Part shown: positions 1-64,000 of the stretch, one piece after another
Position numbering within the stretch: position 1 is the first letter of the stretch
Layout of the letters: each line of letters opens with the position of its first letter
From: Azolla caroliniana
Taxonomy: Eukaryota; Plantae; Polypodiophyta
Direction: 5' to 3'
NCBI GenBank assembly: GCA_043228905.1
Contig: JBHGNT010000015.1
Coordinates: 11,966,001 to 12,030,000 of the forward strand
DNA length: 64,000 nt
Notes under the pieces: generated by a model
The model's input: only the letters and a program-made list of their open reading frames with translations
What the model was told of the DNA's origin: nothing
The model's database searches: none
Translations under genes and position numbers: made by a program

Positions 1-657
1 GAAAGACGATACAAACGAAAGCCGAATCGGGCGAATGAGGATTCGGCCGAAAGACGACCCGAAAGAAAGCCAACCCGAAAAGGGGTCGACTCGGTCAAAA
101 CCGATCGACTGAGTTTGACTTGGCCGAACGCGAATATGGATGGAAGCCGACCTAGCCGAAAGCTGATCGGACGAGACCGATCCGGAAAGAAGCTAATCCG
201 ACTCAATTGGAGGTTGGACCGGTTGAGGCTGGTGAAAACGAGGAAAAGAAAGCCAACCAAAACCGAAACCGATAGATCGAAACCGGGCCGGAAGGAGACC
301 GACTCAATCGAAACCGAACAACCGATTCCGATTCGGCCGAATACGAATCCAATCGGAAGCCGATCAAACCGAAAGGCGATCGGACGAGAGCGATCCGGAA
401 AAAAGTCAAGGTTGATGAAGACAAGAAAGAGGCCAGTAAAAGACACTACCACGAATGACAAGGGCCAAGAATATGACGAGAGAGAACAAAGAATATGGTG
501 GATCGGATGGCGACAATGGTTCGGGTGGAAAGAATGGGTCTATTCAAAATGGAGAGACAAAGTTGACATAGCGGGACAAACGGAGGATGAAGGGGAGACA
601 ACGAGCATCGGCAACTTCGGCACATACCGGAGGATGTGCGGGTTCGGAGGGGGCGAG
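1..657 (+). mobile_element. 3' internal region of an LTR retrotransposon (CCGA/AACCGA-rich low-complexity repeats) ending in a polypurine tract
   Basis: PPT-like GGAGGGGGCGAG at 646-657 directly precedes TGTCG at 658. The ORF 115-705 has no recognisable domain. Confidence 0.55.
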
Positions 658-1743
658 TGTCGTAGTGTATTTCGTACACTACGTGAAAAAGTAAAAATAA
701 TATAACCGATTTAATTACATATAAATAAAAATAATAATATATCAAGATATTTATCACATGCATAGGGCAAGATTCGAACCCTGTACCTCCATGTAGCCAA
801 ACCTCAACTTTACCATTATGCTACCTTATCTTTAGTGTTCTATAAATAGATTTTAATAACTATAAGTGCTTTATTTGCGCCTACCTTTATTAAAAAGGTA
901 AATCATGCATTTTTTAGAGTGCGTCAATATTTTATAGAAAAACGCAAGCAACTAAAAAGTGACTCATGCACATCTAGCGTGCATGAGCACTATATTTAGC
1001 AAATAAAAGCAAGGATTAGAAAAGCATCACATGCACATTTAGTGTGCATGAACATATTAGAAAAAAAAAGCATGTAGCTATGCTTAGTCTCTCCCATCAC
1101 TACATAAGGATGGGGAGCACAATGTAATAGGTGTGTGAAATATTTGGAAATTGGATATATTTCCGAAAACACCAACCGATTAATATAATCGTGGGATTCA
1201 CGAAAATAATATAATCTATACTTGTGGGATTCACAAGTTTCTTATATCTTTCTTTCAATCTAAATACATATTCTTATCTAAATATTGATTAATCGAATAC
1301 AATACACTCGTGGGATTCACGAAATTTCTATCTCTCTTTCTAATAATCTATTCATTACTAGCCTCATCTCATATTCTTCTTTCTCCTAGTCCAAAACCCC
1401 GGTGGTTCCCACCCGACTCACGCAACGATCCGGAGCCGAAAGGCACGACACAGTTGGTGAACCCGACGTGAAAATAATATAATCGTGGGATTCACGAAAA
1501 TAATATAATCTATACTTGTGGGATTCACAAGTTTCTTATATCTTTCTTTCAATCTAAATACATATTTTATCTAAATATTGATTAATCGAATACAATACAC
1601 TCGTGGGATTCACGAAATTTCTATCTCTCTTTCTAATAATCTATTCATTACTAGCCTCATCTCATATTCTTCTTTCTCCTAGTCCAAAACCTCGGCGGTT
1701 CCCACCCGACTCACGCAACGATCCGGAGCCGAAAGGCACGACA
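658..1743 (+). mobile_element. LTR (658-1450) + tRNA-Trp PBS + partial second LTR (~1473-1743); collapsed tandem LTR-retrotransposon remnant
   Basis: Starts TGTCG after the PPT and ends GGCACGACA at 1450. TGGTGAACCCGACGTGAA at 1455-1472 is complementary to the 3' end of plant tRNA-Trp. The segment ~1181-1450 is repeated at ~1475-1743 and again ends GGCACGACA. Confidence 0.7.
770..823 (-). promoter_or_regulatory. tRNA-like Pol III type-2 promoter (A box/B box) inside the LTR, antisense to the element
   Basis: Minus strand reads TAGCATAATGGTAAAG...GGGTTCGAATC with tRNA-like box spacing. No complete cloverleaf. Confidence 0.55.
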
Positions 1744-2118
1744 ACGTAACAGATACAGAAGGAACAAATGCTCCTCGCCCAAATTCATTGTATAAGGTTG
1801 GAAGAGATGCAAATGGGAACAAGGCTCGTGCATGTATCTATACTGAGTATTGCCGCCTCTCGCCAAGGTGGTATTGCAAAAAAAGTGACATGGAATCACA
1901 TTTACACAGGGAACATGGAATAGACATAGTCCTACCATAAGGGATGCATATAGAGGAGGAGGAGGGTACTCCGGGGGCATGCTTTAATAGCTATGAGCAT
2001 TAGAGATCACTCAGAAGATTTATGGACCTCGAAATCAAGTACAATAGAAATCGACAAACATATATCTGGAAGTTGAAGGTTAGGGTTGTTTCGAGGTACA
2101 GAGACAGAGACGATAGAA

Positions 2119-3258
2119 GATGTCAGTCCGACGGAAGGAGGTCGAGTCAAACACTGATCTTTATGTCACCCCAACATCAGATTCAGATGACGTTGCATTA
2201 GATGTGGCCACAGTTCAAATTCAGCACGGCAAGGGCATAAGGTTGTGGATCCAAACACCAAATAAACACTTTTCCAGGTAGTTTTTATGTGAAATATAAA
2301 TTAGTATCCTACTAACTAACATTGAGTGTGATATACCTACTCAAACTACATATTTCTATGCATTCAGGTACCAACTGACCTGCCAATGTCTCAAATTCAG
2401 CACGGCAAGGGCATAAGGTTGTGGATCCAAACACCAAATAAACACTTTTCCAGGTAGTTTTTATGTGAAATATAAATTAGTATCCTACTAACTAACATTG
2501 AGTGTGATATACCTACTCAAACTACATATTTCTATGCATTCAGGTACCAACTGACCTGCCAATGTCTCAATATGGCCCTTGACGTTACCGAGTCAGATCT
2601 TGAGACCATGTGCAAGTGTCGAGAAATGGCATCATTGTGGACTATGACCTTATTCACGTTGTTTATGGAGTACTCGCTGCCACCCGAAGTGACAGAACGC
2701 TTCACCATCGTCAGCCCACTGTGGGTGCAACTACACAAGTAGATGGTGAAGGGGCAAGCCATCCTTAGGAAGGTGGTTGAACATGATTTTATGTTCATTC
2801 CGATCGTGCTTGACGACCATTGGGTGTTGTGGACGAAGATGCAACAGAAAGTTTCTAAGCTTACCAACAAAGTAGTCTTCTATGATCCATTAAACAACAC
2901 GGCGACTGACAATGTGTGGGGAATGGCAGAGTTGGCGATTCCAACCATTTCATCTGAACCGTCTGACCACACCATTGTGTCCGAGGGTCGACATCACGTA
3001 TTGCACATCCCAACTCAACCAAATTGTTGGGATTGTGGCTTTTATGTGATGAAGACTATCCAGATGTTGGTGGAAGAGTTCTTACAAGGATGGATATCTC
3101 CAACTTTTGTAAGTGTAATCGCAATGCCTTTTTCATGTGGATTGTGTATAAATGTGTTCTTATACATATTTGGTGATAGGGCACAAAGATGTGGTTCACC
3201 AAACACGAAGTGGATTCACTTCGGATTCATGTGCATGAATGGGCACGAAGGGTACTAG
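2119..3258 (+). pseudogene. Ulp1/C48 SUMO-protease-like gene remnant carried by a DNA transposon
   Basis: ORF 2743-3258 has IPIVLDDHWVL...FYDPL...PTQPNCWDCGFYV, matching the H-D-Q-C catalytic pattern of peptidase C48. Upstream there is a stop codon and a tandem duplication. Confidence 0.7.
2215..2570. repeat. Tandem duplication, 176-bp unit x2 (includes a GT..AG intron-like segment)
   Basis: CACGGCAAGGGCATAAGG occurs at 2225 and 2401, followed by identical sequence. Confidence 0.9.
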
Positions 3259-3489
3259 GATTTGCACCTGCAACTGGTGGCCCCATATTGTAAATTTTGT
3301 GTCTGCTATTTTCAGCACATATTTGGTTATAGAGCTGATGTTGTAATTATATTTTGGAATCCACACAAATTTTGTATAGCGAGAATCAACTCATTGTATA
3401 TCACGAGTACTTATTAATGGAAAAGTTGTTTACAACAAGTGTTTATCTCAAGTTGATTTGTCGTTTTAAACCAATCTCAAGTTGTGGCA

Positions 3490-4594
3490 ATATATAGGAG
3501 GATGGTGTGGCTTGAGATGTGTGTGGAGGAAACTGTGGCCCAAATTTGGTAGAATGTTCAACTACGGGCATGTTGACACTACCAATCTTGTGGAGAGACA
3601 TTGGTAGTTTATCAAATATACTGCCTTGAGAGGGAGGATAAACCGATCAATTACCGATCTTGTGCATGTTTTAATCGGGTACAGTCAAATTGGCACTTGC
3701 ATCGGGGGTACTGTTATTGAATGGTACAAGGAACGACAAGAAATATGTGAGAGTGGTAGATTTGCACCCCGTGCAAATTCTAGGGATCAAACAACAAGAC
3801 TTAAAGAGGCCAAGAGGCTACTAGAGAGGTATGAAACTAATGATGCAACAATGCACATTGTGAACAAGCCCCGATATTGGTTTAAAATATTGAGCTTGAC
3901 AAAACCGAATGTATGGTATAATGTATCACTCCAATGCTCATATTGTGATTGCTAAGACCCTACGAGTAAATGTAAGCATATACTCAGCATCATGATGATT
4001 ATTGAGAGGCACATGCCGCATCTATGTGGGTTGTTGCCTTTTATAGATCATGCAACCCATATGCACAATGACCATTTCACAGAGACGAAAGTGGAGACAG
4101 AGGTAGAACTGGTCGAGGAGACAAACCCTATAACATCACAAATGGAGGAATGGGAGTCGAAATTACAAATGACTGAGGGGGCTATTCAATGTCTTAGGCA
4201 AGGGTTACGATCCCTCGACCGTGCAACAATTTTTGCATGTATGGAGTCCATTGAAGAAATGAGTTAAACAGTGGTGTATCACGCAGGTGCACCGAAACCA
4301 ACCAATGAAGAAGACCGTGGATCCGTAAGGCATAAGCAAGCAATTGGTGCAAAAAGGGGAGCATCAATCAACATTTCACAAGATCTTATTGGCAACTCCC
4401 CAAACACTTCCAAGGCACACACCGGAAAAATGCAAAGAGATGCAAGTCGAGCTAGGAGGCGGTTGCCAATATGTGCGATAGAGAAGATTCGATGCTTGCA
4501 TTGCCATGCCTTGACCTTTAGATCAAGGGACTCAAATGTTGATTGTTGCAAGAATTGTGGTAACATCTTGCCATCATCTCTCGATGAGCCATAA
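3490..4594 (+). pseudogene. Decayed MULE/MuDR-like transposase C-terminal region with SWIM zinc finger
   Basis: WYNVSLQCSYCDC*DPTSKCKHIL (CxC..CxH SWIM pattern, broken by a stop) and a downstream CLHC...CKNC finger. Several in-frame stops. Confidence 0.6.
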
Positions 4595-4944
4595 ACATAG
4601 CTTGAGTGGTTTTGCGGACTAGTGCATTTGGGTTTACAATGTTTAAAGTGGATTTATGAGTGCATTTGGGAGCATAGTATGAACCATACACACCATACGT
4701 GCATTCGCATTCGAGAATGTTTTCAATCATTCGTGCAAGAAAAACACCCTCAAAGAATGATAAATACCATACTTTTGGATTAACTATTTATTATGATGTA
4801 AATAAGCCTAAAAAATGGAAAAAAACATTAAAAAAATGGGAAAAAAAAATGCAAGAATATTTGAATAACATTCGCATTTGTTTTCCAACGTAGGAAAACG
4901 AATGTTATGCTAGACGAACACGAATTTTACGTACTATGTTTGGG

Positions 4945-5200
4945 AGTATGTCATATGTTGATTTATGTTTTAAGTTTCCTGTTTCAAGTATGTCATATGT
5001 TGATTTGGGTTTACGATGTTTAAAGTGGATTTACGTTTAAAGGATGTCATATGTTGATTTATTTTTCAAGTATTGTCATATGCTGATTTGTGTTTTATGT
5101 TTTATGTTTCAAATATGTCGTATGTCAATTTATGTTTCAAGTATGTCATATTTTGATTCGTGTTTCAAGTATGTTATAAGTTGATCTCTGTTTTAAGTTT
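4945..5200. repeat. Degenerate ~27-35 bp AT-rich tandem repeats (AAGTATGTCATATGTTGATTT)
   Basis: The motif recurs several times between 4945 and 5200. Confidence 0.7.
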
Positions 5201-5376
5201 TATGTTTTTTAACTTTTAACTTCTATGTTTTAAGATGATTATTTGTTTTATGTTAAGTATGGTGAAGATCGTTGATTTTGAATAATTTAAGGTTGGATTT
5301 TGTGACTGTTTGATATGTAGTACGTTTTAAGGGTAATGATCAAGCTTATTTGAAGATATTGGTCGAAATGATAGAT

Positions 5377-5577
5377 TTGGTTGGGCGACCTGCAAAGGTC
5401 AGGGTTGGGTGACCTACAACGGTTGGGCGACTTGCAACGGTCAGAGTTGGGCGACCAATTGTGGTTGGGAGACCAACGACTCAAAGTTGGGCAACCAATT
5501 GTGGTTGGGAGACCAACGACTCAGAGTTGGGCGACCAATTGTGGTTGGGAGACTAACGACTCAGAGTTGGGCGACCT
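5377..5577. repeat. Tandem repeats of TTGGGCGACC / ~40-bp unit; probable transposon subterminal repeats
   Basis: TCAGAGTTGGGCGACCAATTGTGGTTGGGAGACCAACGAC is repeated about 3 times, plus shorter variants. Confidence 0.75.
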
Positions 5578-6109
5578 CTGACAGGTTTTTTTCCTCGCGT
5601 TCTTCCTTATCGAAATCTGACGGTGCAGATCGCATGCGCCTTCCTCTGAGCGACCTGCACCGTCTGTGGCCGTGATTCCCTCGCCAGCCCTCTTTATGAT
5701 TTGATGCAGAATAGACACGAGCTAACATACATACATACATTATTACATACATACATACATACAAAACATACATACATATACATTACAATTACATTACATA
5801 CATGGAAATGCAGAGAGAGAGAGGGAGCGCAACAGAGAAAGGCTATACATATGTGGAGGTAAATCAGGTTCTCTCTCTCTCTCCCACTCTCACTCTCTCT
5901 CTGTACTCTCTCTTCCTTCCTCATCCTAGTCGTTTTTTTTTCTCTCTGTCAGACAGGTTTTGTTGTGCAGGTTTTGCACACCCTGATTCCATTCCTTATC
6001 TCTCTGCAGACTGCAGTTTGCTAGGCCTTGGTCTGGACCCCTCTTCATCCTTCCTAGTGTCAGTATTGTTGAGAGAAAGAATCCTTCAGTGATTCTATTG
6101 TGTAGGGCC

Positions 6110-9100
6110 ATGAGAGGCGGCGGAGGAGGAGGCGGACCTAACAGGCAGGGAGGACGAGGACGAGGAAGGGAAGGCGGTGGCGGTGGCAGAGGTAGCAGAG
6201 GTGGCGGAAGAGGCGGCGGCGGAGGGAGAGGCGGCGGAGGCGGAGAGCAGCGATGGTGGGACCCTCAATGGCGAGCCGAAAGGCTGAAGCAGATGCGAGC
6301 TGAGGTTCATCTCTCTATTTCTCTGTCTTACTTTTCGAATTAGGCTTATCTATAACCCTAGTGGTAAGCTAAGAATATCACGGTATGCACTACTTTACTA
6401 GATGCGACTCGGACTATAGTGGTTTAGCGCATGGCATTTTAGTTTCAGTTGCAAACTCTCAGTTGCTTTGTTCATCAGCAAACAAATGATTAAACGTTGA
6501 GATTCACTTGTCCCGCACTGCAGACTACAGCGCACTAAATGTACCTCACCCTTGCCTCTCCCTATAGCTCATCTTAGATCCCTTGGAGGATGTTAAATGA
6601 AAACTGTTATCTATCTCTCTGACTTTGTTTACTGATGTATGTTGTGCATTGAATCCGAAGTAAGCAGTTTTCTCTGAGTCGCCTTGAAGATTGAGGCTTT
6701 TATCTCTACAAACACATGTATTTCGCACAATGAATTGAAGTATGAGCTGACGTGGATCTTTATCTCCACATAAGGATATACGTTGTGCTTTGATTGCATT
6801 ACAACAAAATTAGGCCTTCTTATTTTCTCTACATAAGGAAAGTTTTGTGACAAGATAGTCTTTATCTTTCTTAAAATAAGAATATATGTTGCACATTGCA
6901 TTGAAGTTTAGCAGGGTGTAACTAGCCTGTATGGTCATAAAAAAATCTCACATTTTATCATATACAGAGGCCCCCAGAAGCTATTTTGGATGAAGGGGAA
7001 TGGGTGAACAAGCTTCGCAACCTTAAATCACAGGAGGATTTAGTGGAGATTGTTGTGAAAGAGAACATTGGTTATAGTGGTGGGCAGGTTCTTGAAAGAT
7101 TAGCGATGGAAGCTGCCCTCTATTTGTAAGAATCTTTCTTCCAATCAAGCCTTTAAATGCTAGCACTGGAACAGTTTGTGGTTATATCAAGTAAGAGTAG
7201 TATATACTGAGATATGTGATCTTTGATTGCACGTGGAAGAAAGTCGCTCATACAACAAAGGCATAAACACAGTGTATGTTGTAAGCAAGGTGCCGCTACC
7301 AAACTACCGTGCAGATTTGGATCAGAAACATGGCTCCAGTCAGCGCGAGGTATGGGTTGTTGGTGGGTGTGATAGTCTTATGTCGCGGCTGGCTTCAGGG
7401 TGCTATTTGTGAATTTCCTGCCTCATTCTTTTGACAGCTACAAATGTCGGCCGACACCGAACATCGTGTTAGCAACATGCTTGCCAGTTTCCGCGATTCT
7501 GGATCATCTTCATCTGGCACCAATGGGGTGGAAGTCAGCTCCATCGATGCAAATCCGAGGTTAGATCGATTGAGAATGCAAGAAAGGGATGGAATCAGTA
7601 TGGAAATGTCTGATAAAGAGAAGCTAAATGCACAGTTACAGAAGCAACAAAAGGAACTGCAGGTTACTCTCATTAATGTTGAAACTAAATTCATTTTATT
7701 GTCATGTTAAAATGTGCAGCAAGAGCAATGCAGTGATGAGAATTTGATTAAAGAAAATGGAATTAAACTAGAAAGATGTCATAAAAAAGAGCAATGCAAG
7801 GGTATTTCTAATGTTGGAATTTTCTAGATTCCTCAGCTTGAGCATTGTGTACAGCAAGAACAGTGTCGTGAGGATCTATATATTGTAAGGATAATGGAAA
7901 TAGAGCTAGGAGAAAGTCTTAGTATTTATGACTCGATGAAAATATGCTTTTTAAGCCATATTTTAAGCAACATGTAAAAATAGCATAGTGTGGCATTGCC
8001 AAACAGTCCTTGTATTCAGATGGTTATTCAAACTTTGAATCTCTGCAATGATCACTATGTAGACTAGTGTGCATTTGGTGCAAATTTGACAGGTTGGAGA
8101 ATTTTTAGATAAATTTGGATTTCTTTGTGTTTCTTTCATCTTCATCTCCAGTTTTTCATTTTCGAGTAATATTGCGATTATCTGGATTTCTTTGCATGTC
8201 TCCCCTCCCGTCTTCATTGTCTTGTAGATATTCTTAAGCTGTCTTACATTTGTCTGGATGCAGGAAAATGATTCTTTTAGATCAATGCTAACATTTAGAG
8301 CAAAACTTCCTGCATATAAGATGAGGGATGAGTTTTTACAGGCTATTTCCAAAAATCAGGTAATAAAAAGAATCTTACTAGCTGTATCGTGCTTGTGGGA
8401 AGTGAATCTTTTGATAAAGATTGGGTTCTGCTTTTGACAGGTCCTAGTTGTCTCTGGAGAAACTGGATGTGGGAAGACTACCCAACTCCCGCAATTTATT
8501 CTGGAGAATGAAATACAGAATGGGAAAGGGGCTGATTGTAGTATAATCTGCACTCAGCCTCGTCGTATCTCTGCCATATCTGTTGCAACTCGAGTTGCTG
8601 CAGAGAGTGGTGATGAATTAGGAGAAGCTGTTGGCTATCAAATTCGTCTCGAATCCAAGCGATCTGTAAACACGCGATTGCTTTTTTGCACAACTGGTGT
8701 TTTACTCAGGAGACTGGTATGACTCATTATGCTAAATGCTGGTCAATTCAGCCGAATTCTGTAGTTCAGTGTTGCTCAATAGTTATCGGATTGTCTTTTG
8801 GACTAGAACATACTTCTTATGTGTAGCTTTGTGTTCGATTCATAAGGTGCAAGACCCAGATTTGAATGGCGTTAGTCATGTTCTTGTTGATGAGATACAT
8901 GAGCGTGGGATGAATGAGGACTTTTTGATTATCATTCTTCGAGATCTACTCGTTCGAAGGCCTGACTTGCGCTTGGTGTTGATGAGTGCAACTATCAATG
9001 CAGACTTGTTCTCAAAATACTTCAACAACTGTCCAGTTATTCATATACCAGTGCGTATTCATGAGTCATTTGGTTTCATCATCCAGAGATGATCTACAAT

Positions 9101-12100
9101 TAACAACTACAATTTGAATCTGTTTTTTTTGTAATTTCACAGGGCTTCACTTTTCCAGTGACACAATTTTACCTTGAAGATGTCTTGGAGAAAACGCGAT
9201 ACCGTGTCAGCTCTGAGAATGGAGGAGGAAGATCAAGCTATCAAGACAGAAGAAATCCAGATAAAAAGGATGTCTTATCACAACTATTTGAGGTATGTAC
9301 ATAAAATATGGATACCAAATCATATGTTTTTCAAACTTGTTTGATACTTATCTGAATCTTGTTTTTAAAAACAATAGGAAATCGATCTGGAGAAAGAATA
9401 TGGAAGTTACAGTAGGTCAACCAAACAGAGTCTTCAAGCATGGAGCAGTGAGAAAATTGATATAGGCCTTGTATGTGCTAAAAATATGGGTCATTTTGTC
9501 TCTGAATTCCTTATGTCTTGCAGTCCGAACGACTGGCCATAATCTTCTGTTTATTAATCATTAGCAAAGTTACAACTTAAGTTATGAATGTGGCATAGAC
9601 CGCGTTTATGGTATTGAAAGAAAATATACTGTTCAAAGTTTTTTGCTAATTCTTTGATTGTTTTTCTCCACCAGGTAGAAGCCAATATTGAGTATGTCTG
9701 TAGGCATGAGGGACAAGGAGCTGTCCTTGTGTTTCTTACTGGTTGGGATGAAATTTCAAAACTGCTTGAAAAGTTACGAGAGAATGGTTACCTTAGAGAT
9801 ACAAACAAGTTTTTGATTCTTCCACTGCATGGTTCAATGCCCACCATTAATCAGCGTGAGATCTTTCAGCGACCACCAAGTGGTGTCAGGTAGAATTGTA
9901 CTACATGTAAATAAAAAATAAATTTATGTATGGTAGAATTCAAAAGCATTGTCTACATTCAAAGCTCAAATAGTATGGTGTAGTACTCTGGTTTTATGTG
10001 TAAGTTGTCATATTTGCACGAGAATCTGGTTTTTATTTGTTTTCTTGTATCCTGAGTGTTTGTTCCTGTTGAGTGCATCTTCAACAGGTATTACTTTGAA
10101 TGTGTGGTGTATGCTTTAATTTACTTAAGATCTAATTAATGTAAAGTTCAATAGTATGTAGTTGTTTATTTGTAAGGCCTATTAATAACCATCAATTCTG
10201 TTACTTCTGTAAGACTGTAAACGTTCGTAAAGAAATACATTTGTATAACTTTTAAGATAAATTTACTAAAGATCTAATTAATGTACAGATCAAAAGTATG
10301 TATTCTCTTATTTGTAAGTTCTATTAGCAAGCATCAATTCTGAGCCTATAAATATTTAGCAATCTTAGCGTTCCTTTCACTTTGTCATGGTAACAGGGAA
10401 CTGCCATTTATTTCGTGAGTTTTAACTCATCCCCATTCCCAACCAATGTTAAATGACACCATGCAATAGAGTGGGCCGCAAGGTAGCTATTGCATATATT
10501 AATATAAACTATTGTAACCTCGAAATTTCTAACATATGTAGTTGTTTAGCTGTATAGAATTTAGAGTTTTTTATCATCCATAAAGAGGCCAGTTTTGACC
10601 TATGGGACTAGTGTATACATGTGTTCTTGATATGTGTCTCCTTCCTAAAAAGGGGTATTCATACACTGAAGCACACAGTCTCTATGCGTGAATAAGGCAT
10701 ACACATATGAGCCCAACCTTCTAGGTGGTGTCTTAAGTATGACGCTTAAGTTATCACTCCCTCTTGATATGTCATTATATCTTGAACAAATTGCACTATA
10801 TGGCGAGCATGTGAAGAGCAAGTGACATTCATCCTCTACCATGCCTTCATTGCATACCTTACGTGCCTTCAAATTCATTACATTTTGATACTATGATGCA
10901 ACTTCAATACTAATTTGTGAGATCGAGTTCGGAGTATTGTGCGGGCTCTACGAGCATTACTACTCATATTGGTAATGAGATAAGGTTGGATACGATCGAT
11001 AGGCATTCTTGCTTTATATTGAGACCAATATTCAGGGTTGACATCTGCAATGGAGTATTCTAGCTTTGTCCTTTTAGCATCTTCCCACTTCATCCTTAAT
11101 GATTCCACCAACCTTTCCTTAATCATCACATAATGCATAGCATGGCTCGAAAGCTCTAAAAGATCATCCACACCCCATCTTCTGAACCATTTTTGTATGT
11201 CAACAACCCAACCGGATGAGAGAATTTTACTCTTATGATTCTTTTGTTGCTTACATCCAACATTCCAAGCAAGATGTGGTAATCAATGATTCGGCATATT
11301 CTTGACTTTTGTAATGTATCTAAATATTCTTTGGAGTGCCAATATCTCTATGAGCCTGGTAAGAGGTAGTGCATTTAACTCCTAATTACTTCCTTAAAAA
11401 CATCTTTTGAATTTTCTCAATCTCATTCCATGCGTCAAGAGAGATGGTGCCACCCCATACTTCTACTCCATAAAGCAATACTTGAGTTACCAGGGTATTG
11501 AACAACATTAGTTTTACTTCCCATCCACAAGTATCACTTTGGTTGCATTGGTTCTCCAAAAGGTAATACGATTTCCAACCGGCTTGAAGCCTAGAATCAA
11601 AGCATGCACTCCATTTATTTGTGGCGGGTACGTCGATACCAAGATATTTAAAGCTTTGAACAAATTGTATATGTTCACCTCTATATGTGAGCATAGGGTA
11701 ATGATGGGTGCACTGCCATCATCTTTGTTTTCTCCACATTCATTGCTAGTCCACTACTATGGCAAAATTCTTCTAATAGACTTAAACCATTTGAGATACA
11801 TCTTACATTTATCATCGAACCAAGAATTTCATGGAAAACTACACATCTTATGCCCACCAACATGCCTCTTAAAGTATTGATATCCAGCCTTAAGGATGAT
11901 ATCCTTCAAATGTTGCCAATTTTCTTTAACATAGTTGCTTAGAGAAAAAATTTAACAAATGGTTCTCCACTTCATTTGCATACATCTTAGCTTTTTCGTA
12001 GCAAGGTCGGATGATACATCTCTTTTCGTCTTTCACTCCATGGCATCTATTGATGAAATGTGGAATTGCAAGCTCTAAGTGCAATGGCTTATGGTTTGAG

Positions 12101-15100
12101 TCCGGAGATAGAGAACCAACTTTAAACACTTTCACCAAGGATAGATCACATGCTGGCATTAATCCGTAATCAACCACACTTCTTCCACCCGAGGATGGTA
12201 TAGTTAATTATAAGAGGGTCAACTTTATTTGTATGTAGTTATAGTGTAGAATGTTTTCTAATTTCCAAATTTGTTTGTTCGGTCTGTATCCCTTACAAGG
12301 CCTTCGTGCTTGAATATCTTAACCACTGATCTTCACTACAGGAAAGCCCTTTGAGAGTCTAGAAGATTGCCAATTCCAACTGATATATCTGCTATTTACT
12401 TATCTCAAAATTTGATGGTTTACAAGTTCTTCTTGTAATCATGTACCCACTGTGATATTTCACAAAATATATGTTTACATTGCACCATAGAAAAGCATCG
12501 ATATCATTTCTGGATTTTTATGGAAATCCTGTGAGCTGGGATCAACTATTCTCTAAATGTCATTTCAATAATGATGAACGTAGTTCTTTGAATCATGCCA
12601 CAGCTAAGTTTTCGTGTATCATTAACATCTTTGCTGATTGCTGCAGGAAGATTGTGCTTGCCACAAACATTGCTGAGACAAGTATTACCATTGATGACGT
12701 AGTGTATGTGATAGACTGTGGAAAAGCTAAGGAAACAAGTTATGATGCATTGAACAAGTTGGCTTGTCTACTTCCATCATGGATATCAAAAGCCTCTGCT
12801 TTGCAGGTGCAAGAAGGATATTTCAGTTATTGCAAAATTTATGGAGAAACACCAAAACACCCTTAATGTTTTGCATGTCTACCAGGATACCCTCAAATTT
12901 TCAAAAATTACCTGAATATCCCTCTATATATAGGAGTGCTGTACTAGAAAAAGGTAAAATCTTGTATGAGAAAGATGTTCTGGTACTTCTTATAAACGTA
13001 GGGTATCCTAGGATATGTCCAAGACATTAAGGGTGTTTCTTTTTTGGCATTTTGCACCTAGACTTACCCATAACTAAGCTATTGTAAATGCCGGAATTCA
13101 GCGCAAGGGACGAGCAGGGCGTGTACAGCCTGGTGTATGCTTCCACCTCTATCCGAAGGTTATCTATGAAGCAATGCCACAATATCAGCTGCCTGAGATT
13201 CTCCGAACGCCTTTACATGAGCTTTGTCTTCAGATCAAGAGTTTGCAATTGGGTTCTATTGTTGAATTTCTCTCCAAAGCACTTCAACCTCCTGAAGCGC
13301 TCTCAGTTCAGAATGCTATCGATCTACTGATCACCATAGGTGCTTTAAATGAGACTGAAGAGCTTACACCATTGGGTAAGAATATTACCTTCCTTTTTCA
13401 GTGAAAACTTTGTGTTTGTAGAGTAAATATACATGCCTTTCCAACTTAAATATGAAGGGTCATAGTTAGTTGTGGAATTACAATCACTTGTGGGAGATAC
13501 ATCCCACATCTTGAACATTAATTTGCTTAGTTATTTTACAGTAAAAGTGTTATTGACAAACTGGTTATATCAACAGTTTACCTCTAAAATGTTCTACTTT
13601 TGTTTCAGGTTGCCATCTTTCAACCATTCCACTTGATCCACGAATTGGAAAAATGCTTTTAATGGGGGCCATCTTCCAGTGTCTCGGACCCGCCTTAACT
13701 ATTGCAGCAGCCCTTGGACATAAAGATCCATTTGTTCTTCCCATTGATAGAAAAGAAGCTGCTGATGAAGCCAAGCAAAGATTTGCAGGGGAGTCTTTTA
13801 GGTCAGCTTTTAATGTTTTTGCTATGATTCTCGAAGTTCTTGGCTAAGTTCTGTATTATTTTTATCTAAATTCACATGTCTCAACTTTTGTGTTTGTATG
13901 AGTGTCTTTGAAGTTTTCAAGCAAGCATAAATTCAGACTAAAATTTGACATTTTTTTATCGTAATTCAAATGTCTGGACTCATACCAGTGATCATATTGC
14001 TCTCCTGAGAGCTTATGAGGGTTGGCAAATAGCAAAACGAGAGAGACGCGATCGTCAATACTGCTGGGAAAATTATTTGTCTTCACCAGCTCTCACTATG
14101 ATGGAAGAGATGCGATATCAGTTCCTTGATCTACTGTCCGATACTGGCTTTTATGATCGAGCCAAGGGTCTACAGGTGTGCAAACAGAACATACTAAATG
14201 ACATTGATGGAATACCCCATATATTGATAAAGTTATATTGCAAAAAGGTCCTGATTACACAAACGTTTTAAAGAGCGCTGAAATATCCCTATTTAACTTT
14301 CAGGAATATACCTCTTATGATATTTGTACTACAGATGGATATTATTGTAAATGTTCATGAAAACGTTGGGTAATTTCCTAAACTATATGTACTGATAGTT
14401 AATATTTGTTTGTCTGTATGTTTTGTGATTATTTATTTAACCCTAGGTATACAATAGTTACTCTTCGAACTTGGAGATGGTTCGGGCAGTTCTTTGTGCT
14501 GGCTTATTTCCGAGCATTGTTCAATGTAAGCGGAGGGGGAAACGAACAGCATGCTTTACAAAAGAGGATGGAAAAGTAGACCTTCACCCTGCATCTGTAA
14601 ATGCACGTGTGAATGCATTTCCTTATTCGTGGTTAGTTTATAGCGAGAAGGTGAAGACAACAGGAATATACATACGAGATGCCACAAATATATCAGATTA
14701 TGCAGTTCTTATGTTTGGCGGTCAATTGACACCTAATAAGAGAGGTGATGGTGTGGAGATGTTGGATGGATATTTACAATTTTCAGCAACCAAAAAAGTT
14801 GCTACATTGGTGCAAGTGAGTTGTCTCATTATTGTTTAATGTGCATTTTTAAGATTTAATAGATCAAGTTTTGTTTGACGACAACCCTTACGAAATGTGG
14901 GCAATCCTTTATTCCACATAAAGAAAAGAAGCATGGAAGGGTAGAAAGATATATTTTATAGTGCTTCACTAGGCAAATATATGATGACTGAGTGTGGAAA
15001 AGTAATAGCCACGTAAAATATGTATTATAAGAGAAGCCAAACTTCGCTAAAATCAAGTCTGAAGCTCATGTTTTATAAGATGAACGTATGTCAAATGCAT

Positions 15101-15345
15101 TTGGGAGGTGTTGGAACCATTTTTATTCATGGAAGGCAAAAAAGAATGCTAAATCCTTTGTTTTTATCTAGGATCTCCGGATGGAGTTGGATGGTCTTTT
15201 ACAACGCAAAATAGAGCGACCTCAACTTGACATTCATGCTGAGGGAAAGGGGGTTGTGAATGCGGTCTTAGAATTGCTTCAATGTGAAACTGATTCAAGG
15301 GCTTTCCAAGAAAGTCAAACCTCTTACAAATCTTATAGAAGATGA
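6110..15345 (+). CDS. DExH1: DExH-box ATP-dependent RNA helicase, DExH1/DHX36(RHAU)-like, 16 exons
   Basis: Predicted exons, all GT-AG: 6110-6304, 6968-7125, 7244-7349, 7438-7662, 8264-8359, 8441-8716, 8847-9050, 9143-9292, 9378-9470, 9675-9889, 12647-12806, 13102-13375, 13609-13801, 13989-14175, 14447-14815, 15172-15345. Motifs: RGG-rich N-terminus with [24 protein letters not shown] (I), TQPRRISA (Ia), DEIH (II), MSAT (III), [11 protein letters not shown] (V), QRKGRAGR (VI), then HA2 and OB-fold regions (SDHIAL, HPASVN). Confidence 0.92.
10555..12200 (-). mobile_element. 5'-truncated, internally deleted LINE (same family as 17210-23150) in helicase intron 10
   Basis: ORF2 fragments [16 protein letters not shown] and [18 protein letters not shown]. 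Collinear with 17210-20035 apart from a ~1.1-kb deletion near 11778. Confidence 0.85.
12831..13056. mobile_element. MITE-like inverted-repeat element in helicase intron 11
   Basis: AAACACCCTTAATGTTTTG...CAGGATACCCT (from 12855) is the imperfect reverse complement of AGGGTATCCTAGG...CAAGACATTAAGGGTGTTT (to 13038). Confidence 0.65.
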
Positions 15346-18300
15346 TAACGTTTATATTGGTGATGCAGTATATGTAGGTGTCTTTCCCATTTATTTTTAT
15401 GGGAAAAAAGCAATTTTTTCTTATTCAATGAAACTTTTCTATAGATTAGTAAGAAATCTAAAATTAATATACAATAATGCATTTGTGAATTGATTAAAAT
15501 AATATTATGGATGGACAGTAGAGTGGTTTCATATCATCCATCTATCATGTGGTCCAGCTTTTATAGGAATGTTATCATTGATCTCGCAATTGACATAATG
15601 ATCACAAATTGTGATTGCATTTAGTCATGTTTAAAAAATGTCATGTCTTCCCAAAATGATGCTACAGTTCTACCATATATTTGTAATAACTGGGATATAA
15701 TGGTCTCTTTGACAAGACAATAAAAACAATATGAGAACGATCTCATGGATATTGTGTGAATAGTATTCCTTGTGAAAGATTACTTGAAGACCAAATCTGC
15801 TTCAATTTTTGGGTTGTATCAAATTATCACAGACGAAAACCACATACGATAATATAGTTATATACCATGTTGGATGCTATCTTATTTATTGAAGAGAAAT
15901 CAAGGATTACAAATTTGTGTGGCATTTTTGCAAAATCTTTGGGCTTTTGCTTAGACTAAAATATTTGTGTTATTTCAATAACAAGCAATATGCAATTTGA
16001 TTAATCTTAATGCATGTTTAGCATGAAGGCTTTTGAAGATATATAAATAGTGTCTATTCAAATTTGGCCAAGCATGTTTATAATATTATAATTAAGGTTT
16101 GCTTATGAATTAACATATTGATATGAGAAGTTTAGAAATATAATATGTTCAAGGATAGACTTTTTTACATGGTTGTTGATAATGACACACTGGATAAGAT
16201 TTAAATCTGTTTGTGCATGAAATCCCCTTGCTTATTACATGTACCAATAAACTCCACTTTATTGGGTCATTGAAACTTCCTGCAATTATCATTTTTGGGT
16301 CATATATTGATAAGGTTTCTTTAAGTTTGTAATTTTAGCAGCAACTTTGGTGACCTTTAGCAGCAATATTGATACAATTAATTCGAGTTGAAATCCCAAA
16401 TGGGCTGTTGGGACAAGATGATTGGCTAATAAGGTGTCACTACCAAAGGAATTTCATGTATTAGGGGAGGCATATATTAAGTTAGCGAAGCCTAAAGATA
16501 CACTTTTGGAATCCAATGGCACAACAAACAAATTGATGAAATTGTGAAGAGAAGTGCTAATGTACAATAATGATAGAAGATTCAATGTTTTCGGAGTTTC
16601 AACAAGACCATTTGAATTAATAAGATGTGTTTGAGCAATAGTCACAAGGTGGGCCATGTGTGTGTTGAGTGCAATTTGATCATGTGGGGGTATCCAATAT
16701 TAGTATGTATTGTCAAGTTGTTGCTAGTTGTGAGTGTGCTATGTGTGTGTTCTGGTACTCACACATATGCGCTTGAGAAAGAGGGAGACATGAACTAAAG
16801 AAAGATATATTAACGATTAACATCTAGTACATGCCAAACTCAGTTGGTGACACAAACCATGATAAAATTTGGTTAAATTTATGTTAGCCCTACCGAAGCA
16901 AAAATAATGCTGAAGGTTTCGTGAATATCCAAGGTAATGGTGTTAATGCATACAATGGAACGATTCTTGAGGTGGTTTATGCATATGAGTGCACAACCAA
17001 CATGTATGGGATAAGTAGTGGTGAGGGGACATAAATCCTTGATTGATCCATGTGATAGAATGAGACTATGATGATGTTCATCAAATGTATATGATGGATT
17101 TAGCTCAATTGGGAAGTTCATGAGTTTAATCCCTATCGTTAGTAGTGGCATAAATTAGATTCATGCAACTAGTGAAAATTGAACACATCTCTCAATAAAA
17201 GGTTACAAATATAGAATTAGAATTTTTATCGTCCATAAAGAGGCCAATTTTGACCCATGGAACTAGAGTATACATGTGTTCTTGATATGTGTCTCCTTCC
17301 TAAGAAGGGGTATTCATACATTGAAGCGCAAAGTTTGTATGTGTGAATAGAGCATACACATATGAGCTCAACCTTCTAGGTGGTGTCTTAAGTATGGCAC
17401 TTAAGTTATCACTCCCTCTTGATATGTCATCATATCTTGAACAAATTGCACTATATGTTGAGCATATGAAGCGCAAGTGATGTTCATCCTCTACCATGCC
17501 TTCATTGCGTACCTTATGTGCCTTCAAATTCATTACATTTTGATACTATGATGCAACTTCAATACTAATTTGTGAGATCGAGTTCGGAGTATTGTGCGGG
17601 CTCTACGAGCATTACTACTCATATTGGTAATGAGATAAGGTTGGATACGATCGATAGGCATTCTTGCTTTATATTGAGACCAATATTCAGGGTTGACATC
17701 TGCAATGGAGTATTCTAGCTTTGTCCTTTTAGCATCTTCCCACTTCATCCTTAATGATTCTTCCTCAATTATTACATAATGCATAGCATGGCCCGAAAGC
17801 TCTAAAAGATCATCCAAACCCCATCTTCTAAACCATTTTTGTATGTCAACAACCCAACCGGATAAGAGAATCTTACTTTTATGATTCATTTGTAGGTTAC
17901 ATCCAACATTCCAAGCAATATGTGGTAATCGATGATTTGACATATTCTTGACTTTTGTAATGTATTTATATACTCTTTGGAGTGCCAATAGTTCTATGGG
18001 TTGAACACCTGTTTCCAATAACATAACTTGGTAAGAGGTAGTGCATTTAAGTCCTATTTGCCTCCTTAAAAACATCTTTTGAATTTTCTCAATCTCATTC
18101 CACGCATTAAGAGAGATGGTGCCACCCTAGACTTCTACTCCATAAAGCAATACTTGAGTTACCATGGCATTGAACAACATTAGTTTTACTTCCCATCCAC
18201 TACTTCTACTCCATAAAGCAATACTTGAGTTATACCATGGCATTGAACAACATTAGTTTTACTTCCCATCCACAAGCATCACTTTGGTTGCATTGGTTCT

Positions 18301-20161
18301 CCAAAAGATAATACGATTTGCAACCGGCTTGGAGCCTAGAATCAAAGCATGCACTCCATTTATTTGTGGCGGGTACATCGATACCAAGATATTTAAAGCT
18401 TTGAACAAATTGTATATGTTCACCTCTATATGTGAGCAAAGGGTAATGATGAGGTTGGATAGTTTGCACTACCATCATTTTTGTTTTCTCCACATTCACT
18501 GCTAGTTCACTACTATGGCAAAATTCTTCTAATACCCCAAGTAAATGTTGCATACTATCAACATCATATGAGAAGAGTACCACATAATCTGCATATAGAA
18601 GCAATAAGATAACATGTTGCATCAATTTGGGGGCATTCAATCCTTCTTCTCTTGCAACCTTATTCATCACTTCTTCTAATTTATCAATACATAAGACAAA
18701 TAGTGTGGGTGATAGTGGATATCCTTGTGTGACCCCCATGTTACTTAAAAAGTGTTTTGAGAATCCACTATCCATTTTTAGTTGGCATTTAACTTGTGTA
18801 TATAGGTGTGTAACAATAGCTCTGTACTCTAATGGCATGTCAATCTCTACAATTCTATCCCAAAGCTCACTTCGTGGTATGGTATCAAAAGCTTTCTTAA
18901 AATCAACAAAACAACAATTAAGTGTTTTTTTCTTGTAGTCGACTATCTTCCATGATTACTCAATGTGACCAAATGATCCACAATAGAGTGTTTTGGTCTA
19001 AATCCCGCTTGCCCAAGTGCTCTTTTGCTTGTACTTTTAGCCCATGTGCTTATATTTTACTCCATAATAGTGCTATATAATTTAGCAATAGTTGAGCTCA
19101 CCATTATTGTACGATAATTTGATACTTGATTCTTATCTCCGGCTTTAAATATTGGTTTAATCCAATTCATAAGCCAATCATTTGGAAATCCTTGTTTTAT
19201 AGCTTGCTCTATAATTGTCATTATCCAATGACGAATATGTGGCATTGTCCATTTTAAAAGCTCACTTGAGACGTAGGTTGCATCTATTGCTTTCCCACTC
19301 ACCATCTTCATTATTCCCTTATTGACATCATCAATATCGATACATGTTGTGCATGGTGTTTCAATTTTCTCAACCATAAGAGCCACACCTTCATGTATAT
19401 ATAGCCTTTGTACATAGTCTAACATCTCTTCATTTGTAAAGTGACCTTTCACATCTTCTTTCTTACCCTTGAGTTGTCCCCATGCTAATTTTGGTTTGAG
19501 CTTAAACAAGTTTTTCTTTTTCATCTCTTGCATTTGGAAATATCTTCTTTTCTTTCTCCTCACTACTTTCTTATATAGGTGCAATACAACAATCTTTTCA
19601 TTTTCCCCTTCTATGGACTTAAACCATTTGAGATACATCTTACATTCATCATCAAACCAAGAATTACATGGAAAACTACACATCTTATGCCCACCCACAT
19701 GCCTCTTAAAGTATTGATATCCAACCTTAAGGATGAGATCCCTCAAATGTTGCCAATTTTCTTCAACATCGTTGCTTAGAGAAAAATTTAACAAATGGTT
19801 CTCCACTTCATTTGCATACATCTTAGCTTTTTTGTAGCAAGGTCGGACGATACATCTCTTTTCATCTTTCACTCCATGAAATCTATTGGTGAAATGTGGA
19901 ATTGTAAGCTCTAAGTACAATGGCTTGTGGTCTGAGTCTAGAGATAGAGAATCAACTTTAAACACATTCAACAATGATAGATCACATGCCAACATTAATG
20001 CGTAATAAACCACACTTCCTCCACTCGAGGATGGTAAACATGTGAGCATATTTGTCAATGAGAATGCCTTTATACAATTTAGGATAATCAAGTTTGTGCA
20101 ATTTAGCATATGTATTAAAAGTTTTCCATAATATGACATGACACAATCCTTTGAGTCACGT

Positions 20162-20959
20162 TGTCGAGGAAATCCTCGTGTGTTTGCGAAATGAAGCGGG
20201 AACACCGGGGTCCTGGACCAGAAGGAGTCTAAGTTTGTACTAGCTTTAGCGAGACAATATTTAAGATAGATACAGAGAGAGAGAGAGAGATTGAGAGATG
20301 GAGATTCCAATTTAGAGACAGATTGAGAGCGAGATTTCGAACCCTTGACTTCAATTTTTGAGGGACAAGATACATCACCAAAAGGATAACTAGATTTATT
20401 ATTATTATTATTTTGATTCAGTACGTAGCTTTCTTGATCAATTCCTTCCTTCCCCTTTTTCTTTTTCTTCCACTCTTTTATAGATGTCCCCATGCGTAGG
20501 ATGCATGTGAGGGTGCAAGACATGCATACAATGCATGCGATGCATGTTTCCCATTTGGCGCTCATACATTACATTTGATGCATGATAATCATGTCATTCA
20601 TTCAAGCTCTCATATATGAGAATTTATATATGAAAAAGTATAATAATGAAAATACAACTTTTAAAGAAATGACTTAGCTTTGTGGTAAGTCAATTGTGTT
20701 ATGTAAGGTTGTCCCTCCTTGTTGGGGGGAGTTGGTCAAAAAGCTGAAATGAGAGTCGGTTGGCCGAAATCGACCGAAAAAGCCAAAATGGGACTCGGTT
20801 GCTGAAATCAGTTAGAAAGCCGAAACAAGAACCGGTTGGCCGAAATCGATCGAAAAGTCGAAATCGGTCAAAAAGCCGAAACAAGAATCGGTTGGCCGAA
20901 ATCAACCGATAAGTTGAAATGGAATTCGGTCAAATGGTAGTCAATCAAATAGAAGTTTG

Positions 20960-21012
<53 letters not shown>

Positions 21013-21160
21013 AGTATATATAGAGAGAGTCGTATTTGTTGCATATATATGTGGGATAACTCACTGAGAAAAAACAGTGAGAAAAGCACGAAAAGTGAAC
21101 CCTTCTTGGTTTTCTCCTTTCCACGTGATTTTCACACCATTGCCGAAAATCTTCACGACA
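20162..21160 (-). mobile_element. Solo LTR-like insertion (~1 kb) in LINE ORF2
   Basis: Ends TGTCGAGG...CACGACA with flanks ACGT/ACGC. Removing it restores the LINE frame CLLRDSKD. Contains (GA)n, (TA)n and CCGAAA repeats. Confidence 0.6.
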
Positions 21161-21943
21161 ACGCAATAGACAATGTTCTACTGCATTTTCTTCAAATGTC
21201 TCCACATTTTGGAAAATTTCCAACTCTCGCATTGAAGTCTCCCATAATTAAAATTTACCAAGCTTTTCAAATGAAAGTATATCATGGCATAATTTTGTAA
21301 AAGGATCGTCACAATCTAACCCAAACCTACTATAATAGTTTGCGTCTTTGTGAGGAATGTAACATGTAACTATATACAACTTCTCTTTCCCCGGATTAAC
21401 CTATGTCCGTATGTATCTCTTGTAGTCATCATATTTGCATACTTTGATAGAATTATCTAAGATCTCATGGTAGATACATGCTATTCCGGCATGCCCAATA
21501 TTCCCTTTGGAGTGAGGCGATCTTGATTTTATGAGGTAACCATCTACCTTAGGTATATGTTTTGCCTCATGCTCCCATGTTTTAGCCAAAAATATAATAC
21601 ACATACCTTGAGCTACATCATTGAGTCCTAAACCCTTATTCCATGGATATCCTCTACAATTCCAAAACATTACTTTCAATCGTGAAACACTTATAGTCCC
21701 ATAGGTCATTGCTTGCTATGCATTTTGATTTGCTTTCCTAGATGCATATGCTTGCCTTCTACGTTCTTGCTCTTGTGGAGTTCTATCCTCTGTTACAAAA
21801 AAACTTGTCCCTTTTAAGTACACCATACTACTATCTAGAATCATAGCCCTTTTATGTTCATGAAGGATTGTACAAACAATAGCTTGAGATGACTTTCTCT
21901 CTAGTTGGTTTTTGCCAACCCTATGTGCGGCATATACAATAAC

Positions 21944-22331
21944 TGTTGAGAATCAAGCTCAACTTTGTCTAGTGTGTGAACTCACCTTGAGAGTGAATAG
22001 ACACTCCAACGGTCAAGAGTCATCATTATGTCACCTCTTTGTATTCTAACATTTAGTATGAGTCATAGAATCATATTCTATGACACATAACTTATGAGCT
22101 TTCACATTCCCCATGCTCCATGAGTCTTGTAGTTAATGAAGAGAGAGGGTGACTATATAAAGCACCCTCCTCCCACCTTGTATGATGTTGAGTCTTTCTC
22201 CTTTGTTAATACAATCTATCTTGCGTATACTTTGTGTCTTACTCCTTGGCTCTCTCTCTCTCTCTCTCTCTCATACACACACATAACTCACATCTCTTCC
22301 GCTTCACAAGAATCATATCCGATTCTTTACA
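21944..22331 (+). mobile_element. Solo LTR in LINE ORF1
   Basis: TG...CA ends, perfect 5-bp TSD ATAAC, internal TATA and (CT)n. Confidence 0.85.
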
Positions 22332-23302
22332 ATAACATCTTGCATAACAAAGTGATCTTTAAAGAATTTCATAATATTCTCTCCAAGAGATAATGCATTC
22401 TCCGTTTCATTCTCTTGCATACCTTTAATGACAATATTATTCGTTCTTCTTTCGATTTCATATTGCTCATTTGCATCTAACACATCCATGACATTAGAAT
22501 GCCTTTGCGTGATTTTTGGTGTTTCTTTCAAGAGAACATCTTTCGACCTTGTCATGATCACATCTTCCTTCCTTTCAATTGTAGATTTTATTTCGACATT
22601 TGCCTTCACTAAAATCTCTTTTTTTGCATCAAGACTTAACATTTTTCTTTCTATTTCAAGTATCCGATTATCTTGCATTTGAATAGTCATGTTCTTCATT
22701 GCATGTAGTTCTTCACACAAAGCTATAATCTCTAAGTTTTGCATTTCCATTGTATGTTGAAGAGTTAATTGTCTCTCCTTACAAGCATACATTTCTCTTT
22801 GCATATGCATCACTGTCTCTTGCAATGAGATATACATAGCTGCCATCTTTTCCATTGACAAAGTATACATTTGATTGTTTGGGCTTTCAATCACATCATC
22901 ATTGACTTTTACTCCTCTTGGTATATTTACCATTAATAAAATGATAGAAGAAGTAGAATGTACCTTTAAATCGATTTAGGTTTTCAAAATCTACCTTGAG
23001 TTTGAGGAACTCCGAGGTAAAGAGGGTTGTTGAATAAAATGCTCATAACTTCTCACCACGGTAATGGAATTCAGCAAATAAACATTTGTTAGAAAGCTCT
23101 CTAAAAGAAACGAGATATAGAATGCAAAAAACAATGGCAGGAGAGAAACGGGCGTAGGGGAGAGATAGATAGATAGATTATATTATCGTCTTTGGAGGTC
23201 AAATATGACCTATTAGACCAAAAATATTACATTTCACGTGATACGTGTGAAAGTGAGTAGCGACTCTCGATGTTCAAGAACTTTACCAATGAATGTTGCA
23301 AT

Positions 23303-23349
<47 letters not shown>

Positions 23350-23422
23350 ATGAAGATATGAGAAGATTAATGACATTTCTGGCACACAAAGAGCTAAAGA
23401 AAGTATAGGATAAGGAGGTTGA

Positions 23423-24647
23423 TGTCGTGACTTGAGAATAGGAGAGAGAAAGATAAGATGACAATAGAAGGTAGAGAGAGAGAGAGAAAGAAAGAACACT
23501 AGAAATGGAAAGAGAGTTTATATTATAAGAGAGCAAGGATTACAAAGAGTAAGCTAAGGGGCCAGAAACTAGTGTTGAACCAAATGAGTTGTGATGAGCA
23601 AGGATTACAAAGAGTAGGCTAAGGGGCCATAAATTGGTGTTGAACCAAATGAGTTGTGATTTCCATTGGTCTAGGGCCTTCCACCACACTTGACTTTGAT
23701 ACTTGGGGTGGAGTTGCGACCATCGAAGCATATGTTTCTGTTGGTCGGAAGCGTAACATTTGTTGGCGCTCAGAACGCCGCTCAAATAAGCGATTGTGTC
23801 ATCGCATGGCCCGACTTATTGCTTCAGTAAGAGATTTTGGATCATCATGGAAGGTAAGAAGTAAATCCTTCACATCATTGTGCAGAACTTGACGAAATTG
23901 GTCCATTAATGCCGCCTCGTCCCATGAAATTCACATGCTAGAAGGCGAAAATCTGTAGCATAAGTGGAAGCAGGACGATCTCCTTGTCGTAATTGCTGAA
24001 TTTTGTTTATTGTGGTCCTCATACTATCAGTGTCTCCAAAGTTGACTTGGAACTCATTAATAAACCCTTCAAAATCTTCTAATAATGGTGAGTGCTTCTC
24101 TAGGAGTGTTGCAAACCACACTAATGCAGTACTCGTTAACAAGGTACCAACTTGACCCACACGAGCAACATCAGTTGGGTAACGACTCGGATGCAATTTA
24201 ATCACAAGCCGTACTTGATTTAAAAATCCACGAAATTGAGACCTTGTACCATCAAACTTTGCCGACAGCCTAATCTTGGGTTCCTTCGGCGAGGTTTGAA
24301 CTTCCGCCGCTTGTCGTTGTAATAGAGTAGTCTCCAATTGATGCACTCGTTGAGATAATTCTTCATATTGTTGTACTTTCTTAGCACTTACTTGTTGTAG
24401 GTCTCCTAGCAATCTTTCATTTTTATGCTCAAATGCCACGAATTTGGTTGTTAGCATGTCGAGCTCGGAGAGAACACGCATATATCCTTGCTTGTTGACG
24501 GACTCCATAGTTGCGAGAGAAAATTGCTAGATTTGCTCAAATAAGGTTAAGATAAGAAGAAGAAGAAGTTGGAGAAGAAGAAAAGAGAGAGATTCGGTTT
24601 AAACTGTCGTGACTTGAGAATAGGAGAGAGAAAGATAAGATGACAAT

Positions 24648-24703
<56 letters not shown>

Positions 24704-25166
24704 ACACTAGAAATGGAAAGCGAGTTTATATTATAAGAGAGCAAGGATTACAAAGAGTAGGCTAAGGGGCCAGAAACTGGTGTTGAACCAAATGAGTTGT
24801 GATGAATGAATAGACACCTATTTATAGGTCCTTATGGAGTATTCTAGAATGTTCTAGACGATAGTTTGAACCGAATGAGTTGTGATGAATGAATATACAC
24901 CTATTTATAGGTCCTTATAGAGTATTCTAGAATGTTCTAGAATATTTTAGATATTTATGATATTTAATATAATCATGGAATATCCTAGGATGTTCTAGAA
25001 TACTCTAGAATGTTCTAGAGTACTCTAAATATCTTGTAATAAGTAATAATACATTTATTATAATTATACATCATATATGTTATTATAATGGTTAAAAGTC
25101 TAACATATAGACTAAGACATTTTGGGCTCGAATCCTTGTAAGGCCAAAATGTATGTCTTCATGACA
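23423..25166 (-). mobile_element. Internally deleted Tcn1/sushi-like gypsy element (gag only)
   Basis: TSD GTTGA on both sides. 5' LTR 24605-25166, truncated 3' LTR 23423-~23660. Gag 24508-~23660 (KFDGTRSQFRGFLNQVRL) is homologous to 59448-60617. Pol is absent. Confidence 0.88.
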
Positions 25167-25391
25167 GTTGACAGATACTAAGGTAAAATAGAGGTATGAG
25201 AAAATTATAAAGAAATTTACACACCACATAGGATTCATCCTAGCATGATTTGTAGTTCATCACATCATAAACACATAGTAGTAAGTGATTGCTGCTCGTT
25301 ATACACATTGTATCAATATGTGTGCATGCATGCTTCTCATTGCATCGATCAATCATCGTCCCTCTTATGGTCATTCCTCTAGCATTCCTAT

Positions 25392-25688
25392 TTTGGATGG
25401 AATTGTTCTATTTTCTTACCTTGTGTAGTCACTTTCTTTGTTTTTGTTTTTTGTGGTTAGTTGGCTCATCACGAGCATGCTTTAGAAAATGTACTTCTCG
25501 ACTACCTCTATATTAGAAATGTAAAAGACAATTTAATGTTTGGATGGAATTGTTCTATTTTCTTACCTTGTGTAGTCACTTTCTTTGTTTTTGTTTTTTG
25601 TGGTTAGTTGGCTCATCACGAGCATGCTTTAGAAAATGTACTTCTCGACTACCTCTATATTAGAAATGTAAAAGACAATTTAATGTTT
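25392..25688. repeat. Tandem duplication, 147-bp unit x2
   Basis: TGGATGGAATTGTTCT occurs at 25394 and 25541 with identical downstream sequence. Confidence 0.9.
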
Positions 25689-25699
25689 GTACCAGAACC

Positions 25700-26172
25700 C
25701 AAAATTTCACCCCGCATTTGCCAAAGTTGGACTTTAGGGGTTGTCGGGTGTCAAAGGAGTGGATTCTACCATCCTAGTAGAAGATAATGTTTTTTCCAAC
25801 ACCTCCTTGTGACTCTGCCAATCCCTTTTAAGGTGCCCAATGCTATTGCACCATATGCACCGGTGAACTTACTCCATCTTTTCTCCTTCTCTTAGGCTTT
25901 TACTCAATACTTGAGCTTTCACCCTTCTCAAGCATTGTGAATTTGAGTTGCAAGTCCTTCATTCCTCTTATGAGCTCATCAATTGCTGACTCCGAAACTT
26001 TTCCTTTGCCAACATTTGCTTGGATTCCTGTTTCTTGCTTTGGATGTTCTTTAACACCCGTCTTTATTTCGCTGTCATAGCCATCCTCCATCCTTAGCAC
26101 CATCCTTTTGAGTACTCGACAAGCCTTCAACACCTCTGCCTAGTCAGACACCAAACCGACCATACTTGTTTG
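25700..26172 (-). pseudogene. Gypsy-like gag fragment with degenerate zinc knuckle
   Basis: Coiled-coil segment IDELIRGMKDLQLKF, followed in another frame by CIWCNSIGHLKGD. Confidence 0.5.
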
Positions 26173-28370
26173 TGTTAAGAAACAAGCTCAACAAAAGCAT
26201 GTGATGCATCTTGGTAACTGAGATATTTTATAGTAGCTATTGGGAAATTAGCTACTATTAGGCATATAGGTAAAACAACTATTTAGCTATCCACAACTAT
26301 TTAGCTATTCATAGCTATTTAGCTAGTCACAACTAATTAGCCAGTCACAGCAAATTAGCTGAATATGTAAGTCACTTATATACTTAGGAAAATAGTAAGA
26401 GTAGTAAGTAGTAGGAAAGTGAGTAGAGAAAAAAACAGAAAACAGACGAGAGAGGTTTCTCTGTGTAATGAAATAGAAGCTTTGGGTTGCTACTGAGGTA
26501 AGTCTCCTTCCCCTTTCCTTTCTCTCTGGAACACAATAACGATCCACCACATCATGATCCGCTCTGCATTAAGAACAGCCGGAGCACCTTTGTAACATGG
26601 TATCAGAGTAGAGTTGCTCATAAAGAAGAACAATACAGAACTGAGAAAATTTCTCCATTTGCTGATATGAATTAGAGAGGTTCTTGTTGAAGTTAATCGT
26701 AGCTAAAGCCCTAAATTGAAAGGGAGATGGCTGCTGAAAATGGAAGCCAAATAGTCACAGAAAAACAGGATAAAAACAATTTGCCTGCGTGGAAATTCAG
26801 AATGACAAATTTCTTGATGGGAAAAGGATATTGGGATTACATTGAAGGAGACCTAGAAGAGGCTCCAGAGATCCCTAAAGAAAATGCAAGTGCTGCACAA
26901 ATCAAAGCATTTAAAGATTGGAATCAAGGGGCAAGAAAAGTGTTGCATTGGTTGTCACTTAACATCTCAGATTCGATGCTTGGACATATACAAGATGCTT
27001 TGCTTCCAAAAGAAGCTTGGGATAGTTTGGTGAAACTGTTTGCAGGAAACACAAAAGCAAGAAAACTTCAGTTGAAGACTAAACTAAATACCTTGGAAAA
27101 AGGTAAGATGTGAGTCAATGAGTATTCTTTGAAAATAAAGAGCATATGTGAGTCACTTTCTTCTATTAATGTGAAGGTAGAAGATGGTGATAAGGTAGAA
27201 GTATGCTTAAGGTGTTTAGGACCTCAATACAAAGCTTCAAAACATCCATTCTCACAAGGGATAGCATCCCAAGCTTTGCAGATTTGGTTTCAATGCTTGT
27301 AATGGAAGAATGAAATAAGATTGAAGATACAAACAAAGGAAACTTTGAAATTGAGGGGCAAGCCCTCTACAATAGTGCTAGAAGAGGCCGAGGAAGAGGC
27401 CATGGAAGATTTGGTTCAACTAGAACCAATAATAGTTATTAAGGAAGAGGACAACAAGCTATAAGTGGAAGAAACAACATTAGAGGCAGGGGGAGCAATC
27501 GAGGCAGAGGTAAGCAAACTTATTGGAGTGATGATGGCTATTGGTATTGTGGGAAACCAAGTCATACACAGGCTAAGTGTTATAAAAAGCAAAATGATGA
27601 AAAAAGAGGGAAGAGACAATAGAATAATTATGCTTCAACTAGTGAGAATTGTGACAAAGAGGGTGTTTTTGTGATGCAACATGAGACAATAGCAATGGCT
27701 GAATGTTTACAGAGATGTAATGAAGATTATATGTGGTATGTAGATTCTGGGGCATCTAATCATATGACAGGACATGCAAACTGGTTTAAAAGTCTAAGAG
27801 AACTAGAGATTCCTGGTTATGTACAAATAGGTGATAATACTACTCACACAATTGAGCATGTTGGAGATATTCCATTGTGGGAAGAAAGAGAAAAAACAAA
27901 GTATATGTTGAATGTTATGCATGTTCCAAACCTTGCAAAAAATCCGATTTCTGTTGGATAGATAGTAGAGCAAGGAATGCAAGTAAAGTTTAAGCAAAGT
28001 GGGTGCTTTATAGAGAAACATGGAAAGCTTATTGCAAAAGGAAAACGTCAAGGAAGAATGTTTGTTTTAGATGTGGATATGCCTAAAAAGATTATAGCCA
28101 TGTTTGAAGGAGGAATGAATGTAATCTCAGATGTAGAAATGTGGCATAACCAAATCAAACATATAAGTATGCAAACTTTGCAAAATATGCAGTGGTTGGA
28201 TTGCCTAAGTTGAAAGACTGTGAGATGAACAAAATATGTGAAGCATGTCAATATGGAAAGCAAAATAGGTTGCCTTTCCCTCATGAAGGACATATAAGCA
28301 AAAACTTGTTGGATTTGGTACATACAAATGTATGGGGACCAACAAAAAATGCCTCAATTGGTGGTTGAAC
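26173..28370 (+). mobile_element. 3'-truncated Ty1/copia element (LTR, tRNA-iMet PBS, gag, protease, start of integrase)
   Basis: LTR ~26173-26597 and PBS TGGTATCAGAG at 26598. Gag AWKFRMTNFL, knuckle CGKPSH, protease WYVDSGASNHM. Stops and frameshifts throughout. Confidence 0.85.
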
Positions 28371-28371
28371 A

Positions 28372-29413
28372 TCGTTGGAGTATTTGCTAGAGATGCATTG
28401 TATGACTCCCTTGCAAATGGTTTTGCTGAGACCGAGGCGTATGTAGGCTCCGACCTGGTCCTTGGCATTTGTAACTGGCGTTCCGAACGTCGTTCGGAAA
28501 GCCGATTATCACATCGTACTGCTCGACTGATTGCCTCTATGAGCGTTTTGGTTCTTCAGGGAAAGTCAAGAGTAAGTCTTTGACATCATTTCATAGGCTA
28601 TATCAAAATTGCTCCATCAATGCTTGATCATCCCAGGGGATATCGGAGGCAAGTAGACGGAAATTTGTAGCTTAAGCGGAGGCTGGATGATCATGTTGAT
28701 GTAATCGTCGGATTTTGTTGATTGTTGTCCTTATGCTATCAGTATCTCCAAAACAGGCTTTAAACTCGCTTATAAACTCTTCAAAATTATTTAGTAATGG
28801 AGATTCCTTTTCTAACAATGGAGAAAACCATGCCAAAGCAGAGCCGCTTAGCAATGTGCCTACTAGACCCACTCGTGATGCATTGGTAAGATATTGGGAA
28901 GGATGCATTTGAATTACTAATCGTACCTGATTAAGGAATCCTCCGAATTGTGATCGCATTCCATCAAATATCATAGGAAGGCCGATCTTGGGTTCTTTAT
29001 GAATCCCTTGAGTACTTGGTCCTTGTTGTTGCAATGTTATAATGGTTGCTTCAAGTTGTTTCACGCATAACACCATCTCCCATGTTGTTGTTGCGTTTGC
29101 TGCTTTTCTAAAGAGATTTGTTGAAGACCCTCCAATAGCCATTGATTTTCTTGTTCCAATGCGAGAAACTTTTCTTTCAAGGATTGCAACTATGAGAAAA
29201 CGGATTGATATTCTTGAGTGCTAATAGTTGCCATAGTATTGGAGAAAGGAGGGATAAGAGGATTAGTATGAAGGAAGGGAGGAGTAAGAAGATAGAGGTA
29301 ATTCGGTTCAAACTGTTAGGAATAGTACTAAAGACGTAGAGGGAATTAGTACTAGAGCTACAGAAGGATTAGTACTATGAGTACTTAAGAGGAGAAGATG
29401 GTGTGGAACTAAC

Positions 29414-29461
<48 letters not shown>

Positions 29462-29771
29462 GGCAATAGAAGATATATATTATAAGGAGAAAAATACAAG
29501 AACAACTAGGAGGCTTAAGATTGGCGTTGAACCGAATTGGTTCGAAATAATGCCTTGTGCCTCTTTTTATAGTGCTGTCAGGAGTACTCCTGAAGTTTCT
29601 AGAATGTTCTAGAGAAATCTGGAATATACATCAATTATCTATAGTGAAATAATAAATGAAAACAATATTCTTTGTATTACAATGTATAGCTTAACTATAG
29701 GGCTTCAATCCATGTGACACAAGGTCATGGGTTCAAATCCTTTTAAAGCCATACTATGCTATATCATGACA
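28372..29771 (-). mobile_element. Truncated Tcn1/sushi-like gypsy element: 5' LTR (29314-29771) plus decayed gag
   Basis: LTR and gag are homologous to the element at 55421-61146 (HKEPKIGLP..FDG.RSQF, MPR.RSEPTYASV). Confidence 0.85.
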
Positions 29772-30069
29772 TGCTTCTTCGTATAACATCGGTTCACCAA
29801 CGTCCGGGAAGAAGACCCTAGGAGAGTACTGTTACCGGCTTAGGATAACACAGTTCCGAATCCTCAATCCTTTCGGGTTCGGCTCAAGGGTATCATGATT
29901 AGGGAAGGAGTGCGAAGGGGTGTACTCGTAGCTTGGGTTGCTGTGTGCAAGAATCGTGCTGGATATCTCGATTGTGGAGATTGTGGACGTTTATGAAGAC
30001 AACTACGACTGACTCGTGTTGGGATTACGGTCCCTCCGGATGGGATGGTCAGATGTCCGGGAATCGGGA

Positions 30070-30200
30070 ATGAAGACCCGAATGAGGAGTACCCGGTTTC
30101 GGAACCGGATGATGAAGACCCGGTTTCGGATCCGGATGATGAAGACCCAGTTTCGGATCCGGATGATGAAGACCCCGGCTACGGAGCCGGATGACGAATG
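30070..30200 (+). repeat. 27-28 bp tandem repeats (CCGGATGATGAAGACCC..) in copia U3; variable copy number across LTRs of A and B, with a related ~54-bp unit in C
   Basis: Also seen at 34850-35000, 42040-42160, 46860-46955, 52140-52430 and 62770-63055. Confidence 0.9.
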
Positions 30201-30711
30201 TACCCGGAGAGAGATCCGGATGCGGGGACATATTTGTGAATATGTTTGCCAAGGGCCCTCTAGGCTATATTTGTAAATAGCCCGAAAGTCATATGTGTAT
30301 AAATATGACTTAGGGCAAACAGTTTTGCTGTTGTTGCTCATTTTTCTGTTTTCCACTTAGAGGGAGCGAAGTGAGAGCAGCCGAGAGAGAGAGTGAGTGA
30401 GAGAGAGAAAGGAAGAGGTCGACGCCTCTGTGTAATACCGCCGCCTGTGGCGAGGACAGCGAGCTCAAGGTCGTCGCCTTGCAGCTCGCCATTGTACATT
30501 CCCTGCGTATAGTGATAGTTGGAGTCTTGCACTCCCGTGGTTTTTCCCGTCTAGGGTTTTCCACGCTAAACCCTGTGCATTCAAGTCTCTCTCTGTGTTT
30601 TTCGATATACTTCTGCATTGACTCGTGTTTCCTCGGTTGTGGCCGAGAGGTGACGGTTTAGAAAGCGTCAATTCCCAACAATCTGGTATCAGAGCGACAG
30701 CAGTGCAGAAA

Positions 30712-33700
30712 ATGGAAGGCGGCAGCAGCGGGCAGCCGGGGATGATGGTGCTGAACGCGCAGAACTACGCCGACTGGAAGATAAAGATGGAGGATCTGCT
30801 CATTGTTCGGGACCTGTATGAACCGATCGACAGGTCGGAAATACCCAAGGGGGTACTTGAGACGGAATGGAGGCTTCTGAACCGGAAAGCCGTTGCAACC
30901 ATTCGGCAATACGTCGACGTGAGCGTTCTACAACATGTGGCGAACGACACCAACGCATATGAGATGCGGCAGAAGCTGTCGGGCCTCTACGAGAGGAAAA
31001 ATGCGTTGAACCGGACCTCCCTGATGAGGAAGATAGTGAACCTCAAGTACCGGGACGGCGAGAGTATGGTGGAACACGTAAGCACGTTCATGGGATTCGT
31101 GAACCAGCTTGCGGCGATCAAGTTCCCGTTGGAGGATGCAATGCAAGCCATCATGCTGATGTGTACATTGTCGGAAAGCTGGGAGAACTTGGTGGTGACT
31201 CTCAGCACCTCCTGCACCGAAGATAACTTGTCTCTACAAACGGTAAAGACAAGCATTTTGAACGAAGAAGCGCGTCGGAGAGATAAAGAACCGGCCTCCG
31301 ATCCGAAGATGCTGCTTACCGAATCGGATCGGGGAAGACAACGGAACCGGAGTCCGCAAAGACGGGAGAAGTCGGGGACCCGGTCGTAGTCAAGAGGAAG
31401 GCCCACATACTTCCACTGTGGGAAGCAGGGGCACTTCCGAAAGAATTGTCGGCATTACCGAAAAGACAACGGAGCCGACGACACCGATTCAAAGAAGTCT
31501 TCGGAACGGAACGGTGCTTACCGGGGAGCCACGGACCGGAATGGTTCGGATCGGCGAGGGCAGGACCGGAAAGGAACGACGGCACTCGCGGCAAGTGAAG
31601 AGGAGATCATGCTCATCACCGAAGAAGGTGAACTAAACATTGCCGGCGATGAGACTACCTGGGTGGTCGATTCCGGAGCGTCGTTCCACCTGACCCCGGA
31701 AAGAAGATACTTCTCATCCTACACAGCCGGTGAGCATGGCTGTGTTCGGATGGGAAATGAAGGTACGTGCCGGATTGCCGGCATAGGAGACGTGTGGTTG
31801 ACAACCTCGACCGGATGCAAAATGTTGCTGAAGGATGTCCGACACGTTCCGGAGGTTCGATTGAACCTGATTTCGGCCGGGAGGCTAGACGATGAAGGCT
31901 ACACAGGTAGCATCCGGAACTGCGTAATGAAGTTCAGCAAGGGGAGCCTGATAGTGGCTCGGGCCCGGAATGTCAACACACTGTACCTTATGAATGCCTG
32001 GTTGTGTCCGGAGGAGTTGAACGTGGCAGCCGACACTGCCGGTGAGCTGTGGCACAAGAGACTGTGCCACATGAGTGAGAAGGGGATGAAGAGGCTTGCA
32101 GAAGACAACCTTATTCCAGTGAAGCATGTGCACCTGGAGAAGTGCACCGATTGCCTGGCCGGTAAGATGAACCGAACCTCCTTCCACTCAAGGTCACCGA
32201 CGAGACGTAGCGCACCATTGGAGTTGGTGCACACTGACGTGTGTCAAGTAGAAACGAAGTCACATGGCGGAGCCCAGTACTTCGTGACATTCATTGATGA
32301 CCACAGTCGGAAGCTGTGGACGGCACCGTTGAAGACAAAGGACCAAGTGTTGTGCGTCTTCAAAGAACTCCACGCGAGAGTGGAAAGGAAATCCGGCAAG
32401 AAGCTGAAAGCGATACGAGCGGATAACGGAGGGGAATACCGGGGGCAGTTCAAGGAGTAGTGTCGCTCGAAGGGAATCCGGCTCGAGTTTACTGTGCCGA
32501 AGACGCCGGAACTGAACGGGCTGGCTGAGAGGATGAACCAGACCATAATGGAGAGGGTCCGGAGTATGCTGGCGCATGCGAAATTACCCAAGGGGTTTTG
32601 GGCTGAGGCAATGTCGACGGCGACATACGTGATAAACAGATCACCCTCAGTACCTTTGGACGGAGACACGCCGCAGAGAGTGTGGACCGGTAGGGAAGTA
32701 TCCTACCGGCATCTGAAGGTGTTCGGGTGTCTCGCATATGTGCATGTGGCCAAGGACCGGAGAGGAAAGCTAGATCCAAAGACCCGGCCATGCATATTCC
32801 TCGGTTACGGCGATGACGAGTTCGGCTACCGAGTATGGGACCCGGTCGACAAAAAGATATTCCGGAGTCGTGATATCATCTTCATGGAGGACAAGACCCT
32901 CGCCGACTAGGAGTCGGAGACGAAGATGAAGAGCTCCAAGTCGACCGGTGAGGATCAACTCTATGAGGAGCAGTCCCGACCGGCAAGGGACTGGTTAGCA
33001 CTCGAGGATCCGGCCGAAGACGGTGAAGAAACAGAACCGGCCGAGGAAGCTGAAAATGATACCGGAATCGGCCCCGATCCCGAAATGGATTCGGATGAAG
33101 AGGAAACGGAGGAGCCGGTTACCGAAGCTCCGGAACGGAGATATCCTCTAAGAGAGAGAAGGGCCCCCCGGAGATTTCCGGAACCAGAGCACGTGCTGCT
33201 AACCGACGAGGGGGAGCCGAAGAGTTTTGAAGAAGCAAAGCTTGACACCCATAGCCGCAGGTGGTTAAGTGCCATGTAGGAGGAGATGAATTCCCTGCAT
33301 GAGAACCACACATATGAACTTGTGGAGTTGCCGAAAGGAAAGCGGGCACTTCGAAACAAGTGGGTGTTCAAGCTGAAACCGGGAGATGCCGGAAACCCCC
33401 CGAGATACAAAGCCAGGATCGTGGTGAAGGGGTTCCAGCAGAAGAAGGGCGTCGACTTCGACGAGATATTTGCCCCGGTAGTGAAGATGACCTCCATCCG
33501 GACGGTGCTGAGCATAGCGGCAAGCATGGACCTCGAGGTAGAACAGATGGACGTGAAGACGACATTCCTTCACGGTGACCTCGAAGAAGAGATCTACATG
33601 CAGCAACCGGAAGGATTCGAGAAGAAAGGGAAGGAGCACCTGGTATGCCGGTTGAAGAAGAGCCTTTACGGACTGAAGCAGGCTCCCCGGCAATGGTACC

Positions 33701-34784
33701 GGAAGTTCGACTCTTTCATGACCGACGAAGGGTACCACAAAACGCAGTCCGATCACTGCGTGTTTGTGAAGAAGTTCGAAGGAGGAGACTTTCTAATACT
33801 CCTCTTGTACGTGGACGACATGTTGATCGTCGGACGGGACCAGGTCAAGATACGGATGCTGAAGAAAGCGCTTCACCGAACCTTCTCAATGAAGGACCTG
33901 GGTCCGGCGAGGCAAATACTAGGGATGCACATCATCCGGGACCGGAAGAAGAAGCAGTTGTGGCTGTCACAGGAGAAGTACGTGACAAAGGTGCTTCACC
34001 GGTTCAACATGTCGGAAGCAAGACCGGTCGGGTCAACTCTCCCGGAAAACTGCAAGTTGTCCAGCAAGCAAAGCCCCAAGACAAAGGCTGAGAAGGAGGA
34101 CATGATGAAAGTACCATATGCCTCTGCCGTCGGAAGCTTGATGTACGCAATGGTGTGTACAAGACCGGACATAGGATATGCAGTCGGAGTGGTGAGCCGG
34201 TACATGAGCATTCCCGGCAAAGAGCACTGGAACGCGGCCAAGTGGATACTCCGATACCTGAAGGGCACGGCAAACGTGTGCCTCCGATTCGGCTCCGGTA
34301 AGCCCGAACTCGACGGCTTACCGATTCGGATATGTCGGCTGATGCAGATACCAGCCGGTCCACATCAGGGTATGTGATGACGTATGCAGGGGGAGCTGTT
34401 TCGTGGCAGTCGAGGCTGCAGAAGACGGTTGCGTTGTCAACCACGGAGGCGGAGTACATGGCGGCTGTTGAAGCCGGCAAGGAAATAATATGGATGAAGG
34501 ACTTCATTAGAGAGCTCGGTATCCGGCAGGAGGAGTACCGACTCTACTGCGACAGTCAGAGTGCCATCCACCTTGCGAAGAATGTGGCCTATCACTCCCG
34601 GACGAAGCACATCCAGCGAAGATATCACTGGATCCGGGAAAGGATAGAAGACCAGGAGTTCGTGCTGACGAAGATCCACACGGACGAGAACGGGTCAGAT
34701 ATGCTGACCAAAGTGCTCACACCGGACAAGCTGGAAGCGTGCCGGAAGAGGGTCGGACTGGAAAGACATCCCATGCCGAAGTGA
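30712..34784 (+). pseudogene. Copia A gag-pol (gag, PR DSGAS, INT, RT YVDD, RNase H) with stops and frameshifts
   Basis: ORF fragments 30625-31389, 31609-32460, 32494-32910, 32926-33279, 33286-34377 and 34332-34784. Confidence 0.92.
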
Positions 34785-37700
34785 AGGGGGAGTTTGTTGG
34801 GATTACGGTCCCTCCGGATGGGATGGTCAGATGTCCGGGAATCGGGAATGAAGACCCGAATGAGGAGTACCCGGTTTCGGAACCGGATGATGAAGACCCG
34901 GTTTCGGATCCGGATGATGAAGACCCGGTTTCGGATCCGGATGATGAAGACCCCGGCTACGGAGCCGGATGATGAAGACCCCGGCTACGGAGCCGGATGA
35001 CGAATGTACCCGGAGAGAGATCCGGATGCGGGGACATATTTGTGAATATGTTTGCCAAGGGCCCTCTAGGCTTTATTTGTAAATAGCCCGAAAGTCATAT
35101 GTGTATAAATATGACTTAGGGCAAACAGTTTTGCTGTTGTTGCTCATTTTTCTGTTTTCCACTTAGAGGGAGCGAAGTGAGAGCAGCCGAGAGAGAGAGT
35201 GAGAGAGAGAGATAAAGGAAGAGGTCGACGCCTCTGTGTAATACCGCCGCCTGTGGCGAGGACAACGAGCTCAAGGTCGTCGCCTTGCAGCTCGCCATTG
35301 TACATTCCCTGCGTATAGTGATAGTTGGAGTCTTGCACTCCCGTGGTTTTTCCCGTCTAGGGTTTTCCACGCTAAACCCTGTGCATTCAAGTCTCTCTCT
35401 GTGTTTTTCGATATACTTCTGCATTGACTCGTGTTTCCTCGGTTGTGGCCGAGAGGTGACGGTTTAGAAAGCGTCAATTCCCAACAATCTGGTATCAGAG
35501 TGACTGCAGTGCAGAAAATGGAAGGCGGCAGCAGCGGGCAGCCGGGGATGATGGTGCTGAACGCGCAGAACTACGCCGACTGGAAGATAAAGATGGAGGA
35601 TCTGCTCATTGTTCGGGACCTGTATGAACCGATCGACAGGTCGGAAATAACCAAGGGGGTACTTGAGACGGAATGTAGGCTTCTGAACCGGAAAGCCGTT
35701 GCAACCATTCGGCAATACGTCGACGTGAGCGTTCTACAACATGTGGCGAACGACACCAACGCATATGAGATGCGGCAGAAGCTGTCGGGCCTCTACGAGA
35801 GGAAAAATGCGTTGAACCGGACCTCCCTGATGAGGAAGATAGTGAACCTCAAGTACCGGGACGGCGAGAGTATGGTGGAACACGTAAGCACGTTCATGGG
35901 ATTCGTGAACCAGCTTGCGGCGATCAAGTTCCCGTTGGAGGATGCAATGCAAGCCATCATGCTGATGTGTACATTGCCGGAAAGCTGGGAGAACTTGGTG
36001 GTGACTCTCAGCACCTCCTGCACCGAAGATAACTTGTCTCTACAAACGGTAAAGACAAGCATTTTGAACGAAGAAGCGCGTCGGAGAGATAAAGAACCGG
36101 CCTCCGATCCGAAGATGCTGCTTACCGAATCGTACATAGCGTACATAGCGTGAACCGCAGTCCTTCATGGGCGGTTACGTACATAGCGTGAACCACAGTC
36201 CTTCATGAATGTCTTAGTCGTTTCAATGTTTTCTTCTTCTTTACTACTTTTCATCCCTCACCCATCTTGTTTACATTGCCGTAACCATCCACTTGTCTTT
36301 TCCCGTTTCGTTGTTTCCCACTTGGTCGCCCGAGGTGACCAACACATGGTATGCCTATGGGACAGTGCTTGCACGGCCAAACCCACAGGGCAATCTATAC
36401 GTCATGGGCATCTCTGGGAAAGTCAGGACTTTCTTCGTCAGCTCTCGTGTGCCAGGTTTGGTGAGGCCGGTTGGCTCCATTGACTCCGTTTGGGCCGTTG
36501 GTTCAGCTCTGGCTGTCTTTTCTGGTTTTGGGTCTCCTTCTGCGCGGCATGGCTTGGGATTGTTGTTGAGGGGTTCCTCTATCCAACTTTGTTCCTGTGG
36601 CATATCTTCTGTCTGAGTTTCGGCGGGGTTTTCTCCTAGGCATTGGTCATCCGACATTTCTTCTTGTGGGGGTATGGGAACTATGTCGTCGTTATCTTCC
36701 GTGGCATGCTCACTGGAGTCGTTGTCGGGGATGAAAAAGTTAGCGTGCGGAAGTGTTAGACAAATCGGCTTAGCTGGATAGCAACAGAGAATAAGAGAAG
36801 GTTTAATGGAAAAGGTTCACACAGAAAGTATACACGGGAGGGATAGAGAGAGCAGAACATAAAAGCTAAATTCAAAATAACGACAATACTCTCAATGTAC
36901 AATGTGCTACAACAACACTATTTATACAAGTCCTTAAAAGGACTGATAGAAGTACAATGTAGTTCAATATTCCTACATGCGACTGACACTAACTACGAGA
37001 CAATGATTACCTAGTAGTCTAGGCTACTACTAGGCTTCCGGTTCCCGCTCGAATCCGGCTCTCAGATCTGGCCGGTTGTATCTGGATGCCGATCCGGCTC
37101 TTGTTTCCGGATACCGATCCGGCTCATCCTTCCGGATGTCGTCTAGATGCCGATCTGGCTACAATCCGACTCAAGCTTGTTCAGCCGATCCAGATTCGGT
37201 TGAGCTTGCTCGCACAACACTCCCCCTCAAGTTCAAGTTGAGGTCGGATTGTGGCGTTAGTGTCTGTGGCAGCCGACCCTTCCACCCGACTCCTTCTGAC
37301 GTCCTCCCGCATTGATCGCGCTTCTCGTCCGGTTCGGTTCCACTTCCCGCAACCCATCCGGTACTGCGCACCTTGACCTCCTTGGTCGGCTTGTCTGCTT
37401 AACAGGCCTATTTCAGCTCCTTTGCTATTATGACTCAGATGCTTGTTGATCCATCGGTTCCTCCGTGTCGGTGTCGACTTCTATTGCCTTCTCATGCATG
37501 TTGTCCACCGGAATAGTAACCGACGAACAAGAGCGTAGGACAGACTGTGTTCCTAAGCGGTAACACTTTTGGCACGCTTGTGATCTGTGTCTTCTCATAG
37601 ACGAGCAACGACGAATGGATGTTTAGCCGCAGACGCCCCAGAGAACCAACATGACAAGACCGGCCAATAACAAGGTCCGTCACATGCCAGGCAGAAGAAC

Positions 37701-37852
37701 GCGCACGGCAAAAGCCTTGACTGAGCGACCTCAGTACTACCTGCCGTGATTACAAAGGTGAGTCTTCGCTCTCCAAATACCTCGATGAGACGCGGGGAGT
37801 ACGCTCACCACAACCACCCTGTGGTCTTTCTCGACCCGCCGTAGCCCCCAAC

Positions 37853-40800
37853 ATGGCCTTTGCCTACCCCCGCTTTAACGGCGAAACCGACGCCGCAACC
37901 CATATTTGCATGTTCCTTAATGTCTGGAATGCGAACCACATGGCGCAAAGCCTTTCGGAGGCGGTAGCGCACCAGTCGAAAATGATGGAGTTCGGGTTAA
38001 CATTGGATGGGCGAGCGGTGTTTTGGCATTCACAGATGGATTTATCAACAATCACAACCTTCGATCAGCTGCAGTCCGCTTTCTTGCGGTTCTTCCATCG
38101 GATGGTTCCACAACGCGAAATCCTCAGACAGTTCTACACGATTAAGCAACTGCCGACCGAGACGATCGTAGATTTCAGTTACGTTTCCAAAATCTACGAC
38201 GGAAACTAGAACGGAGCCCTACAGAGGACGAGGCTCAAGAAACATTTCTGGCAGCATTACGCTGACCCATCCGGGCAACGCTCAACAACAATAGTGTGAA
38301 AGGGGAAACGACGGATATGGTCATTGAACGAGCGTTACAGCTCGAGTTGGACGAGGAGGAGGAAAGGTTTTCTATGTCCTCCTTACGACAAGCGTTACCC
38401 TAGGACGAGGAACGCCAGTTTCGTCAAGAAATCCAGTGCACGATTTGCTTGAACTCGAGGCATTCCGCAGTGGAGTGCAATATGCGAATCCATTGCCCAA
38501 TCTGCCACTCGAAGGCTCACATAGTCGAACAATGCGAATACAATATGTTGAATAGAGCCACTCCCGCAGTCCGCAGCATGGACACCCAGCGTCCACCACG
38601 CCGGACTGAACAAAGGAGGCAAGAAGATCGACCACGGTATGTGGATCGCAACCCATGGGATGACCGACACCACCGGAATTGCCGAAATCACAACGACTCC
38701 GAGGAAGATGAACCAGAGGACGAAGATTATCGTGGACATCCGAGTTATGCTAAAGGGGACCGACGCTACGAGAATCACCGGCCAACAAACAAACGGGGCG
38801 GCTTCAATGGTTATCGTGGTAAGCCGTGGCAATATCGAGATCATCGGCATTACAATGAAAGCTCGGGAGATGAGCGACACCAGGAACAACGACGGGACCA
38901 ACAACAACCACCGCGTGTGTTCCGACAAACAAGGCCGGACCACAAGGAGCAAGTAGCACCAGGGGAGCGGCACACACCACCAGGAGCCGAGAAGGGTGAA
39001 TCAAGCAAACATTGTTTTATTTGTGAGCAGCCTGGACATTATGCCACGCAATGCCCAACACGCAAGGGAAAGGGGCTCGCTGTCAATATGATTACGGCGG
39101 AAGTGCAGCAAGTCACGACACGCCAACAAACAAAAACGGCTAATTGGGCTGCGCAAGACGAGATACGACGACAAGCCCAGGCATGGGTGGAAAAAGCAAA
39201 CGTGACCAATATAGAGCGCATGCGGAAGGAATCCGCAAATGCGAGGGAGCGAGCAGAGGACGAAGGACAGGTCCCGGACCCCATTTGGCAGGCATTAGCG
39301 GGATGCGAGATAACGTTAACCATGGAGAAACTGCTACAACTAGTCCCACGCTTCCGCTAGACCATGGAAGAACGGGTGACAGGCATACCCGGGGTGAGCG
39401 TCGCTACAAACCTTACAGACGTTAGCGATGGACCGCCGGTAGTGGATCAACACAACCCGACTATTACATTAATATTACACGGACAGGAAATTCCTAGAGG
39501 CGTAATCGATGGCGGCTCAGGCGCCAATGTAATTAGCGCAAAAACTTGTGAGTAGTTAGGCATTTCAGAATGGGAGGCTTGCCCATTCTAGCTCCGAATG
39601 GCAGATACCCGCTCACTACGACCATTGGGGTTAATTCGCAAAATAGGCATTACTGTGGGCGGACATCGCCTTGACATCTCGGCAGTCGTCCTCGCCTTGG
39701 ATGCCCCAGGGGCGTACCCAGTGCTTCTGGGCAGACCATGGCTTCGGGCAGCAAATATCAAGCAGAGCTGGCAACACAAGTGTATCAGTTTCCGACACGG
39801 ACGCACCAAGGTTTGCGTACCTACAGAAGGAAGCACTCCACAACCGAAGGCTATAACATCATTTTATGCAGAAGATATAAATATGCTGGCTGGGTGGATT
39901 AGCGTCATATCTAGATGAGCACCCACGGATCATTCCGCTGTTCGAAATCGGGGTCATCGCAACCGCGACAAGATATGCCACGACCACTATTCTCCACGAC
40001 GAGGCTTACGAACCAAACCTAGAGTCCATAGTGGAACTCAATAGAGCACGAGCAACATTCGAAAGGGAAATGGAGATTTCACGACGAGTCACCGCTTCTG
40101 CCTTGGAAGAAGTAAATGTGGGTACGAAGTCGGAACCCCGTTTCCTCTCCATCGCAAAGGAATTAAAGTCGGACCAGAGAAATACGATGATCACACTACT
40201 CACGAAATATAAAGATGTGTTTTCTTGGGCTCACAAGGACATGAAGGGGTTAGATCCCAAGTTCTATCAGCATAAGATCAATTTAGCAACAGACGCAAAA
40301 CCCGTCAAACAGCGCCGCTACCGCATGAACCTGAACTACGCGACCTGCGTGAAAGAAGAAATTGACAAGCTCCTGAAGGCGGGGTTCATACGGCTAGTTA
40401 AACAAGCGACATGGTTAAGTCGATAGTGGTCATTCCAAAGAAAAATGGCAAAATACGGGTATGCGTAGATCACCGAAAATTAAACGCCGTAACCATTACA
40501 GACGCATTTCCGTTACCCTTCACCGATAGCGTACTAGACGCCGTCGCGGGACATGAGATGTACAGTTTTTTGGGTGGCTTCAGTGGGTATAACCAGGTAC
40601 GCATGCATCCCGAAGACCAAGAAAAGACGGCATTTGTCACGGACTGGGGAGTCTATGTGGTAGTTTTCATGATGTTTGAACTAAAGACGACGTTGGCAAC
40701 ATTTCAACGGACAATTACAGAGATCTTTGGGGAATACATTCCGGCGTTCATGCAAGTTTTTTTAGATGACTTTGCGGTATATGGGAGAACAATAGACCAT

Positions 40801-42344
40801 TTTACGCACTTACAACTGTGCCTGGAACATTGCCGCACCGCACGCTTAAGCCTGAATCCTGCGAAATGTACTTTCGGCGTGACCAACGAGACTCTCCTGG
40901 GCCATATATTCAACAAGGAGGGAATAGCGATCGATCTGAACAAGATCTCTGTGATTACACAAGCCAAAACTCCGACAAACGCTAAATCGCTCAGCCGGTT
41001 TTTAGGACAAATACGGTGGCATAGTCGGATGATACGATATTTGGCGGACTTCGCCACGCCGTTACATGCTGTCGTACACCGGTCTCCTTTCCAATGGATT
41101 GCAACGGAGGATAAGGCCTATGAGGCACTTAAGATAATGCACACACAGGACCCCATCGTACAACCCCCAGTTTGGGCGAAGCCATTCCACGTGTTCGTCG
41201 ACGCCTTAGACATAGCAATAGGAAGTGCACTAATGCAGCTCACCGAACCAAACTGGTACCGGCCAATGTACTATGCTAGTCATAAATGATCAACAACAGA
41301 GCGTAACTATTCCACAACGGAGCGGGAGGCGCTAGGGATGATCTATAACATCAATAAATTCCGGCATTATTTACTAGGGAGGAAATTTACGTTCCACGTG
41401 GATCATTCAGCGTTGCTGTATTTGGTGGAGAAACAAGCCTTGACGGGGAAATTGGCGTGATGGATGCTACTGCTCCAAGAATTCGATTTCGTAATCCAAC
41501 ACCGACTAGGGGCACAACATGCAGTGGCGGATTTTTTGAGCAGACTCGAGAATGGAGAAACAGTACAGAAAGATGATGACGATTTTCCGGACGCCGACAT
41601 CCTACGAGTAGCAACACTAGCAGAAAGAATAGAATCGACCTTTCTGGACCGGTGGCTTATGGAAATGACGTACTTTTTGACTACGGGACGACTGCCTCCA
41701 CCACAATTACGCACGGACAAGAAGAAACGACTAGCCATCCGAAGCCGTCACTTCTGCCTTGTAGAAGGAGTTTTATATCACAAAGGAAGTGACGGCATTT
41801 GGCGACATGGGGTACGTCAGGATGAGAAGGAAGCAGTTTTACGGGAGACACACTACGGCACGGTAGGTGGCCATTACGCGGGCGATGTTACAGCCCAGAA
41901 AGTATGGCAGGCGGGCTTATGGTGGCCAACAACGCAAAAGGACGCATCTGAGTATTTGTTGGGATTTCGGTCCCTCCGGATGGGATGTCCGGAGATGAAT
42001 GACGGCAATCCCGGTTACGGTTACGGTTACGATTCCGGATCCGGATGATGAAGACCCCGGCTACGGAGCCGGATGATGAAGACCCCGGCTACGGAGCCGG
42101 ATGATGAAGACCCTGGCTACGGAGCCGGATGATGAAGACCCCGGCTACGGAGCCGGATGACGAATGTACCCGGAGAGAGATCCGGATGCGGGGACATATT
42201 TGTGAATATGTTTGCCAAGGGCCCTTGAGGCTATATTTGTAAATAGCCCGAAAGTCATATGTGTATAAATATGACTTAGGGCAAACAGTTTTATGTTGTT
42301 GCTCATTTTTCTGGTTTTTCACTTAGAGAGAGCTAAGTGAGCAG

Positions 42345-42387
<43 letters not shown>

Positions 42388-45300
42388 GAAGAGGTCGTTG
42401 CCTCTGTGTATTACCGCCGCCTGTGGCGAAGACAGTGAGCTCAAGGTTGTTGCCTTGTAGCTTCACCATTGTACATCTCTGTTTATAGTGATAGTTGGAG
42501 TTTGAGGACTCCCGTGGTTTTTCCCATTTAGGGTTTTCCACGTAAAACATCCCATGTACTCTTCTCTCTATTGTCTTCGTGCATTTTGTATTTCCTGTTT
42601 TCTGTGAGTTGATCCTATTCCTCGGTTGTGGCCGAGCACTGTTTGCAACAAGTGGTATCAGAGCACGGTTAACACAGAAAATGGAAGGCGGCGGTAGTGG
42701 GCCTCCGGGCATGATGGTGTTGAACTCACAGAACTACGCCGACTGGAAGATAAAGATGGAAGACCTTCTCATCTTCCGAGACCTGTACGAACCGATCGAC
42801 AATGCCGAGATACCCAAGGGGGTAATAGAGTCGGAGTGGAAGCTCCTGAACCGGAAAGCCGTAGCGACGATCCGGCAATATGTCGATGTAAGTGTCCTGC
42901 AACATGTGGCGAACGATATGAACGCCTATGAGATGTGGCAGAAGCTGTCCGGACTGTATGAGAGGAAGAATGCTCTGACCCGGACCTCCCTGATGAGGAA
43001 GATAGTGAATCTTAAGTACCGGGACGGCGAGAGCATGGTCGAACACGTCAGCACGTTCATGGGATTTGTGAACCAGCTTGCGGCGATCAAGTTCCCGTTG
43101 GATGACGCAATGCAAGCCATCATGCTGATGTGTACCCTTCCGGAGAGCTGGGAGAACTTGGTAGTTACGCTCAGCACCTCCTGTAAGGAAGAGAACTTGT
43201 CTTTACTAACGGTAAAGACAAGTATTCTAAATGAAGAAGCGCGTCGGAGAGATAAAGAACCGGCCTCCGACTCGAAGGCGCTGCTTACCGAATCGGAACG
43301 GGGAAGACAATGGAACCGGAGTCCGCAAAGACGGGAGAAGTCGGGGACACGGTCGCAGTTGAGGGGAAGACCTACATGCTTCTACTGTGGGAAGCCGGGG
43401 CACTTCCAGAAGAACTATCGGCATTTCCGGAAAGACAACGGAACCGACAGTACTGATTCGAAGAAGTCACCGGAGTGAAACGGTGCATACCAGGGAGCCA
43501 CGGACCGGAGAGGTCCGGATCGGCGAGGTCCGGATCGGCGAGGGCAGGACCGGAAAGGAACGACGGCACTCACGGCAAGTGAAGAAGAGATAATGCTCAT
43601 TACCGAAGAGAGGGAGCTAAACCTTGCCGGTGAAGAGATGACCTGGGTGGTCGATTCCGGAGCATCGTTCCACCTGACCCCGGAGAAGAAATACTTCTCA
43701 TCCTACACAGCCGGTGAGCACGGCTGTGTCCGGATGGGAAATGAAGGTACATGCCGGATTGCCGGCATAGGAGACGTGTGGCTGATGACATCAACCGGAT
43801 GCAAGATGCTGTTGAAGGATGTCCGACACGTTCCGGAGGTTCGATTGAACCTGATTTCGGCCGGGAGGCTAGACGATGAAGGCTACACGGGTAGCATCCG
43901 GAACGGTGTCATGAAGTTCAGCAAAGGGAGCCTGATAGTGGCTCGGGCCCGGAAGGTCAACACACTGTACCTGATGAATTCCCGGCTATGTCCGAAGGAG
44001 CTGAACGTGGCAGCCGACACTGCCGGTGAGCTGTGGCACAAGAGACTATGCCACATGAGTGAGAAGGGGATGAAGAGGCTTGCAGAAGACAACCTTATTC
44101 CAGTGAAGCATGTGCACCTGGAGAAGTGCACCGATTGCCTGGCCGGTAAGCAGAACCGAACCTCCTTCCACTCAAGGCCACCGACGAGACGTAGCGCACC
44201 ATTGGAGTTGGTACACACTGACGTGTGTCAAGTAGAAACGAAGTCACATGGCGGAGCCCAGTACTTCGTGACATTCATTGATGACCACAGCCGGAAGCTG
44301 TGGACGGCACCGTTGAAGACAAAGGACCAAGTGTTGTGCGTCTTCAAAGAACTCCACGCGAGAGTGGAAAGGGAATCCGGCAAGAAGCTGAAAACGATAC
44401 GAGCGGATAACGGAGGGGAATACCGGGGGCAGTTCCAGGAGTACTGTCGCTCGAAGGGAATCCGGCTCGAGTTTACTGTGCCGAAGACGCCGGAACTGAA
44501 CGGGCTGGCCGAGAGGATGAACCGGACCATAATGGAGAGGGTCCGGAGTATGCTGGCGCATGCGAAATTACCCAAGGGGTTTTGGGCTGAGGCAATGTCG
44601 ACGGCGACATACGTGATAAATAGATCACCCTCAATACCTTTGGACGGAGACACGCCGCAGAAAGTGTGGACCGGTAAGGAAGTGTCCTACCGGCATCTGA
44701 AGGTGTTCGGGTGTCTCGCATACGTGCATGTGGCAAAGGACCAGAGAGGAAAGCTAGATCCAAAGACCCGGCCATGCATATTCCTCGATTACGGCGACGA
44801 CGAGTTCGGCTACCGAGTATGGGACCCGGTCGACAAGAAGATATTCAGGAGTCGAGATATCATCTTCATGGAGGACAAGACACTCGCCGACTAGGAGTCG
44901 GAGAAGAAGATGAAGAGCTCCAAGTCAACCGGTGAGGATCAACTCTACGACGAGCAGTCCCGACCGGCAAGGGACCGGTTAGCACTCGAGGATCCGGCCG
45001 AAGACGGTGAAGAAACAGAACCGGCCGAGGAAGATGAAACTGATACCGGAACCGGCCCCGATCCTGAAATGGATTCGGATGAAGAGGAAACGGAGGAGCC
45101 GGTTACCGAAGCTCCGGAACGGAGATATCCTCTAAGAGAGAGAAGGGCCCCCCGGAGATTTCCGGAACCAGAGCACGTGCTGCTAACCGACGAGGGGGAG
45201 CCGGAGAGTTTTGAAGAAACAAAGCTTGACAACCATAGCCACAGGTGGTTAAGTGCCATGCAGGAGGAGATGGATTCCCTGCATGAGAACCACACATATG

Positions 45301-48300
45301 AACTTGTGGAGTTGCCGAAAGGTAAGCGGGCACTTCGAAACAAGTGGGTGTTCAAGCTGAAACCGGGAGATGCCGGAAACCCCCCGAGATACAAAGCCAG
45401 GATCGTGGTGAAGGGGTTCCAGCAGAAGAAGGGCGTCGACTTCGACGAGATATTTGCCCCAGTAGTGAAGATGACCTCCATCCGGACGGTGCTGAGCATA
45501 GCGGCAAGCATGGACCTCGAGGTAGAACAGATGGACGTGAAGACGACATTCCTTCACGGTGACCTCGAAGAAGAGATCTACATGCAGCAACCGGAAGGAT
45601 TCGAGAAGAAAGGGAAGGAGCACCTGGTATGCCGGTTGAAGAAGAGCCTTTACGGACTGAAGCAGGCTCCCCGGCAATGGTACCGGAAGTTCGACTCCTT
45701 CATGACTGACGAAGGGTACCACAAAACGCAGTCCGATCACTGCGTGTTTGTGAAGAAGTTCGAAGGAGGAGACTTTCTAATACTCCTCTTGTACGTGGAC
45801 GACATGTTGATCGTCGGACGGGACCAGGGCAAGATACGGATGCTGAAGAAAGCGCTTCACCGAACCTTCTCAATGAAGGACCTGGGTCCGGCGAGGCAAA
45901 TACTAGGGATGCACATCATCCGGGACCGGAAGAAGAAGCAGTTGTGGCTGTCAGAGGAGAAGTACGTGACAAAGGTGCTTCACCAGTTCAACATGTCGGA
46001 AGCAAGACCGGTCGGGTCAACCCTCCCAGCAAACTGCAAGTTGTCTAGCAAGCAAAGCCCCAAGACAAAGGCTGAGAAAGAGGACATGATGAAAGCACCA
46101 TATGCCTCTGCCGTCGGAAGCTTGATGTACGCAATGGTGTGTACAAGACCGGACATAGGATATGCAGTTGGAGTGGTGAGCCGGTACATGAGCAATCCCG
46201 GCAAAGAACACTGGAACGCGGTCAAGTGGATACTCTGATACCTGAAGGGCACGGCAAACGTGTGCCTCCGATTCGGCTCCGGTAAGCCCGAACTCGACGG
46301 CTTTACCGATTCGGATATGTCGGCTGATGCAGATACCAGCCGGTCCACATCAGGGTATGTGATGATGTATGCAGGGGGAGCTGTTTCGTGGCAGTCGAGG
46401 CTGCAGAAGACGGTTGCGTTGTCAACCACGGAAGCGGAGTACATGGCGGCTGTTGAAGCCGGCAAGGAAATAATATGGATGAAAGACTTCATTAGAGAGC
46501 TCGGTATCCGGCAGGAGGAGTACTGGCTCTACTGCGATAGTCAGAGTGCCATCCACCTTGCGAAGAACGCGGCCTACCATTCCCGGACGAAACACATCCA
46601 GCGTAGATACCACTGGATCCGGGAAAGGATAGAAGACAAGGAGTTCGTGCTGACGAAGATCCACACGGACGAGAACGGGTCGGATATGCTGACCAAGGTT
46701 CTCACACCCGACAAGCTAGAAGCATGCCGGAAGAGGATCGGATTGGAGAGACATCCCATGCCGAAGTGAAGGGGGAGTTTGTTGGGATTTCGGTCCCTCC
46801 GGATGGGATGTCCGGAGATGAATGACGGCAATCCCGGTTACGGTTACGGTTACGATTCCGGATCCAGATGATGAAGACCCCGGCTACGGAGCCGGATGAT
46901 GAAGACCCCGGCTACGGAGCCGGATGATGAAGACCCCGGCTACGGAGCCGGATGACGAATGTACCCAGAGAGAGATCCGGATGCGGGGACATATTTGTGA
47001 ATATGTTTGCCAAGGGCCCTTGAGGCTATATTTGTAAATAGCCCGAAAGTCATATGTGTATAAATATGACTTAGGGCAAACAGTTTTATGTTGTTGCTCA
47101 TTTTTCTGGTTTTTCACTTAGAGAGAGCTAAGTGAGCAGCCGAGAGAGAGAGAGAGAGAGAGAGAGACAAAGTGGTCGTTGCCTCTGTGTATTACCGCCA
47201 CCTGTGGCGAAGACAGTGAGCTCAAGGTTGTTGCCTTGTAGCTTCACCATTGTACATCTCTGTTTATAGTGATAGTTGGAGTTTGAGGACTCTCGTGGTT
47301 TTTCCCATTTAGGGTTTTCCACGTAAAACATCCCGTGTACTCTTCTCTCTATTGTCTTCGTGCATTTTGTATTTCCTGTTTTCTGTGAGTTGATCCTATT
47401 CCTCGGTTGTGGCCGGGCACTGTTTGCAACAGTATGTAGAAAGTGTGATTTGTGTCAACGGATGGGCCAACCCGCGGAGGGCGCAAGGATGCTACACCAG
47501 CCCGTATTACCGCTAGACCCCTTCCAAAAGTGGGGATTGGATTTTATAGGGCCCTTCACATCGGCAGCAGCCCGTACGGGCAATAAATACATATTGGTAG
47601 CTACGGATTATTGCACCAAGTGGGTAGAAGCAAAGGCACTACGTGAAAATACGGCGACCGTCACAACCAGATTCCTTTACGAGCACATCTGGTGCCATTT
47701 TGGCTGTCCGATTGAGCTCATCAGTGACCAGGGGAGTGACTTTCTCAATACGGTGGTTCGGGAACTAACACATCATTACACCATAGTCCATAAAAAGAGT
47801 ATGCTATATTATCCACATGCGAATGGGTTTGCAGAATCCACCAACAAGACGTTGTAGACCATCTTGAAGAAAATCGTCAATGAAAATAGAACGGACTGGG
47901 ATACCAAATTACAGAGTGCGTTATGGGCGTACAGAACCAGCTACAAAACAAGCATACATTCAACACCGTTTCGACTAGCGTTTGGGCTGGAGGCTGTGAT
48001 GCTAGTCGAATTCGAATTCAGGTACGGGATCGACTATCGGAAGCCAAGTCGGAGGAGGTACGGCTCCACCAGCTACTTGAACTCAGGGAAAAACGCGTAC
48101 ACAGCATGGTTGTGTTGGAGTAGGAACAACGACGACGTAAAGCGTTTGTGGATCGACATCGGAATGCAAGAGAAAAGGAGTTTACCGTCGGTCGGGCGGT
48201 GCTGGTTTTTCAAACCCGCATGGGCCATATGCCAGGGAAGTTACGCTTCCGTTTGACCGGCCCATACTGGATAATTGGAACGGAACAAGGCACATTCCAA

Positions 48301-48429
48301 CTAGCTACGCTGGCCGGGGAAGTAGTACGGCAAAAGGTGAATGCGTTTCGCCTTAAACCTTACCTGGGCTCTACGCCACATAACCCATTCACCGCCAAAC
48401 AAGACAAAGACGGAGAACCCGCGGCGTAA
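37853..48429 (+). pseudogene. Gypsy-1 gag-pol: gag with CCHC knuckles, protease (IDGGSGANV), RT (FLDD), RNase H, integrase (split by copia B at 41957-47431)
   Basis: Motifs CFICEQPGHYATQC, KKNGKIRVCVD, LLLQEFDF, GGHYAG...[22 protein letters not shown] and GPY. Many stops. Confidence 0.88.
41957..47431 (+). mobile_element. Full-length Ty1/copia element B inserted in the gypsy-1 integrase
   Basis: LTRs 41957-42650 and 46780-47431, PBS TGGTATCAGAGC at 42653, PPT before 46780. TSD GTATT/GTAT(G). Gag-pol 42681-46769 has three in-frame stops. Confidence 0.95.
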
Positions 48430-48539
48430 ATGGGCGGCCCCACTTGTACCATAATGTAAAAATAGGTTGTATATAACTGTTACAAAAAAAAGAAAAAAAG
48501 AAAAAAGAGAGAGAAGATAGTGACTATTAAAAGGACTAA

Positions 48540-51532
48540 ATGCATGCACAGACTCCTAGTTCAAGAACACGCGGCACCACGATGGCTCACTGCCCAATGA
48601 ACCCTAAGCCACAAAAAGAAGGAAATAGAAGATCTTCTGCACAAAACAAAAACCCACCTTCTAACTATCAGCGCTCCCATCGCTCTTCCCCCTCACCTTC
48701 TCCTCCATCCTATCACAGAGCTCCAGCCCACCGCAACCACCAGTCTCCTTCCCACGCACCTACTTTGGCGATGCCGATCTTCATCTCTACTGCCTTACGT
48801 CGATGGCTCGTGGAGAAACGCCTGGATGGGTACATCCGGGTCGCAGAGGCACCCCCACACACGGATGTCATGGACATTGCCAGGAAACTGAACATTGACA
48901 CGGTCACCAACTCTTCCATCCGGAAAAAGTTGGACTTGTCATCGCTAGGTGAAAGGCATTTCGAAATCCCTCTTGCAGAGGCTCTGCAACGATATTTCGG
49001 GCCATACTCCTCTGCCAAGGCCTATAGAACGAAGCAGATCCTGGATCCCTTCTTTCATGAAGTTGCCAAGTTCCTATTAGAGGTCGGCTGTGTACATGTC
49101 AATGCATATGGGATGCCCAAGCAGAAGGCAGGCATCATTATCGATACCTTTGAAGGAGTGTGGTCGACTGGGGAGTCATCACAGGGCCGACGTTATGGGA
49201 AGGACTGCATGCGTATCAGGCAGGAAAAAAGCTCAGGCCGATCATACAATAGTACCTTACGGTACTATTCCCACCCCGCGGCCGACTAGCACCACAACCC
49301 AGCCGACCCACGCCCCCGCCCCGATCCGCGAAACGTAGGTTAGCGGAGTTAGCGGCTCCAGAGTGGGAAGAGGAACCCCAACCCGCCCAGCCAGACACGC
49401 GGACAACACCTCCCGCCCAGCCAGACACACAGACAACGCAGGAGGAACAACCGACAGGTTCCGTGGCAGCAGCCCCAGAGCCCGACACCGAAACACGGTA
49501 GGATAGCCCCAAACCAAAACGACGTAGATTGGACAGGAAAGATGGGTGGGGATTGGTCAAAGACGTCCCCACGATGGCAGAAACAACGACTGACGGCGAT
49601 GGCTCCGCAACTATGGAGCACAATACCACCTTCGAAATCATCCGAGAGCCATGGCCGATCATTACGACCCAGTCCTAACGAGGGAAAGCCATATTGATGG
49701 CGGAAAGCGAGGTGTTGGCATATCTAGATATCCCGGATACGGCCCATGAGTTCAACGCCCTCTTACAATTCGGAACCTCTTTTGAGATCATGGAATTCCT
49801 GGCAACACAACAGATAAAAGCCTCCCAACAAATGGCCGAGGAGCACGCAGAACACCAGATGATCAAGCGCGCCCTGACACAAACGGCGAAGAGCGACGAT
49901 GAGGACCGGCTAGCCAGGGTCGGTAGACAGAGGAACGCCGGGGTACGCCGAGTAGGGATGGAGCTACCCCCATTAAACATGGCCCTAGTCGAAGTTCATA
50001 GGGAATTGGCAAAGGTCAGCATGGGTGCCAAGGAGATGGCCATTAAAAATAAGAATGTCTGGAAGAAGGTGAAAATGACCCAAGCCGAGCTGCAAAAAGC
50101 CAACAAACGCATCGCGGAGTTGGAAGCTAACGCGACTACGGCGCAACACACAACTCCGCCAGCAAACCACGCCATCGACTCTTTGAAGGAAGAAATTGAG
50201 GCTCAGACCGCCATCGCCTCGAAAGCAAAAAGGGTCGTGCAACTTGCGGAATCAGAAATTGACCGCCTTCGAGCTGAACTGCGCCAATCCTCAGACAGAG
50301 AAAAGGAGATTCGGGCTAACGGCCGGAAGGCAGTAAAAATCCTTGAAGAGAAACTCGCTACAGAGGTAGCTCAGCACATCCGGACAAAAGACGAAAACGC
50401 CCAATTACAGGAGGAAGCGAAGAAATCGGAGGCGGCAATCATAGGACTTCGGGCCTTATTAGAGAAAAAGAAGGTATGGTTCGACGAGCAGCTGGTGGTC
50501 GAATAGGAAAGAAGGCATCAACTCGAAATCCGCCTAAACAATGAAATGGGGAAATTAGAAGAGCAACATGCAAAGGAATCCCAGCTGTGGGCGGCCCTGA
50601 AGGCCACATACGAAGAAGCGGCGGCGGTAAAACAACAAGAAATTGCAAACCTCCAGAAGTCGATGGAGGACGCATGCAACCGTTGTCAGGCCATCACAGA
50701 CAACATGCGTATCCTTCTCCAAACAAATTGGGAGAGGTTCACAGTGCAATTGAAAACGGCGCTGGACAAAGGATGAATGGTGTGGGCAACCCAGGCAACG
50801 GAATTGCATGCATATCGTGCGGACTGGGAGAACCGGCGAAAAGACGACCGAGGTTTCTATAAACTAAATGAGGAGAGCATTGCGGCAGTAGGATAGGACC
50901 TAGCGCAAGACTATCGTGCGCTAGCGGAACAAAACCCCGAAGAACTCGCGCAACTCTTAGACGATTTTGGTGAAAGCCAGGAGGAGCTATTTCACCAGAT
51001 CACACAAGCCGGCAACACGCGAACAAATGAGGAATCCAGCGCGATGCCAATTCCGGGCACGACCGAAGAACAGGATCCTTAGGCCCGATCACCAGAAATT
51101 ACAACGACGGTGAATAGCGCGGACCGACGAGCGGAGTCCCCCACAGTACCAGACAACGAAACCACTACCCAAAAGGAGGTTCATCCGCACGAGCCCACGC
51201 TATCATCGGACCACACGAAGAACGGTGCGGGCCAGGCGGAATCGCAGCCTCACTCCCCGGAACGAACAAATACGGCCAACACCACGGAGGAAGTAACGAT
51301 TGAGACAGAGTTGCGACTGACCGCAAGCACGACGACGGCGGAGCCCAACCCACTAGCTCAAGAAGAGCCCACTGTACCCGGACCGACCACACACGACGAC
51401 TGCGACACCGGGAGAAACCATTCCGACCAAACAGGGGAGCCCCACCATGATGCACCTACGAGCCCTATGTCGCCTCCGGACGCAGACACCGTAGCAGAGC
51501 CAAACATCCGGGCCATTTTGGAAGAAGATTAA
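48540..51532 (+). pseudogene. Gypsy-1 extra 3' ORF (coiled-coil middle, acidic Thr/Pro-rich tail), decayed
   Basis: ORF fragments 48540-49289, 49694-50506, 50546-50776 and 51110-51532 lie between pol and the 3' LTR. Confidence 0.6.
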
Positions 51533-51920
51533 CGGGATGGGTTCGACGTGCCAGGGCACTGTCCCACAGGCGTGCCATGTGTTGTCCACTGGAATAGTAA
51601 CCGACAGACAAGAGCATAGGAATAAGAAATAATATAAGATCATAATGCATGTTGACAGGAACTGTACGCTCCTTCTACGCAACGCTCGGCCACAATCGAG
51701 CTTAGAATCATACACAGAAAAAACGGGAAATAAACACGACACAGAGAAGAGAAGAGTACACAGGATGTTTACGTGGAAAACCCAAAGAGGGAAAAAACCA
51801 GGACAGCCCACAGGTTGCAAACTATCACTATGTTAGAATGTACAACAGTGAGTTCACGGAGGCAACGACCTCGTGCTCACGATCTTCGCCACAGGCGGCG
51901 GTTACAACAGAGGCAACGAC

Positions 51921-51952
<32 letters not shown>

Positions 51953-54900
51953 ATACACGGTTACGCGCTATCTCTCTCCTTCCACCAACAAGAACAACAA
52001 CAACAGAACACTAAAAAGTTTGCCCTAAGTCATATTTATACTAATATGACTTTTCGGCTATTTACAAATATAGCCTCGATGGACTCTCAGAAACATATTT
52101 ACGAATATGTCTCTTCATCCGGTGAGCATTCCTCACCGGTTCTGCACCATCCGGCTCTCCGTAGCCGGGTACTCCTCATCCGGTTCTCACCAGGTTTGTA
52201 CTATTCGGCTCTCCGTAGTCGGGTACTCATCATTCGGTTCTCACCGGGTCTGCACCATCCGGCTCTCCGTAGCCGGGTACTCATCATCCAGTTCTCACCG
52301 GGTCTGCACCATCCGGCTCTCCGTAGCCGGTTACTCCTCATCCGGTTCTCACCGGGTCTGCACCATCCGACTCTTCGTAGCCGGGTACTCCTCATCCGGT
52401 CTTCACCAGGTCTGCACCATCCGGTTTCGGCATTGTTCTTCTCCCTTCCCATTCGGAGGGACCTGTCTCCCAACAAACTCCCCCTTCACTCCGGCATGGG
52501 GTGTCTTACTAGACCGATCCTCTTCCGGCATGCATCCAACTTGTCGGGTATCATAACTTTTGTCAGCATATCAGACCCGTTCTCGGCCGTGTGGATCTTC
52601 GTCAGCGCGAACTCCTGGTCATCTACTCTTTCCCGGATCCAGTGATACCTTCGCTGGATATGCTTCGTCCGGGAATGGTAGGCCGCATTCTTAGCAAGGT
52701 GGATGGCACTTTGACTGTCGCAATAGAGTCAGTATTCATCTTGCCGGATACCGAGCTCTCCGATGAAGTCCTTCATCCATAATATTTCCTTGCCGGCTTC
52801 CACAGCCGCCATGTACTCCGCCTCCGTGGTTGACAACGCAACCGTCTTCTGCAGCCTCGACTGGCACGAAACAACTCCCCCTGCATATGTCATTACATAC
52901 CCGGATGTAGACCGGCTGGTATCCACATCAGCCGACATGTCCGAATCGGTGAAACCGTCAAGTTGAGGTTTTCCGGAGCCGAATCAGAGACACATATTTG
53001 AAGTTCCCTTCAAATACCGGAGTATCCATTTGACCGCGTTCCAGTGCTCCTTGCCAGGATTGCTCATAAACTGGCTCACCACTCCGACTGCGTATCCTAT
53101 ATCCGGTCGGGTACACACCATTGCGTACATCAAGCTCCCGACGGCAGAGGCATATAGAATCTTCATCATATCCGCCTTCTCTACTTTTGTCTTCGGGCTT
53201 TGCTTGCCGGATAACCTGTAGTTTGCCGGAAGTGTCGATCCGACCGGTTTCGCATCTGACATGTTGAACCGGTGAAGCACCTTTGTCACGTACTTCTCCT
53301 ATGATAGCCATAATTGCTTCGCTGACCGGTTCCGGATAATATGCATCCCCAGCATCTGTCTTGCCGGACCCAAGTCTTTCATTGAGAAGGTCCGGTTGAG
53401 GGCCTTCTTCAGCATCGGTATTTTGACTTGGTCCCGTCCGATGATCAACATGTCGTCCACGTACAGAAGGAGTATCAGGAAATCGCCTCCTTCAAACTTC
53501 TTCACAAACACGCAGTGATCGGCTTGCATCTTGTGGTACCCTTGATCGTCCATGAAGGAATCGAACTTCCGGTACCATTGCCGACGGGCCTGCTTCAACC
53601 TGTAGAGACTCTTCTTCAACTGGCATAACAGATGCTCCTTCCCTTTCTCCACGAATCCTTCCGGTTGCTGCATGTAGATCTCCTCTTCGAGGTCGCCGTG
53701 AAGGAATGCCGTCTTCACGTCTAGATACTCTACCTCGAGGTCCATGCTTGCCGCTATACTCAGCACCGTCCGGATGGAGGTCATCATTACTACCGGGGCA
53801 AATATCTCGTCGAAATCCACGCCCTTCTTCTGCTGGAACCCCTTCCGCACGATCCTGGCTTTGTATCTCGGGGGGTTGCCGACATCTCCCGGTTTCAACT
53901 TGTACACCCACTTATTTCAGAGTGCCTGCTTTCCTTTCGGCAACTCCACCAATTCGTACGTATGGTTCTCATGCAGGGAATCCATCTCATCTTGCATGGC
54001 ACTTAACTATTTTCGGCTGTGGGTATCATCCTTCGCTTCTTTGAAGCTTTCCGGCTCCCCCTCATCGGTCGGCAGCACATGCTCTGCATCCGGAAATCTC
54101 CGGGGGGCCCTTCTCTCTCTGAGAGGATATCTCCGTCTTCGGGCTTCGGTAACCGGTTCCTCCATTTTCTCTTCATTCGAATCCGATTCGGGGTCTTGGT
54201 CGGTTCCGGTCTCAGCTTCCTCTACTTCTTCTTCTGCCGGTTCGGTATCCTCACCGTAACCGGCTGGTTCCTCGAGTGCTAACCGGTCTCTTGCCGGTTG
54301 AGTCTGCTCATCGTAGAGTCTATCCTTACTGGTCGACTCGGAGTTCATTATCTTCTTCTCCGACTCCCAGTCGGCGAGCGTCTTGTCCTCCATGAAGATA
54401 ATATCTCGACTCCGGAATACCTTCTTGTCGACCAGGTCCCACACTCGTTAGCCGAACTCATTGTCACCGTAACCGAGGAATATGCATGGCCGGGTCTTTG
54501 GATCTAACTTTCCTCTCCGGTCCTTAGCTACATGCACGTACGCGAGACACCCGAACACCTTCAGATGCCGGTAGGACACTTCCTTACCGGTCCATACTCT
54601 CTGTGGCGTGTCTCCGTCCAAGGGTGCTGAGGGTGATCTGTTTATCACATATGTCGCCGTCGACAGTGCCTCAGCCCAAAACTTCTTGGGTAGTTTTGCA
54701 TGCGCTAGCATACTCCGAACCCTCTCCATTATGGTCCGGTTCATCCTCTCGGCCAGTCCGTTTAGTTCAGACGTCTTCGGCACGGTAAATTTGAGCTGGA
54801 TTCCCTTCGAGCGACAGTACTCCTCGAACTGCCCCCGGTATTCACCTCCGTTATCTGCTCGAACCGCCTTCAGCTTCCGGCCAATTTCTCTTTCCACTCT

Positions 54901-55863
54901 CGCGTGGAGCTCTTTGAAGACGGATAACACCTGATCCTTCGTCTTCAACGGTGTGGCCCACAGCTTCTGGCTGTGGTCATCTATGAACGTCATGAAGTAC
55001 TGCGCTCCGGCATGTGACTTCGTGTCTACTTGACACACATCAGTATGCACCAACTCCAGTAGTGCATTACGTCTCATCGGTGGCCTTGGTCGGAAGGAGG
55101 TCCGTTTTTGCTTACCGGCCAGACAATCAGTGCACTTCTCCAAGTGCACGTTCTTCACTGGAATGAGGTTGTCGTCTGCAAGCCTCTTCATCCCCTTCTC
55201 GCTCATATGACACAGCCTCTTGTGCCACAACTCACCGGCAGTGTCGGATGCCACGTTCACTTCTTCCAGACATAACCAGGCATTCATTAGGTATAGTGTG
55301 TTGACCTTCCGGGCCCTTTGCTAAACTTCATGACACCGTTCCGGATGCTACCCGTGTAACCTTCATCATCTAGCCGACCGGCTGATATCAGGTTCAGACG
55401 AACCTCCGGAACGTGTCAGATGTCAGGAACTCTATTAAGGCAGAGAAGGAATTAGTACTAAAAGAAGGATTAGTACTATTGTTGGGGAATAGTACTAAGA
55501 CAGAGAAGGATTAGTACTATGAGAGGTGTCGAACTTTGAGAGAAGGAATGAGTGAGTGAGAGAGAGAGAGAGAGAGAGAGATGATGCGAAAGATATATGT
55601 ATTATATGAAGGAAGATATACAACAGTAGTTAGAAGGCTTAAGACTGGCGTTGAACCGATTTGGTTCGAACTAATGCCTTGCGCCTCCTTTTATAGTGTC
55701 TTCAGGAATACTCCTGAAGTTTCTAGAATGTTCCAGAGAAATCTGGAATATACATCAATTTCCCAATAAAACCTAAATGAAAATAATATCCTTCAAATTA
55801 CAATTCATAACCTAATGGTAAAGTCTCGACCCGTGTAACAAAAGGTTATGGGTTCGAGTCTAG

Positions 55864-58800
55864 TTATGACACTATCCCCCCTTTAAAACGACGAGTTCCA
55901 CGAGTCGTTTTGGATTGAGGACCCGGTTTCTCGGGATATCGTCGATGGAAGTCTTCTAGAAGAGCACGAGCATTGGTCACATTCTCGATCGGTTCCCAAG
56001 TACGCTCGCTGGGACTATATCCTAGCCAATCGACTAGATAGTAGAGCTTGTTGCGAACAATCTTGGAATCGAGGATGGCAGCGACCTCATATTCAGGTCC
56101 ATCTTCGAGCTCGATAGGAGGTGGTGGTTGTATAGTACGTCCTGGGATAGTGCTCTCGTGATAGGGTTCGAGGAGAGAACTATGAAACACCGGATGTATC
56201 CGAAGTTGCGGAGGTAGCTCGAGACGAAAAGCGACATCATTAATCTTCCCGATAATACGGAAAGGACCTAATCGCCGATAATCCAACTTCTCACATGGGC
56301 GAGTAGTCTTGATGTGTCGTCGTAGCAGCCACACCCGATCTCCAATGTTAAAACTGGATGGAAGTCGATGACGATCTGCGTAGTCCTTGTGTGATTGTTG
56401 AGCTTGCTGGAGTTGAGTAGATAAATCCGCTTGTATCTTGCGTAACCGCTCCAAACGATCCTCCGCGCAAGGATTTGTGGACACTTCTGGGGTTTCAAGG
56501 ACGCACCACCGGGGATGATATCCCGTATAAGCGTAGAATGGCGTGACTTTAGTCGATGCGTGGATAGCGTTATTATAGGCAAATTCGGCGAACTGAAGAA
56601 TATCTGCCCAGTCATTCTGATGATAGTTGAGAAAGCACCGCAGATACTGCTCCAGTGTTTGATTTGTTCGTTCGGCTTGACCGTCGGTTTGTGGGTGGTA
56701 GCCGGAGGAGAGGTTACAAGTGACCTTCAGCATTTTAAAAAGGTGCTTCCAGAATTTTGACACAAACTGGGGTCCACGATCGCTGATGATATTATCAGGG
56801 AGTCCATGATGCCGACATACTTCCCGCATGACAATTTCGGCGGTGTCTTCACTAGATATTTCTTTAGTACATGGTAAGAAATGAGCCATCTTCGTATATC
56901 GATCCACCACTGTGAGAATCGCACTGAATCCCTTGGAGACTGGAAGATCTGTAATGAAGTCAAGAGCAATGGATTGCCATGGCTTGCTTGGAATTGGTAA
57001 TGGTTCTAATAAACCATATGGATGATGTCTTGGCATTTTCGCTCTGCAGCATGTATCGCAAGTCCGAACAAAATCTTCGACAAATTGTCGCATACGGGGC
57101 CACCAGAATGATCGTTGTACTAAATCTAATGTTTTAGTACTACCAAAATGTCCTGCTGTATATGTGTCATGGCAATTTTGTACTACTCGAAGGCGGCAAG
57201 AACCATTAGGAACATACAAAAGTTCTTTAAAGAAGAGTAATCCATCACAGTATTTGAATTGCCGATAATCCGTACCTGGTGATTGTGATTGTGAACATGA
57301 CGCTCGAGAGGGGTCAATTTGTGCTAGTATAGCTTGGGCGAAAGCGTCAGTCTTCAAGTCCTCACGTATAGTATTGGTAATGTCGGAATCCACGGGTATG
57401 TCAAAGACCTGTGCTGCTTGCAGTCGTGCTGGACCCAAGATTACTTGCTTCTGGTTATCGAAAGCTGGCTCACCGGGACGTGGTGTTAGATACGAACGCC
57501 GTGATAATGCATCTGCCTTCCCTTGGTGCTTCCCCGGACGATATGTAATTTTGAAGTCGAAGCGTGTGAGGAAGTGGGCCCACCGAGCTTGACGTCGATT
57601 CAGTACACGAGCATCTTGAAAGTAGGCAAGGTTCTTGTGGTCACTGAATACAGTGACCTGATGAGGAGATCCCTCCAGGAAATGCCTCCATTGCATAAAA
57701 GAATCAACTATTGCTAATAGCTCTTTATCATGAATTTCGTAGTTGATTTCGGCGGCGTCAAACTTACGGGAGTGGAAAGCCACAGGATGTAGCTTCTCGT
57801 CGTTACCCTGTTGTGACAGAATGCTCCCCAATGCGAAATCCGATGCGTCAGCTTCGATAATGAATGGTTTTTCCGGATCCACATGACCTAAAATTGGAGC
57901 TGATGTAAACGCCTTCTTAAGACTCTCGAAAGCCATGTCCGTCTCTTTAGACCAAATGAATGATTGTCCCTTCCTGGTGAGCTGTGTGAGAGGCAGCACA
58001 ATTTTTGAGTAATTTTGTATGAACTTCCGGTAAAAATTTGCAAAGCCTAGGAAGCATTGCACATCCCGCACCGAATGCGGAGTGTGCCATTCTATCACCG
58101 TTTTGACCTTGGCTGGGTCCATAGATATGCCTTCTGAGGAGATGACATAGCCGAGAAATTCCACTTGGTTGCACCCGAAACTACATTTCTCTAACTTTGC
58201 ATACAGACCATGTTCTCGAAGTCGTTTTAGTACTAATAGTACATGAGAATCATGTTCTTCTTGGGTCTTTGAATAAACCAGTAGATCATCCAAATAGATG
58301 ATCAAAAAATCATCCAAGAGATCTCGAAATATATCATTCGCCATGTGCTGGAAGACTGCCGGCGCATTAGTGAGTCCGAACGGCATGACCGTATACTCGA
58401 AGTGCCCATATCTGGTGCGAAACGCGGTCTTCCATTCATCTCCTGGTCGGATCCGTACGAGGTTATAGGCTCCTCGTAAGTCGATCTTCGTGAAGAACCT
58501 GGCACCGTTGATCCGTTCTAAAAGACTTGAGATAAGGGGAAGAGCATACCTATTTCTTACTGTGACCTTATTCAAGCCACGGTAATCTACAACGAGTCGA
58601 AGCGAGCCATCTTTTTTCTTGACGAAGAAAATGGGTGCGCCGGCTAGAGATTTCGAATGCCGAATGAAACCGTTCTCCAAATTCTCCTCTATATAGGCTC
58701 GAAGGACTTCTAGCTCGGTGGGTGACAAATTGTAGATCGGCCCCCATGGCGGCTCTTTTCCCGGTTGTAAGTCGATGGCGCAATCGTACGGCCGATGATG

Positions 58801-59460
58801 AGGAAGTGTGTTGGCTTGTACTTTATCGAACACATCAGCATACTGACGATACTTCTCGGGAAGTTGAACGGTGGACTCCTCTTTGGTGGTGCTGGAGGGT
58901 TGTACTGATATTGCGAAGAGAAACATTTCCTCCTTGCGCCCTTCCTTACGCAACTGACGTAGCGAAATGGTTGCAACCTTCTGGGCAGGTCCTTGGGTTT
59001 GTTGCAACCGGATTTCCCTTGTCCTCCAATCTATGTCTGGGTTATGTAACTCGAACCATGGTAATCCTAAAACTATGGGGTGTTCTGGAATACTAATAAT
59101 ATTAAATGATACTACACATGTTAAGTTATCTAGGACAATATTAACGGGTTCCGACTCTTCTATGATATTACCAGAAGCAATGGGACGACCATCAATGACT
59201 ACTACTGAGGCTGGACATGGGAGCTTTCTGAGAGATATCTGATGAGCTCGGGCAAAATTCCTATCCATGAAGCAAGAATTAGCTCCGGAATCTAGAAGGG
59301 CTAAGGTATGTACTGGAGGGGTACTTTTAGTACTAACTGCTACTTGGGCTACGAACACATCACTAACTTGCTTAGAGGGAATGGAACCACTAATGGGCTG
59401 TACAGATCTAGGGCTGTCCAACCAAACGGCTCCTATTTTGGCTGGACTTAGTCGTTTAAC
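55864..59460 (-). CDS. pol: Pol (protease, RT, RNase H, integrase, chromodomain), -1 frame relative to gag
   Basis: Motifs LLDSGA, YLDD, DASDF, H..GH..C..C, DRGPQF, GPF and chromodomain EYEVAAILDS..YLVDWLGY..RTWEP. No ATG start; the frame is open from 59475. Confidence 0.95.
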   Translation of the reverse strand, partial: VKRLSPAKIGAVWLDSPRSVQPISGSIPSKQVSDVFVAQVAVSTKSTPPVHTLALLDSGANSCFMDRNFARAHQISLRKLPCPASVVVIDGRPIASGNIIEESEPVNIVLDNLTCVVSFNIISIPEHPIVLGLPWFELHNPDIDWRTREIRLQQTQGPAQKVATISLRQLRKEGRKEEMFLFAISVQPSSTTKEESTVQLPEKYRQYADVFDKVQANTLPHHRPYDCAIDLQPGKEPPWGPIYNLSPTELEVLRAYIEENLENGFIRHSKSLAGAPIFFVKKKDGSLRLVVDYRGLNKVTVRNRYALPLISSLLERINGARFFTKIDLRGAYNLVRIRPGDEWKTAFRTRYGHFEYTVMPFGLTNAPAVFQHMANDIFRDLLDDFLIIYLDDLLVYSKTQEEHDSHVLLVLKRLREHGLYAKLEKCSFGCNQVEFLGYVISSEGISMDPAKVKTVIEWHTPHSVRDVQCFLGFANFYRKFIQNYSKIVLPLTQLTRKGQSFIWSKETDMAFESLKKAFTSAPILGHVDPEKPFIIEADASDFALGSILSQQGNDEKLHPVAFHSRKFDAAEINYEIHDKELLAIVDSFMQWRHFLEGSPHQVTVFSDHKNLAYFQDARVLNRRQARWAHFLTRFDFKITYRPGKHQGKADALSRRSYLTPRPGEPAFDNQKQVILGPARLQAAQVFDIPVDSDITNTIREDLKTDAFAQAILAQIDPSRASCSQSQSPGTDYRQFKYCDGLLFFKELLYVPNGSCRLRVVQNCHDTYTAGHFGSTKTLDLVQRSFWWPRMRQFVEDFVRTCDTCCRAKMPRHHPYGLLEPLPIPSKPWQSIALDFITDLPVSKGFSAILTVVDRYTKMAHFLPCTKEISSEDTAEIVMREVCRHHGLPDNIISDRGPQFVSKFWKHLFKMLKVTCNLSSGYHPQTDGQAERTNQTLEQYLRCFLNYHQNDWADILQFAEFAYNNAIHASTKVTPFYAYTGYHPRWCVLETPEVSTNPCAEDRLERLRKIQADLSTQLQQAQQSHKDYADRHRLPSSFNIGDRVWLLRRHIKTTRPCEKLDYRRLGPFRIIGKINDVAFRLELPPQLRIHPVFHSSLLEPYHESTIPGRTIQPPPPIELEDGPEYEVAAILDSKIVRNKLYYLVDWLGYSPSERTWEPIENVTNARALLEDFHRRYPEKPGPQSKTTRGTRRFKGGIVS

Positions 59461-60617
59461 TCTTCTTCTAATTGGCTAAGGACATCAAATTTGTTTGCGA
59501 GATTCGGACTATTAGTACTATTAGGACTATTATGACTATGAGGACTATCAGAGATTCCTATTGAAATAGACTCGGGTTTAGTATAGTCAGAACTAACAAC
59601 GACTTGGTTTACCTGCCTTCTTGGTCTATGGGGACAGTTTATCGCGATATGCCCTGGTCCACCGCAATAAAGGCATAATCGGTTTGTTCGGCGTCGTTGC
59701 TTTTCCTCCTCCGATAGCGGCCCACGACGACGTGTAGTGTCAATTTCCATTGGAGTTGGAGTACTTACTGGAGGCGCATTATGTGACTCCCTTTGAAAAG
59801 GTTTTGCTACCACTGAGGCATAGGTAGGCTCGGATCTTGCCCTCGGCATCTGAAATTGTCGTTCCGAACGTCGCTCGAAGAGGCGGTTGTCACATCTGAC
59901 CGCTCGACTGATTGCTTCTGTTAATGATTTTGGCTCTTCAGGGAAAGTCAGGAGTAAATCCTTGACATCGTTGCGTAGACCATAGCGGAACTGCTCCATC
60001 AATGCTTGATCATCCCAGGGGATATCGGCGGCGAGTAGGCGGAAATCTGCAGCATATGCGGAGGCTGGACGGTCACCTTGGCGTAATCGCCGGATTTTGT
60101 TGATTGCAGTCCTTATGCTGTCAGTATCTCCAAAACATGCTTTAAACTCACTTATGAATTCTTCAAAATTATTTAGTACTGGAGATTCCTTTTCTAGTAG
60201 CGGAGCGAACCATGCTAATGCTGAGCCATTTAACAACGTGCCTACTAAACCCACTCGTGATGCATCGGTGGGATATCGGGACGGATGCATTTGAATAACT
60301 AACCGTACCTGGTTAAGAAACCCTCTAAACTGCGATCGCGTTCCATCGAACTTCGTGGGAAGGCCAATCTTGGGTTCTTTATGAATCCCTTGTGCTCCGT
60401 GCCCTTGTTGTTGCATTGCTACGATGGTTGCTTCGAGTTGTTGCACGCGTAACGCAAGTTCCCCATGCTGTTGTTGCGTTTGCTGCTTTTCTAAGGAAAT
60501 TTGCTGAAGATCCCCCAACAAGCGTTGATTTTCTTGTTCCAAAGCATGAAACTTCTCTTTCAAGCATTGAAATTCCGAGAAAACGGATTGATACTCTTCA
60601 GCGCTAACGGTGGCCAT
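59448..60617 (-). CDS. gag: Gag (coiled coil, sushi/PEG10-type capsid, CCHC knuckle)
   Basis: 389-aa ORF with PTKFDGTRSQFRGF, TPMEID and CLYCGGPGHIAINC. Confidence 0.93.
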   Translation of the reverse strand: MATVSAEEYQSVFSEFQCLKEKFHALEQENQRLLGDLQQISLEKQQTQQQHGELALRVQQLEATIVAMQQQGHGAQGIHKEPKIGLPTKFDGTRSQFRGFLNQVRLVIQMHPSRYPTDASRVGLVGTLLNGSALAWFAPLLEKESPVLNNFEEFISEFKACFGDTDSIRTAINKIRRLRQGDRPASAYAADFRLLAADIPWDDQALMEQFRYGLRNDVKDLLLTFPEEPKSLTEAISRAVRCDNRLFERRSERQFQMPRARSEPTYASVVAKPFQRESHNAPPVSTPTPMEIDTTRRRGPLSEEEKQRRRTNRLCLYCGGPGHIAINCPHRPRRQVNQVVVSSDYTKPESISIGISDSPHSHNSPNSTNSPNLANKFDVLSQLEEELND

Positions 60618-60963
60618 GGGATGAAGGAAAAGGGAAATAAGAGACTAGTAGGAAAGGAGGGAGAGAAAAGACCAGACACCAAAATCGGTTCAAACTGTCA
60701 GGAACTCTATTAAGGCAGAGAAGGAATTAGTACTAAAAGAAGGATTAGTACTATTGTTGGGGAATAGTACTAAGACAGAGAAGGATTAGTACTATGAGAG
60801 GTGTCGAACTTTGAGAGAAGGAATGAGTGAGTGAGAGAGAGAGAGAGAGAGAGAGATGATGCGAAAGATATATGTATTATATGAAGGAAGATATACAACA
60901 GTAGTTAGAAGGCTTAAGACTGGCGTTGAACCGATTTGGTTCGAACTAATGCCTTGCGCCTCC

Positions 60964-61013
60964 TTTTATAGTGTCTTCAGGAATACTCCTGAAGTTTCTA
61001 GAATGTTCCAGAG
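60964..61013 (-). promoter_or_regulatory. TATA box plus heat-shock-element array in the 5' LTR U3 (copy at 55689-55738)
   Basis: TATAAAA (minus strand, 60970-60964) next to TTCagGAAtaCTCctGAAgtTTCtaGAAtgTTCcaGAG (60976-61013). Confidence 0.75.
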
Positions 61014-61082
61014 AAATCTGGAATATACATCAATTTCCCAATAAAACCTAAATGAAAATAATATCCTTCAAATTACAATTCA

Positions 61083-61135
61083 TAACCTAATGGTAAAGTC
61101 TCGACCCGTGTAACAAAAGGTTATGGGTTCGAGTC
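61083..61135 (+). promoter_or_regulatory. tRNA-like A-box/B-box cassette at the LTR 5' terminus, antisense to the element (copy at 55808-55860)
   Basis: TAACCTAATGGTAAAG...GGGTTCGAGTC. Confidence 0.6.
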
Positions 61136-62540
61136 TAGTTATGACATCAGACATCCTTCAACAGCAACTTGCATCCGGTTGGTGTTGTCAGCCACACGTC
61201 TCCTATGCCGACAATTCGGCATGTACCTTCATTCCCCATCCGGACACAACCATGATCACCGGCTGAGTAGGATGAGAAGCATTTCCGGTCCGGGGTAAGG
61301 TGGAACGACGCTCCGGAGTGTACCACCCAGGTCATCTCGTCGTCGGCAAGGTTTATCTCACTCTCCTCGGTGATGAGCATCAACTCTTCTTCACTTGCCG
61401 CAATTGCCGTCGTCCCCTTCCGGTCCGGCCCCCTCCGGTCTTTACCATTCCGGTCCGGTGTCCGCTTCGAATCGGTACCGTCGGTTTCCTTGTCTTTCCG
61501 GAAATGCCGACAGTTCTTCTGGAAGTGTCCCGGCTTGCCGCAATAGAAGCAAGTAGGCCTCCCCCTTGACTTTGACCGTGTCCCCGACTTTTCCCGGTTC
61601 TGGAGACTACGGTTTCTTTGTCTTCCGCGTTCCGATTCGGTAAGTAGCGCTTTGGAGTCGGAGCTCGTATCTTTATCTTTCCAACACGCCTCCTCATCTA
61701 GCAAGCTCGACTTTACTCTCGCTAGGGATAACCGTTTTCCTTCCGGCCTGGCGTTGCCCAAAGTGACAACCAACGTCTCCCAGCTATCCGGGAGGGAACC
61801 GAGCAGGAGTAGCGCTAGTACCTCATCGGCGAGAGGTACTTCCAATGAAGTTGCCTGGTGGATCAGCCCCTGAAAGGCATTCATGTGCTCCGCCATGCTG
61901 GAGCCATCTTGGTACCGGAGTCTTACTAGCTTCCGGAATTCCAAACCTGATTAACAACATTTTTGTTTTGGAACATTATGCCGATCTTCTCCCAGAGCTC
62001 ATGAGCCTTGCTCTCTTCATTGAAGTTGTTGTACAGGCTCATGTCGATGAAGCACCGTATGTACGCCGTTGTTTTCATGTGCCTCACCTCCCATATCGCG
62101 GCGTCGATTTTGTCCGGTCTCTTGTCCCTGAACTGAACCGGCAGCCAGAGGTCTTTAACCACGAGAATGTCCTTCATCTTCGACTTCCACACTGAGTAGT
62201 TGGAGCCGGTGAGCTTGAACATGCCGCCAAACGATTCGTCCATTTTCTGTCTCGTTTTGCTGTGATACCACTTGACAGGAACTGTACGCTCCTTCTACGC
62301 AATGCTCGGCCACAACCGAGCTTAGAATCATACACAGAAAAAACGGGAAATAAACACGACACAGAGAAGAGAAGAGTACACAGGATGTTTACGTGGAAAA
62401 CCCAAAGAGGGAAAAAACCACGGCAGCCCACAGGCTGCAAACTATCACTATGTTAGAATGTACAACAGTGAGTTCACGGATGCAACGACCTCGTGCTCAC
62501 GATCTTCGCCACAGGCGGCGGTTACAACAGAGGCAATGAC

Positions 62541-62585
<45 letters not shown>

Positions 62586-64000
62586 CACGGTTACGCGCTA
62601 TCTCTCTTCTTGCACCAACAAGAACAACAACAATAGAACACTAAAAAGTTTGCCCGAAGTCATATTTATACTAATATGACTTTTCGGCTATTTACAAATA
62701 TAGCCTCGATGGACTCTCAGAAACATATTTACGAATATGTCTCTTCATCCGGTGAGCATTCCTCACCGGGTCTGCACCATCCGGCTCTCCGTAGCCGGGT
62801 ACTCCTCATCCGGTTCTCACCAGGTCTGCACCATTCAGCTCTCCGTAGTCGGGTACTCATCATCCGGTTCTCACCGGTTCTGCACCATCCGGCTCTCCGT
62901 AGCCGGGTACTCCTCATCCGGTTCTCACCGGGTCTGCACCATCCGGCTCTCCATAGCCGGGTACTCCTCATCCGGTTCTCACCGGGTCTGCACCATCCGG
63001 ATCTCCGTAGCCGGGTACTCCTCATCTGGTCTTCACCGGGTCTGCACCATCCGGTTTCGGCATTGTTCTTCTCCCTTCCCATCCGGAGGGACCTGTCTCC
63101 CAACACATGTAATGGTTCACGCAGGAAGCGTGAACGGCTGGCTAAATAGACCCTGCGTATATAAAGGGCAGAAAACCTCTGATAGAGGGGCGTGTAATTT
63201 TGGAATGTAAAGGAACGTATCATAATAGAATTCTATCTTCTCGAAAATTCTGTGTATAGCTACGGCTAATCTACTATATGTCTGGAATACCTGAGCGTGT
63301 AAGAACGTAAGTGTAACCATTGCTAAGGAGTCGGTTGTAGCCGTCTCCCTTATACACTGATAGGTTACAGGGAACATTCCCCTACACATTGCGCATAGAC
63401 GCCTATTTGTTGTTCCACAACCACTGGGAGGTCTAGGTCAAAGGACTGACCGCAGATCGTGTTCCTAAGCGGTAACAGTGCACTTGGCCTTTAGTTGATC
63501 TGGCTTCTCTGAATCTTGAACCGAATCGGTTTCCTCCGATTCATTCCAACTCTTGTTTGAATCGGTCGCTTCCGATTCGTTCCGGCTCTTGTCCGAGTCG
63601 GTGTTCTCCAACTCGTCTTCCGGTTTCAGGTCCTTCACCACATCAGGCCATGTCCGGGTAGTGGTTTTCTCCTTCCGGTCGGCTCTATCCTTCTTGACTC
63701 TGCCATCGCTACTGCTCATTCTGACTTGTTCGGATGTGCCAACTTCCTTTGTCGACTCAGCTTCCTTTTTCCTCTTGTCTCCCCCTTTGTTGGTTCTTCC
63801 CTTTTTGGTTTCTTGTCCAGTGTCGTCAATAGTTTCTTAGCCTTTGCCCGTTCTCCCCCTCAAGTGCGGCACGTCGAGATGCTGAACACCAAGCATTTCG
63901 GTGAAGTGCTGCAACTTGTCGGATCCGAGCGGTTTGGTGAAGATGTCGGCAACTTGCCGATCCGTTTGAACATACCAAAGTTCGACTTCACTGCTCAGGA

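What the first reader, a model, noticed from the sequence alone, without database searches (positions are those of the whole stretch)
60682..60937. tRNA-independent self-priming PBS with a compensatory base change between related elements
Seen: no TGG-type PBS follows the 5' LTR. The minus strand instead reads ...TGACA GT TTGAACCGATTT (60693-60682). Its exact 12-nt complement AAATCGGTTCAA lies in the LTR at 60937-60926 and starts 33 nt downstream of the TATA start, at the expected transcription start. In the related element both sites have changed together: PBS TTGAACCGAATT (29311-29300) and LTR AATTCGGTTCAA (29538-29527). The third relative has a degenerate pair (PBS ~24591-24602; LTR ~24783 and ~24866). 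Established: S. pombe Tf1 primes reverse transcription with the first 11 nt of its own mRNA, and this is proposed for Tf1/sushi-group elements. Inference: this plant family self-primes, and the covariation suggests selection on the pairing.
Basis: partly seen in the sequence, partly recalled or inferred. Interest (0 to 1): 0.72.

Follow-up and report, generated by a model that had tools for sequence, protein, structure and literature searches.

The report
Self-priming plant retrotransposon, covarying primer site
This intact plant jumping gene has no tRNA primer site; instead the 12 bases after its left repeat match the predicted start of its own RNA, and the two sites change together across many related families, so it likely starts copying itself with a piece of its own RNA, a route already predicted for this group of elements.

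Summary
Observation confirmed. The site belongs to an intact 5,726-bp Ty3/gypsy chromovirus (identical 451-bp LTRs, 5-bp TSD, aromatic-cage chromodomain) with the features of the plant Tcn1 clade. Its PBS pairs 12/12 with an LTR site 33 nt after TATA. Across 17 primer/PBS types from this genome and metagenomes, 127 of 136 non-anchor positions pair (shuffled mean 68, max 100). PBS sequences predicted from LTRs alone were found (147 hits, control 0). Selaginella SM-Tcn1, published as lacking self-priming evidence, has the same layout with another sequence. In two young families, mutations pile up from exactly PBS+1 (44-fold and 11-fold), as expected if reverse transcriptase runs off the primer's 5' end; other families show this weakly or not at all. 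Self-priming is likely (~0.9) but not new: Neumann 2019 predicts it for 83% of 1,500 Tcn1 elements, and this scan noted it in two other moss genomes. Covariation may be partly templated, not only selected. No start-site data were available. Extras not found in my searches: the Tf1 'pretzel' third helix is unsupported, and most LTRs carry a conserved antisense Pol III A/B-box cassette.

The parts
60696..61146 (-). E1 5' LTR, 451 nt, TG...CA
   Evidence: 100% identical to 55421-55871; TSD TCTGA on both flanks
61083..61135 (+). Antisense tRNA-gene-like A box (from 61083) and B box (61126-61135) in U3, 10 nt from the LTR's outer end; copy in the 3' LTR at 55808-55860
   Evidence: no cloverleaf called
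60965..60970 (-). TATA box; first T is 33 nt upstream of the primer site
   Evidence: same spacing in other families
60926..60937 (-). Predicted self-primer (first 12 nt of the predicted RNA)
   Evidence: exact complement of the PBS; start site inferred, not mapped
60918..60925 (-). Conserved flank after the primer (cRcYagtY); predicted bulged C plus short helix with the LTR end; candidate cleavage signal
60694..60699 (-). LTR end GACA plus 2-nt spacer GT
60682..60693 (-). Primer-binding site TTGAACCGATTT
60677..60681 (-). Hypervariable patch starting at PBS+1
   Evidence: 29 distinct 5-mers among 64 family copies against 1 upstream
59448..60617 (-). gag, 389 aa, capsid and CCHC knuckle
55864..59475 (-). 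pol frame (-1 to gag, 28-nt overlap): PR-RT-RH-IN-SH3-chromodomain with Y/W/Y cage residues; no internal stop
55872..55884 (-). Polypurine tract
55421..55871 (-). E1 3' LTR
29300..29771 (-). E2: LTR, primer site 29538-29527 and PBS 29311-29300 of a decayed relative
24592..24909 (-). E3: PBS 24602-24592 and duplicated TATA/primer sites (24876-24866, 24793-24783) of an old relative

Best explanation
This is an intact Tcn1-like Ty3/gypsy chromovirus whose primer-binding site pairs with the predicted first 12 bases of its own RNA, so it likely primes reverse transcription from that RNA instead of a host tRNA. Inferred steps: Pol II starts at the A 33 nt after TATA (60937). Bases 1-12 fold back on the PBS two bases past the LTR, pointing their 3' end into U5. 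The element's RNase H would cut after base 12, at a bulged C within a short conserved helix, as Tf1's does after base 11. The freed 12-mer would prime minus-strand DNA. Later, plus-strand strong-stop DNA would copy the still-attached primer to its 5' end and add untemplated bases. That would leave the variable patch seen from PBS+1 and could carry primer changes into the PBS, on top of selection for pairing. Shown here: the anatomy, the pairing, its covariation, the fixed spacing and the variable patch. Inferred from Tf1: start site, cleavage, priming, primer copying.
For: Pairing 12/12 with correct polarity and 2-nt offset. With sites picked by flanking motifs only, 142 copies with gag pair at 94-99% of PBS positions 4-11, 77% at position 12, and 5% and 13% at positions 13 and 14. 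Over 17 types, 127 of 136 non-anchor positions pair, against a shuffled mean of 68.2 (sd 6.8, max 100 of 20,000). Different paired types sit on separate supported gag branches, and one paired type recurs in two clades. Prospective tests: a PBS predicted from an LTR type seen gave 147 exact hits, control 0; a second predicted PBS was found in 3 of 12 loci, decayed in 1 more, and the other 8 showed no such PBS (solo, 3', truncated or unclear). Of 40 LTRs picked without regard to PBS, 25 had a PBS, 19 of these pair over 11 or more contiguous bases, and 20 of 22 agree at a toggling pair. TATA-to-flank spacing: 6,947 hits at the canonical spacing (control 5) against 27 at a shorter one (control 4). 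Duplex in the MFE of 21 of 22 leaders. Hotspot at PBS+1 to +5: 0.097 against 0.0022 events per base and copy in the E1 family (n=64), 0.075 against 0.0067 in E4 (n=16), 0.027 against 0.014 in a tRNA-Met-primed Copia control (n=30). SM-Tcn1 has the same layout, 12/12, 33 nt (read by eye). Tf1 mechanism: PMC7175516 and PMC11042837 passages.
Against: No RNA evidence: no start site, cleavage or cDNA end was observed. The hotspot is weak or absent in five other groups (E3b 0.010 vs 0.0038, E3old 0.033 vs 0.030, TTCG 0.064 vs 0.026, AAGGG 0.160 vs 0.142, E1b 1 event), and half the E1-family copies have T at PBS+1, so T-run slippage may contribute. The third Tf1 'pretzel' helix is not supported (mean z 0.03 over 41 leaders). 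Some copies carry primer/PBS mismatches, for example L355 in both LTRs and L109. Ten bases of the E1 PBS match the T-loop region of one tRNA-Gln-like sequence. The shuffle test does not correct for relatedness, and its 17 types include decayed single copies. The folds assumed that the RNA starts at the primer.
Confidence: 0.9

Rival explanations
1. A host tRNA or tRNA fragment primes at this PBS, and the LTR match is incidental.
For: The E1-type core resembles a tRNA T-loop; 10 of 12 PBS bases match internally in one tRNA-Gln-like call. My tRNA sample was incomplete: 110 calls, 13 isoacceptors, and the Copia positive control found no matching tRNA-Met 3' end.
Against: All PBS types begin TTG, not TGG, so no CCA end can pair. 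The other 15 of 16 types tested match any sampled tRNA over at most 9 bases, most over 5-7, yet each matches its own LTR site.
Confidence: 0.03
2. The duplex is a real RNA structure but serves packaging, dimerisation or translation, with priming by another route.
For: Covariation shows only that the pairing is kept, not what it does. The Tf1 pretzel is incomplete here.
Against: The duplex ends exactly 2 nt from the LTR end in every family, where a primer 3' end must lie; no other PBS exists; the mutation patch starts at the primer's predicted 5' end in two young families; the same layout primes Tf1.
Confidence: 0.05
3. Sub-question: the covariation is produced mainly by templated copying of the retained primer into the PBS, not by selection on pairing (still self-priming).
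For: About half of Tf1 cDNA keeps a copy of the primer (PMC11042837 passage). One C:G/T:A pair toggles among close subfamilies with few intermediates: 20 of 22 concordant, 95 of 95 in earlier own-genome copies.
Against: L355 has a primer change in both LTRs with an unchanged PBS. Length (11-12) and the flanks stay fixed while the middle turns over, which points to selection as well.
Confidence: 0.45
4. Sub-question: the variable patch after the PBS comes from slippage at the PBS's T run, not from reverse transcriptase running off the primer.
For: T at PBS+1 in 32 of 64 E1-family copies; the families with the strongest hotspot end their PBS in TTT.
Against: The other 32 have C, G or A; 29 distinct 5-mers; neighbouring T runs do not vary.
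Confidence: 0.25

Closest known systems
Plant Tcn1-clade chromoviruses (REXdb; Neumann et al. 2019, PMC6317226: passages and Additional file 5 read; Additional files 1 and 3 too large to see)
   Same: 5-bp TSD, size within 5,466-9,444 bp, overlapping gag/pol frames, cage-bearing chromodomain, self-primer of 10 or more bases within 0-5 nt of the LTR (predicted there for 83% of 1,500 elements).
   Different: In the passages read, that paper predicts by complementarity alone; covariation, fixed TATA spacing, the PBS+1 patch and the A/B-box cassette are not mentioned there.
SM-Tcn1 of Selaginella (Novikova et al. 2010, PMC2864245: passages and supplement S3 read; other supplements unreadable)
   Same: By eye in S3: TATA at 362, 12-nt site at 395-406 followed by caccagtc, LTR end 496, GT, then a 12/12 complementary PBS at 499-510; 76 of 89 residues identical to E1 in one RT block.
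   Different: Another primer sequence; the paper states that no evidence for self-priming was found; no A/B-box cassette visible by eye in its LTR.
Tf1/Tf2 of Schizosaccharomyces pombe and the Tf1/sushi group (PMC7175516, PMC4600332, PMC11042837, bioRxiv 10.1101/2022.12.06.519325: passages)
   Same: PBS complementary to the RNA's 5' end; 11-12-nt primer; chromovirus; untemplated additions and primer copying described for Tf1.
   Different: Shown experimentally in Tf1, only inferred here. The three-duplex pretzel is not supported here; a short helix next to the primer end is conserved instead.
Helenus / Cassandra TRIMs with Pol III boxes in the LTR (Kojima 2024, PMC10886601: passages)
   Same: tRNA-like A and B boxes carried inside LTRs.
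   Different: Those are non-autonomous, tRNA-primed, and proposed to be transcribed from that promoter; here the cassette is antisense in autonomous elements that have a Pol II TATA promoter.

Membership tests
Ty3/gypsy chromovirus | PR-RT-RH-IN order with C-terminal chromodomain | tested here: met
Tcn1 clade (REXdb) | Group I chromodomain with aromatic cage | tested here: met
   Y, W, Y at the cage positions, read; definition. Not exclusive to Tcn1.
Tcn1 clade (REXdb) | 5-bp TSD, 5.5-9.4 kb, overlapping gag and pol frames | tested here: met
   TCTGA; 5,726 bp; 28-nt overlap
Tcn1 clade (REXdb) | LTR complement of 10 or more bases starting 0-5 nt after the LTR; no tRNA PBS | tested here: met
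   12 bases, 2 nt after the LTR
Tcn1 clade (REXdb) | Placement in the clade on an RT-RH-INT tree with reference elements | tested here: inconclusive
   No tree with named references was built; by-eye identity of 76 of 89 residues to SM-Tcn1 RT and identical flank motifs; named hits are mostly fungi, algae and vertebrates at 39-58%
Tf1-type self-priming | PBS complementary to an 11-12-nt LTR site at the predicted RNA start | tested here: met
Tf1-type self-priming | The site is the mapped 5' end of the RNA | not testable with these tools
   only contigs were offered
Tf1-type self-priming | RNase H cleavage releases the primer, which is extended | not testable with these tools
   biochemical
Tf1-type self-priming | Three-duplex pretzel around the PBS | tested here: not met
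   no excess pairing of PBS-downstream sequence with R-U5 (mean z 0.03, 41 leaders); only a short helix beside the primer end. A crude test of a pseudoknot.
TRIMp3 (Helenus/Cassandra) | Short non-autonomous element | tested here: not met
   full gag and pol
TRIMp3 (Helenus/Cassandra) | Small-RNA-derived Pol III boxes in the LTR | tested here: met
   (antisense strand)

The most novel reading that the evidence does not exclude
These plant elements use a stripped-down, pretzel-less self-priming signal (free 11-12-nt primer sequence, fixed bulged-C helix at the cut site), their genomic copies record the RNA start site as a scar of untemplated bases after the PBS, and their LTRs carry a selected, antisense Pol III A/B-box cassette, shared with an unrelated Gypsy lineage, that acts as a TFIIIC-bound boundary or antisense promoter at the element's edge.
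Probability: 0.3. Interest if true: 0.65.

Novelty: new member of a known kind. Interest (0 to 1): 0.4.

Why it matters
Self-priming has been demonstrated in fission yeast and only predicted in plants. The covariation, the successful PBS predictions and the PBS+1 scar raise the plant case from a sequence match to a well-constrained model with a named cut site and a young, intact, high-copy family to test it in. They also settle the priming route left open for SM-Tcn1 in 2010. If the A/B-box cassette works, thousands of LTRs seed Pol III or TFIIIC sites through this genome. The core claim, though, is already in print as a prediction.

Tried and rejected
RNA evidence: no RNA holder listed; only contigs, which cannot show starts. 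Viral contigs gave no relatives. ARAGORN and Rfam found no tRNA or other family in the window or the LTR; ARAGORN at a lowered threshold gave inconsistent calls. Host tRNA set incomplete, positive control failed. One search kept only sites with 8 or more of 11 pairs and is circular; the counts I rely on come from motif-anchored. The nearest-neighbour counts had a tie-breaking artefact (31 false events in the Copia control) and were replaced. One search used a mis-set spacing and serves only as a short-spacing comparison. A GACACC/GGTGTC pairing near the E1 PBS looked like a pretzel helix but lies in the variable patch and is not shared. A functional tRNA in the LTR was rejected: acceptor, anticodon and outer T stems are not kept and the anticodon position holds 11 different triplets in 18 lineages. 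Levin 1995, Atwood-Moore 2006 and Esnault and Levin 2015 were not held; I saw only their reference-list entries.

Full report
1. Observation. The element E1 spans 61146-55421 on the minus strand, with two identical 451-nt LTRs, a 5-bp TSD and a polypurine tract. It sits inside a Copia element. Gag (389 aa) overlaps a -1 pol frame with PR, RT, RNase H, integrase and a chromodomain whose three cage residues are present. Two bases after the LTR comes a 12-nt PBS whose exact complement lies 33 nt after the TATA start. The polarity is right for priming: the complement's 3' end pairs with the PBS base nearest the LTR. E2 shows the A/T swap described. E3's two LTR sites come from an 83-nt tandem duplication.

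2. More than chance. One swapped pair is weak evidence, so I collected relatives: own-genome copies and 78 metagenome loci. An unguided search for the longest complement near gag returned the same arrangement with many different middles. To avoid circularity I then located the two sites by flanking motifs only. Of 346 inputs, 216 had both anchors and 142 of these had gag downstream. In those 142, PBS positions 4-11 pair at 94-99%, position 12 at 77%, positions 13 and 14 at 5% and 13%; positions 1-3 are anchors. Over 17 distinct types, 127 of 136 non-anchor positions pair; shuffling PBS among types gives 68.2 on average and at most 100 in 20,000 trials. This shuffle ignores relatedness, and some types are decayed single copies. 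On a gag tree of 36 rows (four decayed cluster representatives left out; six extra loci lacked enough gag) the paired types fall on separate supported branches, and the AAATTGG/CCAATTT type appears in two clades.

3. Prospective tests. An LTR type first seen predicted a PBS that was then found 147 times, control 0. A second type, seen, predicted a PBS found in 3 of 12 fetched loci and decayed in one more; the other 8 showed no such PBS (solo, 3', truncated or unclear LTRs). Forty LTR hits from contig C1, chosen without looking at the PBS, gave 25 with a PBS, of which 19 pair over 11 or more contiguous bases; at the toggling pair 20 of 22 agree (p = 0.003, copies not independent). The TATA-to-primer spacing is tight: 6,947 hits at the canonical spacing against 27 at a shorter one. 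The Selaginella type element SM-Tcn1, for which Novikova et al. 2010 found no evidence of self-priming, shows by eye the same TATA spacing, flanks and a 12/12 match with yet another sequence.

4. A footprint of the primer's 5' end. Near-identical copies differ sharply from the first base after the PBS: 29 distinct 5-mers among 64 E1-family copies against 1 upstream. Events per base and copy at PBS+1 to +5 are 0.097 against 0.0022 nearby (E1 family) and 0.075 against 0.0067 (E4, n=16); a tRNA-Met-primed Copia family gives 0.027 against 0.014 (n=30). Tf1 keeps its primer, copies it into plus-strand DNA and adds untemplated bases (PMC11042837 passage). A scar at this position is what run-off from the primer's 5' end would leave, which indirectly places the RNA start at 60937 (inference). 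Against: five other groups show little or no excess, and T-run slippage may contribute.

5. Structure. The duplex is in the MFE of 21 of 22 leaders folded from the predicted start. The Tf1 pretzel is not supported: sequence downstream of the PBS pairs with R-U5 no better than shuffles (mean z 0.03, 41 leaders). A bulged base and a short helix beside the primer's 3' end form in full in 28 of 41 and in part in 8 more; the anchors used select for part of this motif, but its constancy against a freely changing primer middle, and its presence in SM-Tcn1, mark it as the candidate cleavage signal.

6. tRNA rival. All PBS types begin TTG, so no CCA end fits. In 110 ARAGORN calls (13 isoacceptors; incomplete, positive control failed) the best internal match was 10 bases for E1, in a T-loop, and at most 9 for 15 other types.

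7. Mechanism. Self-priming as in Tf1, where bases 1-11 pair with the PBS and RNase H cuts between 11 and 12 (PMC7175516 passage). Confidence 0.9. Start site, cleavage and priming are inferred; no RNA data could test them. The covariation may arise from selection, from templated copying of the primer, or both.

8. What is known. Neumann et al. 2019 predict self-priming for 83% of 1,500 Tcn1 elements of mosses and club-mosses. E1 meets every listed Tcn1 feature; I did not build a tree with named references. The host is likely a non-seed plant, inferred from that distribution only. Two earlier notes of this scan report the same layout in other moss genomes. Searches (listings; papers read as stated under Closest known systems) showed no covariation analysis or PBS+1 scar for plant elements, but the primary Tf1 papers and Butler 2001 were not available, and the large REXdb supplements could not be seen.

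9. Side finding. U3 carries an antisense tRNA-gene-like A box and B box (consensus names recalled) at fixed spacing (35-36 nt in 26 of 27). It beats all 20 shuffles in 31 of 39 representatives, against 1 of 39 on the sense strand and 1 of 39 in gag; an exact pattern gives 4,409 genome hits, control 0. Across 18 lineages the boxes are conserved (0.72 and 0.81) and flanks and middle are not (0.48-0.50); tRNA stems are lost. The same cassette sits near the LTR end of a Gypsy element only 23% identical in Pol (L464), so it is not tied to self-priming. Searches (listings only) showed no description; Helenus TRIMs are the nearest. Function is untested; a decaying passenger remains possible.

10. Verdict. 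Real, well supported, a new member of a kind already predicted in print. Interest 0.40.

Noticed in passing
window 61083-61135 and 55808-55860 (+); L464:771 and 7602: Antisense Pol III-type A/B-box cassette near the LTR's outer end, conserved across most families and present in an unrelated Gypsy lineage; 4,409 exact-pattern hits in the genome.
   Followed up: partly
window 60681-60677 and family copies L001-L017, L203-L258: Substitution and indel hotspot beginning exactly one base after the PBS in young families.
   Followed up: yes
PMC2864245 supplement S3, bases 362-510: SM-Tcn1 has a 12/12 self-primer/PBS match that its describing paper did not find (by eye).
   Followed up: yes
window 51652-63250: E1 is inserted in the pol region of a Copia element whose LTRs are about 96-98% alike and hold a 54-nt tandem array.
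   Followed up: no
window 30017-35811 and 41955-47431: Two Copia relatives; the first has a tRNA-Met-type PBS at 30684 and a second LTR/PBS/gag start at about 35490 directly after its 3' LTR, as in a tandem.
   Followed up: partly
window 817 (-): A further A/B-box-like cassette outside E1-E3.
   Followed up: no
window 17533-20568 (-): Open frames of 197, 241 and 503 codons inside duplicated segments (10568-12200 / 17223-20036); the 503-aa frame has no Pfam hit.
   Followed up: no
L355 (G000:C1:11675600 and 11680550): Both LTRs share a primer change while the PBS is unchanged: a mismatched intermediate that transposed.
   Followed up: partly
window 60945-60926: In E1-type LTRs the bases just upstream of the predicted start repeat part of the PBS (GAACC) and could hairpin with the primer if transcription started further upstream; absent in E3- and E4-type LTRs.
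   Followed up: no
G000 contigs C5, C22, C4, C2, C11: Clusters of many tRNA-Lys(TTT)- and tRNA-Arg(TCT)-like copies (79 of 110 distinct calls).
   Followed up: no
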